63,210 nucleotides of DNA, from NCBI GenBank assembly GCA_044360285.1, contig JBIKKP010000002.1, positions 1 to 63,210 on the forward strand, in the 5' to 3' direction. How positions within the stretch are numbered: position 1 is the first letter of the stretch; each line of letters starts with the position of its first letter. The notes under the pieces were generated by a model, which worked only from the letters and a program-made list of their open reading frames with translations, was not told where the DNA came from and searched no databases. The translations under genes and the position numbers were made by a program. The stretch comes from Rickettsiales bacterium. Its GTDB lineage: Bacteria; Pseudomonadota; Alphaproteobacteria; Rickettsiales; UBA1997. Shown in pieces: positions 1 through 63,210 of this stretch.

Positions 1-761
1 CGGTAAATATGAAGCTTCTTGCTCGCACGACGCGTGAAGTAAATTTAACAAATGAAGGTAGAGAGTTTTTTGAACGTTGTGAGGAGATAATGACAAAGGT
101 CGATCACCTAAATGACTTTCTTGATGAGTGCAAAGAAATCAGCGGAGTCCTGAAAATCGTGCTCCCGCCCTACTTCAGCAGATATCACATAATCCCATAT
201 TTCGAAGAATTTTTAGCACTTCATCCCAAGTTAAAACTCAACATCACCCTCACCGAAAATCCGGTTAACATCATAAAAGAAGGCTACGACCTACAAGTCA
301 GAATCCAAATTCCCTCAGAAGAAAATCTTGAGGTCGCACATCTTGCTTCCAATCACAAAATCGTCTGCGCTTCACCAAAATATCTCAAAAAACACGGCAC
401 ACCAAAAGAGCCGGAAGATCTGCTCAACCACAACTGCATAATCTTTGGCGAAAACAAAGCGTGGGAATTCCGTAACATAAAAACCAAAAAAATTACCAAA
501 CTCAACAAAATCGACGGCAACATAAAATGCGACAATGGCGAGATCATCAAAGAACTTACTTTGCTTGGTCTTGGCATCACCCTAAAATCTTCGCGCGATG
601 TTTCTGACGAACTTAAAAGTGGTAAGATTGTGCAACTTTTGCCCGACTACGAGATCCTTCACCAAACCAAATTCTACATCGTTTATCCATCAGGTCGCAG
701 CGACTCGCCGAAACTGAAAGCCTTCATCAAATTTTTTAAAGAAAAGTTGAGTGAAAAATAA
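1..761 (+). CDS. LysR-family transcriptional regulator, 5'-truncated by the window edge
   Basis: The reading frame is open from the left edge. '..LLARTTREVNLTNEGREFF' looks like the end of a LysR HTH/linker and is followed by a ~200-aa LysR substrate-binding-like domain. Confidence 0.75.
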   Translation, partial: VNMKLLARTTREVNLTNEGREFFERCEEIMTKVDHLNDFLDECKEISGVLKIVLPPYFSRYHIIPYFEEFLALHPKLKLNITLTENPVNIIKEGYDLQVRIQIPSEENLEVAHLASNHKIVCASPKYLKKHGTPKEPEDLLNHNCIIFGENKAWEFRNIKTKKITKLNKIDGNIKCDNGEIIKELTLLGLGITLKSSRDVSDELKSGKIVQLLPDYEILHQTKFYIVYPSGRSDSPKLKAFIKFFKEKLSEK

Positions 762-883
762 TTGGCTAAAAACCGATCTAATTATCACCAAGCAATTTTC
801 TGCAGCAAAACGATTCTAACAGCTTATAGAAAAGTCGCCTTCCAAAAACACCCGAAAGAACTTTTGCAAAAAAACGCCAAACC

Positions 884-1741
884 ATGCCAAGCAAACCAAA
901 AACCATCGAGATATTTTTGCCAGACGGTGATCCAAAAGGAATCAGAACCGCAAGCATCACAAGCAGAACAATCGAAGCTACTTACATACCTCGTAAAAGA
1001 ATCGATTACGCTCGCAGCAAAGACAGCCTCGCCTCACCTGGCGTTTATGTCTTGGCAGCAAATTCGCAAAACAGCTCTAAGCCCGAAGTTTACATTGGCG
1101 AAACCGAAAACTTCATCCAGCGCTTAAACACGCATCACGCCAGAATGGATTTCTGGGAATACGCAATTGCCTTCACTTCCAAAACCGGTTTCTTTACCAA
1201 AACACACGTCAAATATCTTGAATGGCTTTTTTACCAAATTGCTACCAAAGCCAATCGCTGTAAGCTTCACAACTCAGAGCAATCAAAACCAAAAAAGCCT
1301 CACTTAAGCGAATCCGTTGAGGCTGATTTGATGGATAATTTTGAAACCATTTCGGTTTTGATTTCAGTTTTAGGTTTAAACATTTTCCAAGAAATTGCGC
1401 GCAGCGAAAAAGATAATTTTATTTTTGAGTGCAAGAGTGGCAAAGGATGTTACGGAAAAGGAAGATACACCGAAGAAGGTTTGGTGGTTTTTAAAGGCGC
1501 TAAATGCTCAAAAGAAATTTCTAAAAGATTTCAAGAAACCCATCCTCCTTTGATTCGAAACACTTTGATTGAAGATAAAATCTTAGTTGAAAAAGGTGCT
1601 TTCTACGAACTGCAAGAAGACTATCCCTTCACCAGTCCATCAACAGCAGCACAAATAATTTTAGGCTCACCAGCAAATGGTTGGACGAGCTGGAAACTTT
1701 CTGACGGAAAAACTTTGGACGAAATTTATAGGAAAAATTAA
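884..1741 (+). CDS. GIY-YIG nuclease domain protein with DUF4357-type C-terminal domain (methylase-associated)
   Basis: ATG start. GIY-YIG-like core 'GVYVL..VYIGETENFIQRLNTHH'. The C-terminal tail 'FTSPSTAAQIILGSPANGWTSWK' is typical of DUF4357. The stop lies 11 nt before the methylase start. Confidence 0.7.
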   Translation: MPSKPKTIEIFLPDGDPKGIRTASITSRTIEATYIPRKRIDYARSKDSLASPGVYVLAANSQNSSKPEVYIGETENFIQRLNTHHARMDFWEYAIAFTSKTGFFTKTHVKYLEWLFYQIATKANRCKLHNSEQSKPKKPHLSESVEADLMDNFETISVLISVLGLNIFQEIARSEKDNFIFECKSGKGCYGKGRYTEEGLVVFKGAKCSKEISKRFQETHPPLIRNTLIEDKILVEKGAFYELQEDYPFTSPSTAAQIILGSPANGWTSWKLSDGKTLDEIYRKN

Positions 1742-1752
1742 TAAACTACCAA

Positions 1753-3744
1753 ATGACAAACTTAGCTACGATCTTAAAGGATTCTGATTACAAATTGACT
1801 CAATTTAGCGAGTCAAAAATCAAAGCTTTGGAAAACAAAATTTTTGCCAAAGAAGGTAAGACTGGTTTTTATACCAACTGCCTTGTGCGCGAGAAAGAAA
1901 TTAAGCTCACTCCCGAAGAAACCATGCGCCAACTCTTTGTGATGGTCTTGAGTGAAGATTTTGGTTATCCAACAAAACGCCTTCAACTTGAATATAGCGT
2001 TGTTTTTGGGCGCGAAACAAAACGTGCCGATATTTGCATTTTTGACAAAGATAATCCAACCGCTGCTTATATTTTAGTTGAGCTAAAAAAGCCAAAACTC
2101 AAAGACGGTAAAGAGCAATTAAAAAGCTACTGCAACGCTACTGGAGCACCAATCGGAGTTTGGACTAATGGCGAGCAAATTTCTTTTTATCACCGCAAAG
2201 ATCCAAATTACTTTGAAGACATCCCAAACATCCCAAATGCTACTGAAAAACTTTCCGATGTTTTAGCAGAACGTTGGACAATTGATGATCTGATTAAACA
2301 CGACAAATTAGTTAATCAAAAAAAGACCTTAAAAGGAATCATTCTGGAAATGGAGGATGAGGTTCTAGCTAATGCTGGCGTGGATGTATTCGAAGAACTA
2401 TTTAAACTTATCTTCACCAAACTTTATGACGAGATGGAATCAGGACGTGACAAAAAGCGTCATCTGGTTTTCAAAAATTATGGCGACACTGAAAGCGAGC
2501 TCAAAGCCAAAATCCAAGACCTCTTCGACAAAGCTAAAAGAAAATGGGAAGGCGTTTTTTCTGAGGATGCAAAAATCCAACTAACCCAAAGCCACCTGGC
2601 TGTGTGTATTGCCTCACTTGAAACCATTAAGCTTTTCAACTCAAACCTCGAGGTAGTTGATGAAGCATTTGAATACCTCATCAACAAATCTAGCAAAGGC
2701 GAAAAAGGACAATATTTCACGCCACGCTATGTCATCGACATGTGCGTTAAAATGCTAAACCCGAAAGAAGAGGAAACTCTAATAGACACTGCATCAGGAA
2801 GTTGCGGGTTTCCTGTACATGGTATTTTCCACGTTTGGGAAAAAATTATGAATGAAGAAGGCTTAAGCAAAAGCCACTTATTCACAGCCGAGAAAAAACC
2901 AGCGCGTTGCGAAAACTATGTTCAAGAAAAAGTCTTCGCTATCGACTTCGATGAAAAAGCGGTGCGAGTTGGAAGAACTTTGAACCTGATTGCAGGCGAC
3001 GGCCAAACCAATGTTCTGCATTTAAATACCCTAGATTTTGAACGCTGGGATGAAAACACTAAAGAGGAAAGATGGCTCGATATCTACCTAGAAGGCTGGA
3101 AAAAATTAAAAAAACTCAGAAGTAAAAAAGACGACAATCATGATTTTGGTTTCGATGTTTTGATGGCAAATCCTCCCTTTGCTGGAGAAGTTAAGGAAAG
3201 CCGAATCCTTGCTAAATATGAGCTGGGTAAAAAAGAAAATGGAAAATACCAAACCAAAGTTGATCGAGATATTCTCTTTATTGAAAGAAATTTGAATTTT
3301 CTAAAACCTGGTGGACGTATGGCAGTTGTGCTTCCGCAAGGCCGCTTCAACAATTCATCCGATAAACAAATCCGCGAATTTATTGCAGAAAGATGCCGAA
3401 TTTTAGCGGTTGTCGGTCTTCACGGGAATGTTTTTAAACCTCACACCGGAACTAAAACCAGCGTGTTATTTGTGCAGAAGTGGAATGAGGACAAGAAAGC
3501 TGGTGCGCTTTGTCCAAAAATTGACGACTACCCTATTTTCTTTGCTACTATGCAAGAACCAAGCAAAGACAATTCAGGTGATAAAATTTACATTAAAAAC
3601 GCTGATGGCACACCAAAGCTCGACACTCACGGGCATTTGATCGTCAAACATGATCTCTTCAATCACGATGGATTAACCAAAGACGGCATCACAGAAGCCT
3701 TCATCGAATTTGCTAAAAAGGAGCGACTAAGTTTTTTTCTCTAA
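1753..3744 (+). CDS. hsdM: N6-adenine DNA methyltransferase (HsdM-like) with an N-terminal HsdR_N-type PD-(D/E)xK-like module
   Basis: 663 aa. SAM-binding motif 'LIDTASGSCGFP' and catalytic 'LMANPPFAGE' (NPPF). The N-terminal ~170 aa contain 'RADICIFD...YILVELKKP', a D...ExK pattern. Confidence 0.85.
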   Translation: MTNLATILKDSDYKLTQFSESKIKALENKIFAKEGKTGFYTNCLVREKEIKLTPEETMRQLFVMVLSEDFGYPTKRLQLEYSVVFGRETKRADICIFDKDNPTAAYILVELKKPKLKDGKEQLKSYCNATGAPIGVWTNGEQISFYHRKDPNYFEDIPNIPNATEKLSDVLAERWTIDDLIKHDKLVNQKKTLKGIILEMEDEVLANAGVDVFEELFKLIFTKLYDEMESGRDKKRHLVFKNYGDTESELKAKIQDLFDKAKRKWEGVFSEDAKIQLTQSHLAVCIASLETIKLFNSNLEVVDEAFEYLINKSSKGEKGQYFTPRYVIDMCVKMLNPKEEETLIDTASGSCGFPVHGIFHVWEKIMNEEGLSKSHLFTAEKKPARCENYVQEKVFAIDFDEKAVRVGRTLNLIAGDGQTNVLHLNTLDFERWDENTKEERWLDIYLEGWKKLKKLRSKKDDNHDFGFDVLMANPPFAGEVKESRILAKYELGKKENGKYQTKVDRDILFIERNLNFLKPGGRMAVVLPQGRFNNSSDKQIREFIAERCRILAVVGLHGNVFKPHTGTKTSVLFVQKWNEDKKAGALCPKIDDYPIFFATMQEPSKDNSGDKIYIKNADGTPKLDTHGHLIVKHDLFNHDGLTKDGITEAFIEFAKKERLSFFL

Positions 3745-3773
3745 GCCCTTTTGATGAAGCCAAATACAGGGCT

Positions 3774-5219
3774 TTGTTGGAAGGGCTGGAGATAAGTGAG
3801 GTGATGTTGAGTAGCTTGGAGTATAGCGGCAGATTAGACTCTGAGTATTACCGCCCAATGTTCTTACAATACGAGAGCAAGCTGAAAAGTAAAAATAGCT
3901 CCACCTTATCAACGCTTGCTAATTTTTTGATTGGTCCGTTTGGATCTGCTTTTACAGTTGATAACTACACAAGTGACAAAACTTATCGCTACATTCGTGG
4001 TAAAGATGTGAAGCAAATGAAGTTAATGGATGACGATAACGTTTATGTTCCAAAGTCAGATTTTGAAAGGCTTTCCAAGTATGCTCTAAAGGAAAATGAC
4101 ATTCTTGTTTCCGTTGTTGGAACACTTGGAAACGCCGCACTCATTCGTAAAGAAAACACTCCTGCAATTTTTAGCTGCAAAAGCACTGTTTTGAGGGTGC
4201 GGAATATCAACGCATCCTATCTGCTTGTTTACATCAATTCGAAATATGGACGATCTTTGTTATTGAGAAAGGAGCGTGGAGCCATACAGAAAGGTCTGAA
4301 CCTTGACGATTTGAAAACACTCGATGTCTATGTTGCAAATAAGGCGCTTCAGGATTCGGTTGAAAACATTCTGAATTTATCCATTACGAAGGAAAATGAG
4401 TCAAAATCCCTCTACACCAAAGCCGAAGCCTTACTCCTCAAATCTCTTGGCTTAGAAAATTTTTCTCCAAGCAGCAAAAACACTAACATCAAATCTTTCA
4501 AAAGATCCTTCCAGGCCACCAGCCGACTTGATGCCGAATACTACCAGCCGAAATATGAGGAGATAATCGACCATATCAAAACCCAACCTCATGCAAAATT
4601 GTCTGAATTGGTTACGATCAAGAAATCCATCGAGCCCGGCTCTGATGAATATTCTGACAACGAAGATGGTTTGCCATTTTTGCGCGTTGCCGACTACAAC
4701 AAATTTGGCATTACCGAGCCACAAAAAAAACTTAAAACCTCTTTCGTCACTGAAAATCAAAGCAAGTTAGACTCTTTGATGCCAAATGCTGAAACGATTT
4801 TATTTTCTAAAGATGGCAGCGTTGGAGAAGCTCATTGCTTGAGCAAAGATTCAAACTTCATCACATCTGGCGCTGTTTTGCACCTTACGGTTCGCGATAA
4901 GAAAAAGGTTTTGCCTGATTATTTGACGCTTGTTCTCAATTCAAAATTAGTCAAAATGCAAGCCGAGCGTGACGCCGGCGGATCGATCATTTTACACTGG
5001 CGAGTTGGTGAGATTGAAGAGGTTTTAGTTCCCGTTATCGACCCAAAAACCCAATCTCAAATCTCCTCCCTAGTCCAAGAAAGCTTCGCTCTAAAATCCA
5101 AAAGCGAAAAACTCCTCGAAACCGCCAAACAGGCCGTCGAAATGGCAATTGAAGAGTCAGAAGAAAAGGCAACTGCTTTTATCGACAAAGAATCAAGAAA
5201 TCTTTCTGATGTTGCATAA
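3774..5219 (+). CDS. hsdS: Restriction-modification specificity subunit (HsdS-like, two target-recognition domains)
   Basis: Two internally similar halves are each preceded by 'RLD(S/A)EYY(R/Q)P'. TRD-like blocks include 'DILVSVVGTLG' and 'ILFSKDGSVG'. The track start 3774 is TTG, and an ATG preceded by GAGG lies at 3804, so the true start is ambiguous. Confidence 0.8.
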   Translation: MLEGLEISEVMLSSLEYSGRLDSEYYRPMFLQYESKLKSKNSSTLSTLANFLIGPFGSAFTVDNYTSDKTYRYIRGKDVKQMKLMDDDNVYVPKSDFERLSKYALKENDILVSVVGTLGNAALIRKENTPAIFSCKSTVLRVRNINASYLLVYINSKYGRSLLLRKERGAIQKGLNLDDLKTLDVYVANKALQDSVENILNLSITKENESKSLYTKAEALLLKSLGLENFSPSSKNTNIKSFKRSFQATSRLDAEYYQPKYEEIIDHIKTQPHAKLSELVTIKKSIEPGSDEYSDNEDGLPFLRVADYNKFGITEPQKKLKTSFVTENQSKLDSLMPNAETILFSKDGSVGEAHCLSKDSNFITSGAVLHLTVRDKKKVLPDYLTLVLNSKLVKMQAERDAGGSIILHWRVGEIEEVLVPVIDPKTQSQISSLVQESFALKSKSEKLLETAKQAVEMAIEESEEKATAFIDKESRNLSDVA

Positions 5220-5988
5220 GCCAATAAATTTAAGCCAAACCCTCAACCTGGATCCTGAAACAAATATCGCTTACGAAGAAACTTTTAGAAAATATTTAGA
5301 CTTTATCGGTGACAATCCCCTTGTCCTTGGTGAGCGAATAAAATTCTCAAACAAGCCGATTAACAAAGGAGATCTTTGCTTTTCTGGTTTAGGCGGAAGA
5401 GGAATAATAAAAAAATTCGATAGGGATGAATGGAGACCTGGAGTTTGGCAAAAAGTTGATTTGAGTAGCGGTGAAATTACTGAAAACTATCTGATCTGGG
5501 TTCTGCAACAAAAACCGATTCTTGACTATCTAGAGCTTTTTAGCCAAGGATCTTTCATTTCATTGATTCCGAAACGGAAAGTTATCGAGCTAAAAATACC
5601 AAAACCAAAACGTGGTGCGGTTTACGAGATCAATAAAACTAAGTATCGCGATGAATACGATATTCTTTTATCAGAGCTGTCGAAATGCGATAAGAACGAC
5701 ATGTTCCTTTCGGGATCTATTCTGATTGGTTCAATAGCCGAAGGATTGGCTGAGGGTATTTTGCTAGATAAGGAAATCAAAAATGTCGAAGGCAAACCTC
5801 TTGGTGTGAAAATTATGGAGCTTGAAAAAACCGATGTTTCTGGTGCTTACATTGAAGCACTTAAGGAGATTAATAGGCTAAGAAAGAAGATTCACATCAA
5901 TCGACTAAGAGAATCCAAAATTCTTAAGGAAGACTTTTTGCGAGCAAAAGACAAGTTAGCGTATTTGATCAAAGAATTTGGTATTTAG
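5209..5988 (+). CDS. Hypothetical protein: half-TRD (HsdS-like) N-domain fused to a helical, HEPN-like C-domain
   Basis: I moved the start to ATG 5209, where ATGTTGCATAA overlaps the hsdS stop. 'KGDLCFSGLGGRG' and 'ENYLIWVLQQKP..LIPKRKVIELKIPKP' parallel both TRDs of the adjacent HsdS. The C-terminal half is helical and contains 'NRLRKKIH' (R-x5-H). Confidence 0.6.
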   Translation: MLHKPINLSQTLNLDPETNIAYEETFRKYLDFIGDNPLVLGERIKFSNKPINKGDLCFSGLGGRGIIKKFDRDEWRPGVWQKVDLSSGEITENYLIWVLQQKPILDYLELFSQGSFISLIPKRKVIELKIPKPKRGAVYEINKTKYRDEYDILLSELSKCDKNDMFLSGSILIGSIAEGLAEGILLDKEIKNVEGKPLGVKIMELEKTDVSGAYIEALKEINRLRKKIHINRLRESKILKEDFLRAKDKLAYLIKEFGI

Positions 5989-6365
5989 AAAAAAAATTAG
6001 GGGTAAAAATGGGGGTAAATCTCTTTTCCCCAAAACCACCAAACCAACACCACCAAGGCTATAGCCCGCCAAATATGGCTGCCGTCACTCCTTCCACTAT
6101 CCAGCACAATAAAAAGATATCCATCTAGCCCTTAAAAAAACAAACGGCATACCGAAGTCAGCTCAGCAAAATCTTATCAAATTTTAATCAGGCTCGTTGG
6201 TGGCTTTTGGGTTAAAAAATTCTTTCGATAAATAAAGTGATTCACCCAATATCACTCACCCAAAAACCCCACATCAAATTTCCTTTGATTCCTTAAGACT
6301 CTACGTCAGAAGGCTTGTGACTTCGGCTTTTTGTTCCAATGAAAACTAACTAACTTCCATAAAAA

Positions 6366-7496
6366 ATGGTAAAACCTACATCCTCTGTTTTTACAACTTC
6401 TTCATCTCAATCTGGCGCTACCAGGGAAGATAAAGATTCACGATATGGCGGCACGGATATTGGTTTTTTACCTCCTATCGAAGAAGAAACTGAGCAACAA
6501 CTGGAAGAAGAGCTCGATCCAGCCGAGGAAAAAGCGCAAAAAGAAGGTCAAGTTGCAGAAGGTCCAAGGCAAGATTCTCACAAAAAAACCACTGCATCAG
6601 CAAAAGATGATGATGATGAAGAAAAAGAAAATAGCGCCGTCAGAAAAGTGACTGAAGCAGCTTTCACAGCAATAGCAATGATAGCTAACTTCGTTGCCAA
6701 TCTTCTTGGCTTCAGACAAAAATTACAGAAAAGCAAACAAGGCGAACGAGATCAAAGAGGGTTAGATGCAGAGGAAGGTCTTGATGGCCCATCGCCAGAA
6801 GAAATAGCTAAAAAACAGGTCTCTCAACTTTTTGCAGCTTTCAGAAAAGCTATTGGCATTAAAGATGGTGATGCGCCAGAGCTAGAGACTGAATTACCAA
6901 CCGCACTTGGTTCAATAGAAAGTCCAGACGCAACCAGAGAAGAGCAAGCAAAGGCCGGAATGGGAATTCTAGCTAGAGAAGCAAAAGCTCATGCCGAAGG
7001 CAGATCTGAAGAAGGCGCAATGACCAGAAGAAGTCCGGGACTTGCTATGCCTCAAGGTGCGTTTAATGCACTTCGTCACTCTCTTGGACTTGATCCAGAA
7101 GATATGGAAGGATTTGCTAATGCGATGGTGACATATTGCCGAGTGACTCATATCAAAAAACCCGATGGAACAACAATTGAGATAACAGAATGGCGTCTTG
7201 AATCACCAAGTGCTAGACAAGCAATGGGTGAACCAGAACAAGCGCCAAGAACTTCTCCAAGAGTTGAAGAGGTTTTTGAAGAAGAAGGTGACAAAGAAGC
7301 ACCGCCACTAGCAATTGAAGATATAAGTGTCGACGGAGATGCAAGAGCTCTAGCCGCAGAAGTTGCTCCAGAATTACGCGCTTCTCTTGGTGATATCGGT
7401 GAACTTTCTGAAGCCGCAGGAGGCGAAGCTGCACACGGCACAACTCAAACACTCAGAGCAGGTCCTGGTCTTGTTGACACAGGTCGTGGTGGCTAA
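6366..7496 (+). CDS. Hypothetical acidic, low-complexity (E/A/G-rich) protein with one central hydrophobic segment
   Basis: 376-aa ORF with an ATG start and clear GAA/GCA-rich codon periodicity. It appears locally more GC-rich than its neighbours. It has no signal peptide and one hydrophobic stretch, 'AAFTAIAMIANFVANLLGF'. I recognise no family. Confidence 0.55.
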   Translation: MVKPTSSVFTTSSSQSGATREDKDSRYGGTDIGFLPPIEEETEQQLEEELDPAEEKAQKEGQVAEGPRQDSHKKTTASAKDDDDEEKENSAVRKVTEAAFTAIAMIANFVANLLGFRQKLQKSKQGERDQRGLDAEEGLDGPSPEEIAKKQVSQLFAAFRKAIGIKDGDAPELETELPTALGSIESPDATREEQAKAGMGILAREAKAHAEGRSEEGAMTRRSPGLAMPQGAFNALRHSLGLDPEDMEGFANAMVTYCRVTHIKKPDGTTIEITEWRLESPSARQAMGEPEQAPRTSPRVEEVFEEEGDKEAPPLAIEDISVDGDARALAAEVAPELRASLGDIGELSEAAGGEAAHGTTQTLRAGPGLVDTGRGG

Positions 7497-7523
7497 TAAA
7501 TCAAAGCAACACAGCTTATTCAA

Positions 7524-8741
7524 ATGAAAAAAATTTCCGTAAAAAATCCAGTAGTTGAAATTGACGGCGATGAAATGACGCGCGTGATTTGGAAGATGAT
7601 CAAAGAAAAATTGATCACACCTTATCTCGATTTGAACATCCGCTATTTCGACCTTAGCGTAGAAAATCGTGATGCAACTTCTGACCAAGTGACCATCGAT
7701 GCAGCTAATGCCATCAAGGAATGCGGCGTTGGCATCAAATGCGCCACAATCACTCCCGACGAAGCGCGCAAAAAAGAATTTAACCTCAAGGAAATTTGGA
7801 AATCACCAAACGGCACCATTCGCAACATTTTGGATGGCACAGTTTTTCGTGAACCAATAGTTTGCCGCAACGTCCCTCGCCTCGTTTCCAACTGGACCTC
7901 ACCAATCATCGTCGGCCGTCACGCTTTTGGCGATCAATATAAAGCCACAGATTTCGTCGTGCCTGGCAAAGGCAAACTCACCATCAAATTCGAAGGCGAG
8001 GATGGAAAAATAATCGAGCACGAAGTCTATAAATTCAAAGGCAGCGGCGTTGCTTTGGCGATGTATAACACTGAAGAATCAATCCGCGGTTTTGCTTATT
8101 CTTGCTTCAACCTTGCGCTGCAAAAAGGCTGGCCGCTTTATCTGTCGACCAAAAATACGATTCTAAAAAAATATGACGGCCGCTTCAAAGATATTTTCGC
8201 CGAAATTTTTGAGAAAGAATTCAAAGAAAAATTCGCTGAGAAAAAAATAGTTTACGAACACCGCCTAATTGATGACATGGTCGCCAGCGCCCTAAAATGG
8301 AGCGGCAGTTTCATCTGGGCCTGCAAAAATTATGACGGCGACGTGCAGTCAGATTCGGTTGCGCAAGGTTTTGGATCTTTGGGCCTGATGACTTCAGTTT
8401 TAATCACCCCAGATGGAAAAACCATGGAAGCTGAAGCAGCGCACGGCACGGTGACTCGCCACTTCCGCGATCACCAGGCGGGCAAACCAACTTCCACAAA
8501 TCCAATGGCATCAATTTTTGCCTGGACAAGAGGCCTTGAATTCCGCGGCAAACTTGACGGCAATGATGAGCTCATCGCCTTCTGCCACAAGCTTGAACAA
8601 GTTTGCATCGAAACTGTTGAGTTGGGAAAAATGACGAAAGACCTCGCCGTTTGCATCCACGGCAATTCTGCGAAACACGGTGAACATTATCTCTACACCG
8701 AAGAATTTTTGGATGCGGTTGCTAAACGTTTAGCGTCGTAA
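7524..8741 (+). CDS. icd: NADP-dependent isocitrate dehydrogenase, eukaryote-like (IDH1/2-type) homodimeric form
   Basis: 405 aa. The N-terminus '[34 protein letters not shown]' and 'GTVTRHFR' are hallmarks of the IDH1/2-like subfamily. Confidence 0.9.
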
Positions 8742-8793
8742 AACCTCCACATCCGTAATTTACCTCCACCAACCCTCATCCACTTCCCCCCAG

Positions 8794-8888
8794 CCGTCAT
8801 CCTTGGAACGCGTTAGCGTTTCGAGGATCTCGTGCGTTTAGCGCAGAACATAACAAGATCCTCGAGGCCTTCGGCCTCAAGGATGACG
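8794..8888. repeat. Family-1 palindromic (cloverleaf) element, copy A
   Basis: CCGTCATCCTTG...CGAGGATCTCG...GATCCTCG...CAAGGATGACG, with self-complementary side arms AACGC/GCGTT and GAGGCC/GGCCTC. Confidence 0.9.
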
Positions 8889-8910
8889 AGTATGTTGAAA
8901 CGCGACTGTT

Positions 8911-9201
8911 TTACTTAGCCAAATCAAAATAAAGATCCCTCCAACTCGGATTAAAAGATTCAATCAGCCCTACTTTCGCACTTCTTGGAAAATGCTTTAG
9001 CTTCTTCTCCCTCGCTATCGCCTCTAGCACATCTTCAAAAACTTCGTAATAAACCAACTTGTCCAGATTGTACTTTGCAGAAAAACCCTTGAGCAGCTTG
9101 TGTTTATGCTGATAAATTCGACCAATCAAATCCGAAGTAACGCCGATATACAAGACGCCGTCTTTTTTGTTAGTGATGATGTAGACGAAGGAAAATTTCA
9201 T
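8911..9201 (-). CDS. Small GIY-YIG nuclease superfamily protein (UPF0213/URI-domain type)
   Basis: 96 aa. 'FVYIITNKKDGVLYIGVTSDLIGRIYQHK' is a GIY-YIG motif. The gene is bracketed by two nearly identical family-1 repeats. Confidence 0.8.
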   Translation of the reverse strand: MKFSFVYIITNKKDGVLYIGVTSDLIGRIYQHKHKLLKGFSAKYNLDKLVYYEVFEDVLEAIAREKKLKHFPRSAKVGLIESFNPSWRDLYFDLAK

Positions 9202-9228
9202 CGTGGTGAATTGCTTATACCCCCCCAG

Positions 9229-9324
9229 CCGTCATCCTTGGAACGCGTTAGCGTTTCGAGGATCTCGTGCGTCTTAGCGCAGAACATAACAAGATCCTCG
9301 AGGCCTTCGGCCTCAAGGATGACG
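9229..9324. repeat. Family-1 palindromic element, copy B (near-identical to copy A)
   Basis: Same sequence as copy A except for a 1-nt indel in the central loop. The preceding CCCCCAG is also shared with copy A. Confidence 0.9.
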
Positions 9325-9346
9325 TGATTTGGGTTTTGCTTTTCCC

Positions 9347-12238
9347 TCAAAACCGCTGCAACGCACCAACAAAAACCAGGTGCGAGTCAGCGGTTTTTTT
9401 ATGCTCGAAACCATAATTCACACTCAGCGTCGTATCGTCCTTATGCAGCAGCGACATCTCTAACCCAAGCTGCAGGCTGTTTGAATCCAGATTTGAAATT
9501 TTATTCTCAAAAGATTTTTGCTGATTTGTAAATCGTGCTGAAGTCACCGGCGCGTCATTTATCAAGGCTTGTCCGTAAGAAATTTTCACATTCGAAAAAA
9601 ACTTCCGAAATTCCGGCATCGTGGCAATGCGCGCGGCATAGCTCAAATCAAGGCCGGCGCGCGCTTCTAAAAAATTAGCCGAAACTCCTGAAACATTTAA
9701 ATTCAACTCATCAGCACCGTTTTCGCGGTAAGCTGAAATTTTATTTTGCACAAAATTCAGCGAAAATTGCGGCGCTAAATTGAAACCAAAACCAAGATTT
9801 TTTTGGTAAGAAATATCCGTTTTCAGCGCATAAGTTTGACCAGAATATCGCGCCAAAGCATTAGTGTTCAAAGCAGTGATTGCGCGGTTTGAATTGAAGT
9901 TGTTGAAAGCAAAACTTCCCAAAAAATCGACAAAAATTTTATCAAAATTTTTCGCCGCATAAAAATTCAACGCATAGCTGTCGATGATGTTTTCCTTCGA
10001 CTTGTCCAAGTGATTTATCTTTGAGCGCCCATAAGCAAAAGCCGCGCCAGCAGTGGTCTCATCAGCTATTTCTTTATCGATACCAAAAATAATTCCTACT
10101 GAATTTGTTTTAAAACCATCGTCATCTTTAATTGCATTTTGTAAGCTGGAAGCCCCAAAGCCGCGGCCCCAAAAGCCATGCGACAAATCTTGCGCAACAT
10201 CAAGATTATGAATTTTTTGCAAACGATTTTGTGAAATAGATTGGAAATTTCTGACAAAATTTGTTGTCGTAAGCAAACTTGCTTTGCTTGATTGAGGCGC
10301 CAATTGATTGATTGTGGCGGTAATTTCGTCGCTTGGTAAATTTGAAAAATCTAAAAATTTTTGAAATTCTAAAAGCTTGCCAGAGCTTGATCTTCCAAGT
10401 TGCACAAGGTTTTTATAAATGTTTTGTGCATTTTTATTTGGTGTCACTTCATTTGGTTGAAGATGGTTTGCAGCAAGAACTAGACTATTTCCAGAAGCAA
10501 TTGTTGTAAAACGCAGTAGGCCAAAAACATTCGACGATCCATTAACTGAAATGTTTTCTGCAGAAATTTCACTAAGCGACGAAGGCGCACTGGCATTGAC
10601 TAGATCGTAAGTTGTGCCATCGGCAATGTAATTTGAATCACCGACCAGAATTGCTAATTTTGTTCCTGAAGAAATTGTTGCAGCACCAGTAACATCAAGG
10701 CTTCCCACCCTATTTGCCGCAAGCGTTGTCACAAAAATATCGCCAGAATTTAGCGTAAAATTTCCAATAAAATTTTGATTTTTATCACCAACATCAAACC
10801 TTCCTGCGCCAGAACCAGCAAGGTTTCCAGTGATTGTTAAATTATCAGCTTCAGAAAAATTTAGCGCTCCATCAAGAAAAATGTTTGTTGCATAAATATC
10901 GTTCAAAGCAGTCAGTGCGCCGCTTGTAAGAATGTTTAGATTTTGCAATTGATGCAACGAATCGCCAATTGCACCAGAAGTTGAAAAAGAAATTCCATTT
11001 ACGTTGACCGTTCCAACCCCGCTTAAAACCCCATAAATAGGTGCTGCAGACGATGTCGCAAAATTCAAATTCAAAGTCGAATCCGCCGCAATATCAATTC
11101 GTGTTGCATCAATTTTTGCCGCCGAATTAAGCGTGCTGCCGCTTTGAATCGTAAGGTTGGACAGCTCGTCAAAATCTGCGCTTTGATTGAAAATTACTGA
11201 CGGATACAAACTTGATCCAACCACCACCGAACCCGCGCGTTCTGCGCCATTAACTGCTCCAGAGATTGTTCCGCCAAAAATGTTTAGCGTTCCCGCGCCA
11301 ACATAAACGCCGCCAGAAAGGTCGCCCAAGTTGTTAATTTGCGCACTGCTGCCCGCGTTATAGATGGCGTAATTTGTCGAATTTATCGCACCGCTGTTGT
11401 TGATTATAACATTATCGGCATCGTTTCGAATCCCGTAAATACTGGCTCCAGCGCCGCTGGTGATTGTGCCGGAATTTGTGATGAGGCTGTAATTGTCTCT
11501 GTTGTAAATGCCGTGCCCACTGCTTGAAATTGTTCCTGAATTTGTGATTGTTGAATAGCTCGTTGCGCTAGCTGTGGAAGCGCTTGCCGCACTTACATAA
11601 ATTCCGTGCGCAGCACTGCTTGTCGTTGTTGTAATCGTTCCAGAACTTGAAACTTGGTTCACATTTCCGCTTGCATAAATCCCGTAAACCCTTGTGGCAA
11701 TTGATCCAGCATTGTTTGCGCTGTTATTGTCGCCGTTCAAATAAATGCCGTAAGCAGTGGAGTTTATTGTACTGACGCTGCCGAAATTGCTTATCGAGTT
11801 ATTGTCGCCACCCACGTAAATTCCATATGCCGTTGTGCCCTGCGTGCTGATGGCGCCTTGGTTGATGACACTGGAATTATTGGTGATGCTAACGCCGCGC
11901 CCCGAAGCGCCGGTGGTTAAAATTGATGCGCCAAATGCGTTGGTGATGATGTTGTAATTGCCGCTTGTCCTGATGCCGTAAGAACCTGAAATGGTGCCGC
12001 TTGCACCGGTGGCGATGTTGTGTAAATTGGTGATGCGATTTGGCGAGCCACTAGTTCCAACAAGCGTGCTTGAAATTGCAATTCCGCTGGTGGTGATGTC
12101 AGAGCTGGTGAGATAATTTGTATCGCCCGCACCAAGCACAACCGCGCCGGCGCTGGTTGTGGAGACGATTTGGAAAAAAAGAAAAAACGAAAAAATTTCG
12201 ACGATTTTCTTCGTCGAAGCAGCAAGTGGTGTGGGCAT
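9347..12238 (-). CDS. Autotransporter outer-membrane protein (repeat-rich passenger plus C-terminal beta-barrel)
   Basis: 963 aa. The N-terminus is hydrophobic and signal-like. The G/S/N/T-rich passenger has recurring '(A/H)(Y/H)GIY' units. The C-terminal ~280 aa show alternating beta-strand character and end '...VFVGALQRF' with a terminal Phe. Confidence 0.85.
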   Translation of the reverse strand: MPTPLAASTKKIVEIFSFFLFFQIVSTTSAGAVVLGAGDTNYLTSSDITTSGIAISSTLVGTSGSPNRITNLHNIATGASGTISGSYGIRTSGNYNIITNAFGASILTTGASGRGVSITNNSSVINQGAISTQGTTAYGIYVGGDNNSISNFGSVSTINSTAYGIYLNGDNNSANNAGSIATRVYGIYASGNVNQVSSSGTITTTTSSAAHGIYVSAASASTASATSYSTITNSGTISSSGHGIYNRDNYSLITNSGTITSGAGASIYGIRNDADNVIINNSGAINSTNYAIYNAGSSAQINNLGDLSGGVYVGAGTLNIFGGTISGAVNGAERAGSVVVGSSLYPSVIFNQSADFDELSNLTIQSGSTLNSAAKIDATRIDIAADSTLNLNFATSSAAPIYGVLSGVGTVNVNGISFSTSGAIGDSLHQLQNLNILTSGALTALNDIYATNIFLDGALNFSEADNLTITGNLAGSGAGRFDVGDKNQNFIGNFTLNSGDIFVTTLAANRVGSLDVTGAATISSGTKLAILVGDSNYIADGTTYDLVNASAPSSLSEISAENISVNGSSNVFGLLRFTTIASGNSLVLAANHLQPNEVTPNKNAQNIYKNLVQLGRSSSGKLLEFQKFLDFSNLPSDEITATINQLAPQSSKASLLTTTNFVRNFQSISQNRLQKIHNLDVAQDLSHGFWGRGFGASSLQNAIKDDDGFKTNSVGIIFGIDKEIADETTAGAAFAYGRSKINHLDKSKENIIDSYALNFYAAKNFDKIFVDFLGSFAFNNFNSNRAITALNTNALARYSGQTYALKTDISYQKNLGFGFNLAPQFSLNFVQNKISAYRENGADELNLNVSGVSANFLEARAGLDLSYAARIATMPEFRKFFSNVKISYGQALINDAPVTSARFTNQQKSFENKISNLDSNSLQLGLEMSLLHKDDTTLSVNYGFEHKKTADSHLVFVGALQRF

Positions 12239-12287
12239 TTTGGGTTTGGTGTGTGGTGTTTTTTTGGGTTTTTACTTCTCTCAAACT

Positions 12288-12381
12288 CGTCATCCTTGAA
12301 TTGCGCAGCAATTCGAGGATCTCGTTTTGTTTAGCGTTGAACAAAACGAGATCCTCGAAGCCTTTGGCTTCAAGGATGACG
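12288..12381. repeat. Family-1 palindromic element, copy C
   Basis: Outer stem CGTCATCCTTG/CAAGGATGACG. Arms AATTGC/GCAATT and GAAGCC/GGCTTC. 17-bp central stem CGAGGATCTCGTTTTGT/ACAAAACGAGATCCTCG. Confidence 0.9.
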
Positions 12382-12442
12382 GGGAATAGAGTAAGTGGGT
12401 GTGGTGTGTTTTTGGGTTTTTTGTGGTGTGTGGTTTTTTATT

Positions 12443-15103
12443 TTATAGTGCTGCCCTCGCCGCTGCCAAGCGTGCGATTGGAACGCGATAAGGCGAGCAA
12501 GAAACGTAATTCAAACCAATGCGATGACAAAACTCAATTGAAGCTGGATTACCGCCATGCTCGCCGCAAATGCCAAGTTTAATGTCTTTGCGTGTTTCGC
12601 GGCCTTTTGCTGTGGCAATTTTGATGAGCTCGCCAACGCCTTCTTGGTCTAGCTCGGCGAATGGATCTTTTTCCAAAATTCCGGCTTTTTGGTAATGGCC
12701 AAGGAAGTTTGCAGAATCGTCGCGACTCAAGCCAAACGTGGTTTGCGTGAGGTCGTTAGTTCCAAAACTAAAGAATTCTGCTTCATGCGCAATCTTGTCG
12801 GCAACTAGAGCGGCGCGTGGCAGCTCGATCATTGTTCCAACCATGTATTTCAGCTCAACAGCCTGCTCTTTTTGAACTTGTTTTTCGGTTGCAACCACAA
12901 GTTCGCGCAAGATTTGCAGCTCTTTGCGCGTGGCAACTAGCGGGATCATGATCTCAAGCAAAACATCTTGGCCGCTTTCTTTTTTAACGATTGAAGCCGC
13001 TTCAAAAATTGCGCGCGCCTGCATTTCATAGATTTCTGGGTAAGAAATTCCAAGTCGGCAACCACGATGACCAAGCATTGGATTTTGTTCCTGCAGCTCA
13101 TGCGTGCGATGTTTAACGTAGCTCACATCAACACCAAGCGCTTTGGCAACTTCAACGATTTCGCTTTCTTTATGCGGCAAAAATTCGTGAAGTGGTGGAT
13201 CAAGCAAACGAATCGTCACCGGCAAACCAGCCATTATTTTGAAGATCTCGACAAAATCTTTGCGCTGCATTGGAAGCAATTTGGCGAGTGCTTTTTTTCT
13301 GCCTTTAAGATCTTCCGCCAAAATCATTTCGCGAACGGAAATGATACGATCTTCGTTGAAAAACATGTGTTCTGTGCGGCAAAGACCAATTCCTTCCGCG
13401 CCAAAATCGCGCGCCACTTGGCAATCAAGCGGAGTTTCGGCGTTAGTGCGAACGCGCAGCACGCGCACTTCGTCGGCCCATTTCATTACGGTTTGGAAAT
13501 CGTCGGAAAGATTTGGCTTCAAAGTTGGAACTTGACCAAGAATTACATCGCCCGTTGAGCCGTTGATGGTGATGACCTCACCTTCTTTTACCTTAACGCC
13601 ACCAGCAGTAAAAAACTGGCCAGCATTATCCACGTGAAGCCCCGCCGCACCAGACACGCAAGGCGTTCCCATGCCACGCGCAACTACGGCCGCGTGCGAA
13701 GTCATGCCGCCGCGAGCGGTTAGAATTCCTTGTGAAACGTGCATTCCCTTGATGTCTTCTGGGCTGGTTTCAACGCGAACTAGAATTACTTTATCGCCAT
13801 TTTCCGCGCGTCTTTCTGCTTCTGCAGAAGAAAATACAACAATGCCGGAAGCTGCGCCAGGCGATGCTGGAAGGCCTTTTGCAATTACCTGAACTTTCGC
13901 TTTTGGATCAAGAGTTGGGTGCAAAAGTTGATCTAAACTTGCTGGATCAATACGCTTCAAAGCCTCTTTTTTGCTGATGAGATTTTCCGAAACCATATCG
14001 ACAGCAATCTTCACCGCAGCATGCGCTGTTCGTTTACCGTTGCGGGTTTGCAGCATCCACAGCTTTTTATTTTGCACGGTAAATTCGATGTCTTGCATGT
14101 CGCGATAATGCATTTCGAGCTTGCGATAAGTTTTCACCAACTCAGCAAAAACATCAGGCATGGTTTCTTCCATTGAAGGAAGCTTAGAGCCAAGCTGCTC
14201 TTTACCCAAAATTGTAATTGATTGCGGAGTGCGAATTCCCGCAACAACGTCTTCGCCTTGCGCGTTGATGAGATATTCGCCGTAAAGTTCTCTCAAACCA
14301 GTTGATGGATTACGCGTAAAGGCAACGCCGGTTGCCGAAGTTTCGCCCATGTTGCCAAAGACCATTGACTGCACGTTTACCGCAGTTCCCCAGCTTTGTG
14401 GAATGTCGTGAAGTTGACGATAAGTGATGGCGCGATCATTCATCCACGAAGCAAAAACCGCTTCAACGGCGCCCCAAAGTTGCTCGTTCACATCTTGCGG
14501 AAATTCGCGGCCCAACTCTTGTTTTACTTCCGATTTGAAAAGCGCGACGATTTCTTCAAGCTGCTCTGCAGTAAGGTCGGTATCAGCTTTTGCGCCGAAT
14601 TCTTGCTTTTTTTCATCAAGAATTACTTCGAAATTGTGATGATCAAAACCAAGCACAACGTTGGAATACATCTGGATGAAGCGGCGGTATGAGTCGAAAG
14701 CGAAACGTTTATTGCCAGAATTTTTAGCAAGGCCTTCAACAGTTTGATCATTCAAACCCAAATTCAAAACCGTGTCCATCATGCCAGGCATTGAGGCTCT
14801 AGCGCCCGAACGAACTGAGAAAAGTAGTGGATTGCTGGCATCACCAAATTTTGCGCCAATTTTTTCTTCAATTTGTGCCACCGCTGCAGCCACTTCGCCC
14901 CTTAATTCAGCCGGAAATTTTTTGCCGTTTTTGTAATAAAAATCGCAAAATTCTGTGGTGATGGTGAATCCCGGCGGAACCGGCAGGCCCATCTTCGACA
15001 TCTCGGCCAAATTAGCACCTTTGCCGCCAAGCAAATTCTTCATCGAGGCATCGCCTTCTGATTTTCCATCGCCAAAAGAATATACAAATTTTTGCGCCGT
15101 CAT
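12443..15103 (-). CDS. ppdK: Pyruvate, phosphate dikinase
   Basis: 886 aa. N-terminus 'LLGGKGANLAEM', phosphohistidine motif 'GGMTSHAAVVARG', and a C-terminal PEP-utilising TIM barrel with 'GICGE'. Confidence 0.95.
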   Translation of the reverse strand: MTAQKFVYSFGDGKSEGDASMKNLLGGKGANLAEMSKMGLPVPPGFTITTEFCDFYYKNGKKFPAELRGEVAAAVAQIEEKIGAKFGDASNPLLFSVRSGARASMPGMMDTVLNLGLNDQTVEGLAKNSGNKRFAFDSYRRFIQMYSNVVLGFDHHNFEVILDEKKQEFGAKADTDLTAEQLEEIVALFKSEVKQELGREFPQDVNEQLWGAVEAVFASWMNDRAITYRQLHDIPQSWGTAVNVQSMVFGNMGETSATGVAFTRNPSTGLRELYGEYLINAQGEDVVAGIRTPQSITILGKEQLGSKLPSMEETMPDVFAELVKTYRKLEMHYRDMQDIEFTVQNKKLWMLQTRNGKRTAHAAVKIAVDMVSENLISKKEALKRIDPASLDQLLHPTLDPKAKVQVIAKGLPASPGAASGIVVFSSAEAERRAENGDKVILVRVETSPEDIKGMHVSQGILTARGGMTSHAAVVARGMGTPCVSGAAGLHVDNAGQFFTAGGVKVKEGEVITINGSTGDVILGQVPTLKPNLSDDFQTVMKWADEVRVLRVRTNAETPLDCQVARDFGAEGIGLCRTEHMFFNEDRIISVREMILAEDLKGRKKALAKLLPMQRKDFVEIFKIMAGLPVTIRLLDPPLHEFLPHKESEIVEVAKALGVDVSYVKHRTHELQEQNPMLGHRGCRLGISYPEIYEMQARAIFEAASIVKKESGQDVLLEIMIPLVATRKELQILRELVVATEKQVQKEQAVELKYMVGTMIELPRAALVADKIAHEAEFFSFGTNDLTQTTFGLSRDDSANFLGHYQKAGILEKDPFAELDQEGVGELIKIATAKGRETRKDIKLGICGEHGGNPASIEFCHRIGLNYVSCSPYRVPIARLAAARAAL

Positions 15104-15114
15104 TTTTTAAGTTT

Positions 15115-16194
15115 TTAAATTAGATGAAATTCTGTTTTTCCAAATTCGACCCCGTTTGCAACCAATGAAATCAAGTGTTTTCCCACGCAATGCTTTCTGG
15201 TTGATAGGTCGGCAAAAGAATGTTTCTTGGAAAAAGAAAACAATTTTTCGTCAAAAATTTTTGTCGTTATTTGGAAATTTTTTTTGCTGTAAGTGCCATT
15301 TTTTTTAAGAAAGTAAATGGCATATTCAAGCCTGATTTTGCTGCCTGCTTTGAGGTTTTTAAGCGAAAAATTAAAAACCAATTTCTGACCAATTTGCAGC
15401 TGATTTTGGCTCAATAAAAAATCCTGAATTTCGAATTTTTTTTCATCTGCGCCGATGATTTTTAACGCCGCTTGATCGCCTTTTTTCAGCAAAGTGCGCA
15501 AAGCGTGGCGAATTATGAATTCAGCGACACCCTCGCCTTGCCAACGCGCAAGCAAATCGAGCGCAATTTTTGGATTATCTTTGGAAATATCGTTGAGATT
15601 ATTGGCGATGCTTTTTTGCACATATTTCTTAGAATCGAACTTCAAAACTTCCAAAATCGGCAAAATTTTTTGCGGATCTTTTTTAAAGTTTGGCAAAGCC
15701 TCGCCCCAAGGCAGACGCGGCCTTATGCCTTCTGAAGCAAGGCGCCGCACGTGATAATTTTTTGAAACGGCGAATTTTTTTACGAACTTTAGCGCCGCAT
15801 CTTCGTCAGCTTTAATGAAGCGCCGAATGGCAAATTCTGAGGTGCTAAATTCGGTAAAAAATTCGAGCGCTTGCATCGAAAGTTCGAAATCTTTTTGACC
15901 AAAAATTTCAACAAAATCAGGGAAAATAATCAGCGCCAATCCAGAGTTTTTATCTTTGTTGAGCGCTAGAACCACCTGCTTTAACAGCGCAAGTTGCTGT
16001 GGATATTTTTTATGCAAAAGCGTTTCTCCAAGTGCCTTAGAAATAGCACGCATCCTGGTCTTAAGCGGCTTTTCTTGCCAATCTTTTTGGAGAATTTTTA
16101 GGAATCTTTTTGCATCAAAATCTGCATCAAGGCGCGATATTTCAGCAGCAAGGTCATTTAAGAACCGCTGATTGTAAACTTCCTTCAGCAGCAC
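15115..16194 (-). CDS. DNA alkylation repair protein (AlkC/AlkD-like HEAT-repeat glycosylase family)
   Basis: 359 aa. 'YHVRRLASEGIRPRLPWG' and 'YVQKSIANNLNDISKDNP' resemble the DNA_alkylation family. The extra C-terminal ~90 aa match AlkC-type proteins. The start codon is GTG. Confidence 0.65.
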   Translation of the reverse strand: MLLKEVYNQRFLNDLAAEISRLDADFDAKRFLKILQKDWQEKPLKTRMRAISKALGETLLHKKYPQQLALLKQVVLALNKDKNSGLALIIFPDFVEIFGQKDFELSMQALEFFTEFSTSEFAIRRFIKADEDAALKFVKKFAVSKNYHVRRLASEGIRPRLPWGEALPNFKKDPQKILPILEVLKFDSKKYVQKSIANNLNDISKDNPKIALDLLARWQGEGVAEFIIRHALRTLLKKGDQAALKIIGADEKKFEIQDFLLSQNQLQIGQKLVFNFSLKNLKAGSKIRLEYAIYFLKKNGTYSKKNFQITTKIFDEKLFSFSKKHSFADLSTRKHCVGKHLISLVANGVEFGKTEFHLI

Positions 16195-16199
16195 AAAAA

Positions 16200-18368
16200 T
16201 TAGACAATTTCAATTTTAGAAAGGTCGGCAACTTTGCCAAAAAGCGCACGAATTTTTGCCAAAAGCATCAAGCGATTCTCGCGCAAATTTTTGTCTTTTT
16301 CATTGACCATAACATTGTCAAAAAACTGCTGCAGCGGCGCTTCCAAAACGTGAAGAAGTTTGAAAGATTTTTCAAATTCTCCCTTGATCACCAGCTTGTT
16401 AAATTCCTTCGAAATTTGTTTGATGCGGCGATAAAGAACTTTTTCGTAAGAGACTTTGAAGCCAAGAATAGAAGGCTTTCCGAGATATTTTTTGCCGTCT
16501 TTTTTCTCTTCAATTGCCAAGATATTTGCCGATCTTTTATAGAGCGAAATCAGGTTGGCATTGGCTGCATCAAGCAAGAAACTGTCCAAAAATTTGATCT
16601 TTTTTGCCAAATATAAAATGTCGCAATAGCGGTGAGAGTCTAGGTCGCTGACATATTCTTCAATCACCGCATTAACGATGTCGGCACGCAAATTTTCATT
16701 TTCACGCAGATAAACTTTCAGGCGCTCAACGAAAAATCGCACCACCTCTTCAACCAACTCTTTCTTGGCTAAAACAAAATCTTTCTCGCTGTCTTTAAGT
16801 AAAATTTTTAGCAATTTTGGTGAAAAAGCATTGAAGGATTTTTCAACTAAAACACGAATCGGCACAGCGATATTGTAATGAAAAGCGATGCGGATGATAC
16901 CTAGAGCAGCGCGACGCAAGGCGTATGGGTCTTTTGAAGAAGTTGGTTTTTCATTTGCTGCAAAAAATCCAACAATTGCGTCGATTTTATCTGCAATTGA
17001 CAGCGCAATTCCAAGTGGGGTTTTAGGCAAATCTGATGAGGCGCCAAGCGGCAGATAATGTTCATAAATTGCCGCAATAATTTTTGCGTCTTCGTGCTGT
17101 TTGTAAGCGTAAAAACTGCCAATTTTTCCCTGCAGTTCAGGAAACTCATAGACGGCCTTGGTTGTAAGATCGACCTTGCACAAAGCAGATGCGCGTTCAA
17201 TCAAATTTAAATCGCAGTGCGGCACAAAAACTGATAAAAATTTCGCCAAATTTTCGAGTCGATAAATCTTGTCGCCAAGGGAACCAAGTTTTTGGTGGAA
17301 AGAAATTTTATCGAGCTCACCGCGCCTTGAAATCAAAGGATGCTTAAGGTCTTCGGCAATAAAAAATTCTGCATCACTTAAACGCGCTCTGACCAATTTT
17401 TCGTTGTCTTTGATGATTTTTTTGCGGCTTTCTTCCGACATCAAAGCGTTAGAAATAAAAATAAATTTTGGCGCCAAATTTCCGTCTAAATCGCGTAAAC
17501 AAAAATAGCGTTGATTCAGCTTCAGAGTAAGAACCAACACCTCTTCTGGTAGCTGCAAAAATTTCTCATCGATTGTTCCAACTAACGCCGTTGGAAACTG
17601 ACAAAGACCCGTCACTTCATCAAGTAGAGACGATTTTTCATCATCAACTAAATCAAGCCGCAATTCGTGAATAATTTCGCGAATTTGCTGCAAGATTTTT
17701 TGCTTTCTTTGCTCTTGTCTAAGGATAACAAAATTATCTTCCAAAACCTCTTCATAATGCGCGGCATTAGTGATTTCAAGGCTCTGAGCACAGCTTGCTG
17801 GATGACCAAAAGTTAAGTTATTTGAACGCAATCCAAAAAATTCGACATCAATTACTTCTGATCCAAACATGCAGGCAATGTTTCGCACAGGGCGAATCCA
17901 CGTAGCTTGCGCCGATTTTCCCTCAACATCAAAACGCATTAATTTTGGCCAAGTTGCAGTAATTTTTTGCACAATTTGTGGCAAAGAATTTTTAATAATT
18001 TCTGCACTAGAAATTTCGCGAGCAGCCTGAAAGTGCGCATAGCAAGTGTTTGCACCATTCTCAACTTTCTGTAATTCATCTTTCGAAGATACGCCAACCG
18101 ATTTTAAGAAACCTTCAATGGCCTTTGGATCTGCATCAATTCTTGGCCCAACCCTTTTTACTTCGGGAAGTTTTTGCGTTGCTTGTAAGTGATGAATGTA
18201 GAGCACTAAACGATTTGGAGTCACATAAGAAGCGATTTGCGCACTCTCAAACTTCAAATTATTTTTCGCTAAAATTTCACCAGCAATTTTAGTCAAATTT
18301 TCCGCCGCGTTTTTTTGCATCGCGGCTGGAATTTCTTCGCTAAAAATTTCAAATAAAAAGTCTGACAT
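16200..18368 (-). CDS. glyS: Glycyl-tRNA synthetase beta subunit
   Basis: 722 aa. The N-terminus 'LFEIFSEEIPA' is characteristic of GlyS. Confidence 0.93.
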   Translation of the reverse strand: MSDFLFEIFSEEIPAAMQKNAAENLTKIAGEILAKNNLKFESAQIASYVTPNRLVLYIHHLQATQKLPEVKRVGPRIDADPKAIEGFLKSVGVSSKDELQKVENGANTCYAHFQAAREISSAEIIKNSLPQIVQKITATWPKLMRFDVEGKSAQATWIRPVRNIACMFGSEVIDVEFFGLRSNNLTFGHPASCAQSLEITNAAHYEEVLEDNFVILRQEQRKQKILQQIREIIHELRLDLVDDEKSSLLDEVTGLCQFPTALVGTIDEKFLQLPEEVLVLTLKLNQRYFCLRDLDGNLAPKFIFISNALMSEESRKKIIKDNEKLVRARLSDAEFFIAEDLKHPLISRRGELDKISFHQKLGSLGDKIYRLENLAKFLSVFVPHCDLNLIERASALCKVDLTTKAVYEFPELQGKIGSFYAYKQHEDAKIIAAIYEHYLPLGASSDLPKTPLGIALSIADKIDAIVGFFAANEKPTSSKDPYALRRAALGIIRIAFHYNIAVPIRVLVEKSFNAFSPKLLKILLKDSEKDFVLAKKELVEEVVRFFVERLKVYLRENENLRADIVNAVIEEYVSDLDSHRYCDILYLAKKIKFLDSFLLDAANANLISLYKRSANILAIEEKKDGKKYLGKPSILGFKVSYEKVLYRRIKQISKEFNKLVIKGEFEKSFKLLHVLEAPLQQFFDNVMVNEKDKNLRENRLMLLAKIRALFGKVADLSKIEIV

Positions 18369-18371
18369 TTT

Positions 18372-19655
18372 TTAAAAATCTATTGTTTCAACGCGGATGA
18401 ATTTCTTGCTTAAAACCAAGCTTGGATCCACGTTTTTAAAGGCTTCAACTAAATCAGACTCTAAACATGATTTAGTCAGAAATCCGCAAAGAATTTCTTC
18501 ACCTAAATCAAAAAAAGCTGCTTTTTGCACATCGATTTTTTCACCAAAAATCTGCGTCGCTAAATCGCCGCCCTGGGATGATTTTTGGGCTAAATTTTTG
18601 TTAACTTTCAAACGCAAGAAATAGCCGCCAACCCTGTGGATAAGCGGTTCAAGTGCAAGATCAATTAAATCATCAACCTTTGCTCCAAAAAGAAAATTTT
18701 GGCGATTCATTGCAACATCAACCAAATCCGCAACCACCGCCGAGCCAGTGGTTAATCCGCCTGCTCCGCGCCCAATAAACATATTCCAGCTGGCGTTCGA
18801 CGCATTTAGAACCGCGGCGTTAAACGGTCCATCAACTTGTGCGATTTTCGAATCTTTGGCAACCAAAGCAGGATACATGCTGCATTGGTGAGTCTTGCCA
18901 AGGTTTTTGTAAATTCCCAAAAGTTTGATTTTATAGCCAAGCTCTGCAGCTAAATTTATGTCAGAAAGCGTAATTTCATCGATGCCTTCAATCTCCATTT
19001 TAGCGAATGCTGGAGCGGCGTTGCGAGCAATTGCCGCCAGCAAAGAAATTTTATGCGCCGCGTCAAAACCTTTAATATCAAGCGTTGGATCAGCTTCTGC
19101 ATAACCAAGTTTTTGCGCTTCTTTTAAAACTTCCGCAAAGTCGGCCTGCTCTTGCGCCATCTTGCTTAAAATAAAGTTGCACGTGCCGTTCAAAATTGCA
19201 TAAATATCAGAAACTTCATTCGCCGCCAAACCTTCTTTTAGCGCTTTAATTACTGGATTGGCGCCAGCAACTGAGGCCTCAAAACCAATTGAGGTTTGGT
19301 GTTTTTCGGCAAGCTTGGCAATTTCCACACCATGCTGCGCAAGCAACGCCTTATTGGCTGTGACAACTTTTTTACCATTTTTGATCGCTGCAATAACTAA
19401 GTCTTTGGCGATTTCTGTGCCGCCAATTAATTCAACAACAACTTCTACATCCGCGTCAGCAGCAAGATCCGCGGCATTTTCGTAAAATTTTATTTTCGAA
19501 TCGACGAAATCTTTTTTGCTGCGCGCAGAAACCGCAACCACTTCAAACTCTGCGCCGCAGCGCTTCGCAAGCATTTTTGAATCTTTGTGCAAAATTTCGT
19601 AAACGCCTTTGCCAACGGTTCCAAGACCGGCAATTCCAACTTTAATTTTTTTCAT
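18372..19655 (-). CDS. hom: Homoserine dehydrogenase
   Basis: 427 aa. NAD-binding 'KVGIAGLGTVGKGV', a central catalytic domain and a C-terminal ACT-like domain. Confidence 0.9.
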   Translation of the reverse strand: MKKIKVGIAGLGTVGKGVYEILHKDSKMLAKRCGAEFEVVAVSARSKKDFVDSKIKFYENAADLAADADVEVVVELIGGTEIAKDLVIAAIKNGKKVVTANKALLAQHGVEIAKLAEKHQTSIGFEASVAGANPVIKALKEGLAANEVSDIYAILNGTCNFILSKMAQEQADFAEVLKEAQKLGYAEADPTLDIKGFDAAHKISLLAAIARNAAPAFAKMEIEGIDEITLSDINLAAELGYKIKLLGIYKNLGKTHQCSMYPALVAKDSKIAQVDGPFNAAVLNASNASWNMFIGRGAGGLTTGSAVVADLVDVAMNRQNFLFGAKVDDLIDLALEPLIHRVGGYFLRLKVNKNLAQKSSQGGDLATQIFGEKIDVQKAAFFDLGEEILCGFLTKSCLESDLVEAFKNVDPSLVLSKKFIRVETIDF

Positions 19656-19771
19656 GAAGGGAATTCTAAACTAAGTAAATAAGGGCGCGGCGTTTTATTT
19701 GGGGGTTGACCTATTTTCAAGGCGTTTGTTAGCCTCGTGGCTTCGTTTCCATTTTTCTTTTTTCACAAAAA

Positions 19772-22700
19772 ATGACCAAAAAATCACACTATCCTGAGGT
19801 AAATCAAAATCTCGATTTCGCCAAAATGGAGGAAGAAATTTTACGCTTCTGGCAGCAAGAAAAAGTTTTTGAAAAGTCGGTTGCAATCAGGAATACCAGC
19901 ACTCTGGACGAAGATGAAGTTTCACCAATTATCGATCATTGCTCACTAAAAGATCACACCAGCTGCCGCCACCAAGCACCAAGCACTGAGCACCAAGCAC
20001 AAGATTTCGTCTTCTATGACGGCCCGCCTTTTGCCAATGGCCTACCGCATTACGGCCACTTACTGACTGGCTTCATCAAGGATTTGGTTGCGCGTTATCA
20101 AACGATGAAAGGCAAAAAAGTTGAGCGCCGTTTTGGTTGGGATACGCATGGTTTGCCGGTGGAAATGGAAACTGAGAAAGAATTAACCGCAAAAGAAGGT
20201 CGACAAATTTCCGGCCAAATTGCGATTCAGGAATATGGAATTGAGAAGTTCAACGCGGCATGCGAGGCGTCGGTGATGAAATATGAAAGCGAGTGGGAGC
20301 ACTACGTCACGCGCCAAGGCCGGTTTGTTGATTTTAAAGACAGCTACAAAACTAAGGATCTAAAGTTTATGGAGTCAGTGCTGTGGGCTTTCCAGCAGCT
20401 TTATGATAAGGGATTACTTTATGAGGATTTCCGCGTGGTTCCTTATTCCTGGGCTTGTCAGACGCCGCTTTCGAATTTTGAGACGCGGATGGATAATTCT
20501 TACAGGCAGAAGGCTAGTAAGGCGGTGACGGTGAAGTTTGAGTTGACGGAAGAAAGTGTAAAAAAATTGCATGAACGTGTGGGCGCGGTTGCAAACCACG
20601 CCCAGCAACTACGAGTTTCATTAGTTGCTTGGACGACCACGCCGTGGACTTTGCCGTCGAATTTGGCTCTGGCGGTGGGGAAGGAAATTGAATATGCGGT
20701 AATAAAAACCAAACCCGTCATCCTTGGCGGCAAAGCCGCCGAGGATCTCTTAAGTGAGACTGCTAAACTCACGAGATCCTCGGACGCTGGCGCGTCCAAG
20801 GATGACGGAGGGTTTTTGATTCTCGCCGCCGGATTAGTTGAAAAATTCGCGAAAGATTTAGGAGAGTTTGAAATTGTAGGAAGCTGCAAAGGTGCGGATT
20901 TAGTAGGCTTAAGCTACAAATCCCTCTTCCCTTACCTCGTCGAAAAAGCCAAAAATTCTCCAAAAGCATTTACCGTTTTGCACGGCGATTTCGTTTCAAC
21001 TGACGAAGGAACCGGCATCGTCCACATGGCGCCAGGCTTTGGTGAAGATGACCAACTTTTGTGTAAGGCTAACGGAATCCCAACTCTTTGCCCGGTTGAT
21101 GAAGGCGGGAAATTTGTTGATGCGATGTTTGATATCACCCTCACCCCAACCCTCTCCCCTCAAGGGAGAGGGCTTTCATCCGAGCTCGATTCAGCTCCCT
21201 CTCCCTTGAGGGGAGAGGGTTGGGGTGAGGGTGAAAAAGATTTAACCAATCTAGCCAAAAACCTCAGAAAAAACCAAACCGACGCTGAAGAAAAATTATG
21301 GAACATCCTTCGAAGCCGACAAATCGAGAATCTAAAATTTAGAAGGCAGCATCAAATCGGAAATTACATCGCTGATTTTATATGCCTTGAGAAGAGGCTA
21401 ATTATCGAGCTCGACGGCGGTCAGCATGGTGAGGAAAAAAACATTAAATCAGATCAGGAAAGGACTCAGTTCTTGGAAAAAGAAGGTTTCAGAGTTTTAA
21501 GATTTTGGAATAATGAGGTGCTGCAAAATGCCGAGGGAGTTTATGAAAGGGTTTTAGAGAGTGTTAATCACCCTCACCCCAACCCTCTCCCCTTAAGGGA
21601 GAGGGAGCAAATCGAGCGAGAGGTTGAACCGAGTTCTAATCTAACTCTTTCACTTAAAGGCCGCCAAGTTTTCGACACCAACGACGACATCATTCGCTAC
21701 TTAAAAGCTACAGGCGCCTGGCTCAAAACCGAACAATACCTCCACAACTACCCACACTGCTGGCGCACCGACACGCCGTTGATTTATCGCGCGGTGTCGT
21801 CTTGGTATGTCAAAGTGACAGATTTCAAAGACCGCATGGTCGAGTTAAACCAAGGAATCAACTGGATCCCAAACCACATCAAAGACGGACAATTTGGCAA
21901 ATGGTTGGAAGGTGCACGCGATTGGTCGATCACGCGCAACCGCTTCTGGGGCTGTCCGGTGCCGGTTTGGAAATCGAAATCAGGGAAGATCAAAGTCTTT
22001 GGATCAATCGCCGAACTTGAAAAAGTTTCCGGCAAAAAAATTGAAAATCTGCATCGCCCGTTCATTGACGAAATCACTTTTGTTGAAAATGGCGAAGAAT
22101 TTAAACGCGTCACCGACGTGCTAGATTGCTGGTTCGAATCGGGTTCGATGCCATACGCGCAAGTACATTATCCATTCGAAAACAAAGAATGGTTTGAGCA
22201 AAATTTCCCAGCTGATTTTATCACTGAATATGTCGCACAAACTCGCGGCTGGTTCTACACGTTGATGGTTTTATCAACCGCCCTGTTTGACCGCGCACCG
22301 TTTAAAAACGTGATTTGTCACGGAACAATTTTGGACGAAAATTCGCAGAAACTTTCTAAGCGCTTACGCAACTATGCCGATCCGCTGGAGATTTTTTCGA
22401 CGTTTGGCAGTGATGCCATGCGCTTCTACATGATTTCGCAACCTGTAATGCGTGGCCAAGAATTACGCATTGATAAAGAAGGAAAAGCAATTCGCGACAC
22501 GCTGCGTTTGTCGATCAAACCGTTGATGAATGCGTTTAATTTCTTCTGCCTTTACGCCAACGCTGACGGAATTATCGCCAAACGAATTGACGCCAAACGT
22601 GAATTTAAAAACACGCTTGATCTCTATATTTTATCCAAGCTGAAAGCTGCTGTGGAAAATATCGACAAAGCAATGAGCAGCTACGACACCGTAACGTCTT

Positions 22701-22921
22701 GCGAAGAATTTACCAAATTTTTCGAAGCGCTAAATAACTGGTATATCCGCCGCAATCGCGCACGTTTTTGGAAAGAGGAAATTGATGCAGATAAGCAAGA
22801 TGCTTACGACGTGCTCTACAGCTGCTTGCTTTCAATGTGTGAGGCGGCGGCACCGCTTTTACCTTTTACAACAGAGTTTGTGTGGAAATCACTAAAATTT
22901 GAACAACGCTTGCAATCTTAA
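19772..22921 (+). CDS. ileS: Isoleucyl-tRNA synthetase, type 2, carrying three in-frame insertions and lacking the usual C-terminal extension
   Basis: 'FYDGPPFANGLPHYGHLLTG' (HIGH region), 'WCISR-like WSITRNRFWG', and 'KLSKR' (KMSKS) at ~22349-22363. It is one uninterrupted 1049-codon ORF. Confidence 0.9.
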   Translation: MTKKSHYPEVNQNLDFAKMEEEILRFWQQEKVFEKSVAIRNTSTLDEDEVSPIIDHCSLKDHTSCRHQAPSTEHQAQDFVFYDGPPFANGLPHYGHLLTGFIKDLVARYQTMKGKKVERRFGWDTHGLPVEMETEKELTAKEGRQISGQIAIQEYGIEKFNAACEASVMKYESEWEHYVTRQGRFVDFKDSYKTKDLKFMESVLWAFQQLYDKGLLYEDFRVVPYSWACQTPLSNFETRMDNSYRQKASKAVTVKFELTEESVKKLHERVGAVANHAQQLRVSLVAWTTTPWTLPSNLALAVGKEIEYAVIKTKPVILGGKAAEDLLSETAKLTRSSDAGASKDDGGFLILAAGLVEKFAKDLGEFEIVGSCKGADLVGLSYKSLFPYLVEKAKNSPKAFTVLHGDFVSTDEGTGIVHMAPGFGEDDQLLCKANGIPTLCPVDEGGKFVDAMFDITLTPTLSPQGRGLSSELDSAPSPLRGEGWGEGEKDLTNLAKNLRKNQTDAEEKLWNILRSRQIENLKFRRQHQIGNYIADFICLEKRLIIELDGGQHGEEKNIKSDQERTQFLEKEGFRVLRFWNNEVLQNAEGVYERVLESVNHPHPNPLPLREREQIEREVEPSSNLTLSLKGRQVFDTNDDIIRYLKATGAWLKTEQYLHNYPHCWRTDTPLIYRAVSSWYVKVTDFKDRMVELNQGINWIPNHIKDGQFGKWLEGARDWSITRNRFWGCPVPVWKSKSGKIKVFGSIAELEKVSGKKIENLHRPFIDEITFVENGEEFKRVTDVLDCWFESGSMPYAQVHYPFENKEWFEQNFPADFITEYVAQTRGWFYTLMVLSTALFDRAPFKNVICHGTILDENSQKLSKRLRNYADPLEIFSTFGSDAMRFYMISQPVMRGQELRIDKEGKAIRDTLRLSIKPLMNAFNFFCLYANADGIIAKRIDAKREFKNTLDLYILSKLKAAVENIDKAMSSYDTVTSCEEFTKFFEALNNWYIRRNRARFWKEEIDADKQDAYDVLYSCLLSMCEAAAPLLPFTTEFVWKSLKFEQRLQS
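20715..20807. repeat. Family-1 palindromic element, copy D, in-frame inside ileS (93 nt = 31 codons)
   Basis: CCGTCATCCTTG GCGGCaaaGCCGCC GAGGATCTC...GAGATCCTCG GACGCtggcGCGTCC AAGGATGACG. It is translated as 'PVILGGKAAEDLLSETAKLTRSSDAGASKDD'. Confidence 0.9.
21135..21172 (+). repeat. 38-nt G/C-rich repeat 'a' (TCACCCTCACCCCAACCCTCTCCCCTCAAGGGAGAGGG), solo copy
   Basis: Exact reverse complement of 21197-21234. It differs by 1 nt from 21578-21615. Confidence 0.95.
21197..21234 (-). repeat. 38-nt repeat, inverted copy (left terminal inverted repeat of the DUF559 cassette)
   Basis: CCCTCTCCCTTGAGGGGAGAGGGTTGGGGTGAGGGTGA is the exact reverse complement of 21135-21172. Confidence 0.95.
21578..21615 (+). 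repeat. 38-nt repeat, right terminal inverted repeat of the DUF559 cassette
   Basis: TCACCCTCACCCCAACCCTCTCCCCTTAAGGGAGAGGG, with a single mismatch to copy 'a'. Confidence 0.95.
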
Positions 22922-22969
22922 ACAGCGCGGCTTGGCTGCGCTTTAATATCAACTCAATTTTTTAAATTT

Positions 22970-23230
22970 ATGGCCGAAAATAATTTTCGAAATTCAGGAA
23001 TGGCTACACCACAAGCTCTAACAAAACAGCAATCAAGTCACCGGTCAGCAGAAAGCACTTATGCCGGAGCTCTTGGTAGAGTAGCTTCAAATAGTATTTT
23101 GAAAGATATTCCAACGGGAGCATTATCAGCAACAAAAGTTGGTAAACTTGCCGGTAAATCTGTTGATCTTGACGCCCTGGGCGGAGACTCTCTTGATGCT
23201 TTAATGAACAGCGGAAAAAAAGGTAGATAA
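22970..23230 (+). CDS. Hypothetical small protein (86 aa); coding status doubtful
   Basis: ATG ORF in the same frame as ileS, 48 nt after its stop. No obvious SD. It is followed by a strong hairpin terminator, and I recognise no family. Confidence 0.3.
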   Translation: MAENNFRNSGMATPQALTKQQSSHRSAESTYAGALGRVASNSILKDIPTGALSATKVGKLAGKSVDLDALGGDSLDALMNSGKKGR

Positions 23231-23234
23231 AAAA

Positions 23235-23272
23235 AGCCGGACCCGAGTTTAAAACTCTGGTCCGGCTTTTTT
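23235..23272. terminator. Bidirectional rho-independent terminator between the small ORF/ileS (+) and asd (-)
   Basis: AGCCGGACC-loop-GGTCCGGCT stem, flanked by an A-run upstream and a T-run downstream. Confidence 0.7.
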
Positions 23273-23286
23273 ATGCGTTAAGCCAA

Positions 23287-24303
23287 CTATTTAAAGCCAA
23301 ACTTCTTCACCAAAACTTCCGCAATCTGCACGGCATTTAGCGCCGCACCTTTACGCAGATTGTCTGCAACAACCCACAGCGAAAGTCCGTTTGCAACTGA
23401 AGTATCTTTGCGCAAACGCGAAACATAAACCGCGTCAGTGGTTGAAACCTCGGCTGGCGTGATGAAATGCATATCTTGCGGTCGATCAATCACCAACACA
23501 CCTTCCGCTTTTTCCAGCGCCGCCCTAGCCTGCGCCACGCTGATTGGTCTTTCGAACTCAACATTAATCGCTTCCGAGTGGCAATTAAAAACCGGAACAC
23601 GCACGCAAGTTGCTTCCACTTCAATTTTTGAATCGAGAATTTTTTTGGTCTCAACTTTCATTTTCCATTCTTCTTTGGTGACGCCATCATCCATGAAAGA
23701 ATCAATTTGTGGAATGACGTTGAAGGCAATTCTTTTGCTGAATTTTTTTGGCTCAACCGAACCATTGGCGTAGATCTTTTTAGTTTGTTCGTAAAGTTCA
23801 TCCATCGCCTCTTTACCCGCGCCAGACGTGGCTTGGTAAGTTGCAACAACGATACGTTTAATTGTCGCCAAATCGTGCAAAGGTTTTAACGCAACCAGCA
23901 TTTGAATTGTTGAGCAATTTGGATTGGCAATGATGCCGCGTTTTTTGTAATCAGCGATTGCTTGCGGATTAACTTCTGGAACGACAAGCGGAACATCTTC
24001 ATCCATGCGAAAATGCGAAGTATTGTCGATCACCACGCAACCAGCTGCAGCAGCTCTTGGCGCGTGAATTGCCGAAACTTTTCCACCCGGTGAAAACAAA
24101 CCAATTTTTGTGCCAGCAAAATCAAAATCTTCTAAGGCTTGCACAGTTAATTGCTTGTCACCGTAAGAAACTTTGCTGCCAACTGAATTGCGTGAAGCAA
24201 GTGCAACAACTTCGGTTGCTGGAAATTTGCGCTCAACCAAGATGTTTAAAATTTCACGGCCAACATTACCAGTTGCGCCGGCGACGGCAATTTTAAGAGA
24301 CAT
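23287..24303 (-). CDS. asd: Aspartate-semialdehyde dehydrogenase
   Basis: 338 aa. 'IAVAGATGNVGRE' and the active-site motif 'NPNCSTI'. Confidence 0.93.
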   Translation of the reverse strand: MSLKIAVAGATGNVGREILNILVERKFPATEVVALASRNSVGSKVSYGDKQLTVQALEDFDFAGTKIGLFSPGGKVSAIHAPRAAAAGCVVIDNTSHFRMDEDVPLVVPEVNPQAIADYKKRGIIANPNCSTIQMLVALKPLHDLATIKRIVVATYQATSGAGKEAMDELYEQTKKIYANGSVEPKKFSKRIAFNVIPQIDSFMDDGVTKEEWKMKVETKKILDSKIEVEATCVRVPVFNCHSEAINVEFERPISVAQARAALEKAEGVLVIDRPQDMHFITPAEVSTTDAVYVSRLRKDTSVANGLSLWVVADNLRKGAALNAVQIAEVLVKKFGFK

Positions 24304-24345
24304 AAATTTGAAATTATTTTTAACATTTGCGATACTGCCCTTCCG

Positions 24346-24441
24346 CCGTCATCCTTGAAGCCGCAGGCTTCGAGGATCTTGTGAGTTTAACGACGAACAA
24401 AATGAGATCCTTGAATTTACTTCGTAAATTCAAGGATGACG
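24346..24441. repeat. Family-1 palindromic element, copy E (more diverged)
   Basis: CCGTCATCCTTG AAGCCgcaGGCTT CGAGGATCTTG...GAGATCCTTG AATTTACttcGTAAATT CAAGGATGACG. Confidence 0.85.
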
Positions 24442-24486
24442 ATTAAAAAATTGAGCAGAGCCACCTTCATAAAGTAAAAAATTAAA

Positions 24487-25656
24487 ATGAAAAAAATTTT
24501 TATTATCGCCGGCGAAGCTTCTGGCGACTTACTTGGCAGCAAATTGATCAATGAGCTGAAAAATGAACTAGCGCAGAAAAATGGTTCTGCGACCTTCATT
24601 GGCGTTGGCGGCAAGCTGATGTGTGAACAAGGTTTTTCGTCAATTTTTCCAATGGAAGAATTGTCAGTGATGGGATTTTTGGAAGTTGTTCCGCATTTAA
24701 AAAAACTGCTTTCGCTCATCAATCAAACTGCGCAAAAAATCATCGACGAACAGCCTGATTACGTGGTTACAATCGATTCACCAGATTTCTGTTTTCGCGT
24801 GGTAAAACGCATTCGAAAACTTGCGCCAAACCTCAAAACAAAATTCACTCACCTAATTGCGCCGTCAGTGTGGGCGTACCGCGAGGGCCGCGCTGAGAAA
24901 ATTTCTAAGTTGTATGATTTGCTTTTAGCGATTCTGCCTTTCGAGCCGCCATACTTTGAAAAATATGGGCTCAAGACAGTTTTTATCGGTCATCCAATTA
25001 CTGAAAACGCGCCGGATTTTTCGAAAAAAAGTGAAGAGAATTTGGCGCTTAGAAAAAAATTCGGCATCAAAAATGATGATATCGTAATCTGCCTGACACC
25101 AGGCAGCAGAAGCTCTGAGGTCAAAAAGATTTTTCCAGAATTTATCGGCGCAATCAACTTACTTCGCGAAAAAATTCCGAATTTAAAAGTGCTAATTCCT
25201 TTGGTTGAAAAAACCAAAGAGCTGGTTTTGGAAATGGCGCCTGAGTTAAAAGTTGAGTTTTTTTTCGTTGAAAATGGGCAGAAAAAATCAGCATTTTTTG
25301 CCAGCGATTTTGCGCTGGCGAAATCGGGCACAAACACCCTTGAGTTCTCGCTCTACAAGATTCCGCTCGTCATCGCTTATAAGATAAATTTCCTCACTCA
25401 TTTCATCGTCAAAAGGATGGTGAAAATCACTTTCGCCAGTTTGATAAATTTGATTTTGGACGCGGAAGTAATTCCAGAAATGCTGCAGAAAAATTGCACA
25501 GCACCAAAGCTTGCAGCAGCTTTAGAAAATCTAATTTCCAATAAAAACCTCGCCGAAAAACAAGTGGCACAAAGCCAACAAGCGCTTGTGATGATGGGCC
25601 TTAACAGCGCCGAAATTCCAAGCAAAAAAGCCGCAAAAGAAATTTTAAGTTTATGA
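24487..25656 (+). CDS. lpxB: Lipid-A-disaccharide synthase
   Basis: 389 aa. The N-terminus 'IFIIAGEASGDLLGSKLI' is typical of LpxB. Confidence 0.9.
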   Translation: MKKIFIIAGEASGDLLGSKLINELKNELAQKNGSATFIGVGGKLMCEQGFSSIFPMEELSVMGFLEVVPHLKKLLSLINQTAQKIIDEQPDYVVTIDSPDFCFRVVKRIRKLAPNLKTKFTHLIAPSVWAYREGRAEKISKLYDLLLAILPFEPPYFEKYGLKTVFIGHPITENAPDFSKKSEENLALRKKFGIKNDDIVICLTPGSRSSEVKKIFPEFIGAINLLREKIPNLKVLIPLVEKTKELVLEMAPELKVEFFFVENGQKKSAFFASDFALAKSGTNTLEFSLYKIPLVIAYKINFLTHFIVKRMVKITFASLINLILDAEVIPEMLQKNCTAPKLAAALENLISNKNLAEKQVAQSQQALVMMGLNSAEIPSKKAAKEILSL

Positions 25657-26090
25657 GAATAAATCTATCAACCTATACAAGAGGACCAAAATTAACGATT
25701 TACAAAAACCTACGGAATGTTGTTGAAACAGCAAATACAAAAGATCTTCTCGACTGTCTCATAAGCCTAAGAGGATTTGAAATTAAAGTTGATGGCTTTG
25801 ACGATGGCAAAAACCAAGAAATAACCCCAACCGCAATGCAATTAGCTTGTGAGCTCTATAAAAGAGAAGGCGAAGCAGAAAAAAAGAAGCGTCTTCATGA
25901 CGTGATAAGCGCTCTTTACGACTTCGGCGCCGACATAAATTTTACCGGAGGTAGCTTTGAAACTCCGGCGCAAGTTGCAGCATCGCGTCCAGAAATTGCT
26001 AAAATCTTTTCTAGACCTCGCAGCCTGATAACGGGGACAGGCCTAGAAATGGCAGCACCAAAAAAAGATCGAGGATGCACAATTTTATAA
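25653..26090 (+). CDS. Hypothetical protein with a degenerate ankyrin-like repeat and a C-terminal CaaX-type box (CTIL)
   Basis: 145 aa. The start ATGA overlaps the lpxB stop. 'ALYDFGADINFTGGSFETPAQVAA' is ankyrin-like. The protein ends '...PKKDRGCTIL*'. Confidence 0.55.
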   Translation: MRINLSTYTRGPKLTIYKNLRNVVETANTKDLLDCLISLRGFEIKVDGFDDGKNQEITPTAMQLACELYKREGEAEKKKRLHDVISALYDFGADINFTGGSFETPAQVAASRPEIAKIFSRPRSLITGTGLEMAAPKKDRGCTIL

Positions 26091-27022
26091 AAAAAATTTT
26101 ATTAATTACGCTATTTGCATTTTTCACGCAAAGCGCTGCAGCGCAGGATATTCAAGGCTGCAGCACGGTTTATTCTTACTTAGTTTTTTCTGGAAAAAAT
26201 TCTGATATTTTACTTGAAGAGCGCGCCGAAAAAATTTCTTACCCGGCGTCACTGGTAAAAATGATGACACTTTATCTTACTTTCGAAGCCCTTGAGCAAG
26301 GAAAAATCAGCCCTGAAACTGTTTTAAAATTTTCTGCACGCGGCGAAGAAATTTCGAAAGTTAACAAAATAAATCGTCTGCCAATTGTTGAAGGTGACGA
26401 GATTACTGTGCGTGAAGCTATTCGCGCTGTTATCGTAAAATCATTCAACGAAGCCGCGGTGGCTCTTGCTGAAGCAGTATCTGGAAATGAATGGGAATTT
26501 GCTCGTAAAATGAATAAAAAAGCGCGCGAGCTTGGCATGATTAACAGCTCATTTCGCAATTCCAGCGGACTTCACGAGGAAGGACAATACACCACGAGCT
26601 ATGATTTGGCGCGCCTTGCAGCGGCTCTGCAAAAAGATTTTCCAACTTATTATCATCTTTTTGCGCTCAAAGAATTTGAATATCGCGGCACGAAATATGA
26701 AACGCACAATCACGTGCTTGTTAATTACCAAGGCGCAGAGGGAATGAAGACGGGCTTTACCAACGCGGCTGGATATAATTTAGTGGCAGCAGCGAAAAAG
26801 AATGATGCGCGTGTGACGTCGATTTTACTTGGTTGCGAGAGTTATCGTAAGCGTGATGAGATGACTAAAAAATTGCTTGATGAAGCTTTTGCCAATATGG
26901 CAAAGAATCCAAATTCATCTTCGGCGCGACTCGATAAAAATTTTGATTACACCAAGCATCACCAACGCCGCGAGGAATATGAGGAAGAAATGCATTTTGG
27001 GATGGCGTTGTTTGACGAGTAG
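26075..27022 (+). CDS. D-alanyl-D-alanine carboxypeptidase (serine peptidase S11, PBP5/6-like)
   Basis: Signal peptide 'LLITLFAFFTQSAAAQ'. SxxK 'SLVK', SxN 'SFN' and KTG 'KTGFT' motifs are all present. Confidence 0.85.
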   Translation: MHNFIKKILLITLFAFFTQSAAAQDIQGCSTVYSYLVFSGKNSDILLEERAEKISYPASLVKMMTLYLTFEALEQGKISPETVLKFSARGEEISKVNKINRLPIVEGDEITVREAIRAVIVKSFNEAAVALAEAVSGNEWEFARKMNKKARELGMINSSFRNSSGLHEEGQYTTSYDLARLAAALQKDFPTYYHLFALKEFEYRGTKYETHNHVLVNYQGAEGMKTGFTNAAGYNLVAAAKKNDARVTSILLGCESYRKRDEMTKKLLDEAFANMAKNPNSSSARLDKNFDYTKHHQRREEYEEEMHFGMALFDE

Positions 27023-27038
27023 TCACGTAGAGTAGCTC

Positions 27039-27137
27039 GGGCGCGATTTGCAATCCCGCCCGCAGGTTCATGCAAAATTACCAAAGTTTTCGGTTTGTTT
27101 GGCATGAACGTTTCGGGCGGGATTGAAAATCCCGCCC
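27039..27137. repeat. Family-2 palindromic element, two copies in inverted orientation
   Basis: GGGCGCGATTTGCAATCCCGCCC (27039-27061) ... GTTCATGC / GCATGAAC ... GGGCGGGATTGAAAATCCCGCCC (27115-27137). Confidence 0.85.
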
Positions 27138-27215
27138 GAGCGCTGTTCAAAGACCCAGCACAGCTTTAGGTCTTTTTTCTCCAGGCGCGTAAATCCTCCG
27201 TCTTCAGCTACGCTG

Positions 27216-27253
27216 AAGCCACCTCCTTTTTCAAAGGAGGCTTTGATGAACAA
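27216..27253. repeat. Family-2b hairpin (CCTCCTTT..AAAGGAGG) abutting the stop codon of the TpsB gene
   Basis: AAGCCACCTCCTTTTTCAAAGGAGGCTTTGATGAACAA. A close relative lies at 53744-53780, abutting the secF stop. Confidence 0.8.
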
Positions 27254-29002
27254 TTAAAACCCCGCCCCGATTTCGAAATAAACTAACGCATTTTCTTTTT
27301 GGTTTGTCGTCACCAACTGCGAACTATTCACACCCCACGCACATGTAAATGAAGCATTAAAATTATTACTCTCAAACGCCGTCTTCACCCCCGCACCCGA
27401 CATTCTGCCAGCCTCGCCGGTTTTTATTTTGATGTGGCCGTAATCATAAAACGGCTCAAGTTTTATTCTGCTTTGATAAGAAAAAGTGTTAAAATTTCCT
27501 AAATCAAAAGTGAGTTTATTGCGTAAAAAATATCCCGAATCGCCGCTGATATAATTTTCGCGAAATCCTCGCACCGAGTAATAGCCACCTACTGCGAACT
27601 GTTCCGAGCCAAAAAGTGTATCTTTAGAAATTTGCGAATCGAACTCACTGCCGATGGAAAATTTAAAGTCAGAAATTGAAACTTTTTTCGTCACCGATGC
27701 ATAAAGTTTAAACAATTCGAACTGCGCCTTAGGAATTGAAGCATCGATATTTTTATGATCTTTTTTTGCGTCCAGAACCTTTAAACCTCTAGAGTATGAA
27801 GGGCTAAGATAAATTGAATAAGTCGGAAAAAAAGATGAAAAAGCCAAAGCAAAATTCCCCACACTTAATCTTCGCTGCGAAGTTTCGATTTTTTCTCCGT
27901 TTAAATAACTTGCCGATTCTTTGGTGGTAAGTGTTGCGGTGCTTGTTATTCGAAGCTTCGAGTCGTTTAACAAAATTCGCTGTGCACCAAACTTATTTTG
28001 TTTAGAAAAGCCAGTAAGCGTTGTGGTTGAAGCAACACCAACATTTTGCCCCTTAAATTCACTGTGCGAATAATCATAAGAAAATGTGTTTTGTTTGAAG
28101 GGAATTGAAATTCCGCCAGAAAAAGATTTTATGTCTTTGACCTGACTATCATCATGCGCGTTCGTTGAGTAAGTAAGGTTAAGCGCATCATCAAGCGACA
28201 AAAAATTGTCAAACGAAGTTGAAAAAACTGCGCGCTGCACGCCGGTGAATTTATTGCCCAAATTGTCTTTTCCAACAGTTGCGCGCAGTGGAAATTTTTT
28301 GTTATTTTCGATGACGATTTTACTCATCCCATCAACACTGCCCGGCTCAATTTTTATTACTGCTGAATTTGACGGCAGGCGATTAATTTGGTAAATTCCG
28401 TCGTTGATTTCGTTAAGGTCTAAAACCTTGCCCTGCTTGCTTCCAAAGGCCATAAACTTTTGCATTTTTTCGCGCCAAGTTTCTTTGCCAAAAATTATTT
28501 TTTCGATTTTTCCCTCAATAATTTTTAACTCAAAAATGCCGCTGCTGATATTTTGTTTGGGCACGATGATTTGTGTCGTGACATAGCCCTGCGCCTGATA
28601 GAATTCATTGAGCGTGGCGATAATTTCTTGCAGATTTTTTGCGTCAAAACAGCGACCTAAAAATTTTTGCAGCAGATTTTTTTGCTTACGCGCGGAAATT
28701 TTGGAAGCACCGGAAAGCTTTATTTCATTGATTTGCCAACATTCTTCACTTTTTTTGATTACTTTTAGCTGCTGATCTTTTTCTTCCTCTTCTTCTTTTT
28801 TCTTGCGCTCAAAATCTTTAGAAATTGCCTCCATTTCTTTGCTGCGCTTAGTTTCTTCCAAGATATTTTGCTGATTTCTGATGATCCAATCTTGCTGATT
28901 TATTGCATCTGAACTTTGCGTTTGTGCGAAAACTGCTGAGGAAATGTTTAAAAAAGCTATGGCAATAAAAATTGCGCCAAGCCTGTGTTTTTGTGGCTTC
29001 AT
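27254..29002 (-). CDS. Two-partner-secretion outer-membrane transporter (ShlB/FhaC/HecB family, TpsB)
   Basis: I moved the start to ATG 29002 ('MKPQKHRLGAIFIAIAFLNISSAVFAQ' signal peptide). A POTRA-like segment 'FELKIIEGKIEKIIFG' is present. The C-terminal beta-barrel ends '..YFEIGAGF'. Confidence 0.85.
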   Translation of the reverse strand: MKPQKHRLGAIFIAIAFLNISSAVFAQTQSSDAINQQDWIIRNQQNILEETKRSKEMEAISKDFERKKKEEEEEKDQQLKVIKKSEECWQINEIKLSGASKISARKQKNLLQKFLGRCFDAKNLQEIIATLNEFYQAQGYVTTQIIVPKQNISSGIFELKIIEGKIEKIIFGKETWREKMQKFMAFGSKQGKVLDLNEINDGIYQINRLPSNSAVIKIEPGSVDGMSKIVIENNKKFPLRATVGKDNLGNKFTGVQRAVFSTSFDNFLSLDDALNLTYSTNAHDDSQVKDIKSFSGGISIPFKQNTFSYDYSHSEFKGQNVGVASTTTLTGFSKQNKFGAQRILLNDSKLRITSTATLTTKESASYLNGEKIETSQRRLSVGNFALAFSSFFPTYSIYLSPSYSRGLKVLDAKKDHKNIDASIPKAQFELFKLYASVTKKVSISDFKFSIGSEFDSQISKDTLFGSEQFAVGGYYSVRGFRENYISGDSGYFLRNKLTFDLGNFNTFSYQSRIKLEPFYDYGHIKIKTGEAGRMSGAGVKTAFESNNFNASFTCAWGVNSSQLVTTNQKENALVYFEIGAGF

Positions 29003-29033
29003 GGGGTTTATGGTTTTTGGTGTTTTTAGTTTT

Positions 29034-31190
29034 TTAACTAATACGCGACACTTCAACAATTTTTTTAGACATACGAAGTGCCGAGATAATTTCCTCCAAA
29101 TGTTCGAGATTTTTTACTTCAAGATCGACAAGAAACTCAAAATAATCTGCAGAGCGATTGATGATGCGCAAATTGCTGATATTGACCTTTTTCTTAGCGA
29201 TGATGCTGCTGACTTCAGCCAAGCTTCCGCTTGAATTTTGAACCACGGCCGAAACCTTACTGGCATAAGTTTCATCACCAATTTCTTCATCGCTTTTCCA
29301 GCAAACATCAACAACGCGCTGTGGCAATAAAACCAAATTGCGCAAGTTTCGGCAATTCTGATTATGAATGGTCACGCCGGTTCCGGTGTTAATGATTCCA
29401 ACTATCGGATCACCTGGAATTGGATTGCAACAGCCTGCATAATGCATGGCCATTCCATTCACCAAACCTTCAATTGGCAGCGAATATCTTTTTGATTTTT
29501 CACTTGGTTTCGATGTTTTTACTTGCTTTGTCTCTTCTTTGAAATCTGGGTAAATAATCTTCAAAACATCTTGGCGCGAAATCCTTCCCTCAGCGACTTT
29601 AACGCATAATTCTGGAATCGATTTTTTATGCAAAAGCACCAGAGCTTTTTCTAAAATTTTATCGCTGATTTCTAGACCTTTTGATGCAAAAAATTTATTT
29701 AAAATTGCACGGCCCAAAAGGTGATATTCGTTGAATTTTTCGCTGCGAATAAAGGCCTTAATCGCCGATTTTGCTTTTGTGGTGATAGCAAATTGCAGCC
29801 AGTTAGGAGAAGGCTTGCCATTGTTTGATGTGACAATTTCAACCTGATCGCCATTTTCCAGCTTCTGACGCAGCGGCGCAATCGCGCCATTTACCTTCGC
29901 TGAGACACAGCTGTTGCCAACTTGCGAATGCACAGCATAAGCAAAATCAATGATTGTTGAGCCAAAAGGTAGATTAAAAATATCACCATTTGGCGTGAAA
30001 CAAAAGACCTCGTTTTTATGCAAAACGAGTTTGTGATTTTTTATTACCTCGCTGGAATTTTCTGAATTTTCAAAAAGCGTGATTAGCTCACGAATCCAGC
30101 GATATTGCTCGCTCTCTTCTTTTCCAGCACGATCAGTTTTTTTAGATTTTTCCTTGTAGCGCCAATGCGCTGCAACACCCAGTTCATTGACTTCGTGCAT
30201 TTTTTTATCACGAATCTGAATTTCGATTTTTTTGTTAAACGGCCCTAAAATTGCCAAGTGTAAAGACTGATAACCATTTTCCTTGGGCGTGCTGATATAG
30301 TCGCGGAAGGTTCCAGGAATCATGTTGAAGTTAGAATTAATCGTACCCAAAGCGCGATAACACTCACCAATATCATTAACGACAATACGAAAGGCCATGA
30401 TGTCGTGCAGATTGTGGAAGCCGATATTTTGCTCCTTCATCTTGTTGAAAATTGAATAGAGCTGCTTCTCACGGCCCATCACCTGGCACTTCAGGCCTTC
30501 TGCATCAAAAATGCGCGTCAGGTCGGCGATGATTTTTTCGATGAGATTTTTGTTTTTTTCGCGTAGTTCGCCAAGCTTCTCGCTGATGTAATTGCGCGAC
30601 TCAGGGTCGATTACTTCAAAAGCTAATTCCTGCAATTCATCTTTAATTTTTGTGAGACCAATCCTTGCAGCAAGCGGCGCGAAGATGTCTAAGCTTTCTT
30701 TCGCTTTGCGTAATTTCTTCTCGCGCGACGGCAAATAAGTCAGCGTGCGCATATTGTGCAGCCTGTCGGCAAGCTTCACCAGCAACACACGAATATCTTG
30801 CGACATGGCCATAGTCAGCTTGCGGAAATTTTCAATCACGCGCAGCTCAAAAGACGCAGCTTCAATTTTACCAAGCTTGGTGACGCCATCAACCAGCAGC
30901 GCAACTTCTTCACCAAATTCTTTTTCTATTTCTTCGATTGTCACTTCCGTATCTTCAACAACATCATGAAGCAGGCCGGCAATAATAGATTCGCAGTCAA
31001 GCTTAAGATCAGCTAGAATTTCTGCGACAGCAACGGGATGAGAAAAATAGGGATCGCCCGAATGGCGTTTTTGATTGCCATGGGCATTTTTGGCGAAGAT
31101 GTAGGCCTTTTGAAGCAAGGCCTCGTCTGGGTTTGGATGGTAGGTGCGAACCTTAGCAACTAAGTTGGCGGCACTTAGTATGTCTGGCAT
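29034..31190 (-). CDS. spoT: Bifunctional (p)ppGpp synthetase/hydrolase (RelA/SpoT homologue)
   Basis: 718 aa. HD hydrolase 'HSGDPYFSHPVAVA..LHDVVEDT', synthetase 'RDYISTPKENGYQSLH', and TGS and ACT-like C-terminal domains. Confidence 0.92.
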   Translation of the reverse strand: MPDILSAANLVAKVRTYHPNPDEALLQKAYIFAKNAHGNQKRHSGDPYFSHPVAVAEILADLKLDCESIIAGLLHDVVEDTEVTIEEIEKEFGEEVALLVDGVTKLGKIEAASFELRVIENFRKLTMAMSQDIRVLLVKLADRLHNMRTLTYLPSREKKLRKAKESLDIFAPLAARIGLTKIKDELQELAFEVIDPESRNYISEKLGELREKNKNLIEKIIADLTRIFDAEGLKCQVMGREKQLYSIFNKMKEQNIGFHNLHDIMAFRIVVNDIGECYRALGTINSNFNMIPGTFRDYISTPKENGYQSLHLAILGPFNKKIEIQIRDKKMHEVNELGVAAHWRYKEKSKKTDRAGKEESEQYRWIRELITLFENSENSSEVIKNHKLVLHKNEVFCFTPNGDIFNLPFGSTIIDFAYAVHSQVGNSCVSAKVNGAIAPLRQKLENGDQVEIVTSNNGKPSPNWLQFAITTKAKSAIKAFIRSEKFNEYHLLGRAILNKFFASKGLEISDKILEKALVLLHKKSIPELCVKVAEGRISRQDVLKIIYPDFKEETKQVKTSKPSEKSKRYSLPIEGLVNGMAMHYAGCCNPIPGDPIVGIINTGTGVTIHNQNCRNLRNLVLLPQRVVDVCWKSDEEIGDETYASKVSAVVQNSSGSLAEVSSIIAKKKVNISNLRIINRSADYFEFLVDLEVKNLEHLEEIISALRMSKKIVEVSRIS

Positions 31191-31532
31191 CTAGTCGTCT
31201 ACTTGGACGTTTTCATCAACAAAAGTATCGTCTTTAAGCACGATATTTGGTTCAGATTCCTCTGACATTAATTCTGTCACTTCTTCGCTTGCCGGGGCAA
31301 CTTCAACAGCGCCACGGTTTTTGATTGAACGAACGATATTTTTACGAATCGCATCAACATCAACTAAACCATCAGCGATTTCGCGCAGAGCAATTACCGA
31401 TGGTTTTTCTTTGCGATCCAGGCTGGTAGAGGCTCCAGAAAGAATGCTTTTTGCACGATTTCCAGCAATTAAGCACAATTCAAAATGATTTGGAACAACT
31501 GTCACGCAGTCTTCTACGGTGATTCTTGCCAT
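31191..31532 (-). CDS. rpoZ: DNA-directed RNA polymerase subunit omega
   Basis: 'MARITVEDCV..NHFELCLIAGNRAK'. Its stop codon abuts the spoT start, the conserved rpoZ-spoT pair. Confidence 0.9.
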   Translation of the reverse strand: MARITVEDCVTVVPNHFELCLIAGNRAKSILSGASTSLDRKEKPSVIALREIADGLVDVDAIRKNIVRSIKNRGAVEVAPASEEVTELMSEESEPNIVLKDDTFVDENVQVDD

Positions 31533-31647
31533 AGTTTTAAGATTTTTTTTGAAGTTCGAATGAGGGCGGCGCGTTGTAAATTCGTGGTTCTAGCAAGGCA
31601 ATAGAAAATTTAAACCCACTTCACAACCACTTATCATCCTCTCACAA

Positions 31648-31742
31648 CCGTCATCCTTGAATTGCGTAGCAATCCGAGGATCTCGTGCGTTTTAGCGCTG
31701 AACAAAACGAGATCCTCGAAGCCTTTGGCTTCAAGGATGACG
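31648..31742. repeat. Family-1 palindromic element, copy F (close to copy C)
   Basis: CCGTCATCCTTG AATTGCgtaGCAAT CCGAGGATCTCG...CGAGATCCTCG AAGCCtttGGCTT CAAGGATGACG. Confidence 0.9.
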
Positions 31743-31756
31743 GGTGTGGATATTTT

Positions 31757-32266
31757 TTACCTTCCCCTAGAATGCTGCCTTCCAGCCACACGCTCTTGCG
31801 CCTCAATCATACTAGCCCAGAAACCTTTATCGCCGCGTTTATTAAGAATTTGCGCCGATTGCACAAGGTAAGTCAATTTTTGTCCCAAAACCAGCGAGGT
31901 CCAAAAACCCACTGGCTTTACAAAATCAACGATTTGCGTTGAATTAATTTCCTGGTGATCGAATTCGCGCTGCGGCGATTCCATCAACTCATAAGTGCCG
32001 CTTTCATTAGAAATTTTTTTTGCCTGCAGCTCTGCCTTTACAGCCGAATGGGCACGCGGAATTTCCTGCTTAGAGCGCAGCAGCTCTTCATCTTCTTTGG
32101 GATATTTCTTCGGCGCACCAGGAAGAATTTTTTTGCCAAACTTTTTTAGCTTTAAATAGCGCTTATAGGCCCGATTTAAAAGGAACGACAGCAACAGGCG
32201 CAGCAGCAAAATCAGGCAAAAGACTGCTACAAAAATTATCAGTAAATTTAGTAAAATTTCAGTCAT
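31757..32266 (-). CDS. Hypothetical membrane-anchored protein
   Basis: 169 aa with an N-terminal TM helix 'LLNLLIIFVAVFCLILLLRLLL'. I recognise no family. Confidence 0.5.
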   Translation of the reverse strand: MTEILLNLLIIFVAVFCLILLLRLLLSFLLNRAYKRYLKLKKFGKKILPGAPKKYPKEDEELLRSKQEIPRAHSAVKAELQAKKISNESGTYELMESPQREFDHQEINSTQIVDFVKPVGFWTSLVLGQKLTYLVQSAQILNKRGDKGFWASMIEAQERVAGRQHSRGR

Positions 32267-32268
32267 TT

Positions 32269-32757
32269 CTATTCCTTACAAATCTCCCGTAGACTTTTAT
32301 AGGCCTGGCTAAAACCAATCAGCGAGTAGGTATCAACAGCAATTTTTCCATCACTTGCAACACCGCTTACCACCATATCTTCTTGTTTTTGCATTGCTTT
32401 GATGATGTCGATATCATCATTTTTGTCATTGGCCCAAGCCAGCGCTTCATAGGGGAAAAGATAGAATTTTTTTGAACCAAAAGAAATTTCTACGTCAGAT
32501 TTTTTACTATATTTAAAACCAGAGGAAATACTGACCTCATCGGCATCATTTTCGATATTGGTGACAATAAAAAATGGCTCGCCGCGTTTGTCATAAGTGC
32601 CGTCGCGCTTTATTGGAGTTGAGGCAACATAACATACAACACGATCGCCACGATGGGCGCGAAAAACGTTCCAATCCCTGAATTTTCCTTTCAATTCCTG
32701 GGCGCAAAGCTCGCTGCAAAAAAGCAAAAATAGCGTCAAAAATTGGATAAATTTCAT
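32269..32757 (-). CDS. Secreted hypothetical protein, possibly invasion-associated locus B (IalB)-like
   Basis: Signal peptide 'FLTLFLLFCSELCAQ'. 'FRDWNVFRAH..VVCYVAS' resembles the IalB-family N-terminal pattern. The family assignment is weak. Confidence 0.45.
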   Translation of the reverse strand: MKFIQFLTLFLLFCSELCAQELKGKFRDWNVFRAHRGDRVVCYVASTPIKRDGTYDKRGEPFFIVTNIENDADEVSISSGFKYSKKSDVEISFGSKKFYLFPYEALAWANDKNDDIDIIKAMQKQEDMVVSGVASDGKIAVDTYSLIGFSQAYKSLREICKE

Positions 32758-32917
32758 AACTTGACTTGGGCTTTTTGAAAAATAAGTTGCGCCGCCTTTC
32801 TAGAAGGGCCTGCCTGGCAGCTGATTTGTCTGGCAATTAAGTTTCAAAAATAACTTTTGAAAGCTCACATAAAGGATTTCCAAGAAATCTTTCAAAAAAA
32901 TCCAAACAATTTTTCAA

Positions 32918-33742
32918 ATGTCGACGCAAGCCGCGCAAAAAATCTCACAAGAAATTACTGCCTTGGAAAATTCTACTCACGCAACACAAGAAGCTGCACA
33001 CGCCGCCGGCGGCGGTCACAGCCCTTTGGCACAATTTGAGGTAAAAAAAATCTTCGATTTGAAGCTTGGAAATTATGACATCAGCTTCACCAACTCTGCA
33101 CTCTACATGCTGAGCGCAACATTACTGCTTATTTTCTTCATGCTCTTGGCAACCAGAAAAAAAGCATTGATTCCATCACGTCTGCAAACCACCGCCGAGT
33201 CACTTTATGACTTCATCCACAATATGGTAAAAAGCAGCATCGGTGACGAAGGAATGAAATTTTTTCCACTCGTTTTCTGCCTATTTTCCTTCATTTTTAC
33301 CTGCAACTTTTTGGGCATGACGCCTTACGCTTTCACCGCCACCAGCCAAGTTGCAGTCACGCTTTCTTTGGCGATGATTTCATTTCTTGCCGTCACAATT
33401 TTTGCAATTGCACGCAACGGCTTGTTCGGATTTTTGCACATGTTCTTGCCAAGCGGCGTGCCACTTTGGATGGCTCCGGCGATTTTCATCATCGAGTTTT
33501 TCTCTTTCCTAATTCGCCCAATCACTTTGTCAGTTCGTCTTTTCGCCAACATGGTTGCAGGTCACGTTTTGCTTAAAGTCATCGCCGGTTTCGTCATTTC
33601 ACTTGGCGCAATTCTTGGAACTCTACCCTTCGCCTTCAGCGTTGTAATGACTGGCTTCGAGCTTTTCGTTGCTGTGTTGCAAGCCTACATCTTCGCAATT
33701 TTGGTCTGCGCTTATTTAAGCGAAGCCACAAAAGCTCACTAG
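32918..33742 (+). CDS. atpB: F0F1 ATP synthase subunit a
   Basis: 274 aa. 'SPLAQFEV' N-region, the conserved 'LSVRLFANMVAGH' motif and multiple TM helices. Confidence 0.9.
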   Translation: MSTQAAQKISQEITALENSTHATQEAAHAAGGGHSPLAQFEVKKIFDLKLGNYDISFTNSALYMLSATLLLIFFMLLATRKKALIPSRLQTTAESLYDFIHNMVKSSIGDEGMKFFPLVFCLFSFIFTCNFLGMTPYAFTATSQVAVTLSLAMISFLAVTIFAIARNGLFGFLHMFLPSGVPLWMAPAIFIIEFFSFLIRPITLSVRLFANMVAGHVLLKVIAGFVISLGAILGTLPFAFSVVMTGFELFVAVLQAYIFAILVCAYLSEATKAH

Positions 33743-33820
33743 AATTTGGCCTTAGCTTCATTGGCCAAATCACGCCCAACCAATGGGGTAAATGAAGCAA
33801 AAACTTTTAACTAAAATACT

Positions 33821-34081
33821 ATGCAAGAAGTCGCTCAAGTAGCTACAGAAGTAGCTAACAACTACTCTTCCCTAAAATACATCGGCGTTGGCCTGTGCTC
33901 AATTGCTATGGCTGGCGCTGCAATTGCGATTGGAAATATCTTCGGATCTTTCTTCAACAGCATCGCACGCAACCCATCTGCTGCACCAAAAATCGAAAAA
34001 TACATTTACATCGCAGTTGGTCTAGCTGAAGCGATGGGTATCTTCGCGGTACTTCTCGCTTTCATCGTAATATTCTCATAA
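33821..34081 (+). CDS. atpE: F0F1 ATP synthase subunit c
   Basis: 86 aa, two TM helices, 'ARNPSA' loop and 'GLAEAMGIF' with the proton-carrying Glu. Confidence 0.9.
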   Translation: MQEVAQVATEVANNYSSLKYIGVGLCSIAMAGAAIAIGNIFGSFFNSIARNPSAAPKIEKYIYIAVGLAEAMGIFAVLLAFIVIFS

Positions 34082-34096
34082 ACGACCGAAATTAAT

Positions 34097-34127
34097 CCTA
34101 GGCGGAAGCAATTTCGCCTAGGTTTTT
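34097..34127 (+). terminator. Hairpin plus T-run after atpE (intra-operon attenuator/terminator candidate)
   Basis: CCTAGGCG-gaagcaattt-CGCCTAGG followed by TTTTT. Confidence 0.5.
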
Positions 34128-34140
34128 CATCTAAAAAACT

Positions 34141-34572
34141 ATGCCTCAATTCGATTTAACCACCTACAGCTCGCAGATTTTCTGGTTCATTTTGTGCTTC
34201 GCCATGCTTTACGCTGCGATGCATTTCATAATTTTGCCGCGCATTCAAAAAATTATCGCCGAAAGAAGAAATCTCATCGACACAGATGCCGCGCTTGCTG
34301 ATGCTTCGGAAAAAAAGTTCGATGACCTACAAGTCAGAACTAACGAACTACGTCGCGAGGCCAGCAAAAAATATCACGCTCAAGTTGAAGAAGGTGCCAA
34401 ATTCGCCGCAAAAGAACGCGAAAAATCTTTGGAAGAATTGAAAGCCAAAGTGGACGAAATCACCCAAAAATCGCGGCGCGAAATCAAAGAATTCCTAGAA
34501 AAATCAGAATCCAACGTCGCAAACGCCATCAAAAATTTGACCCAAAGCGTCAAAGCAAAAATTTTCAGCTAG
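34141..34572 (+). CDS. atpF2: F0F1 ATP synthase subunit b'
   Basis: 'MPQFDLTTYSSQIFWFILCF' is the typical alphaproteobacterial b' N-terminus. The rest is a long charged helix. Confidence 0.8.
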   Translation: MPQFDLTTYSSQIFWFILCFAMLYAAMHFIILPRIQKIIAERRNLIDTDAALADASEKKFDDLQVRTNELRREASKKYHAQVEEGAKFAAKEREKSLEELKAKVDEITQKSRREIKEFLEKSESNVANAIKNLTQSVKAKIFS

Positions 34573-34579
34573 GAGAAAA

Positions 34580-35059
34580 ATGTTTAACGAAAAATTTTGG
34601 CTTGCCCTCGCCTTTTTAACTTTCACTGCCCTTATCATCAAATTCGTTTGGCCTTTGATTGCCAAGGCTTTGGATGCTAAATCAAAAAAGATCGCGGAAG
34701 AAATTCTAGCGGCAAAAGAACTGCGCCAAAAAGCAGAAAAATTCTTAGCTGACGCAGAAAAATATCATACTGATTCAGTGCAATTTGCAGAAAAATTACT
34801 TAAAGATGCGGCGGCAGAAACGAAAAAATTTGCCGAAGAATCTAAACATCTTTTGGAAGTAGAACTTGCTAAAAAAACCACTGCTGCAATGGCTCGCATC
34901 AAGCTTGAAGAAGAAAGTGCAATTCGCGAATTAAAGACAAAAATCGTTGCCTCAACTTTCAAAAATCTTGAAGAAAATTTAAGCAAAGAAATCAGCGAAA
35001 CGCAGCACGAAAAAATTAACCAACAGGCCAGCGAAGATCTGTTAAAAGCTCTCAGCTAA
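34580..35059 (+). CDS. atpF: F0F1 ATP synthase subunit b
   Basis: AGGAG SD 5 nt upstream. One N-terminal TM helix followed by a long amphipathic helix. Confidence 0.8.
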   Translation: MFNEKFWLALAFLTFTALIIKFVWPLIAKALDAKSKKIAEEILAAKELRQKAEKFLADAEKYHTDSVQFAEKLLKDAAAETKKFAEESKHLLEVELAKKTTAAMARIKLEEESAIRELKTKIVASTFKNLEENLSKEISETQHEKINQQASEDLLKALS

Positions 35060-35063
35060 TTGC

Positions 35064-37427
35064 ATGAAACTTACTCTATCTTGGCTCAAAGAGTATCTTC
35101 ACACCGACGCATCTCTTGAAAAAATTTGCAAAACCCTAACCAGAATCGGTTTAGAAGTTGAGTCAGTTGAAGATAAGGCACAGAGCCTGGCGCCTTTTTA
35201 TGTTGCACAAATCATTGAAGCAAAGCCGCACGAAAATTCTACCAAGCTGCAAATCTGCAGCGTTCAAACTACAGAACCAAATCCAATTCAAGTAATTTGT
35301 GGCGCAGCAAATGCGCGAAGTGGACTAAAAGTTGCCTTCGCACCAATTGGTTCAACAATTCCTGCAAATGGGCTAGTAATCAAAAAAGCAAAAATCGCCG
35401 GCGTTGAAAGCAGTGGAATGCTTTGCTCAGCTCGTGAACTTGGCCTTGGCAATGAAGATGCGGGCATCATCGAAATTGATGAAAAATGGCAAATTGGTGC
35501 AAAAATCAGCGAGGTTTTTTCACAAAATGACGCAATAATTGAAATCAATGTCACCCCAAATCGCGGCGATTGCTTGGGAATTTACAACATTGCCCGCGAC
35601 CTTGCTGCAGCTGGCCTTGGAACACTGAACCATCCACAAATTGCTAAAACAAAATCGCAATTTGCGCTGCCAATTTCGCTAAAAAACGAAGCACCAGAAA
35701 TCTGCAGCCGCGCCGCTTTTCGCTACATCAAAAATGTTAAAAATTGTGAATCACCAAAATGGCTGAAAGACCAGCTAAGCGCACTTGGCATGAATTCAAT
35801 TTCAGCAATTGTTGACGTCACAAATTATGTCATGCTTGCTTTCAATCGCCCGATGCATGCTTACGACGCCAGCAAAATCAACGGTGCACTGACAATTCGT
35901 TTGGCAAAAAATGATGAAAAATTCATCTCACTAAAAAATGACGAGTTCACTTTAGATGAAAAAGTTTTGGTAATTGCTGACGACAAAAAGGCGCTAGGAA
36001 TTGCCGGAATCATTGGCTCAAACAATTCTGGTTGCGATGCACAAACTTCAGAAATTTTACTCGAAGCAGCCTTTTTTGATGCAGAAAATATCGCTAGGAC
36101 CGGCCGTAAATTATCAATTTTATCTGACGCCAGACATCGCTTTGAGCGCGGCGTTGACGCAAATAGCTGCGAACTTGGCATTGATCTGGCAACTAAACTA
36201 ATTATTGAGATTTGCGGCGGCGAAGTAAGTGAAGTCGATGTTCTTGGTAAAGCAGAAACGGCAAAAAAAATTAAATTCAATCTCGATAAAATTAAAAAAC
36301 TAACTGGCGTTGAAGTTGCGCCAACACAAGCTGCAGAGATTTTAGAAAAACTTGGATTTTTGCTGCAAAAACAAATTGATGGAAAATTAATTGTCGAAGT
36401 TCCGTCGCATCGCCACGATATTTTTGCCAGTGAAGATTTGGTTGAAGAAGTAGTTAGAATTTTTGGTTACGACAAAATTGGTAAAACGCCGCTGCCAATT
36501 TTTGCGGAAAAAAAAGAAACCAACATTTTGCACAAAGTCAGAACCAACCTGGCTTCTCAAGGTTTTATTGAAACAATTTCTTGGTCTTTTGTTGATGAAA
36601 ATTTGGTCGAAATTTTTGACGAAAAAAATCCAAAACTCACTTTAGCTAATCCCATTTCATCTGAACTAAACCATATGCGCCCTAGTCTGGCAATTGGTTT
36701 GCTTGAGTCTTACAAAAAGAATGTTGCCCGAAATTTCAGCAATTTATCGCTTTTTGAAATTGGTAACGTGTTTGTGCAAGATGCGCAAAAGCTAGTAATT
36801 TCAGGCCTTCGCGCTGGAAAAAACAAAGAAGAAAATCATTATGGCGATGCCAGAAATTTTGATATTTTTGACGTCAAAAAAGATTTTTCTGAAGTAATTG
36901 AAACTTTCGGCCTGCGTTTTGAAAGCCTGCAGCTTAGCACTGCAAACGCGCCAAGATATTACCATCCACACCGTTTTGCTGAGCTGAGACTTGGAAAAAA
37001 CTTGGTTGGATTTTTTGGCGAAGTTCACCCAGCAATTGCCAAAAAATTTGATCTAAAAAATCGCGTAAATCTTTTTGAAATTTTTGTTGATGCCCTGCCA
37101 AACCAACAGAAATCTGGCGCTAGAAAGGCTTACATCCAAAATGATTTGCAGCTTGTTGAACGCGATTTCGCTTTTGTTGTTGATAAAACTCAAGCTGTTG
37201 GTGACATCATAAAAACCATCGCAAACACTGACAAACAACTGATCAAAGAGGTTTCAATTTTTGATATTTTCAACGGAAAAAATCTTGAAGAAGGCAAAAA
37301 ATCTATCGCTTTCAAAGTGCTGATTCAGCCAATTGAGAAGACTCTAACTTCTGATGAAATTGAAGCGATTTCTAAAAAAATTATCGATGCTGTAAGCAAC
37401 GTCCACAAAGCTTCGCTGCGTTCTTAG
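35064..37427 (+). CDS. pheT: Phenylalanyl-tRNA synthetase beta subunit
   Basis: 787 aa. 'MKLTLSWLKEYL' N-terminus, tRNA-binding domain, and B3/4, B5 and FDX-ACB-like C-terminal regions. Confidence 0.93.
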   Translation: MKLTLSWLKEYLHTDASLEKICKTLTRIGLEVESVEDKAQSLAPFYVAQIIEAKPHENSTKLQICSVQTTEPNPIQVICGAANARSGLKVAFAPIGSTIPANGLVIKKAKIAGVESSGMLCSARELGLGNEDAGIIEIDEKWQIGAKISEVFSQNDAIIEINVTPNRGDCLGIYNIARDLAAAGLGTLNHPQIAKTKSQFALPISLKNEAPEICSRAAFRYIKNVKNCESPKWLKDQLSALGMNSISAIVDVTNYVMLAFNRPMHAYDASKINGALTIRLAKNDEKFISLKNDEFTLDEKVLVIADDKKALGIAGIIGSNNSGCDAQTSEILLEAAFFDAENIARTGRKLSILSDARHRFERGVDANSCELGIDLATKLIIEICGGEVSEVDVLGKAETAKKIKFNLDKIKKLTGVEVAPTQAAEILEKLGFLLQKQIDGKLIVEVPSHRHDIFASEDLVEEVVRIFGYDKIGKTPLPIFAEKKETNILHKVRTNLASQGFIETISWSFVDENLVEIFDEKNPKLTLANPISSELNHMRPSLAIGLLESYKKNVARNFSNLSLFEIGNVFVQDAQKLVISGLRAGKNKEENHYGDARNFDIFDVKKDFSEVIETFGLRFESLQLSTANAPRYYHPHRFAELRLGKNLVGFFGEVHPAIAKKFDLKNRVNLFEIFVDALPNQQKSGARKAYIQNDLQLVERDFAFVVDKTQAVGDIIKTIANTDKQLIKEVSIFDIFNGKNLEEGKKSIAFKVLIQPIEKTLTSDEIEAISKKIIDAVSNVHKASLRS

Positions 37428-37430
37428 TAA

Positions 37431-38363
37431 CTATTTACGCACTTTGCGTGGCAAGGCAAAAAAGGTGTTTTCGTCAACGCCGTTCATATCAACGACTTGC
37501 AAGGTTGGGCCAGAAATTTTACGGATTTTTTCAATCACTTCCTGCACCAAAACTTCCGGAGCAGATGCGCCAGCGGTCAAGCCGATGTTTTCCACACCAT
37601 TAAACCAATTTTCGTTTAAATCTTGCGCCCCGTTGATGAGATAAGATGGCAAGCCTGACTCTTCGCCAAGGTCGCGCAAGCGATTGGAATTCGAGCTATT
37701 TTGCGCACCAATCACCAATAACATATCAACCATTTTTGACAAGGCGCGCACTGCATCTTGGCGGTTTTGCGTTGCATAACAAATGTCCTTAGTTGCCAGC
37801 CCCTGCTGCATTTGCGGGAATCTTTTTTCAAGAATTTCGGCAATTTTTTTTGTGTCATCAACGCTTAAAGTTGTCTGCGTCACGTAAGCAATTTTTTCTG
37901 GATTTTGCACTTCAACATTTCGTGCATCTTCTTCGCTGGTCACTAAAATTACCTGCTTCTTCACGCGACCGCTGGTGCCTTCAACTTCTGGATGGCCGCG
38001 GTGGCCAATGAGGATGATTTCGTAATCTTCCTCCTCATATTTTTTTGCTTCGCGATGAACTTTGCTAACCAGCGGACAAGTGGCGTCAATTACGTCTAAT
38101 CCACGCACTGCAGCATCTTCTTCTACTTTATCGGAAACGCCGTGAGCAGAAAAAATTGTGATCGCACCTGGCGGAATTTGATCAACTTCACTCACGAAAA
38201 CCGCGCCTTTTTTACGCAGGGATTCAACAACGAACTTATTATGCACGATCTCGTGGCGCACGTAAACTGGCGGCCCAAACTTGGTTAAAGCTCTTTCAAC
38301 TGTTTCAATTGCTCTGGTGACCCCAGCGCAAAATCCACGCGGCTTAGCAAGGATAATTTTCAT
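37431..38363 (-). CDS. ispH: 4-hydroxy-3-methylbut-2-enyl diphosphate reductase
   Basis: 310 aa. 'PRGFCAGVTRAI' N-terminus and conserved Cys ligands. Confidence 0.93.
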   Translation of the reverse strand: MKIILAKPRGFCAGVTRAIETVERALTKFGPPVYVRHEIVHNKFVVESLRKKGAVFVSEVDQIPPGAITIFSAHGVSDKVEEDAAVRGLDVIDATCPLVSKVHREAKKYEEEDYEIILIGHRGHPEVEGTSGRVKKQVILVTSEEDARNVEVQNPEKIAYVTQTTLSVDDTKKIAEILEKRFPQMQQGLATKDICYATQNRQDAVRALSKMVDMLLVIGAQNSSNSNRLRDLGEESGLPSYLINGAQDLNENWFNGVENIGLTAGASAPEVLVQEVIEKIRKISGPTLQVVDMNGVDENTFFALPRKVRK

Positions 38364-38381
38364 TTTACCGTCAAAAAATTA

Positions 38382-38419
38382 CGAAAAAAAACTGCGCCAA
38401 ATGTCTATTGGCGCAGTTT
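38382..38419 (-). terminator. Rho-independent terminator of the Hpt-containing operon
   Basis: AAACTGCGCCA / TGGCGCAGTTT stem. On the minus strand it is followed by a run of T (the plus-strand A-run at 38383-38390). Confidence 0.65.
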
Positions 38420-38449
38420 GAAACTGAAATTAAAAATGGCTTACGGATT

Positions 38450-38794
38450 TTACTTATCCAGCAGGTCTTCGTTGAAAAATTCTAAAACCAGGCGGAATTC
38501 TTCTTTAACTTTCGTTAGCATTTCTTGCTTTTTTGGGGCGGTTTCTTCTGGGTTTTTTTGTGCATGCTCTAGAGCCTCGGCCAATTTGAAGGCGCCAATT
38601 GAAGCTGAAGCACCTTTAAATGCGTGTGCCGCCATATACCAAGAGTTGTTGTCGCCGCTTTTTACCGCTTCTTCCATTTTAACCATATTGCGGTAAGCAT
38701 TTTCAGAAAAAATTCCGAATAACTCTTTTTCAAATCCGATATCATTCTCGATAATGCTTCTCAGAAATTCGGTATCTACTGCTTTATTACTCAT
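38450..38794 (-). CDS. Histidine phosphotransfer (Hpt) domain protein
   Basis: 114 aa. 'AAHAFKGASASIGAFKLAE' is the HxxKG Hpt signature. Confidence 0.75.
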   Translation of the reverse strand: MSNKAVDTEFLRSIIENDIGFEKELFGIFSENAYRNMVKMEEAVKSGDNNSWYMAAHAFKGASASIGAFKLAEALEHAQKNPEETAPKKQEMLTKVKEEFRLVLEFFNEDLLDK

Positions 38795-38807
38795 GTTAAA
38801 TTTATGT

Positions 38808-39326
38808 TTAGTTAACGACTAGACTTGTAGCTAGAGGGCTGAGCCTCACGCCTGATTCTTTGAACATTTTTTGGTTCAAAGTCAATTCAAAATTTCTTCT
38901 TCCCATCTGAATTTGAACAATTCCACCAGATTCTGCGAAGCCTTCAAAGATGCCAATGGTAAGGACTTTCGCCTTATTAAATTTTAATACATCTACCCAA
39001 ACAGTTTTTTTGTTTCCAACGGCAACGTAAATCGCACTACAGATTTTATATTGGTCAGGAGAGGTATTTAGATCGATATAGTTTTTTTCACGCGAAAGAA
39101 TTTTCGAAATTTCATCTTTACCGATAGCGCAAACAGCAGTATGGCCAGAGGGAAATTGTGAACCGCGGATCATTTCTTTTATGAAAGAACCAAAGGCCAT
39201 TGCCTCCTCTGCCTCAATTACATCAGCTTTTGACGCAAAAGAGAAAAAGAGCAAGGCGAGGACTGCGTAATTGGCAGTAAAGCGGGCTAGGTCGCGTGCG
39301 ATTTGTGGTATCATCAGTTTTAACAT
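38808..39326 (-). CDS. YfiR-family (DUF4154) periplasmic protein
   Basis: It has a signal peptide. 'AMAFGSFIKEMI' and the tail 'VLTIGIFEGFAESGGIVQIQMGRRNFELTLNQKMFKESGVRLSPL' follow the DUF4154 pattern. Confidence 0.65.
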   Translation of the reverse strand: MLKLMIPQIARDLARFTANYAVLALLFFSFASKADVIEAEEAMAFGSFIKEMIRGSQFPSGHTAVCAIGKDEISKILSREKNYIDLNTSPDQYKICSAIYVAVGNKKTVWVDVLKFNKAKVLTIGIFEGFAESGGIVQIQMGRRNFELTLNQKMFKESGVRLSPLATSLVVN

Positions 39327-39347
39327 TCTTCTTCGAAAGACTGCTTA

Positions 39348-41321
39348 CTAATATTGCCAAACCATCTTCACGTAGAATGTACGGCCGATCATGGTTTGGT
39401 TATTATAGAGAGCCCTTTTGAATTCAGTGTGAACCTGGTTGAAAAGGTTTTGTACACCAACACTGAGATCAAGGTTTTTAGTAGCGAGATAGCCAAGTCT
39501 TGTATCAAATCTGACATAAGATGGAATACCTTTGCCTTGGTTGGTGATGCCTTTGTTTAAGCCACTTACGTAATAAAGGATGTTGTCAAACTCGAGTTTT
39601 GGCGTGATATTATAGAATGATTTCAACTTAAACTGATCATGCGGAGATTGACCTTCTGCATTCTCTAGGTTGTCACTTGCAGAAAGAACAGAGCGATTAT
39701 CAAGCGATTGGTCGCCAACACGAAGATCAATTTGCAAATGATCATAGTTTGCTTCCAATTTCCAATTATCTGCTGCTTGCCATTTTCCAGTAATTTCAAA
39801 TCCATAAGATTCGCCATGACCTTGGTTAGAGGCAACTGGAGGATTTATGCCGGTTGCTTCGAAGGTGCGTAGCTTGGAATAATCATTATAGAAAGCGGTT
39901 GCATCAATCAAAGTTTTTGTCGTTGGTTTAATTTTATAACCAACTTCGTAAGCAATTAGCTGCTCAATTCCATAATTTGGGCTGCCTTGATTAATCACTA
40001 ATGCACTATTTTCGTTACGAATTGTCACGTCGCTTTCGCCTCTGGTTGGCGTTCTAACCGCTCTAGAAACTGAAGCCCAAAGTGTTTGGTTGCGTGCTGG
40101 ATAAAAAGCTAAACGAGCATTTGGCTGATATTCAAAGCCAGTAAATTCGTTTTTCTCGAATTTTGAACCAACAGTGAGATAAAGTTTATCAGCAACTAAA
40201 CCGATTTTATCTTGAATGAAAGCGGTAAAAAGTTGGTCATTACGTTTTTCATTTGAGTAATGCAGAGGGATAATTCCATTAACGTCACTTTCAGTCATTT
40301 TATCTTGAATCTGCCTATAACCCAAACCCCAAATAAATTGGTTTTCGCGAGAGAAGTTGTAAAAATGCTGGAAGTCTAAATCCAAAGTGCGCGCACTTCT
40401 TCCTAAAACCGGAATTTTGAACTGATCATAATCAAGATAGCTGTTCAAAATGAAGTTAGATTTATTGGAAAGTTTTTTATTCCAATTGACCATGAAATTA
40501 CCGCCGCGCGATTCTTTGTCATTCTTGCTTGGGTTGTTGAGATTGGCGAAATAATTTTCTGCAGTGCCACTAAAAACATCACCATGAACCGAAATTGTGT
40601 TGTCGGTAATTGAGCTCACATCATATCTGAAGCCCGCTCTATCTTGCCTGATGCCATCATCATTTCCCGCCCTTGTTGTGACGCGATCTAAACCATCACG
40701 CACTGCTTTTTTGGCATAAAATCTGTAAGAATCGTGATCTTTGGTTTCACCACCATATCGAACTTCAGTGATTGATTTATCTTGATCGCCCAAAATTTGT
40801 GAAGCGTAAAAACCTTGGGTTTGCGCTGCACTTTTAGTAATGATGTTGATCACACCATTTACCGCATTAGCACCCCATATTGTTCCACCTGGTCCACGCA
40901 CAACTTCAATACGATCAATATCTTCAATTACATAGTCTTGAACATCCCAGACCACACCAGAAAACAAGTTGGTGTAAACCGTTCTACCATCAATCATCAC
41001 CAATAATTTATTGGCAAATTGGCGATTAAAACCACGCGAAGTAATTGCCCATTTATTACCATCCATTCGAGCAACTTGAATTCCTGGAACAAGTCTTAAA
41101 GCTTCTGGAATAGAGGTTGCACCAGATCTTCTGATGTCTTCTGAAGAAAGAACATAAGTTGCAGAAGGAGCGTCAAAGGCGTTCTCTTTCTTTTTTGATA
41201 ATGAAAAAACTTCGGGATTAAAAAATGTTCCGCCTGACGACTTTTTATCCTCTTCGGCTTTAGCTATGTTACTAAAGCAAAGAAGCGAAGCCAGTGCAAT
41301 TGCGGTCCCGAGTTTTTTCAT
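39348..41321 (-). CDS. TonB-dependent outer-membrane receptor
   Basis: Signal peptide. Plug domain 'ATYVLSSEDIRRSGATSIPEALRLVPGIQV'. The C-terminal barrel ends 'GRTFYVKMVWQY'. Confidence 0.88.
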   Translation of the reverse strand: MKKLGTAIALASLLCFSNIAKAEEDKKSSGGTFFNPEVFSLSKKKENAFDAPSATYVLSSEDIRRSGATSIPEALRLVPGIQVARMDGNKWAITSRGFNRQFANKLLVMIDGRTVYTNLFSGVVWDVQDYVIEDIDRIEVVRGPGGTIWGANAVNGVINIITKSAAQTQGFYASQILGDQDKSITEVRYGGETKDHDSYRFYAKKAVRDGLDRVTTRAGNDDGIRQDRAGFRYDVSSITDNTISVHGDVFSGTAENYFANLNNPSKNDKESRGGNFMVNWNKKLSNKSNFILNSYLDYDQFKIPVLGRSARTLDLDFQHFYNFSRENQFIWGLGYRQIQDKMTESDVNGIIPLHYSNEKRNDQLFTAFIQDKIGLVADKLYLTVGSKFEKNEFTGFEYQPNARLAFYPARNQTLWASVSRAVRTPTRGESDVTIRNENSALVINQGSPNYGIEQLIAYEVGYKIKPTTKTLIDATAFYNDYSKLRTFEATGINPPVASNQGHGESYGFEITGKWQAADNWKLEANYDHLQIDLRVGDQSLDNRSVLSASDNLENAEGQSPHDQFKLKSFYNITPKLEFDNILYYVSGLNKGITNQGKGIPSYVRFDTRLGYLATKNLDLSVGVQNLFNQVHTEFKRALYNNQTMIGRTFYVKMVWQY

Positions 41322-41336
41322 AGGATTTTTCTATTA

Positions 41337-42098
41337 TTAATTAACCAATTTCATATACATCGGAAACATCTTAGCAAAATTGTAAGTCGACTTCTTACAC
41401 CAAAGTCGATTCATCACAATTTCGATTTGATATCCGAAACTATTGAAAATTCTTCTGTAATCTCTACAGGTGACAACCATTGCTACGCCGCATAAATAAT
41501 CACACGAAAGCACTTTAGCTTTTCTTAAAGCATGCCAAAAAAGCTCACCAGAAACTTTGCCGTTTCTTTCACCTTTCGCAACAACGACTGCTGAAATTTC
41601 AAAAAAAGTTAGGTTCTCTCTGCTGTCATATTTCGCGATGATTGGAGCATAAACATATTCGCTTCCAGGAATTTCATTTGAGAGATGATCGCATTCGTTT
41701 GAAATCATCGCTCTTACGCCACCAACAACTTTTCCGTTTTTTACAGCAACAATGATGCGACCTTGTTTATCATATTCGCATTCAGCGCCATCATATTCCG
41801 CCCAGCCATTCTCGTTGCGATAGGCATCATGGCGAAGCTCGTAATATTGACGAAGAAGTTCAGGATCTTTTGTTTCAAAAACCTCTAATGCTACTTCAGC
41901 TGATTCTTGTAAATGTTTTACATTTGCAACAATGCCATCGGCGACATTTTTGATTTGTTGCGCCGCTGTAGAAATGGCGACCAATTTTGCTGATTCGCTA
42001 AACTTGTCGATTATTTTATTTTTTTGTGACCCGTGCTGAGTTGTCGTTTCAACTGTTGCAAAGGCGTCTACAGACCTTAGTGGTATCGCTCTGTCCAT
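41337..42098 (-). CDS. GNAT-fold acyltransferase, LuxI/FeeM-like (putative N-acyl amino acid or autoinducer synthase) with a ~70-aa N-terminal extension
   Basis: AGGAG SD upstream. 'YYELRHDAYRNENGWAEYDGAECEYDKQGRIIVAVKNGKVVGGVR' follows the R..vF...gW....E.D.yD....v..G..R pattern of autoinducer and N-acyl amino acid synthases. The assignment is tentative. Confidence 0.4.
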   Translation of the reverse strand: MDRAIPLRSVDAFATVETTTQHGSQKNKIIDKFSESAKLVAISTAAQQIKNVADGIVANVKHLQESAEVALEVFETKDPELLRQYYELRHDAYRNENGWAEYDGAECEYDKQGRIIVAVKNGKVVGGVRAMISNECDHLSNEIPGSEYVYAPIIAKYDSRENLTFFEISAVVVAKGERNGKVSGELFWHALRKAKVLSCDYLCGVAMVVTCRDYRRIFNSFGYQIEIVMNRLWCKKSTYNFAKMFPMYMKLVN

Positions 42099-42180
42099 CT
42101 TATGGCTCCTAAAAAATTATTAAAAAAAATCCCAACTTCAGATCATTTTTGGTTAATCACTGAAATTTTGAGAGAAAACT

Positions 42181-42210
42181 TTGACAGGGCATTTAACGAT
42201 TTGAGATAAA
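42181..42210 (+). promoter_or_regulatory. Candidate sigma70-type promoter for the hybrid kinase gene
   Basis: TTGACA (42181-42186), an 18-nt spacer, then GATAAA. Sequence resemblance only. Confidence 0.3.
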
Positions 42211-42359
42211 GCAAAAATCTACTTGCGATTCCGCACAACCAAAAAAATTTAAGTCGTGCGCCGGCCAAAATTCAGCGCGAACCTTTGCAGCGAACCAACA
42301 AAAACAAGTTCGGCGATAGGCTTAAATAGACCAACCAGGGACTTTGTTTCAAAAAGAGA

Positions 42360-45206
42360 ATGAGCGCAAAAGCAGAAAACAGCAAAAAAAGAAGACATTC
42401 AAGACGTGGTCTCCCTGACCTTATCGACAGGATTTTTTATCGACTGTCTTTGATACTTCCAAGTCGAAACGCAATCTATCACGAAAAAATAAAAGAACGC
42501 AGCAAGCTAGATCCCACCTACCCTAGGCGCTTTTACCGTATCAAAAAAAGATACGAAAAAATTCGCGACAAACGCAGCAAAAGAAAACGCGCGATGGATC
42601 TTGGCAAAGCCTATTCCATCTTCTCGCTTGTCCTTGTTTTTCTCATCTTAAGTTGGGTGACGATAAACGCCTTTATGATCTATCGCAATTTCTGGATCGA
42701 TCTCAATAAACAGGTAAAATTCCAAACAAAAGTAATCGAAAAAGCTGCTGTAGCCCTGATGAGTGGCGTTGATAACTACATAAACTATGTTGGTGACAAG
42801 CTGATGACTTTTGGCGGCGAGAAAAATAAAAAGGTCATCGCTCAGATGATCAGAAAGACCTTAAATAAAGACGTTTCACAACAAAACGTTTCATCATGGA
42901 TTGGCATCGACTTCGTCAGCCCACAGCAAAAAATTATCGTCACCAGTAAAAAAATTCTAGAAACACCTCTTGATCCACCAAGCTATTTTCCCTTGGAAGA
43001 AGCTCGTAGCAAAGCCGCTTGGCGCATTAGAATTGGTCAAAGAACCCATATCGAAAACGACCTTTTTTCTTACGACATGTTGCCGGTTGCCATGCGAATT
43101 GACTATGACAATCTTGAGTCAATTGGCACCTTCATCGCTCAAGTTCCGCTCGAGGCAATTCAGCGCCAAATTGATTGGGTATTTGGCGATGAAAATATCT
43201 GCTTCTTCGTCGTTGATAAAAATTTCGACATCTTAGCCAACTCAAAAAACTTCACAAAAGAAGCTTATGTCAAAAACAAGGTCGAGAAAGATTACTTCAT
43301 TGCACAACAAAAACTAATCGACGCTTCAGCAACTTACGACACCGCGCCAGACTTTTTTATGAAAATCAGCGGCTGCAACTTCAATTACTTCCAAAAGACG
43401 TCACAATATAATATGACGGTTTTCACCGGCTATCAAGAACGGCTCGCTTTCAAAAACTTACTTTTTCAACTCATTGTCTCAGTTGGTCAATCAATTGGTG
43501 TGGCCTTCTTTTTCATGGGCACAATTTACATTTTCCGCCGCGTACAAATTGGTCCATTCGTTCGCGAACTTGTTAACGCCAAAACTGCCGCCGAAGCAGC
43601 CAGCGTAGCAAAAAGCCAATTCCTTTCCAACATGAGTCACGAGCTGCGCACACCAATGAACGGTATCATTGGTATGAGCCAAGCTCTGCGCGACTCTGGC
43701 ACAATTGTTGGTGAAGAGCTTGATCAAGTTTCAACAATCAATCGTTCCGCTGACGCACTTCTCGTTATCCTCAATGACATTCTTAACTTCTCTAAAATCG
43801 AGGCGCGCAAAATCAGCCTCGAAATCATCAATTTTGAATTACGCGATTTACTTGAAGACGTCGCCAATCTTCTTTCCAGCACCGCCAGCAACAAAGGTTT
43901 AGAGATCATCACTAATATCAACAACGGAATCCCATTTTCGCTTGAATCTGATCCAGGACGTATTCGCCAAATCCTCAATAACCTTATCAACAACGCGATC
44001 AAATTCACTTATTACGGACAAATTTTTATCGAAGTCACGCTTGAGAAAAAGGAAAAAGACATGCTCCACCTCAAGTTCAACGTCAAAGATAGCGGCATTG
44101 GAATTCCGCAGGAGAAAATTAACACAATGTTCACCGCCTTTAACCAAGCTGACATGTCAACGACCAGAAAATATGGCGGCACCGGCCTTGGATTATCAAT
44201 TTGCCGCGAGCTCGTTGAAATCATGGGCGGAAAAATTGGCGTCACCAGCGAGATGGGTAAGGGCTCTAACTTCTATTTCATTTTGCCGGTACGCGAATCG
44301 CAAACAGAAGAACTTGATATTTATGCTAAACAAAAAACCGAAATCGTCGGTAAAAAAGTTATTTTAGTTGAAAATAACGCAACCGGCCGTGATGCATACA
44401 AATACTATCTCGACAGCCTTGGGTTGAATAACGTAAACATCGTATTTCCAAACGATCTCACTGACAAAAAATTAAAAACTGAATTCGCTGTTGCTGAGCT
44501 TATGCAACAAAAAGATGCCGACGTCTTCATCCTCAGCCATAACTCGCACACCGCAACTAACGCAATTGAGATTGCTGAAAAAATTAAGGAAAATGAAGCG
44601 CTGAAAAACATTCCGCTGATTCTTTTAATCTCGACGCAAGATAAGATAAAAATCAGCGCCGATTCGCTGAAGATTTTTGATCGCATTGTGCTCAAACCAA
44701 TAAAACGCAACCGCTTGCTGTTGGCTTTGTTCTTTGTGCTGAAAGTTTCTTATTACGAAGAAGAAGGAACTCTCATTGAAGCTGGAAAAACCGTCGAAAA
44801 GAAAGAGACTTTCAAAAGACTAAGTGTGCTGATTTGCGAAGATAATGAGGTAAATATGAAGGTTGCTATTGCCCTTCTCAAGCGCTTCAACATCGAGTTA
44901 GATTTTGCCGAAAATGGCCAAGAAGCGATCAATAAATTCATCCATAAAAAATATGATCTAATTTTTATGGATTGCATGATGCCAATCATGGACGGCTTCC
45001 AAGCCACTGCCGAAATCAGAAAAATTGAAAAAGAACGTCAGGTTAAAGAACCAATTTACATCTGTGCTTTGACTGCAAATGCCAGCGAAGAAGATAAGAA
45101 AAAATGCGCAGAAGCCGGAATGAATGACTTTGTTTCAAAACCGCTGAAGAAAGAATCGATTGCCGAAGCGCTTAAAAAAGCAACGAAAGAAGTTAGTGCG
45201 GTATAA
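42360..45206 (+). CDS. Hybrid sensor histidine kinase with a periplasmic sensor domain, a degenerate receiver and a canonical C-terminal receiver
   Basis: 948 aa. Two TM helices flank a ~250-aa sensor region. HisKA '[11 protein letters not shown]'. HATPase '[19 protein letters not shown]'. A pseudo-receiver has '[15 protein letters not shown]', with the acidic pocket and acceptor Asp replaced. The true receiver has '[24 protein letters not shown]'. Confidence 0.9.
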
Positions 45207-45210
45207 CTTG

Positions 45211-45256
45211 CTTGATGCTGGGCGGGATTTGAAATCCCGCCCTCAATGTTCATGCC
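45211..45256. repeat. Family-2 palindromic element downstream of the kinase gene
   Basis: CTTGATGCT GGGCGGGATTTGAAATCCCGCCC TCAATGTTCATGCC. Confidence 0.85.
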
Positions 45257-45271
45257 AAATTAAAACCTAAT

Positions 45272-46816
45272 TTACTTCTTTTTCCACGCACTAAAAACCA
45301 AAACCAAGCTCAGCAGCAAAACCAAAATTAATAAAGGCTTAAACCCATAAAGTTGATAAAGCGTTGGCGAAGAATTTACTTTTACTTCCACGTCAATCAC
45401 CGCCTCTTCATGCAACTCAGTTTTAGCAACAATATCACCAACCGAATCAAATAAAGCGCTCACACCACTTCCCGCAACGCGAATCAAAGGAATTCCATAT
45501 TCTACCGCACGCATTCTGGCCATATCGAAATGTTGATATGGGCCGGTGCTTTTGCCAAACCAAGCATCGTTGGTAAGATTTACAAAAAAATCTGGTGCAG
45601 CTTTCGCATCCAAAACTTCGCTCGAAAAAATCGCCTCATAACAAATTAGTGGACCAGCAGAAAATCGGCCAAAATCCACTGTTTTAGCACCATCACCGAC
45701 AGCAAATCCCTCGCCACCACCAGTAATTTTATCAATAAAAGGAAAGAATTTTTGCAGCGGAACATATTCACCAAAAGGCACAAGATGTTGCTTATCATAG
45801 CTTTTCACCACGCCTTTTTCATCAAAAACAAAAACGCTGTTCCAAAATTTTTGCGAAAGATCTTCTGATTCCATACGCAAAGCGCCGGTGATTAAAAAAC
45901 CTTGTGGCGGGACTGCCAAAGTCAATTTAGAGAGAAGTTCTGGATTATCGTCAACGATATAAGGCACAGAGGTTTCTGACCAAACCACCAAATCAACCTC
46001 TTCCAAACTTTTTGAATTAGTCAGAGCGATATGCTTTAAAAAATTTTCATAACGCGTTTTTGGATCCCATTTTAACTCTTGCTTAACATTGGCTTGAACA
46101 AGGCGGGCCGTGGCTTTTGGCCGTGCTTCGTTTTTTTTGTCAGCGATATTTTTAGCACCAAAAGCAAAAGCAAAAATTAACACCAGCAACAAACAACTGG
46201 CAAAAATCTTATCATCAAAAGCCGGTTTTTTGAGTTGAAACTTGTTAAGAAATAAAGCTGGAGAAAGCGAAACAAAAAGCGCTAGAAGGCTCAGGCCGTA
46301 AACCCCGAAGACCGAAGCTGTTTGCAGAAATTCCTGGTTAAACATCCAAGCATAGCCAAGTAAGTTCCACGGAAATCCGCTGAAAAGCGTGGCGCGCAAA
46401 GCTTCAAAAAAAATCCACAGCAACGAAAAAAGCAGAATTTTTTGGTAAGTTTTTTGCAGAAAAAACTTTGTGCAAAAGAAATGATAACTGAGCGCAAACA
46501 GCGCCAAATAAAGTGCCAGAGCTGCTGGAATTAAAGTCAGAGCAAAAGGAATAAGCCAGGCAAACTGCTTTGCATCAACCAGAAGAGCAATTGAGATCCA
46601 ATAAATTCCACACAAAAAATGTCCAAAGCCAAAATAAAATCCGCGCCAAAAAGCCGCTTTTTTCTGCTTTGCTTCAGCAAGTAAGAAGAAGAAAAATGTC
46701 AGCGAAAAAATTATTGCTAAGAAAAAGTGAAACGGCGCAAAAGCAAGAGCTCCAAGACTTCCAGCCAGGAAAGCAAAAAGGTTATTTTTCTTTTCTGACG
46801 TAAAATTCAAAATCAT
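45272..46816 (-). CDS. lnt: Apolipoprotein N-acyltransferase
   Basis: I moved the start to ATG 46816 ('MILNFTSEKKNNLFAFLAGSLGALAFAP'). The N-half is multi-TM. The CN-hydrolase domain has 'VVWSETSVP' and 'LICYEAIF'. Confidence 0.88.
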   Translation of the reverse strand: MILNFTSEKKNNLFAFLAGSLGALAFAPFHFFLAIIFSLTFFFFLLAEAKQKKAAFWRGFYFGFGHFLCGIYWISIALLVDAKQFAWLIPFALTLIPAALALYLALFALSYHFFCTKFFLQKTYQKILLFSLLWIFFEALRATLFSGFPWNLLGYAWMFNQEFLQTASVFGVYGLSLLALFVSLSPALFLNKFQLKKPAFDDKIFASCLLLVLIFAFAFGAKNIADKKNEARPKATARLVQANVKQELKWDPKTRYENFLKHIALTNSKSLEEVDLVVWSETSVPYIVDDNPELLSKLTLAVPPQGFLITGALRMESEDLSQKFWNSVFVFDEKGVVKSYDKQHLVPFGEYVPLQKFFPFIDKITGGGEGFAVGDGAKTVDFGRFSAGPLICYEAIFSSEVLDAKAAPDFFVNLTNDAWFGKSTGPYQHFDMARMRAVEYGIPLIRVAGSGVSALFDSVGDIVAKTELHEEAVIDVEVKVNSSPTLYQLYGFKPLLILVLLLSLVLVFSAWKKK

Positions 46817-48818
46817 ATAAAATGGTTTTTGTTGAAGGTGGCAGAGAATCAAAAATGTCTTTTTTCTCGTTGTTAAAGAGTTCGTTTTTCACCGGATTTT
46901 TTCTTTCCTGATAAATTTTTACCTCATTTTCAAAGCGGAAATTCTGCAAAAAATAATCGCGAAAATCTCGGTCACGAAGGTAATACTCAAGATGACTAAC
47001 CAGGCAAGAATTTCCAGTATCTAGCGCAGATTTTATTTTGTTGAAAATCACAATTTTTACCCGCGGATTTTTTATCTGAAGACGAAGGTCTTCAAACAAA
47101 TAATCATTCACAAAAAAAGCACCGCGATCGCTGCTTGGAAAAAGCCATTGTTGTGAAATGGCTGCAGCTGAGGCATTGATTGTGGTTAGATGAGGTTTCT
47201 GGTAATTGGTTTTTTCCAAATAATTTAACATTGGAAATTGGTCTGCAATCAGTGTTGAAACCATCAAAATGCCGTCATCTTTCTTTGGCGCATAGTTTTT
47301 TGCGTAGTAAATATAGGCATCAGAAAACTTATTAGGATGAGTCCAGGTTTGACTGCGAGTCACCGCATCAACAACGCTGCCCACATAGGCATAAAGCAAA
47401 GTAGAAACCGAGGTAAAAATTACAAAAACGAAGAAAGGTGAAAAAACTTGCGAAACACGACTAAAGATTCTTAGTTCAAAGAAGAATAGCGCAATAAAAA
47501 GCAGAAAAAGATCGTAGGCAATCAACGGCCATCCGCCTAGATATTTCAATACTGCAACAGCAATTGCAGCAAGTAAAAAATAGCAAAGAAAAAACAGAAA
47601 AATTCTTTTTTTGGAAAAGAATTTTTTTCTCTCAAATTCATCCAATTTTTTGGCAAAAATGAATGGATAAGTCAGCGCTAAAATCCAAAACATATTGATA
47701 AAACCACCCAGGCCAAAAATCATCACCGGCAAAACATCAAGATCAAAAGGCGGCAAAAAAAGCAGCGCACAAATTATAAATTTATTCTCACTAAAAATTA
47801 TTTTTTTTGAGCAAAACAAATCGAAACCAATTTTAAAAAAGCACAAAGTTGAAATGGCATAAAAAACAGCAACTTGGTCAATGCTGCCAATGCTTTCCAA
47901 AATACAAACGAGAGCTGATGCCAAGAAAAACGCGAGCAGAACCTGATCATCGCGACCAAATTTCAATCGCGAAAAAACTAAGAAAATAAAAGAATAAGGC
48001 AAAATTCTTGCCGCAAGATGTGTAAAAAGATTATCGAAGAAGACCTTGATGTTGTCGTAAGGGCCATAGGTTTTTGGCCACATCACTACAATAAATTCAA
48101 AAAATTCTGGCGTGAATTTGATCATCAAATTCAGATAAATTCCGCCAATAAAAAGCATCAGCAGCTTATCGATTTGCAGAAAAAATTTCGGTGATTTTTT
48201 TTGCCAAAAAAATTGCAAAATTTCGGCAAAGATAATGAAGATAAGGTAATGAGGCTTAAGGCACGGAATCAATCCCATCAGACTTCCGCGCGCTATAAAA
48301 TCTTTTTTAGTGAGGACAATTTTTCGCTCAAAAGAATAAGCGATATAGGGATAAAGCAGAATCAGAAGAAGGCTGGTTTTTGTGCCAAATTCACCATTTT
48401 GAATTGCATTTGGACGCAGAAAAAATCCAACAAAAAAGCTGAGTAAAACTAGATTAAAATGCGCCGGATTTTTAGAAATCTCACTAACCTGCAAAATTTT
48501 TCCTGACCAAAAAATCGACAGCAACGCAAGAAGATTTATGATAATTTCTGCAAGAATTATCGAATTGACGTAAAACAGGCTAGATGCTTTGTATTCAAAG
48601 GCGTAGAGCCAAAATGAAAGGGGGAAATTACTCTCAAAAAAATCACGATAATATCTACCGCCATCGGCAACTTTTTTTCCCAAATCAAGATAGGCTCCGC
48701 TATCAGAACCAATATCAATTGTTGAACGAAGAAAAATACTGAGCGCAAAAACTAGAGTACAAAAAACAAGTAAAAAACTTTGGCTTTCAAGGAATTTTTT
48801 TACTTTATTTTCGAACAT
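46782..48818 (-). CDS. Polytopic membrane protein, GT-C-fold (ArnT/PMT-like) glycosyltransferase candidate, paralogue 2
   Basis: I moved the start to ATG 48818, which has GGAGG upstream. More than 10 TM helices. The first loop 'DIGSDSGAYLDLGKKVADGGRYYRDFFESNFPLSF' parallels the upstream paralogue. A soluble C-terminal ~200 aa follows. Confidence 0.45.
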   Translation of the reverse strand: MFENKVKKFLESQSFLLVFCTLVFALSIFLRSTIDIGSDSGAYLDLGKKVADGGRYYRDFFESNFPLSFWLYAFEYKASSLFYVNSIILAEIIINLLALLSIFWSGKILQVSEISKNPAHFNLVLLSFFVGFFLRPNAIQNGEFGTKTSLLLILLYPYIAYSFERKIVLTKKDFIARGSLMGLIPCLKPHYLIFIIFAEILQFFWQKKSPKFFLQIDKLLMLFIGGIYLNLMIKFTPEFFEFIVVMWPKTYGPYDNIKVFFDNLFTHLAARILPYSFIFLVFSRLKFGRDDQVLLAFFLASALVCILESIGSIDQVAVFYAISTLCFFKIGFDLFCSKKIIFSENKFIICALLFLPPFDLDVLPVMIFGLGGFINMFWILALTYPFIFAKKLDEFERKKFFSKKRIFLFFLCYFLLAAIAVAVLKYLGGWPLIAYDLFLLFIALFFFELRIFSRVSQVFSPFFVFVIFTSVSTLLYAYVGSVVDAVTRSQTWTHPNKFSDAYIYYAKNYAPKKDDGILMVSTLIADQFPMLNYLEKTNYQKPHLTTINASAAAISQQWLFPSSDRGAFFVNDYLFEDLRLQIKNPRVKIVIFNKIKSALDTGNSCLVSHLEYYLRDRDFRDYFLQNFRFENEVKIYQERKNPVKNELFNNEKKDIFDSLPPSTKTILYDFEFYVRKEK

Positions 48819-50790
48819 AAACCTCCACGTCGCGCTCAATGATTTCAGACTTTCCGCCTGATTCGTATTTTTCGTCTTCACCAAAAAACTTTATCTGCTT
48901 TTCTGCTACCCTCACCTGCAAAATGCGCGTAAGAAATTTGTAATTTTGCAGAAAATTTTGCCGAAATTCTTCATTAGAAAAATTATTTTCTAGCACGCCA
49001 ACATGACAATTTGCATCTTCAAAAGCGTAAGTTTTTTCGACAAAAACTAACTTTGTTTTATCGCTGGAAAGCTGCAAATTTAAGGACCGCAGCGCATATT
49101 CTTTAATTTTAAAATCTTGGCTTTTGTCGCTAGAAAATAACCAAGAAAATTCTGCAAAAGCGTTGTCATTTTTTTTGCCTGCGTAAGTTCTAAAAGGATA
49201 AGAACCAGGAATTGCATAAGAAATTATCGCCACATTCTCGTCATTTTTTACGTAATTTTTTGATAGTTGCATCATCGCCTCATTAGCAAAATTTGGCGAT
49301 TTGTAAAAACTATCGCCATCCAAAATCGCTGAGATTTGTAAAAATAAAAACCGCGCCAAGATAATAAAGACGCAGCATGCACTTAGATTGTTTAATTCTT
49401 TTTTTCCGCTTTTTTTCTGATAAAAAATCACCAAAGCGGCAAAAATTATTAGCGACAAAATCAGCGCAAAATCACTTAGACCGGGAATAAAAAAGGCCCA
49501 GATATTTAATGCCAAAAGCAATATAAACGCCGCCCATTTTAACGAATTTTTTTGTAGAAAATCTTGTCGCAAAAATAAAATAAAAACTGGCCAGAAAGCA
49601 GTAATATCAAGAGATAAGTTAAATAAACTTTCACCATCAAACTGAAAAATAAAAAAGATTGGCAACGCAAAAAACCAAACTTTTTTCCAAACAAAAAATT
49701 GATTTTTTTGTGCAAAAAAAATCAGCAAAAAAACCAACGGCAAAGCCAGAGAATAAAGAACAAAAATCTGATCTAGAGCATAAATTATTTCTAAAATAAT
49801 CATCAGCGTGGCAGCAAAAAAACTAACCAAAAGTTTCTGCAAAATTTCTTCTTTTTTGACTAAATCGAAAAGCAAAAAAATTAAAAAAAACGGGCAAAAA
49901 AGATTATCTATAATCAAATATCTAACCACGCTTTTAGCTTTGTGGTAGTAGGACCCATACACTTCTATTAAGTGCAAAACATATTCATTAAAACAGCAAA
50001 AAAGCAGCAAAAAATATCCAAGCAAAAAGAACAGCGCGACAAAATTTCTTAGACAAAAAATCGCTAAAAAATTCCGTTTTTTTATCAGATTAAAAATCTC
50101 GAAACAGATTACAAAAATTCCATATTGCGGCTTCAGGCAAAAAAGTGCCGCGGCCAAAATTCCAATCAGAATTTGATCAATTTTTTGCAGAGATTTTTCG
50201 TCACGAATCTGGTAAGAGATATAAGGAAAAAGCAGCAACAAAAGCAGGCTAGACTTGGTGCCAAACTCGTTAAAAGGAAGTGTAAAAAAGCGTAAGAAAA
50301 ATCCGCAGGCAAAAGAAAAAATGAGCAGATTTAAAATTCTGCGATCAACAACAAGACGAGCTTTGACAAGAATTTTGTAAGAAAAATAAAGCGAAAAAAT
50401 TCCTAAAAAATTGAGTAAAATTTCGTAAGAAATTATTGTATTTAGCGAAAAAAACTTTGCCAAAATTTGCGCCACAACCGCAATAATAAAGGCGAAAGGA
50501 AGATTTGGTTCGTAGAAATTTTCATAATATCTTCCACCCAAAAGCATCTTGTCTGCGATCTCTAAATAAAGCGCAGAATCATGGCCAAAATCACGATTTG
50601 AGCGCAAGAAAAGGCTAAGCGAAACAACAAAAGCAACCGAAAAAAACGTAAAAGACTTCGCTGCAATAACGCGCTCAAAAAACGCAAAAAAATTGCCAGT
50701 TTTTTGCAACAAAAATTTTTCCAATTTTTGTCCAAGAATCAGCCTTGTTTCTTCAATATTTTTTTGGATTTCTAAAAAATCTAATTTCAT
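48805..50790 (-). CDS. Polytopic membrane protein, GT-C-fold (ArnT/PMT-like) glycosyltransferase candidate, paralogue 1
   Basis: 661 aa. 'DFGHDSALYLEIADKMLLGGRYYENFYEPNLPFAF' in the first loop. The architecture matches 46782-48818. Confidence 0.45.
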   Translation of the reverse strand: MKLDFLEIQKNIEETRLILGQKLEKFLLQKTGNFFAFFERVIAAKSFTFFSVAFVVSLSLFLRSNRDFGHDSALYLEIADKMLLGGRYYENFYEPNLPFAFIIAVVAQILAKFFSLNTIISYEILLNFLGIFSLYFSYKILVKARLVVDRRILNLLIFSFACGFFLRFFTLPFNEFGTKSSLLLLLLFPYISYQIRDEKSLQKIDQILIGILAAALFCLKPQYGIFVICFEIFNLIKKRNFLAIFCLRNFVALFFLLGYFLLLFCCFNEYVLHLIEVYGSYYHKAKSVVRYLIIDNLFCPFFLIFLLFDLVKKEEILQKLLVSFFAATLMIILEIIYALDQIFVLYSLALPLVFLLIFFAQKNQFFVWKKVWFFALPIFFIFQFDGESLFNLSLDITAFWPVFILFLRQDFLQKNSLKWAAFILLLALNIWAFFIPGLSDFALILSLIIFAALVIFYQKKSGKKELNNLSACCVFIILARFLFLQISAILDGDSFYKSPNFANEAMMQLSKNYVKNDENVAIISYAIPGSYPFRTYAGKKNDNAFAEFSWLFSSDKSQDFKIKEYALRSLNLQLSSDKTKLVFVEKTYAFEDANCHVGVLENNFSNEEFRQNFLQNYKFLTRILQVRVAEKQIKFFGEDEKYESGGKSEIIERDVEVYVRK

Positions 50791-50863
50791 CTGAGTGCTT
50801 GAAATTTAAGGCATACACAGGCATAAGCTTTAGAAACAATTTCATAAAAAAATTTTTATAAAA

Positions 50864-52354
50864 ATGACTAAATCAATAACAGTTGCCTATGGTGATGGCA
50901 TCGGTCCTGAAATCATGGAAAGCACTTTGGAAATCCTGCGCGAAGCCAAAGCCGACATAAAAATAAACATCATCGAAGTTGGAAAGAAAATTTACGAAAA
51001 AGGCTTTAACTCAGGGCTAATGCCTTCGGCTTGGGACGAGATAAACTCAAGTCGTGTGCTGCTTAAGGCTCCAATCACAACTCCACAAGGCGGCGGCTAT
51101 AAAAGCCTTAACGTCACCATGCGAAAAAAGCTTGGACTGTTTGCAAACCTACGCCCCGTTGCTTCTTTCCACCCTTTTGTTGCCACAAATTTTCCAAAAA
51201 TGGATGTTGTGATTGTGCGCGAAAATGAGGAAGATCTATATGCCGGCATTGAATATCGCCAGACCGATCAGACTTACGAATGTTTGAAACTAGTGACTCG
51301 AGAAGGTTGCGAAAAAATCGTTCGTTTTGCGTTTGAATATGCAATCAACAATAATCGCAAAAAAGTCACCTGCTTTTCGAAAGACAATATCATGAAAATG
51401 ACCGACGGGATTTTTCACAAAACTTTCGATGAAATCGCCAAAGAATATCCACAAATTACCACCGATCACTACATCGTAGACATAGGCGCAGCAAGGCTTG
51501 CGGCTAAGCCAGAAATTTTTGATGTCATCGTCACCATGAATCTTTACGGCGATATAATTTCTGACATTGCCGCAGAAATTTCTGGCTCAGTTGGCCTTGC
51601 TGGTTCAGCAAATATCGGGGCAAATCACGCAATGTTTGAAGCAATTCACGGATCAGCTCCCGACATTGCCGAAAAAGACATGGCCAATCCAAGCGGCTTA
51701 ATTCAAGCTGCGGTGATGATGTTGATTCACTTAGGGCAAACCGAAACCGCTGCTAAAATTCGCAACGCACTTTACAAAACTTTGGAAGATGGAATTCACA
51801 CCGCCGACATTTTTAACGAAAAAAACAGTAAAGAAAAAGTTGGAACGAAACAGTTCACCAAAGCAGTAATTGCAAGGCTTGGACAAAAACCGCAGCAGCT
51901 TCCTGAGTTGTCTTCTGTTGTGCAAAAACAACAAACTCCGCAAACAAAACCAGCAGCAAGCAGCAAAAAACCAGAAACAAAATCTTTGATTGGTTTCGAT
52001 TTATTCATTGATTGGCCACAAGAATTTGAGCAGCTTTTGAACTTACTTGAAACGGCCGAAAGTGAAAAATTCGAGATTAAAATGATCAGCGCCAAAGGCC
52101 TTTTGCTGTGGCCGCTACTCGACTTACACATGATGCCAAACTACAACAAAGGCCTTACTGTTTTGCGTTTTATTGGCAAAGGAATTACTGGAAAAAATAG
52201 TCACGACATAATCGATGCCAACAAAACCATCCAACATCAAGACATTGTGGCAATGCTTTCAACTCTGGCGCAAAAACAGCTCGACTTCGTGAAATATGAA
52301 GGACTCTATCTGTTTGACGGCAAGCCGCAATATACCTCGGGCCAAGGAGAATAA
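50864..52354 (+). CDS. icd: Isocitrate dehydrogenase, Rickettsia-type (IPMDH/IDH3-like core plus ~150-aa C-terminal extension)
   Basis: 496 aa. 'ITVAYGDGIGPEIM', 'LFANLRPV', 'VIVRENEEDLYAG' and 'NLYGDIISD' are beta-decarboxylating dehydrogenase motifs. The core is followed by a Q/P/K-rich linker and an extra domain. Confidence 0.85.
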   Translation: MTKSITVAYGDGIGPEIMESTLEILREAKADIKINIIEVGKKIYEKGFNSGLMPSAWDEINSSRVLLKAPITTPQGGGYKSLNVTMRKKLGLFANLRPVASFHPFVATNFPKMDVVIVRENEEDLYAGIEYRQTDQTYECLKLVTREGCEKIVRFAFEYAINNNRKKVTCFSKDNIMKMTDGIFHKTFDEIAKEYPQITTDHYIVDIGAARLAAKPEIFDVIVTMNLYGDIISDIAAEISGSVGLAGSANIGANHAMFEAIHGSAPDIAEKDMANPSGLIQAAVMMLIHLGQTETAAKIRNALYKTLEDGIHTADIFNEKNSKEKVGTKQFTKAVIARLGQKPQQLPELSSVVQKQQTPQTKPAASSKKPETKSLIGFDLFIDWPQEFEQLLNLLETAESEKFEIKMISAKGLLLWPLLDLHMMPNYNKGLTVLRFIGKGITGKNSHDIIDANKTIQHQDIVAMLSTLAQKQLDFVKYEGLYLFDGKPQYTSGQGE

Positions 52355-52398
52355 GTCCAAAGAAAAAGGTCGGGAAAATAAACTAAAATTCAGCGCAA

Positions 52399-53655
52399 AT
52401 GACTGGAATAAATTACGATAAAATTTTTAGTGTAATTGAGAAAACCTTGGCCAGTCCAAGCCTTTATTTTCAGTCACTTTCGCTGATTTTATGCTTTGTA
52501 ATTTCTTACTATCTTTACCAAATAATCCGCAAATTTTTTTCGCTAAAAGAGTCGAAGAAAAACGCTGATTTCAATAAACTCGCCACACGCTACATTTTTC
52601 CACTGCTTTATCCAGCCCTGACTTTGTCCCTACTCTCGCTTGGCTTAGTGGTCTATCTACAATTTTTCAAAGAAGCGATTTTGATTTCGACAACAATCAA
52701 ATTTTTGACGTTATTTTTGTTTTTGCGCTTCATGCGAATTTCGTCAAAAAGCACCTTCATTGCTAACGCTATTGGCTTTGTTTTAATGCCGGCTTTGATC
52801 TTGCATATCTTCGACATGCTGCCGATGGCAATTGAATATCTTGACTCTCTATCTTTCGTTATTGGTTCAATAAAAATCTCGCTCTACCTTGTAATTAAAG
52901 CCTTCATCGTTGCCCTAACCGTTTTTTGGTTGGCCAGTTTAATCAGCAAAAAAAGCCGCAACTACATCGAAAAAAATCGCGAAATTCAGTCGAACACCAA
53001 AGGCATCATCATTAAATTCGTCGACATTCTCATCTATACCGGCGTCATCATAATTTTGTTAAAAACTTTTGGTGTAGACATGACAGCCTTTGCAGTTGTA
53101 GGCGGCGCAATTGGTGTTGGAATTGGATTTGGTCTGCAAAAAATTGCCTCAAACTTCATCAGCGGCATCATTTTGCTTTTTGAAAAATCAGTTGAGATCG
53201 GCGATTTGATCGAACTTGAAAATGGCAACATGGGCAAAATCAAACGCTTCAGCGGTCGATACACCTTGCTTGAAATGCTCGACGGCAAAGAAATTTTTAT
53301 GCCAAATGAAGATCTAATCACTGGCAAGGTAATCAATTGGACCCACACCAACAGCCAAGGCCGTGTCGAAATTAACCTTGGCGTTGCTTACGGTTCAGAC
53401 CTTGAGTTTGTAAAGCAAACCATGATTAGCTGCGCAAAGTCACATCCAAAATGTTTACTTGAGCCAGAAATTGAATGCTTCGTCACCGAATTTTCTGATT
53501 TTGATATAAAATTCACCCTATACTTCTGGATCGCCGATATGGTTGAAGGAAGAGCCGCCCCAAAAAGCGATGTATTGATAAAAATCTGGCAAGAATTCGA
53601 GAAACACGAAATCAAAATTCCGCTACCGCAACGTGAAGTGAGGATCAGGGACTAG
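52399..53655 (+). CDS. Mechanosensitive ion channel (MscS family) protein
   Basis: 418 aa and multi-TM. The pore helix and beta-domain segment is 'GGAIGVGIGFGLQKIASNFISGIILLFEKSVEIGDLIEL'. Confidence 0.85.
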   Translation: MTGINYDKIFSVIEKTLASPSLYFQSLSLILCFVISYYLYQIIRKFFSLKESKKNADFNKLATRYIFPLLYPALTLSLLSLGLVVYLQFFKEAILISTTIKFLTLFLFLRFMRISSKSTFIANAIGFVLMPALILHIFDMLPMAIEYLDSLSFVIGSIKISLYLVIKAFIVALTVFWLASLISKKSRNYIEKNREIQSNTKGIIIKFVDILIYTGVIIILLKTFGVDMTAFAVVGGAIGVGIGFGLQKIASNFISGIILLFEKSVEIGDLIELENGNMGKIKRFSGRYTLLEMLDGKEIFMPNEDLITGKVINWTHTNSQGRVEINLGVAYGSDLEFVKQTMISCAKSHPKCLLEPEIECFVTEFSDFDIKFTLYFWIADMVEGRAAPKSDVLIKIWQEFEKHEIKIPLPQREVRIRD

Positions 53656-53691
53656 GCTAGAGAGCGGCTAGAGAGCGATCTGCAAACTTAT

Positions 53692-53780
53692 TTGCTCGAT
53701 GCTGGGCGTGGTTTGCAACCGCGCCCACTCGGAAAAACAATGTTCATCAAAGCCTCCTTTGAAAAAGGAGGCTTTGATGA
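53692..53780. repeat. Family-2 element plus family-2b hairpin between mscS-like and secF 3' ends
   Basis: TTGCTCGATGCT GGGCGTGGTTTGCAACCGCGCCC ... AATGTTCATC AAAGCCTCCTTTgaaAAAGGAGGCTTT GATGA. Confidence 0.85.
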
Positions 53781-53784
53781 GCAA

Positions 53785-54696
53785 CTACTTCTCCTTCTTC
53801 CGAGGATCAAAATAAAGCAGGATCGGCGCTGAAATATAGATCGAAGAATAAGTTCCAACCGCAATTCCAAAGAAGGTCGCAGCAGAAAAGCTAAACAAAG
53901 CTTCGCCGCCATAAATCATCAAAGCCAAAACCGACACCAAGGTCACGCTCGAAATCAACACAGTTCTGCTTAGAGTTGAATTGATGCTTGAATTAATCAG
54001 CTGCGACAAATTCATCTTTTTGTGACGATGCAAATTCTCGCGGATGCGGTCATAAATCACCACCGAGTCATTGATTGAATAGCCAATAATCGTCAGCACC
54101 GCCGCAATTGAAGTGACGTTAAATTCGATGCCGCTGAATGAATAAAATCCAAGCGTCAACACTGCATCATGCAGCAAAGCAAAAATGCCACCAAGGCCGA
54201 ACTGCCAATCGAAACGCACCCACAAATAAATCATCAAAAAAGCAAAGGACAAAACCAGTGCCATCACCCCTTTCATGATCAGTTCGGCGCCAATTTGCGG
54301 TCCAACATAGTCAACTTTGCGATATTCAACTTCGCCAAAATTTGTCGCTAAAATTTCCTGAATTTTTTTAACCAAAACGCTTTGTTCTTCATCACTTTTG
54401 GCAACGCGAATTAGAAAATCACTGCCATCAACATTTTGAATTTGTACGTCTTTAATGTCGGCAGAAACAAGTTCGCGAACCTTAGAAACATCTGGGTTGG
54501 AAGCGATGCGCGCTTCCACCAAAATTCCACCGGCGAAATCAATTCCGAAATTTAATCCGCGCACGCCAACTAAAATAATTGATCCCAAAATGCAGACAAC
54601 CGACATGAAAAGCGCCAACTTATGAACCTTCATGAAGTCAATATGGGCGTGGCTTAAGCCATTACGAAGCGAAGATAAAATTTTCATTTTAAACAA
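53785..54696 (-). CDS. secF: Protein translocase subunit SecF
   Basis: 303 aa. 'LNFGIDFAGG' and six TM helices typical of SecF. No secD is adjacent. Confidence 0.9.
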   Translation of the reverse strand: MFKMKILSSLRNGLSHAHIDFMKVHKLALFMSVVCILGSIILVGVRGLNFGIDFAGGILVEARIASNPDVSKVRELVSADIKDVQIQNVDGSDFLIRVAKSDEEQSVLVKKIQEILATNFGEVEYRKVDYVGPQIGAELIMKGVMALVLSFAFLMIYLWVRFDWQFGLGGIFALLHDAVLTLGFYSFSGIEFNVTSIAAVLTIIGYSINDSVVIYDRIRENLHRHKKMNLSQLINSSINSTLSRTVLISSVTLVSVLALMIYGGEALFSFSAATFFGIAVGTYSSIYISAPILLYFDPRKKEK

Positions 54697-54710
54697 ATTT
54701 TGGTCACAAA

Positions 54711-54749
54711 AAAACCTCGCAAAACTGCGAAGTTTTTTGCGAGGTTTTT
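54711..54749 (-). terminator. Rho-independent terminator downstream of rpsT
   Basis: AAAACCTCGCAAAA / TTTTGCGAGGTTTT stem. On the minus strand it is followed by a T-run. Confidence 0.65.
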
Positions 54750-54799
54750 AGTTTCTAATTTAGCGCCAAGCCAGCATTGATGCGGCTTTGCAAGCATAA

Positions 54800-55066
54800 T
54801 TATTTTTTAATTTTTTTGATTGCCGCTGAAAGTCTGCTCAATTTTCTTGATGCAGTATTGAGCTTAATAACGTTCTTAGAAACGCCACTCATGATTTCTG
54901 GCTGTAGAGCTTTCAAAGCTTCATTAGCTTTTGCTGCATCATTTGCTTTGATCGCATCATCAACTTTTCTTGCGAATGTTCTGATACGATTCTTTCTTGA
55001 ATTGTTAATTTCTTTTTTAGCAGCACTAGAGCGAAGGGCCTTCTGAGCCGATTTTGTATTAGCCAT
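54800..55066 (-). CDS. rpsT: 30S ribosomal protein S20
   Basis: I moved the start to ATG 55066 ('MANTKSAQKALRSSAAK'). It is a basic 88-aa protein. Confidence 0.9.
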   Translation of the reverse strand: MANTKSAQKALRSSAAKKEINNSRKNRIRTFARKVDDAIKANDAAKANEALKALQPEIMSGVSKNVIKLNTASRKLSRLSAAIKKIKK

Positions 55067-55176
55067 TTTTGACTGAAATTTTATTGGAAAGTTCAAAAAC
55101 CCGCTTGAAACCTTGATTCAATTGATCCCACAGGCGAGTAAAGAGGCGGCGCAACCTATGAATCGAAATCAAATTA

Positions 55177-56439
55177 TCAAGCAGAAATCTTGGCAACTCC
55201 ATTCATGTAGGAAACTAGAGCCGCGGGCACCGAAATTGACCCATCTTCATTTTGATAATTTTCTAAAATCGCCACCAAAGTTCGACCAACCGCAAGCGAA
55301 GAGCCATTTAGCGTATGCACAAAAACGCTTTTCCCTTCTTTGTTTTTATATTTGATTGCAGCCCTGCGCGACTGGAAATCGCCGCAATTTGAGCAGCTGG
55401 AAATCTCGCGATATTTTTCTTGGCTGGGCAACCAAACTTCCAAATCGTAAGTTTTTTGCGCGCAAAATCCCATGTCGCCACTGCACAGCAAAATCTTGCG
55501 GAAAGGCAATTCAAGCCTTCGCAAAACTTCGCAAGAAACGTTGGTCATGCGTTCATGTTCTGCCGCAGAATCTTCCGCGGTTGTAATTGAAACCAACTCA
55601 ACTTTCTTGAATTGATGTTGGCGAATCATGCCGCGCGTATCTTTTCCGGCCGATCCCGCTTCACGGCGAAAACACGGCGTGTAAGCGGTGAAGCGAATTG
55701 GAAGTTGCGTTTCGTTTAAAGTTTTTTTCGCAACCAAATTAACCAGAGAAACTTCCGCAGTTGGAATCAACCAATATCCATCGGAAGTTGAAAATGCTTC
55801 TTCGGAAAATTTCGGCAGCTGGCCAGAAAATTGCATCGCTTGCGACTTCACCAAATTTGGTGGAGAAATTTCTTCGTAACCAGATTCCAACGCAACATCG
55901 AGCATAAAGTTAGAAAGTGCACGCTCCAGACGCGCCAAGCCTCCCAACAAAGTTGAAAATCGCGCCCCCGACATCAAAGCCGATTGCTCAAAATCGAGCA
56001 TTTTTAATTTTTCACCAAGCTCGTCATGCGATTTTGGCGGGAAGGAAAATTTTTTCGGTGATCCAAATTTTTCGACTTCAACATTTTCTTCCTCACTTTT
56101 TCCATGCGGAACCGAAACGTCGGGAATGTTTGGGATTGCAAGCAGGAGCGCCTCAAGTTTTTCATCAAGCGAGGAATCACTTTCTGCAGCAGCGAGCTCT
56201 AAATTAATTTTTTTCGATTCTTCCAGCAACGCGCTTGCATCAGCGCCAGATCGCTTCAAAACCGAAATTTCTTGCGCAATTTTATTTCGCTTCGCTTGTA
56301 ATTCTTGAATCAAAAAAGTTTTTTTCCTTTTCTCTTCATCAAGCGCCAAAATCTCTGCAGCTTTGAAATTAGCAGAACGCGCAGCCATTGCTGCATCAAA
56401 TTTTTGTGGATTTTCACGAATCCATTTGATGTCTAACAT
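55177..56439 (-). CDS. serS: Seryl-tRNA synthetase
   Basis: I moved the start to ATG 56439 ('MLDIKWIRENPQ'). It has a coiled-coil arm and class II motifs 'FRREAGSAGKDTRGMIRQHQF' and 'TLNGSSLAVGRTLVAILE'. Confidence 0.93.
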   Translation of the reverse strand: MLDIKWIRENPQKFDAAMAARSANFKAAEILALDEEKRKKTFLIQELQAKRNKIAQEISVLKRSGADASALLEESKKINLELAAAESDSSLDEKLEALLLAIPNIPDVSVPHGKSEEENVEVEKFGSPKKFSFPPKSHDELGEKLKMLDFEQSALMSGARFSTLLGGLARLERALSNFMLDVALESGYEEISPPNLVKSQAMQFSGQLPKFSEEAFSTSDGYWLIPTAEVSLVNLVAKKTLNETQLPIRFTAYTPCFRREAGSAGKDTRGMIRQHQFKKVELVSITTAEDSAAEHERMTNVSCEVLRRLELPFRKILLCSGDMGFCAQKTYDLEVWLPSQEKYREISSCSNCGDFQSRRAAIKYKNKEGKSVFVHTLNGSSLAVGRTLVAILENYQNEDGSISVPAALVSYMNGVAKISA

Positions 56440-56523
56440 TTTATTTTTTTCTGAATTGAATTTGGAAAAAGAGCGCCAGAAAAGCGCACCACTACTCTTT
56501 TCTCTAAGCAAAAAATTTCAACG

Positions 56524-57684
56524 ATGAAACTTGACGTAATCAAACTTTCGCAAGAACTAATCCGCATTCCATCTTACAGCGGCAATAATCCGCAGGTGAT
56601 TAATTTTTTATCAAATCAGTTAAAAGAACTGGGTTTTGCTTGCGATATTTTGGAATATGACGGCGATGGATCTTACAGCGTCAATAATTTGCACGCAATT
56701 TTTAATCCAAAAAATTCTGATAAAGTCATTTATTTCGCCGGCCATACCGACGTTGTTAACGAAGGCAACAAAGCCTCGTGGAAGCACGATCCATTTAGCG
56801 CCACAATTGAAGATGGAAAACTTTTTGGCCGCGGCACTGCCGACATGAAATGCGCAATTGCTTGCTTTGTTTCAGCTGTTGCTGAGTTCCTTGAAAAAAA
56901 TCCAAATCCCGATTTTGGCATTGGTTTCCTCATCACTAACGACGAGGAAAATGACAGCATCAACGGCACCAAAAAAGTGCTGAATTGGATGGAAAAAAAC
57001 GGCAAAAAAATTTCGCATTGTTTGGTTGGTGAACCAACAAATCCGCAAAAATTTGGTGAAATGATAAAGGTTGGAAGACGCGGTTCTATTGGCTTTACGC
57101 TGAAAGTGACCGGCAAACAAGGTCACGTTGCTTATCCAGATATTGCGCTAAATCCAATCACGATTTTGATTAATTTGCTGAAAGTTTTGAAAGATCACAA
57201 ATTCGACGAAGGCACGCCATTCTTTGATCGAAGCAACTTAGAAATCACTTCAATTTCTTCGCAAAATCTGGGAGCCAACGTAATTCCAAATGAAGCTTCT
57301 TGCGCTTTCAACGTGCGCTTCAACGACTGCCACAAGGCTTCCGACATCATTAGTTTGGTGACTTATGCTTGCGAAAAAACTGTTGGCTTCGGCGCAAAAT
57401 ATGAACTGACAAATCGCGTAAGCGGCGAAGCTTTTTTGAGCGATCCAAAATTTCTAGCACCAATTGTGATTGCTGCTGTTGAAAAAATTTGTGAAAAAAA
57501 ACCAGTGATGAGCACAAGTGGCGGAACGTCGGACGCTAGATTTATCAAGGACTTCGCCGAAGTTGTGGAAATTGGTTTAGTCAATCAAACCGCTCACAAA
57601 ATCGACGAATTTGCGGAAGTCTCTGAGATCATCGAATTGCAAAAAACTTACCTCGAAATTCTACAAAATTATGAAAAGAATTAA
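56524..57684 (+). CDS. dapE: Succinyl-diaminopimelate desuccinylase
   Basis: 386 aa. M20 peptidase motifs 'AGHTDVV', 'GRGTADMK' and 'ITNDEE'. Confidence 0.9.
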   Translation: MKLDVIKLSQELIRIPSYSGNNPQVINFLSNQLKELGFACDILEYDGDGSYSVNNLHAIFNPKNSDKVIYFAGHTDVVNEGNKASWKHDPFSATIEDGKLFGRGTADMKCAIACFVSAVAEFLEKNPNPDFGIGFLITNDEENDSINGTKKVLNWMEKNGKKISHCLVGEPTNPQKFGEMIKVGRRGSIGFTLKVTGKQGHVAYPDIALNPITILINLLKVLKDHKFDEGTPFFDRSNLEITSISSQNLGANVIPNEASCAFNVRFNDCHKASDIISLVTYACEKTVGFGAKYELTNRVSGEAFLSDPKFLAPIVIAAVEKICEKKPVMSTSGGTSDARFIKDFAEVVEIGLVNQTAHKIDEFAEVSEIIELQKTYLEILQNYEKN

Positions 57685-58192
57685 CGAAATTATTTTAACA
57701 TTTTTCTTTCTTGGTAAAGCAAAAAAAGCGCCCGGAACCTTTGGCAGTATTGGCGCTCTAGCTTTTTGGTTTTTTCTTTCGCAGCTTTTTTTCAATCAGC
57801 AATTCTCAATAAAAAGTCAGACAATTTTTTGGGGATTTTTTTTGTTGACGATTCTGCTTTACGGAATTTTTGCCATTCCATTTTACGCAAAAAAAGTTGG
57901 CGAAATTGACCACAAATCAATCGTACTTGACGAAGTTTTCGGGCAGATTCTTGCTCTGCAAATGACTTTCGTTTTTATCAGCGAAAATTATTTCCAAAAC
58001 CCGCGTCTAATTCTGGCGCACCTACTTTTTTGCTTCGTTCTTTTTAGATTTTTCGACATAAGAAAACCGCTGCTAATTGGCTATCTTGACCGCAATTTAA
58101 AAAACAGTTTTGGCGTCATGTTAGATGACGTATTATGCGGCTTGGTTGTAGGGCTCATCGGAATTGCAACTATACATTTTTTTCATGCCTAA
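57671..58192 (+). CDS. pgpA: Phosphatidylglycerophosphatase A
   Basis: I moved the start to ATG 57671, a 14-nt overlap with dapE. 'APGTFGSIGAL' and 'FRFFDIRKP' are PgpA motifs. Confidence 0.85.
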   Translation: MKRINEIILTFFFLGKAKKAPGTFGSIGALAFWFFLSQLFFNQQFSIKSQTIFWGFFLLTILLYGIFAIPFYAKKVGEIDHKSIVLDEVFGQILALQMTFVFISENYFQNPRLILAHLLFCFVLFRFFDIRKPLLIGYLDRNLKNSFGVMLDDVLCGLVVGLIGIATIHFFHA

Positions 58193-59210
58193 AAACTTAA
58201 AAGCCTTCAGTTTAATTGAGCTTTCCATCGTGATTTTGATCGTCTCGATTTTGCTCACCGGCGCACTTTCAGCGACAATGTTTTCGGTGAATAAATCTAA
58301 GGTCAGGCTTAGCCAAGAACGCATGCAAACCATCTACAAAGCGATGGGAATTTTCTTGAGCAAAAACGGTTATCTTCCTTGTCCAGCAGCAATCACTTTG
58401 GCTAAATCAAACAGCTCATATGGCACCGCGGCGGGCAGTTGCTCTTCCGCTCCAGGCACTGCTTCTGGCTATTGGAAATCAACTGACTCTGACAGCCCAA
58501 ATCTTTTTTTTGGCATGGTTCCAACCAAGACACTTGGGCTTTCATCAGATTTTTCAGAAGATGGATTTGGTGGAAAAATTGGCTATTTTGTGCATAGCGG
58601 CTTCGCCTCGGCAACCACTTTTGGCAAGGGCCCAGCCTCAGTTAGCAGTTCAAAAAATTATGCCGATGACAGCAACTTGCTTCGCATCATCATTAAAGAA
58701 AAGCCGACCTCAGAATTACAAATCACCAACGATGCCGCTTTTGCACTTATAAGCTATGGAACCAATAAACTCGCTGGTTGGAACATAAATGCCAGCACAC
58801 AAAATGCCGCATCAACTGACGCAGAAGAAATAGAAAATAGCTTAGGAAGCCTTGATGCAACCACTGGCACAGCAACTTTCGACAACGTGCTTTTCATTTC
58901 TTCAGCAAATAGCGACTCTTTCGACGACATAGTTTTTTACAAAACGCGCGACGAAATGACTCTCGATTTCAACTTACTTGGCCTGGTTTCTTGCGACGAA
59001 GCAAGTCCAACACAAACCATAAATTATGGCGGCACAGATTACGGCTATACCTGGGCAGCAAGCAGCAGCACAAAATATGGAGCAAACGCTGCAGCCAGCC
59101 AAGTTTGTCCAACTGGATATACAGCTGGCGTGGCTCGACCAACAAAAAAGTGTGGCGCTTTTGGCAAGTGGGAAAGCGATGTAATTGAAAACTGCTTACA
59201 AAATCCGTAA
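58185..59210 (+). CDS. Large pilin-like protein 1 (prepilin-type N-terminal motif, Cys-rich C-terminal module)
   Basis: I moved the start to ATG 58185, an 8-nt overlap with pgpA. The leader is 'MPKNLKA|FSLIELSIVILIVSILL', with F+1 and E+5. It is paralogous to the next two genes. Confidence 0.65.
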   Translation: MPKNLKAFSLIELSIVILIVSILLTGALSATMFSVNKSKVRLSQERMQTIYKAMGIFLSKNGYLPCPAAITLAKSNSSYGTAAGSCSSAPGTASGYWKSTDSDSPNLFFGMVPTKTLGLSSDFSEDGFGGKIGYFVHSGFASATTFGKGPASVSSSKNYADDSNLLRIIIKEKPTSELQITNDAAFALISYGTNKLAGWNINASTQNAASTDAEEIENSLGSLDATTGTATFDNVLFISSANSDSFDDIVFYKTRDEMTLDFNLLGLVSCDEASPTQTINYGGTDYGYTWAASSSTKYGANAAASQVCPTGYTAGVARPTKKCGAFGKWESDVIENCLQNP

Positions 59211-60307
59211 TGAAAACAGCAGCAAGTCGTTCCAAATCTAGCTTCACACTCATCGAGCTTTCGGTGCTGATCTTGATAATCTCAGTTTTTTTAGCTGGAA
59301 CCTTCACGCTTCTAAACAGCAGAAACGCCGGTCGCAAAGTCACCGCCACCAACGAAAAAATTCAAATAATCTACAAATCGCTAGGAATTTTTTTGAGCAA
59401 AAACGGCCATTTACCATGCCCCGCCGCAATTAATCTTCCAATCACTGACGCCAATTACGGTATCGCCGCAGAAACTTGCGCCAATCCGCCAGCAAGCGGC
59501 TCGGGATATTGGAAAAGCTCGTTTCACGATTTCATTTATTACGGCATGATTCCAACCACAACTTTGGGTCTGCCCAGCGATTTTTCGGTTGATGGCTTTG
59601 GCAGCAAATTTTCTTACGCCATCATTAATGGGTTCACCAAGGCAGAATTTTTTCCACTTGACATCGCTTCAACTGATGATGGCAGCGGCAACCTCTATTC
59701 TACTTACACCAAAGATGTTGCACTTGGTTCGGGCTATCGATTTTTTCTTAATGATCGCAAAAAAGATTCGGCCGGAACTGTGGTAAATACTGCCTTAACC
59801 AGCGATGCAATGTTTGTTTTAATCAGCCACGGCGCCAATAAATCTGGCGCTTGGGGACAGAATTCTACTACACAAAACTCTCTTTCTTCCAGCAACGAAG
59901 AAATTTGGAATTCGGTCACTGGAAATATCGATTCTCCAGCTGATGGCAAAGCAGATTTCTACAACAGCAACTCTAACGTCAGCACGCCATTTCCTTTTGT
60001 TTTTTCCTCAACTGTTGACGGCGTTTTCGACGATATAATTTTCTACAAAACCAGAAACGAAATGATTAGCGACTTCAAGCTTTTTGGCTTGATACCTTGT
60101 GCAAGCAACGTCACGCAAAGCATAACCTACGGCGCGCCTTCAAACTTTAGTTGGACCGGTGATTTAAGCATAAAATATGGCGAGATCGTTCCCTCAGGCA
60201 ACGCCTGCCCCGGCGGCTTCGAAGGTGGACCAAAATATCCTGGCAAAAAATGCGGCGCTTTTGGCAATTGGGAAAGCACTGTGGCGCGGCCGTGCTTAGC
60301 AGGGTAA
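59210..60307 (+). CDS. Large pilin-like protein 2
   Basis: The start overlaps the previous stop (TAATG). The leader is 'MKTAASRSKSS|FTLIELSVLILIISVFL'. It shares the blocks 'LPCPAA', 'FDDIIFYKTR' and 'KKCGAFGNWES'. Confidence 0.65.
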   Translation: MKTAASRSKSSFTLIELSVLILIISVFLAGTFTLLNSRNAGRKVTATNEKIQIIYKSLGIFLSKNGHLPCPAAINLPITDANYGIAAETCANPPASGSGYWKSSFHDFIYYGMIPTTTLGLPSDFSVDGFGSKFSYAIINGFTKAEFFPLDIASTDDGSGNLYSTYTKDVALGSGYRFFLNDRKKDSAGTVVNTALTSDAMFVLISHGANKSGAWGQNSTTQNSLSSSNEEIWNSVTGNIDSPADGKADFYNSNSNVSTPFPFVFSSTVDGVFDDIIFYKTRNEMISDFKLFGLIPCASNVTQSITYGAPSNFSWTGDLSIKYGEIVPSGNACPGGFEGGPKYPGKKCGAFGNWESTVARPCLAG

Positions 60308-60318
60308 AAAATTAGAAA

Positions 60319-61371
60319 ATGAAAAAACCTCTCAAAGCTTTCACACTGCTAGAACTATCAATGGTCCTGGTTGTTGTTGCCATCATAATTTCCACTTCAT
60401 TTTCCGCCTTTAATAAAAGCAGCGCACAAAAGACAAAAATCAGCAAAGATAAAATTGAAGAGCTCTATAAAGCCTTCAGCGCCTATGTCAAAAGCTATGG
60501 ACGCCTGCCTTGCCCATCATCAATTCTGCTGACAAAAGGTAATGCCAATTATGGCAAAGAAGTCACCTGCAACTATAACCTGGGCTCGCCAACACTTTCC
60601 AGCCCGGTTGGAATTTGGCAATCAAGCAACAACAGTAATTTGATTTACGGCGGCGTTCCAATCAAAGAACTTGGGCTTTCGCCGGATATGGCTGAAGATG
60701 AATTCGGCAATAAAATTGCTTATTTCGTTTTGAAAGATCTGACCACCAAAAACACTTTCGATTCTTTAGTGAACGTTGGCAACGGCCAAGGCAACAGCTA
60801 CAACGCTGGCGATGCTGCTGACGATAATCGCATTCGCATTCACGAAAGAAATAACAGCAACGTAAAACGCGCAACCGCAAGTGCGGTTTTGGTGTTGATG
60901 AGCTATGGCGCCAACGGCTTTTGCGCCTATCCAAAAAATTCTGCGACCAGAAATGCTTCTGCAACTGACGCCGACGAAGCCTTTAACTGCGCGCCTTACT
61001 CAACTTCCGGCACTTCCAACTTTTACAATTACAACTATTCAAGCAGCCTCTTTCCATTCATGGCGCAATCAAATAGCGACGCTTTTGACGACATCGTTCT
61101 TTTCAAAAGCAGGCAGCAACTTGTTAACGATTCTAAATACTTTCCAACCCCCGCCTGCAGCGAAGATTTTTTTGAAATCATCACTTACGGCGCCACAACA
61201 AAAACTTATTACTGGCGCGGCGATTCAACTTTAGGTGAAGAAGACCTTGGCGTTTCAGCCACCGCCTGCCCTTCTGGTTATAATTCTGGTGCTTACGCCG
61301 GCCCAACAAAAAAATGCGGCGAACTACGTAGATGGCGCAGCGGCGTGGATAGCGGGTGCGTGGAGAATTAA
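60319..61371 (+). CDS. Large pilin-like protein 3
   Basis: The leader is 'MKKPLKA|FTLLELSMVLVVVAIII'. It shares the blocks 'LPCPSS', 'FDDIVLFKSR' and 'KKCGELRRWRS'. Confidence 0.65.
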   Translation: MKKPLKAFTLLELSMVLVVVAIIISTSFSAFNKSSAQKTKISKDKIEELYKAFSAYVKSYGRLPCPSSILLTKGNANYGKEVTCNYNLGSPTLSSPVGIWQSSNNSNLIYGGVPIKELGLSPDMAEDEFGNKIAYFVLKDLTTKNTFDSLVNVGNGQGNSYNAGDAADDNRIRIHERNNSNVKRATASAVLVLMSYGANGFCAYPKNSATRNASATDADEAFNCAPYSTSGTSNFYNYNYSSSLFPFMAQSNSDAFDDIVLFKSRQQLVNDSKYFPTPACSEDFFEIITYGATTKTYYWRGDSTLGEEDLGVSATACPSGYNSGAYAGPTKKCGELRRWRSGVDSGCVEN

Positions 61372-61399
61372 GCTTTGTTAGATCATCTCTCGCCGCTCA

Positions 61400-61421
61400 G
61401 GCGGGGTTGTAAAACCCGCCC
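61400..61421. repeat. Family-2 hairpin (opposite orientation) downstream of the pilin-like genes
   Basis: GGCGGGGTTGTAAAACCCGCCC. The reverse complement of the surrounding sequence (TTCAATGCTTGGGCGGG...) resembles 45211-45242. Confidence 0.7.
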
Positions 61422-61535
61422 AAGCATTGAACTGACATTAGCAAGTAAGTACTAATCGAAAATTGACTTTGCTAAAAACACTTTCGATAAAGAGCTCATA
61501 AATTCCCTCTCAAATTTCATAAAGAATCGACTTCA

Positions 61536-62546
61536 ATGGAGCAGCTTTTCTCGCAATATCTTGAGCTTTTTTTGACTCAAATTTTGCCGCTACTTGGAAA
61601 AATTTTACTGATCGTTTTGCCGCTGCTTGGCGCCGTTGCTTACCTCACCTTGATGGAACGCAAAGTCATCGCCGCCATGCAATTACGCAAAGGGCCAAAC
61701 GTGGTTGGCCCTTTTGGACTTTTGCAGCCGCTTGCTGATGGGCTTAAACTTATGCTTAAAGAAGTCATCCTTCCTGCTCAGGCCAATAAAGCTCTCTTTT
61801 TACTTGCCCCAATTATCACCTTTGTCCTTGCTATGATTGGCTGGGCAGTGATTCCGTTTTCTGAAACTTTCGTTGTTGCCGATCTTAACGTTGGTGTCAC
61901 TTACTTGCTTGCCAGCTCATCGCTTGGAATTTATGGCATCATCATTGCCGGCTGGGCAAGTAATTCAAAATATGCATTCCTTGGCGCAATCCGCTCTTCG
62001 GCGCAAATGATTTCCTACGAAGTTTCTATTGGCCTCATCATTATTTCTGTAGTGCTTCTTGCGGGCTCGCTGAACCTTTCCGATATTGTTTTAGCGCAAA
62101 AAGAATTATGGTTCGTTTTGCCATGTTTCCCAATGTTTGTGCTGTTTTTCATTTCCGCACTCGCCGAAACAAATCGCCACCCCTTTGACCTTCCAGAAGC
62201 AGAATCCGAGCTTGTTGCGGGCTATAACGTTGAATATAGCTCAATGCCATTTTCGATGTTTTTTCTTGGCGAATATGCCAACATGATTTTGATTTCTGCC
62301 TTCGCTTCAATCCTTTTCCTTGGCGGCTGGCTGCCAATTTACGACAATGCATTTTGCAACGCGATTCCTGGATTTATCTGGCTTTCGGCAAAAATTTTCT
62401 TCTTACTTTTTTGCTTCATTTGGGTTCGCGCAACTTTGCCAAGATATCGTTATGATCAATTGATGCGTCTGGGTTGGAAAGTCTTCTTGCCTACATCGCT
62501 TCTTTTTGTCGTCATCACTGCCACTTATGTAGTTTACTTCAAATAA
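61536..62546 (+). CDS. nuoH: NADH-quinone oxidoreductase subunit H
   Basis: 336 aa. '[15 protein letters not shown]' and '[26 protein letters not shown]'. Confidence 0.95.
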
Positions 62547-62547
62547 C

Positions 62548-63033
62548 ATGAAATTTTTACGCATCGCCAAAGCTTTTTTGCTTAAAGAAATTTTCTACGG
62601 CCACTTGATGACCCTGCGTTATTTCTTTAAAAAGCCGATCACCATCAACTATCCATACGAAAAAGGGCCAGTAAGCCCGCGCTTCCGCGGCGAACACGCT
62701 TTGCGCCGCTATCCAAATGGTGAAGAACGCTGCATCGCTTGTAAACTTTGTGAAGCAATTTGCCCAGCACAAGCAATCACCATCGAAGCCGAAGAGCGTG
62801 AAGATGGCAGTCGTCGCACCACAAAATATGACATCGATATGATGAAATGCATTTATTGCGGATTGTGCCAAGAGGCCTGCCCGGTTGATGCCATCGTTGA
62901 ATCACCAAATTTTGAGTTTGCCACCGAAACACGCGGCGAGCTTTACTACAATAAAGAAAAACTTTTGGCCAATGGCGATCGCTACGAATACGCGCTTCGC
63001 CAATCAATTGAAGCAGACGTAAAACATCGTTAA
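62548..63033 (+). CDS. nuoI: NADH-quinone oxidoreductase subunit I
   Basis: 161 aa with two 4Fe-4S motifs, '[12 protein letters not shown]' and '[12 protein letters not shown]'. Confidence 0.95.
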
Positions 63034-63034
63034 T

Positions 63035-63210
63035 ATGACTTTCAGCATTTTCCTTTTTTATCTTTTCTCTTTTGTTTTGATCTCTTCAGCCCTTGTGGTT
63101 GTAAGTGCCAGAAACATGGTGCATTCGGTAATGTTTTTGGTTCTAGCCTTCCTAAACGCCGCCGCACTTTTTGTTTTGCTTGGTGCAGAATTTTTGGCGA
63201 TGCTCTTAAT
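63035..63210 (+). CDS. nuoJ: NADH-quinone oxidoreductase subunit J, 3'-truncated by the window edge
   Basis: ATG lies 1 nt after the nuoI stop. '[56 protein letters not shown]' matches the NuoJ N-terminus. This ORF is not in the ORF track because it runs off the window. Confidence 0.85.

What the first reader, a model, noticed from the sequence alone, without database searches (positions are those of the whole stretch)
58185..61371. Three tandem ~350-aa pilin-like paralogues with a non-glycine residue at the prepilin cleavage site and no pilus machinery nearby
All three start with a short basic leader followed by F-(S/T)-L-(I/L)-E-L-S and a hydrophobic helix. Phe at +1 and Glu at +5 match type IV pilins and pseudopilins. 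The -1 residue, however, is Ala, Ser and Ala (KA|F, SS|F, KA|F) instead of the near-invariant Gly. The proteins are 2-3 times longer than ordinary pilins. They share conserved blocks: '(Y/H/R)LPCP(A/S)(A/S)', 'G(M/G)(V/I)P...LGL(S/P).D...D.FG.K..Y', 'L(I/M)S(Y/H)G.N' and 'FDDI(V/I).(Y/F)K(T/S)R'. The genes are tightly packed (TAATG overlap and an 11-nt gap) directly behind dapE-pgpA and ahead of nuoH. No pilB/C/D/M-Q or gsp genes occur in the window.
Basis: partly seen in the sequence, partly recalled or inferred. Interest (0 to 1): 0.7.

Follow-up and report, generated by a model that had tools for sequence, protein, structure and literature searches.

The report
Tandem alanine-site type IV pilin genes
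Three neighbouring genes encode large pilin-like proteins from a big, unstudied family found in freshwater Rickettsiales-like bacteria; the alanine at their predicted cleavage site and their distance from pilus-assembly genes are normal for this family, so the finding is real but fairly ordinary.

Summary
Three co-oriented genes (58185-59210, 59210-60307, 60319-61371) encode 341, 365 and 350 aa paralogues. Each has a short basic leader, Ala/Ser/Ala at -1, Phe at +1 and Glu at +5. All three are under purifying selection.

The two features called odd are not odd. In 162 relatives the -1 residue is Ala in 147, Gly in 14 and Ser in 1, and Gly and Ala copies sit in the same arrays. Published work states that PilD cleaves after Gly or Ala.

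Assembly genes are absent from the window and from every array flank examined. They are scattered singly in related genomes. A PilT-family ATPase lies about 20 kb from a family member on one contig of a close relative. PilT occurs in 21 of 30 family-bearing assemblies and PilB in at least 4. Published tables list PilB, PilC, PilD and an MshL-type secretin in Gamibacteraceae genomes, two of which carry the family.

The family is large (1,781 clusters at E<=1e-30) and only generically annotated. Its head matches no solved structure. Its C-terminal 4-Cys domain resembles sushi/CCP modules only weakly.

Best reading: polymerising, probably adhesive, modular type IV pilins. PilD was not verified in the source genome.

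The parts
58185..59210 (+). Gene A, 341-aa pilin-like protein. The ATG at 58185 is preferred over the upstream TTG at 58164.
   Evidence: ORF. The orthologue P0009 starts MPKNLRAFSLIELS. N_methyl scores 24.2 bits and TIGR02532 22 bits, both above cut-off. dN/dS is 0.15. AF2 model: pLDDT 83.7, pTM 0.78.
58185..58205 (+). Leader peptide of A (MPKNLKA). The predicted prepilin-peptidase cut is after Ala7, so mature Phe1 starts at 58206.
   Evidence: Motif position and sequence. Cleavage is inferred, not shown.
59210..60307 (+). Gene B, 365-aa paralogue, overlapping A by one base (TAATG).
   Evidence: It is 46% identical to A. N_methyl scores 15 bits, below the cut-off. The orthologue P0001 is 85% identical in the same synteny. 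dN/dS is 0.15.
59210..59242 (+). Leader peptide of B (MKTAASRSKSS), with Ser at -1. Mature Phe starts at 59243.
   Evidence: The orthologue P0001 also has Ser at -1.
60319..61371 (+). Gene C, 350-aa paralogue, 11 nt after B.
   Evidence: It is 39-41% identical to A. TIGR02532 scores 19.8 bits, above the cut-off. dN/dS is 0.085.
60319..60339 (+). Leader peptide of C (MKKPLKA), with Ala at -1. Mature Phe starts at 60340.
58212..58367 (+). The alpha-1 helix of A (residues 10-61), the pilin polymerisation helix. It ends in the invariant LPCP motif.
   Evidence: AF2 secondary structure H10-61. hhalign to E. coli GspG gives 92% probability over residues 2-66. The PDB profile search hits type IV pilins over this stretch only.
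58968..59207 (+). C-terminal four-cysteine beta domain of A (residues 262-341). The equivalent regions are B 60074-60304 and C 61132-61368.
   Evidence: Invariant C270, C308, C323 and C337 and nearly invariant W329. AF2 domain model has pLDDT 79.8. Top Foldseek hits are CCP/sushi modules but weak (E 0.2-5). Pfam HRM and Sushi are sub-threshold.

Best explanation
The three genes encode paralogous type IV pilin-class subunits (proteins with a class III signal peptide) of a large, uncharacterised family. The family is typical of freshwater Rickettsiales-like bacteria of the Gamibacteraceae and related lineages.

Shown:
- Each protein has a short basic leader, a small residue at -1 (Ala or Ser here; Ala in about 91% of the family), Phe at +1 and Glu at +5.
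- Each has a roughly 52-residue N-terminal helix, a cysteine-stabilised beta-rich head and a C-terminal four-cysteine module.
- The genes are under purifying selection but diverge far faster than their flanking genes.
- Related genomes carry PilT and PilB as scattered single genes.

Inferred:
- A PilD-type prepilin peptidase encoded elsewhere in the genome cuts after Ala/Ser -1.
- The PilB ATPase with PilC extracts the mature subunits from the inner membrane by their hydrophobic helix and polymerises them. Glu5 pairs with the neighbouring subunit's N-terminus.
- The filament exits through an MshL-type secretin, and PilT retracts it.
- The bulky heads and C-terminal Cys-rich modules decorate the fibre and probably bind a host or prey surface.
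- The tandem paralogues provide alternative or co-polymerising subunits.
For: - Motif and profile matches.
- AF2 model with helix 10-61: pLDDT 83.7.
- Family-wide conservation of the site: -1 is Ala 147, Gly 14, Ser 1; +1 is Phe 124, Tyr 38; only three sequences listed lack Glu at +5. Only small residues occur at -1, and Gly and Ala sit in the same arrays (L007, L021). This is what a peptidase site under selection looks like.
- Literature: PilD cleaves at glycine or alanine, and verified pilins often lie outside assembly operons (PMC3244431).
- Distant family members sit directly in T4P clusters: P0030 and a second relative follow MshE-like ATPase and T2SSF genes in L037, and others lie near pilB-pilC in L225 and L230.
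- A PilT/PilU ATPase (TIGR01420, 439.8 bits against a cut-off of 319) lies about 20 kb from a family member on contig CAMCMF010000005.1. That contig's PPDK is 87% identical to the window's.
- PilT orthologues occur in 21 of 30 family-bearing assemblies. PilB occurs in at least 4.
- PilB, PilC, PilD (K02654) and an MshL-like secretin are listed for all four Gamibacteraceae genomes, including UBA2645 and RIFCSPLOWO2_01_FULL_40_26 (PMC9352585 Suppl. Data 4). Those two genomes carry family members (L013, L017).
- Purifying selection: dN/dS 0.09-0.15.
- Fast turnover in a fixed syntenic slot: paralogues are at most 49% identical where dapE is 75-79%. This fits surface exposure.
- Modular relatives carry lectin-type modules: Laminin_G_3 + DUF2341, and Gly_rich_2.
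Against: - No prepilin peptidase, PilC or secretin could be checked in the window's own genome. I did not reach PilD directly in any family-bearing assembly.
- B is below the curated cut-offs of both N-terminal models.
- The head has no significant structural or sequence match to any solved pilin. Foldseek gives no hit below E 0.5, and pilin hits cover the helix only.
- At 340-365 aa the proteins are large for a major pilin.
- No experiment shows cleavage, methylation or filament formation.
Confidence: 0.66

Rival explanations
1. They are pseudopilin-like or bindosome-like proteins. They are processed by PilD but form only a short periplasmic or cell-surface stub. The stub drives secretion or displays binding domains; there is no long adhesive, retractile pilus.
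For: - The end of alpha-1 resembles GspG/T2SSG (weak T2SSG hits in distant members).
- By eye, the motifs D..D.FG.K..Y, S.G.N and FDDI recall the GspG motifs DPWG..Y, S.G.DG and DDI. This is a lead, not a test.
- Public pipelines name relatives 'type II secretion system protein' or 'pseudopilin PulG'.
- The secretin reported in the lineage is of the MshL/GspD type, and no PilMNOPQ are listed.
Against: - No T2SSG or GspG model covers the head: TIGR01710 scores 15-17 bits against a cut-off of 88.85, over the helix only.
- There are no gsp genes.
- A PilT retraction ATPase is widespread in the same assemblies. That points to a dynamic type IVa-like pilus.
Confidence: 0.17
2. They are uncleaved bitopic inner-membrane proteins. 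The pilin-like segment is only a signal anchor, and the large domain works in the periplasm.
For: - Cleavage is unproven.
- Ala or Ser at -1 is a poorer substrate than Gly for some peptidases (own knowledge of P. aeruginosa PilA mutagenesis; not checked here).
- No peptidase was found near any array.
Against: A plain anchor would not need the restriction to Gly/Ala/Ser at -1, Phe/Tyr at +1 and a near-fixed Glu at +5 across more than 160 sequences. PilD is reported in genomes that carry the family. Distant members are embedded in T4P clusters.
Confidence: 0.1
3. They are ordinary Sec-secreted proteins. The hydrophobic N-terminus is a type I signal peptide removed by signal peptidase I (for example after ALSA in protein A).
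For: Protein A has an A-L-S-A stretch after the hydrophobic segment.
Against: That site is not conserved in B, C or the family. A charged Glu inside the hydrophobic region, and an uninterrupted helix to residue 61, are pilin features and not Sec features.
Confidence: 0.03

Closest known systems
Type IVa pilins (PilA/PilE class; Pfam PF07963 N_methyl, TIGR02532)
   Same: Short basic leader, Phe at +1, Glu at +5, a hydrophobic alpha-1N, a roughly 50-residue alpha-1, and a beta-rich head with disulfide. PilB and PilT ATPases are present in related genomes.
   Different: Ala at -1 is the rule. The proteins are 2-3 times longer. The head has no detectable similarity to solved pilins. There is an extra C-terminal 4-Cys module. 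They occur as tandem arrays of similar paralogues.
T2SS major pseudopilin GspG/PulG (PF08334, TIGR01710)
   Same: The N-terminal helix, including its C-terminal 'Y..L..NG.LP' end, aligns (hhalign 92%). Loop motifs are reminiscent by eye.
   Different: The globular domain is not matched by any GspG model. There is no gsp operon. PilT is present in the lineage.
MSHA-type type IV pilus systems (MshE/MshG/MshL; MshQ with DUF2341 + LamG)
   Same: Distant relatives lie behind an MshEN-domain ATPase and a T2SSF gene (L037). One relative carries DUF2341 + Laminin_G_3. The secretin family listed for the lineage is annotated mshL in 90% of its members.
   Different: No NCBIfam Msh pilin model hits the window proteins. 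The window arrays are not in such a cluster.
Modular type IV pilins of Streptococcus sanguinis (PilB, PilC), from own knowledge and not checked here
   Same: A pilin module fused to an extra C-terminal module that is presumed or shown to bind ligands.
   Different: Different modules and a Gram-negative lineage. Here several similar paralogues all keep Glu5.
Naturally Ala(-1) prepilins such as streptococcal ComGC (own knowledge) and archaeal class III signal peptides processed by PibD (PMC4307647)
   Same: A small non-Gly residue is accepted at -1 by the cognate peptidase.
   Different: Unrelated mature domains. The peptidase of this lineage is untested.
Sushi/CCP and HRM short-consensus-repeat domains
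   Same: The C-terminal domain has four Cys and a Trp in the order C...C..GY..G...C...G.W.....C. The top Foldseek hits are CCP modules.
   Different: All scores are below significance: Foldseek E at least 0.2 and TM 0.3-0.4; Pfam HRM at best 0.018; Sushi 0.26. This is resemblance only.

Membership tests
Type IV pilin / class III signal-peptide proteins | Short positively charged leader before the cleavage site | tested here: met
   Leaders are 7, 11 and 7 aa with Lys/Arg. The family median is 12 aa.
Type IV pilin / class III signal-peptide proteins | Small residue at -1: Gly, or Ala according to PMC3244431 | tested here: met
   The window proteins have Ala, Ser and Ala. The family has 147 Ala, 14 Gly and 1 Ser. 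Ser at -1 (protein B) is the least precedented.
Type IV pilin / class III signal-peptide proteins | Hydrophobic residue (usually Phe) at +1 and Glu at +5 | tested here: met
   Phe and Glu in all three. Glu is invariant in the 26-sequence alignment. At +1 the family has Phe 124 and Tyr 38.
Type IV pilin / class III signal-peptide proteins | Curated HMM of the N-terminal domain reaches its cut-off | tested here: inconclusive
   A passes PF07963 and TIGR02532. C passes TIGR02532 only. B is below both. 25 of 26 family members hit N_methyl at E<=1.
Type IV pilin / class III signal-peptide proteins | Extended alpha-1 helix of about 50 residues packed on a beta-sheet head | tested here: met
   The AF2 model has helix 10-61 followed by strands, with pLDDT 83.7. 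This is a prediction, not a solved structure.
Type IV pilin / class III signal-peptide proteins | Head domain structurally similar to known pilins | tested here: not met
   Foldseek against the PDB gives no hit below E 0.5, and pilin hits cover only about 60 helix columns. Pilin heads are notoriously variable, so this is weak evidence against membership.
Type IV pilin / class III signal-peptide proteins | Prepilin peptidase and assembly ATPase encoded in the same genome | not testable with these tools
   Only 63 kb of the source genome is available. In relatives, PilT and PilB are shown directly. PilC, PilD and the secretin rest only on PMC9352585 Suppl. Data 4.
Type IV pilin / class III signal-peptide proteins | Leader removed and N-terminus methylated in vivo; subunit found in a filament | not testable with these tools
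   This needs experiment.
T2SS major pseudopilin GspG (TIGR01710 / PF08334) | Model match over the globular domain at the curated cut-off | tested here: not met
   TIGR01710 scores 15-17 bits against a cut-off of 88.85, over residues 2-61 only. PF08334 is not reported for A, B or C. hhalign stops at residue 66.
T2SS major pseudopilin GspG (TIGR01710 / PF08334) | Location in a gsp operon | tested here: not met
   There are no Gsp homologues in the window or in the array flanks.
Sushi/CCP domain (PF00084) or HRM (PF02793) | HMM match at the gathering score, or a significant fold match | tested here: not met
   HRM reaches at best E 0.018 in 4 of 26 members. Sushi reaches 0.26 in 1 of 26. Foldseek gives E at least 0.2 and TMq 0.3-0.4. 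The PDB sequence profile search finds nothing.

The most novel reading that the evidence does not exclude
The near-fixed Ala at -1 marks a distinct substrate class served by a dedicated or relaxed-specificity prepilin peptidase. Some Gamibacteraceae are listed with two PilD copies. In this reading the proteins build the host-attachment fibre of extracellular Rickettsiales. The C-terminal module would be a genuine eukaryote-like sushi/CCP domain that binds protist surface molecules, and the paralogue arrays would diversify host range.
Probability: 0.15. Interest if true: 0.6.

Novelty: new member of a known kind. Interest (0 to 1): 0.33.

Why it matters
Type IV pili have been proposed as the attachment device of extracellular Rickettsiales, and possibly of the ancestor of the host-associated Rickettsiales (PMC9352585, PMC10847448). 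The subunits themselves have not been described. This family is abundant (1,781 clusters at 50% identity with E<=1e-30) and evolves quickly. It is a concrete candidate for those subunits. It also gives a natural data set of Ala(-1) prepilins for studying peptidase specificity. Beyond that, the finding is a routine pilin annotation.

Tried and rejected
- Chance or pseudogene: rejected. dN/dS is 0.09-0.15 and the synteny is conserved.
- GspG membership: the helix matches, but the head does not.
- Whole-model and C-terminal-domain Foldseek searches against the PDB gave nothing significant. CCP/sushi hits were consistent but weak. A PDB sequence profile of the C-terminal domain found nothing.
- Assembly genes next to arrays: tblastn with E. 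coli GspC-O against about 520 kb (35 related or context loci plus the window) found none. Eight Pfam-annotated contexts contained none either. The exception is the distant high-GC member P0030.
- PilD in family-bearing assemblies: phmmer and a motif regex with E. coli GspO, and tblastn with two PilDs from other Rickettsiales-labelled MAGs, over about 2 Mb of held loci, found none.
- The last large protein search, using a PilD from another Rickettsiales-labelled MAG (L204), returned only relatives at 54% identity or more. None was on a contig whose length matched a family-bearing contig.
- The PPDK search showed three close MAG relatives, then a drop to about 70% identity with Rhodospirillales-like genomes. 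The exact family placement of the source genome therefore remains an inference.
- A Sec type I signal peptide reading was considered and rejected.
- No convincing promoter or terminator was found inside the block.
Full report
**Observation.** The three ORFs exist exactly as described. A runs from 58185 (ATG; an upstream TTG at 58164 is less likely) to 59210. B runs from 59210 to 60307. C runs from 60319 to 61371. All are on the + strand. A's start overlaps the end of pgpA. A and B share TAATG. B and C are 11 nt apart. nuoH begins 164 nt after C.

The N-termini are KA|FSLIELS, SS|FTLIELS and KA|FTLLELS, and the quoted conserved blocks are all present. The prepilin motif occurs nowhere else in the six-frame translation of the window. 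Pfam N_methyl and TIGR02532 match the N-termini: A is above both cut-offs, C is above TIGR02532, and B is below both. Nothing else in Pfam or NCBIfam matches, apart from a sub-threshold HRM hit on the Cys-rich C-terminus.

**Real genes.** The closest relatives, on metagenome contigs L039-L041, have the same dapE-pgpA-A-B-C-nuoH order with 85-87% identical proteins. dN/dS is 0.15, 0.15 and 0.085. For comparison it is 0.08 for dapE and 0.04 for nuoH.

The slot between pgpA and nuoH is also occupied by four paralogues in L003 and L011, where dapE is still 75-79% identical. The pilin-like proteins there are at most 49% identical to A, B or C, and there is no one-to-one orthology. The genes are therefore constrained but turn over quickly, as surface proteins often do (inference).

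**The family.** A word-indexed search found only 32 relatives. An exhaustive profile search of 1.84 billion cluster representatives found 1,781 at E<=1e-30 and 7,407 at E<=1e-10. Public names are generic: 'prepilin-type N-terminal cleavage/methylation domain-containing protein', 'type II secretion system protein [Rickettsiales bacterium]' and 'pseudopilin PulG'.

In one-genome-per-species contigs the family appeared in 31 loci from 30 assemblies. All are aquatic MAGs labelled Rickettsiales or Alphaproteobacteria, or obviously mislabelled. They form tandem arrays of one to five copies. Two of these MAGs, UBA2645 and RIFCSPLOWO2_01_FULL_40_26, are founding members of 'Candidatus Gamibacteraceae'.

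**The -1 residue.** Of 162 family members with a recognisable site, 147 have Ala, 14 Gly and 1 Ser. At +1 there are 124 Phe and 38 Tyr. Only three sequences listed lack Glu at +5. Most cases my first regular expression missed also read A|F..IE... Gly and Ala copies sit side by side in single arrays (L007, L021), so whatever processes them must accept both.

The restriction to the three smallest residues is what a cleavage site under selection looks like. Imam et al. state that PilD 'cleaves at a glycine or alanine'. They also state that many verified pilins lie in operons without assembly genes, sometimes as clusters of pilin genes (PMC3244431). Archaeal PibD is likewise tolerant around the site (PMC4307647).

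**Structure.** AlphaFold2 with the 26-sequence alignment gives pLDDT 83.7 and pTM 0.78 for A. The model has an uninterrupted helix over residues 10-61, a beta-rich head, and a separate C-terminal beta domain over residues 270-337. Invariant Cys66 (in LPCP) and Cys86, plus four invariant Cys in the C-terminal domain, suggest three disulfides (inference).

PDB sequence profiles match type IV pilins only over the helix. hhalign to E. coli GspG gives 92% probability over residues 2-66 and then stops. Foldseek of the whole model finds nothing below E 0.5.

The C-terminal domain was modelled alone (pLDDT 79.8). Its best hits are almost all CCP/sushi modules (C1s, beta2-glycoprotein I, CD46, factor H, C4BP), the EphA2 Cys-rich domain and class B GPCR ectodomains. 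But E is 0.2-5 and TM is 0.3-0.4. Pfam HRM and Sushi stay sub-threshold. The sushi-like reading is a consistent lead, not a result.

Longer relatives add Gly_rich_2 or DUF2341 + Laminin_G_3 modules, so the family behaves as modular pilins.

**Assembly machinery.** The window has no pilus, T2SS or Tad gene, and neither do the flanks of any array. There are, however, four lines of linkage to T4P machinery.

1. A distant, Gly(-1) family member (P0030) and a second relative lie directly behind an MshEN-domain T2SSE ATPase, a T2SSF platform gene and AAA/TPR genes in L037. Other distant relatives lie a few kb from pilB-pilC in L225 and L230.
2. Searching with the window's PPDK led to contig CAMCMF010000005.1, whose PPDK is 87% identical. 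This contig carries a family member (L022). About 20 kb away it carries a gene scoring 439.8 bits on TIGR01420, the PilT/PilU family (cut-off 319.1).
3. Orthologues of that PilT, 55-75% identical, occur in 21 of the 30 family-bearing assemblies. These include UBA2645 and RIFCSPLOWO2_01_FULL_40_26. The family-bearing MAGs closest to the window (CAMCMF01, CAZDLU01) have it too. Gamibacteraceae C-132, where the family was not retrieved, also has it.
4. A full-length PilB/GspE-family ATPase occurs in at least four family-bearing assemblies (TIGR02538: 524 bits, positions 2-562 of 564). There it is flanked by gltX, metK, apaG, tsaB and pgi.

In this lineage, then, T4P genes are singletons scattered among housekeeping genes. 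'No machinery nearby' is the expected state.

For PilC, PilD and the secretin I could not reach family-bearing genomes directly (the genome scans were exhausted). Schön et al.'s Supplementary Data 4 lists PilB, PilC, PilD (K02654; 1-2 copies) and an MshL-type secretin in all four Gamibacteraceae genomes. Castelli et al. report T4P components in the Deianiraeaceae-Diomedesiaceae-Gamibacteraceae clade.

**Mechanism.** The most likely model has six steps, all inferred:
- Sec-dependent insertion into the inner membrane.
- Cleavage after Ala/Ser -1 by PilD.
- Extraction and polymerisation by PilB and PilC through the conserved alpha-1 and Glu5.
- Exit through the secretin.
- Retraction by PilT.
- Heads and C-terminal modules exposed for adhesion to a protist host or prey.

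All three paralogues keep Glu5, so they look like polymerising subunits and not tip caps. Whether one is the major pilin is unknown. Rival readings are a short pseudopilus or bindosome-like display, an uncleaved membrane anchor, and a Sec signal peptide. I rank them at 0.17, 0.10 and 0.03.

**Comparison and novelty.** Functionally and by every testable N-terminal criterion these are type IV pilin-class proteins. They are not GspG, Msh pilins or any named minor pilin by model cut-offs, and their head has no known structural relative. Databases already label them generically.

I class this as a new member of a known kind. It is a large, lineage-typical, uncharacterised pilin family. Its alanine cleavage site and orphan location are normal. 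Interest is modest. It would rise if the proteins prove to be the host-attachment fibre of extracellular Rickettsiales, or if the sushi-like module is confirmed.

**Caveats.**
- The source genome beyond 63 kb was not available.
- The lineage assignment rests on relatives.
- PilD, PilC and the secretin rest on a published table.
- All structural statements are predictions.

Noticed in passing
window 46782-50790 (- strand): Two overlapping large ORFs (700 and 661 aa) have no Pfam match. They lie in the lowest-GC part of the window (0.32-0.36 against about 0.41). They could be island or effector-like genes.
   Followed up: no
window 884-5988: A DUF4357 protein, a type I restriction-modification methylase (N6_Mtase + HSDR_N_2), a specificity subunit and one unassigned ORF.
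   Followed up: partly
window 9347-12238 (-) and 27254-29059 (-): A 963-aa autotransporter and a ShlB/FhaC-type two-partner-secretion transporter with no TpsA-like partner identified next to it. These surface or adhesion genes fit the FhaBC systems reported for Gamibacteraceae.
   Followed up: partly
window 61400-61420: A GC-rich hairpin (GGCGGG-N9-CCCGCC) lies 29 nt after the stop of gene C, without a T-run. It is a possible transcript end or processing site between the pilin block and nuoH.
   Followed up: no
L043:5270-7158; L282:9980-11683: In related MAGs, pilT (overlapping an upstream TPR gene) and pilB are isolated single genes among housekeeping genes (mnmG and PPDK; gltX, metK, apaG, tsaB, pgi). 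The T4P system of this lineage is fully dispersed.
   Followed up: partly
L127, L139, L162: PilT orthologues, 61-73% identical to the L043 gene that scored above the TIGR01420 cut-off, are present in RIFCSPLOWO2_01_FULL_40_26, UBA2645 and C-132. The part of Schön et al. Suppl. Data 4 that I read shows no PilT family in Gamibacteraceae. This may be a clustering or annotation difference, and later table rows were not read.
   Followed up: no
L033, L034, L042 and the context returned: Arrays recur in the context TrbI(VirB10) - Kinase-PPPase - sigma54-type response regulator - NTP_transferase - FabD - [pilin array]. In L042 a hybrid histidine kinase sits directly upstream. A regulatory link to the sigma54 regulator (PilR-like?) was not tested.
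   Followed up: no
L009:2408-3040: One array member has lost the prepilin motif (…KSYRVIGNNIDLSIAV…) and is short. It is probably a decaying copy, which fits rapid turnover in the arrays.
   Followed up: no
L203-L271 (pilB-pilC loci, including Mitibacteraceae UBA6178): Other Rickettsiales-labelled MAGs keep pilB-pilC adjacent, with PilT/PilU nearby and, in seven loci, a GspO/PilD-like match within 10 kb (a full 254-257 aa PilD ORF was read in two, L204 and L214). Pilin-like ORFs there have both Ala (7) and Gly (5) at -1. Schön et al. list up to 57 pilin-like genes per genome in these basal families.
   Followed up: partly

Follow-up and report, generated by a model that had tools for sequence, protein, structure and literature searches.

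Three tandem genes with a common build

The window, by which we mean the whole stretch of DNA analysed (63,210 nucleotides of contig JBIKKP010000002.1, assembly GCA_044360285.1), comes from a small freshwater alphaproteobacterium of the Rickettsiales. On its forward strand, the list of open reading frames (ORFs) places three pilin-like paralogues in tandem, here called W1 (341 aa), W2 (365 aa) and W3 (350 aa) (Table 1). W1 and W2 overlap by a single base, an A that ends the W1 stop codon and opens the start codon of W2. Identity to W1 is 46% for W2 and 39% for W3, and both are matched by the family profile (E = 9.1e-108 and 3.8e-94, respectively). The genes are flanked by serS, dapE, pgpA, nuoH and nuoI, and no pilus machinery adjoins them.

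Each of the three products joins an N-terminal pilin to a small C-terminal module with the pattern C-x7-8-I-[NT]-Y-G ... C-P-x-G-[YF] ... P-x-K-K-C-G-x4-W-x-S-x-V-x3-C. This shared four-cysteine pattern had been pointed out in an earlier, sequence-only reading of the same DNA, and it is real, occurring in all three copies. The span given there for W1 starts at 58992, where Cys270 (Cys1 of the module) is encoded, and runs to 59207, the end of the last sense codon; the equivalent modules of W2 and W3 lie close to where that reading had put them.

Table 1. Positions of the three genes and their features in the window
Feature	Positions	Strand	Basis
W1 pilin-like gene, including stop	58185..59210	+	ORF list; sense codons 58185-59207
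W1 predicted leader peptide, short, basic, 7 residues	58185..58205	+	sequence
W1 pilin module, residues about 8-258	58206..58958	+	secondary structure, VIA-align, Foldseek
W1 sushi/HormR-like four-cysteine module, residues 262-341	58968..59207	+	conservation, stand-alone model, structural neighbours, profiles
W1 module, Cys1 codon	58992-58994	+
W1 module, Cys2 codon	59106-59108	+
W1 module, Cys3 codon	59151-59153	+
W1 module, Trp codon	59169-59171	+
W1 module, Cys4 codon	59193-59195	+
W2 pilin-like gene, including stop	59210..60307	+	ORF list; sense codons 59210-60304
W2 sushi/HormR-like module	60074..60304	+	local HMM 82.2 bits; module-profile search of own genome, E 3.0e-22
W3 pilin-like gene, including stop, most divergent copy	60319..61371	+	ORF list; sense codons 60319-61368
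W3 sushi/HormR-like module	61132..61368	+	local HMM 43.5 bits; module-profile search of own genome, E 4.4e-12

Type IV pilin features of the N-terminal part

W1 passes the Pfam N_methyl cut-off (24.2 versus 21.2 bits), W2 (15.0) and W3 (17.3) fall below it, and the TIGR02532 cut-off of 16.3 is passed by W1 (22.0 bits) and W3 (19.8). In the wider family, N_methyl is found at E ≤ 1 in 106 of 108 relatives. Prepilin cleavage is predicted from the sequence to occur between Ala7 and Phe8 of W1, which makes Phe8 position +1 and Glu12 position +5 of the predicted mature protein; this glutamate is invariant, being present in 108 of 108 rows of a family alignment with a mean column identity of 29%, from which the conservation counts out of 108 below are also taken. 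The family consensus around the predicted site reads K-K-A-F-S-L-I-E-L-S. Type IV pilins canonically carry Gly at position -1, and this residue is absent here, with Ala in W1, Ser in W2 and Ala in W3, so that prepilin processing is not assured. The genome has seven further pilin-like ORFs, and all of these have Ala there as well.

The AlphaFold model of full-length W1 is confident (pLDDT 92.1, pTM 0.87) and shows a long N-terminal helix (residues 10-61), followed by a globular head in which Cys66 and Cys86 make up a conserved pair. Its VIA-align neighbours separate into two groups, with pilins aligned to residues 8-255 and sushi/HormR-like domains to residues 265-341. In the first group, the best match is 9iuf_A, a type IVb pilin of enterotoxigenic Escherichia coli (Z 5.3, rmsd 3.5, 144 residues aligned), followed by EpsG (Z 4.5) and PilA1 (Z 4.2), scores that are modest in a program warning that Z under 8 may mean just a common arrangement. 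About 18 VIA-align rows span residues 8-258, and these are pilins or pseudopilins. Foldseek pairs W1 with the same 9iuf_A (E = 0.089, probability 0.98); against the PDB it gave no match at E ≤ 1e-3, either for the full-length protein or for the module alone (best E for the module, 0.52).

Cognate pilus machinery is encoded on other contigs: a prepilin peptidase (Peptidase_A24, 45.6 bits), two T2SSE-family ATPases (423 and 104 bits) and a secretin (131 bits). In addition, a ConA-like lectin module occurs among the seven other pilin-like ORFs, above the Pfam cut-off in two of them and below it in four.

Some relatives are named "type II secretion system protein" or "PulG" by their sources, there are weak NCBIfam matches of the N terminus to GspG/GspH/ComG models, and both EpsG and PulG are found among the structural neighbours. 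On these grounds the proteins could be pseudopilins or other type IV filament subunits, for instance of a piston for secretion or of a fibre for DNA uptake, and not of an adhesive pilus. We consider this very unlikely, since the GspG/H and ComG matches, confined to the shared N-terminal helix, score 15-19 bits where the cut-offs are 49-89, a type IVb pilus subunit comes first among the structural matches, and 340-aa subunits with adhesion-type modules, encoded in the same genome as lectin-bearing pilins, fit an adhesive fibre better.

Conservation and variability of the end module

The four cysteines picked out by the sequence-only reading are conserved in the wider family as well: Cys270, Cys308 and Cys323 (Cys1-3) are each present in 108 of 108 rows and Cys337 (Cys4) in 106. 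Similarly high counts are found for Trp329 (107 of 108), Gly327 (104), Tyr298 (99) and Pro319 (90), and exactly four cysteines lie within the last 80 residues in 107 of the best 120 database relatives. The half from Cys2 to Cys4 is strongly conserved, with the motif PT[KR][KR]CGAFGxW. The I-[NT]-Y-G motif after Cys1 is a local and not a family-wide trait, since Tyr281 occurs in 31 of 108 rows and 66 rows have a gap at that column. The distance between Cys1 and Cys2 ranges from 16 to 52 residues (sd 6.7), and that between Cys3 and Cys4 from 9 to 16 (sd 0.9).

Among 85 distinct modules, 80 lie in ORFs with a pilin N terminus, and 68 end no more than five residues from the stop codon. An extra Gly_rich_2 domain follows the module in some relatives, and giant non-pilin ORFs have weak matches to the module. 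The pilin family itself is conserved: of 23 further genomes from the family to which the window belongs, 20 have it, and so do 14 of 14 from the genus.

Kinship with Sushi and hormone-receptor domains

Surface proteins of eukaryotes, mainly of animals, are the setting for which Sushi and hormone-receptor domains are regarded as hallmarks. Sushi repeats, also called CCP or SCR, make up complement regulators, selectins and cytokine receptors, and the HRM or HormR domain, a variant of the sushi fold, is the part of class B and adhesion GPCRs that binds the hormone outside the cell. The sequence-only reading had likened the module to a CCP/sushi domain, and the direct check of this likeness failed: at a threshold as loose as E ≤ 10, the Pfam Sushi profile still has no match in W1-W3 or in the modules taken alone, and a full Pfam scan of the isolated modules returned no family at that threshold. 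The best Sushi match in the own genome lies elsewhere (E = 0.155), and among the 108 relatives only three have one at E ≤ 1, the best at 0.055. The best Pfam family for the module is instead HRM, with weak matches at E ≤ 1 in 29 of the 108 relatives (best 2.6e-4); in W1 it scores 13.2 bits (E = 0.12), below the cut-off of 26.2, and in W2 and W3 it has no match.

The module is nevertheless homologous to Sushi and HRM repeats, as became apparent in searches with a profile of 71 modules. Against 1.84 billion sequences, this profile found 329 proteins at E ≤ 1e-3; its top matches are multi-repeat proteins, and the proteins retrieved include ones with 5-31 Pfam Sushi repeats. Among the 150 matches listed, 66 have at least three matched stretches, and all 66 pass the Pfam cut-offs of Sushi and/or HRM, while none of them has only EGF, TSP or other Cys-rich repeats. 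The top match, P0121 (E = 8.3e-71), reaches 202 bits with Pfam HRM. The large scores sum many repeats, and no single repeat match reaches library-wide significance; the best one has 30.8 bits, with the four cysteines and the Trp in register with a four-Cys repeat. The clusters of ten top HRM/Sushi repeat matches bear no informative name, one being labelled just "hypothetical protein". Some of these repeat-protein relatives also carry Tyr-kinase and fn3, EGF or ZP domains, and others Big_5 or MopE motifs. Such companion domains hint at eukaryotic and bacterial owners alike and are no evidence of origin.

Profile-profile alignment agrees with these searches. With 29 repeats of P0121, excised by Cys spacing alone, hhalign gave a probability of 96.2% and an E-value of 2.3e-9 over 43 columns, which is not independent of the profile search because P0121 was chosen as its best match. 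The relative L080 consists of a pilin, the module and then eight four-Cys repeats that are canonical Sushi (Pfam Sushi E = 1e-22, 80.7 bits). Aligned with these eight repeats, the module reached a probability of only 17.5% (E = 0.0014, 35 columns), with its Cys2, Cys3, Trp and Cys4 matched to theirs. In the alignments with the P0121 repeats, with a single four-Cys repeat and with PDB matches, non-cysteine positions are in register too, namely W-P, the G before Cys2, G-[YW] after Cys2, P-T-[KR] before Cys3 and G-x-W. Because of the in-register alignment with four-Cys repeats, two disulfides, Cys1-Cys3 and Cys2-Cys4, probably hold the module together. A sequence search of the PDB with the 71-module profile gave 12 matches at E ≤ 10, every one a CCP or class B ectodomain protein and none of them significant (best E = 0.36); a profile of the three whole proteins found only pilin N termini there, plus Amoebiasin-1 (E = 0.69).

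One may argue that the likeness reflects convergence of two-disulfide beta domains with a buried Trp, or a shared Cys-rich composition, since the fold scores (see below) are all weak, W1-W3 stay under the Pfam cut-offs of both Sushi and HRM, and the profile significance comes from summed repeats. However, convergence would hardly bring up Sushi/HRM proteins in every one of the 66 multi-repeat matches among those listed, nor place non-cysteine positions in register; together with the hhalign result for the P0121 repeats and the direct joining of the module to canonical Sushi repeats in L080, this makes it extremely improbable. The proposed CCP/sushi resemblance thus stands on the profile searches, hhalign and L080, but not on the direct Pfam Sushi test or on a strong fold match. 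It can also be made more precise: the sequence, with its W-P ... G ... C-P signature and the HRM matches in the family, supports a place nearer the HRM/HormR branch than canonical CCP.

Fold and packing of the module

Modelled alone, the module forms five strands (pLDDT 88.9). Its structural neighbours are HormR domains, class B GPCR ectodomains, the EphA2 CRD and CCP domains, and, judged by title, CCP, HormR, class B GPCR ectodomain or Eph-CRD sushi domains account for about 45 of the top 50. The CCP modules among them come from factor H, CR2, DAF, C1s and MASP (Z ≤ 3.4, Foldseek E ≥ 0.5). The best Z, 3.7 with the module alone and 3.9 when the full-length protein is the query, is weak in both cases, and a wide VIA-align search with the module found nothing at Z ≥ 5. 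The named clusters of the ESM Atlas held no usable match for residues 262-341. Structure prediction, which the sequence-only reading had named as a check, yields a confident model with neighbours of the expected kind, but at scores that are weak throughout.

Since pTM is high for the protein as a whole, the module seems to pack on the head, and it may then be no free binding module but a structural C-terminal region that has become enlarged. Classical pilins are known to end in a disulfide-bounded region, and a module homologous to sushi/HormR could here be purely structural, bracing the C terminus with disulfides for head stability and subunit contacts, with no ligand at all. A fixed arrangement of head and module, as the pTM indicates, and the strong conservation from Cys2 to Cys4, as expected for a packing surface, would both suit such a role. 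Three observations make us regard it as rather unlikely. In L080 the module is found again as free-standing tandem repeats that follow the pilin, and it recurs weakly in the giant non-pilin ORFs, which means that it folds and works outside the pilin context; the Cys1-Cys2 stretch varies strongly in length among paralogues, as expected of an exposed specificity loop; and the Gly_rich_2 domain added beyond the module in some relatives implies that the C terminus must be accessible.

A candidate binding module on a proposed pilus

We favour, as a fairly likely explanation, that the products of the three genes are type IV pilins of bimodular build, displaying a sushi/HormR-like candidate binding module. 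According to this explanation, the prepilin peptidase of the genome would process the short leader, and the PilB-type ATPase and the secretin would assemble the pilins into a type IV filament through the hydrophobic N-terminal helix. The last 75 or so residues would fold as a separate small beta domain, homologous to the sushi (CCP/SCR) superfold typical of eukaryotes. Carried in an exposed position, the module would probably equip the pilus with a binding surface, and its ligand may be a protein or a glycan. The Cys1-Cys2 stretch, variable in length, probably sets the specificity, and the tandem paralogues would supply alternative specificities. A place at the pilus tip, a part in adhesion and a host-associated way of life, all proposed by the sequence-only reading, would be further steps along this line.

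A bolder version can be drawn, which we think quite unlikely. Throughout a family of freshwater, Rickettsiales-like bacteria with small genomes, every filament subunit, and not only a tip protein, might display a eukaryote-type HormR/sushi module, so that the array latches onto a conserved surface ligand of a protist host or prey while the paralogues switch specificity; the four-Cys modules, together with four-Cys HRM-like repeats of metagenomic proteins, might in addition be a missing link from CCP to the six-Cys HormR. If true, the pilus would be a polyvalent array of receptor-like domains, and on the missing-link reading the HormR branch would have arisen outside animals. A search for the ATP/ADP translocase (PF03219) is uninformative here, as the own genome gave no match and control genomes were equally silent.

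In the literature searched, we found no description of a pilin with a sushi/HormR-like end and nothing useful on eukaryotic-like sushi domains in prokaryotes, and the listed papers that mention both sushi and pilin do so incidentally, as far as their titles and the beginnings of their abstracts tell. Modular pilins are a recently recognised bacterial route to new pilus binding functions. Published tables of their architectures were searched for the accessions of Sushi and HRM. Neither accession appears in the three supplementary files that hold these tables (PMC8179133), and the main text does not contain the word "Sushi".

The finding unites sushi/hormone-receptor domains with modular pilins and gives a group of uncultured alphaproteobacteria with small genomes, the lifestyle of which is under debate, a defined candidate adhesin. 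Moreover, it offers a compact bacterial sushi/HormR-like domain amenable to expression and structure solution, and the sequences that bridge CCP and HRM may help to trace the origin of both domains.

Comparison with known systems

The pilin part is most similar to type IVb pilins. Its best structural match is CofA of enterotoxigenic E. coli (9iuf_A), with a large head in both, and TcpA of Vibrio cholerae also matches (Z 3.5). Type IVb pilins have long leaders, unlike the short ones of 7-11 residues here, and the sequence identity is only 22%; those pilins, furthermore, lack a sushi-like end.

With the HRM/HormR domain (PF02793), the module has in common the signature W-P ... G ... V ... C-P ... 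[KR]-x-C ... G-x-W, which is visible in an alignment with PTH1R, and the HormR of Gpr126 (Z 3.7, rmsd 2.6, 53 residues aligned), the VIPR2 ectodomain and the HormR of latrophilin-3 are among its top structural neighbours. In contrast to HRM, it has four conserved cysteines and not six, scores under the Pfam cut-off and is fused to a bacterial pilin and not to a seven-helix receptor. In the six-cysteine pattern of HRM, one pair ties the N-terminal helix to the "C-W-P" position; this pair is absent from the module, and the position preceding W-P is not Cys in the module family. The fold of the class B N-domain is described in PMC2656815 as that of the short consensus repeat, or the Sushi domain, with mention of three disulfides. 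The four cysteines with similar spacing, G-[YF] after Cys2 and the invariant Trp between Cys3 and Cys4 are likewise shared with Sushi/CCP/SCR repeats (PF00084). Unlike these, L080 excepted, the module is a single copy ending a pilin and not part of a string, and its Cys1-Cys2 region has the HRM-typical W-P ... Y-G-Q motif.

Streptococcus sanguinis, as described by Raynaud et al. 2021 (PMC8179133), has the modular pilins PilB, a pilin with a vWA module, and PilC, a pilin with a lectin module, and ConA-like lectin pilins are among the frequent modular-pilin architectures. The module described here differs from those of S. sanguinis in being small (about 75 aa), in its presence in all of the two to four paralogues that stand in tandem, and in that it may pack on the head and not hang on a linker. 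Nevertheless, the general plan is the same, with an N-terminal pilin module and a distinct C-terminal module from a binding-domain family in one polypeptide, and, as in that account of modular pilins, ConA-like lectin pilins are encoded too, in the very genome that holds W1-W3.

Architecture and genomic setting

By sequence and predicted structure, the three tandem paralogues at the end of the window, W1, W2 and W3, appear to be bimodular type IV pilins (table). Each begins with a short basic leader followed by a prepilin motif; W1 reaches 24.2 bits with Pfam N_methyl, W1 and W3 pass the TIGR02532 cut-off, and the Glu at +5 is invariant in a 108-row alignment of the W1-type family (mean column identity 29 %). 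The residue at -1 of the predicted cleavage site is not the usual one in any of the three (table); Ala also occupies this position in seven further pilin-like ORFs of the genome, and across the family the consensus reads K-K-A-F-S-L-I-E-L-S. Such a site appears to be a variant shared by the whole lineage, and W1-W3 would presumably be cleaved at it. Two T2SSE-family ATPases, a prepilin peptidase and a secretin are encoded on other contigs of this genome (1.46 Mb, 72 contigs, 98.9 % complete).

Identity to W1 is 46 % for W2 and 39 % for W3. The three genes are probably co-transcribed and translationally coupled, since the W1 stop codon and the W2 ATG overlap by one base (window 59208-59212) and the W3 start follows the W2 stop after only 11 bases (window 60305-60318). 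Their neighbours are housekeeping genes, serS, dapE and pgpA upstream and nuoH and nuoI downstream, with secF and an mscS-like gene farther upstream.

Coordinates of the features discussed (W1-W3 in the window; C, contigs of the same genome; other L numbers, loci of related MAGs)
Feature	Location	Strand	Description
W1	58185-59207	+	ORF, 341 aa
W2	59210-60304	+	ORF, 365 aa
W3	60319-61368	+	ORF, 350 aa
W1 residue -1	58203-58205		Ala, not Gly
W2 residue -1	59240-59242		Ser, not Gly
W3 residue -1	60340-60342		Ala, not Gly
Seven pilin-like ORFs, L004-L010	C12, C39, C26, C18, C1, C60, C5		274 to about 1082 aa open frames
VirB4-type gene	C50:16212-16808		184 bits
VirB4-type gene	C19:31947-32549		104 bits
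Long relative, L080	4642-7509	+	956-aa open frame, another MAG
Gly_rich_2 (PF21722) after the module	L018:5956-7887, L018:8030-9925, L020:704-2548		up to 66.7 bits
Giant ORF, same genome	C2 (L084)		2043-aa open frame; module profile E 1.6e-3
Giant ORF beside pilin array	L016:8400-12926	-	1509 aa
Giant ORF beside pilin array	L022:8182-12930	-	1583 aa

A conserved C-terminal module

A search of 5.8 billion clustered proteins returned 258 relatives at E<=1e-3, and those that are named are prepilin-type or type II secretion proteins of Rickettsiales, Pelagibacterales or Pseudomonadota MAGs. In the family alignment Cys270, Cys308 and Cys323 (Cys1-3, W1 numbering) are each retained in 108/108 rows and Cys337 (Cys4) in 106/108, together with Trp329 (107/108), Gly327 (104/108), Tyr298 (99/108) and Pro319 (90/108); exactly four Cys fall within the last 80 residues in 107 of the 120 best relatives. 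The sequence-only reading had proposed that the paralogues share a four-cysteine C-terminal module, in W1 beginning at 58992, the codon of Cys1, and ending with the last sense codon at 59207. This observation is confirmed, far above chance, and the cysteines hold across the wider family; the motif proposed for it recurs in W1, W2 and W3, with its I-[NT]-Y-G part restricted to close relatives.

A local HMM of the module, run on 70 related loci from public MAGs labelled Rickettsiales or Alphaproteobacteria, found 91 distinct stretches. Among 85 distinct modules, 80 lie in ORFs with a pilin N-terminus and 68 end within 5 residues of the stop, and each locus carries one to four module-bearing genes adjacent to each other. 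Family modules vary most between Cys1 and Cys2 (16 to 52 residues, sd 6.7), less between Cys2 and Cys3 (8 to 24, sd 2.5) and least between Cys3 and Cys4 (9 to 16, sd 0.9). In many relatives the same HMM also gives short partial matches (model positions about 5-45) in the head region, at residues about 66-110 (W1: window about 58380-58515), around a conserved L-P-C-P ... Y-G ... C pair; these may reflect either a weak internal resemblance to the module or simply sequence composition. The module occurs in 32 of 301 genomes sampled from the order, among them 20 of 23 other genomes of the family UBA1997 and 14/14 of the genus; in other families of the order it is found only in very long ORFs (539-3335 aa).

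Predicted fold

The AlphaFold2 model of full-length W1, built with the 108-row alignment (pLDDT 92.1, pTM 0.87), has a helix at residues 10-61 and five strands between residues 276 and 335, and the module modelled alone (80 aa, pLDDT 88.9) has the same strands. The high pTM agrees with the main rival to a binding role, namely that the module is a structural C-terminal brace only. Neither model has a Foldseek match at E<=1e-3; with the full-length one, 9iuf_A, a type IVb pilus subunit of ETEC, ranks first (E 0.089, probability 0.98), and the remaining rows of both lists are CCP (complement-control-protein, or sushi) proteins and class B GPCR and Eph ectodomains (E 0.1-3). VIA-align neighbours of the full-length model, from 48,161 chains, divide cleanly into two sets. 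Residues 8-255 match pilins and pseudopilins (9iuf_A, Z 5.3, 144 aligned; EpsG 4.5, PilA1 4.2, PulG 3.8, TcpA 3.5). Residues 265-341 match sushi domains and their hormone-receptor variant, HormR or HRM (a class B GPCR ectodomain, Z 3.9; EphA2 CRD 3.8, 28 % identity; Gpr126 HormR 3.8; PTH2R 3.7; VIPR2 3.6; CCP modules of factor H, DAF, CR2 and C1s, 3.0-2.6). For the module alone (best Z 3.7), about 45 of 50 rows are by title sushi, HormR or Eph-CRD domains, the exceptions being a phage tail spike, two entries for fibronectin type I and one with an odd title. Such scores are by VIA-align's own warning too low to prove a fold by themselves; that the lists lean so heavily to one side is a strong lead.

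Sequence kinship with sushi and HRM repeats

It is sequence evidence, not fold scores, that decides for the proposed kinship. The sequence-only reading had likened the module to CCP/sushi domains: profile-level homology to Sushi/HRM repeats upholds this, but Pfam Sushi itself has no match in the window's proteins and matches 3/108 family members at E<=1. Pfam HRM scores 13.2 bits on W1 and reaches E<=1 in 29/108 members (best 2.6e-4). A profile of 71 modules from the window and related loci (A4) has no significant match among PDB sequences (best E 0.36); at E<=10 there are 12 rows, each of them a CCP of complement C2 or factor B, the ectodomain of PTH1R or the sushi domain of GABA-B R1. A4 and PTH1R share the signature W-P ... 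G ... V ... C-P ... R-x-C ... G-x-W. A search of 1.84 billion representative proteins with A4 brought up 329 at E<=1e-3, 126 of them at E<=1e-10, and the top matches are long metagenomic repeat proteins, not pilins (P0121, 29 stretches, E 8.3e-71; P0122 and P0123, E about 6e-41), significant because scores sum over repeats. Among the matches listed, 66 of 150 rows have at least three matched stretches, and all 66 exceed the Pfam cut-off for Sushi, HRM or both, and in many cases that for Ephrin_CRD as well; the other 84 are single or double matches of pilin-family type. The best single repeat (30.8 bits) has four Cys, W, G-Y, P-T-[KR]-x-C and G-x-W all in register with the module. With hhalign, A4 aligns to the 29 P0121 repeats, excised by cysteine spacing alone, over 43 columns (probability 96.2 %, E 2.3e-9), an E that is not independent of the profile search, as P0121 was chosen as A4's best match.

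Some long relatives extend beyond the module. L080, a pilin with a CCP-like 'string of beads', combines a pilin N-terminus, the family head and the module with a partial copy of the latter, followed by eight four-Cys repeats of canonical type (Pfam Sushi E 1e-22, 80.7 bits). Against these eight repeats, hhalign aligns Cys2, Cys3, Trp and Cys4 of A4 with a probability of only 17.5 % (E 0.0014), so the module is closer to HRM-type repeats than to the CCP-type of L080. Family members with Gly_rich_2 downstream of the module are 615-644 aa long. That the module exists independently in repeats, and that further domains are appended after it, speaks against a purely structural brace. The module profile also matches giant ORFs, weakly and repeatedly; the one in the same genome scores 21 bits, below cut-off, with Pfam Ephrin_CRD, and the two beside pilin arrays of relatives match no Pfam family at E<=0.1. 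They could represent large surface proteins whose sushi-like repeats have degenerated.

Proposed role and comparison with known pilins

The added module probably belongs to the sushi superfold, as a four-cysteine member whose sequence has HRM-type features. Sushi domains pair Cys1-Cys3 and Cys2-Cys4, and the same disulfides are predicted here from this chemistry and the in-register alignment. If W1-W3 assemble into a filament that exposes the module, it would most likely serve as a binding surface carried on that filament, with specificity coming from the variable Cys1-Cys2 stretch and the paralogue array. Among the seven other pilin-like ORFs, two exceed the cut-off of Pfam Laminin_G_3 (ConA-like lectin), at 31.3 and 31.0 bits, and four match it below that level, so the genome seems to encode an array of modular pilins bearing two or more kinds of binding module. 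Type IV pili have been proposed as attachment devices of early-branching and extracellular Rickettsiales (PMC10847448, PMC9352585), and the two VirB4-type genes of this genome agree with the virB4 duplication reported for the order (PMC9352585). An ATP/ADP translocase gave no match in this genome, nor in the control genomes, so its absence from the results carries no weight.

No description of a sushi- or HRM-bearing pilin was found in the literature searched, and none turned up in the main text or three supplementary files of a modular-pilin survey, searched by domain name and accession (PMC8179133). The module would carry greater weight if it coats the whole filament or bridges CCP and HormR evolution. 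Modular pilins are already known, bimodular ones being of the kind described by Raynaud et al. 2021 (PMC8179133); what appears to be new in W1-W3 is the sushi/HRM-type module on a pilin.
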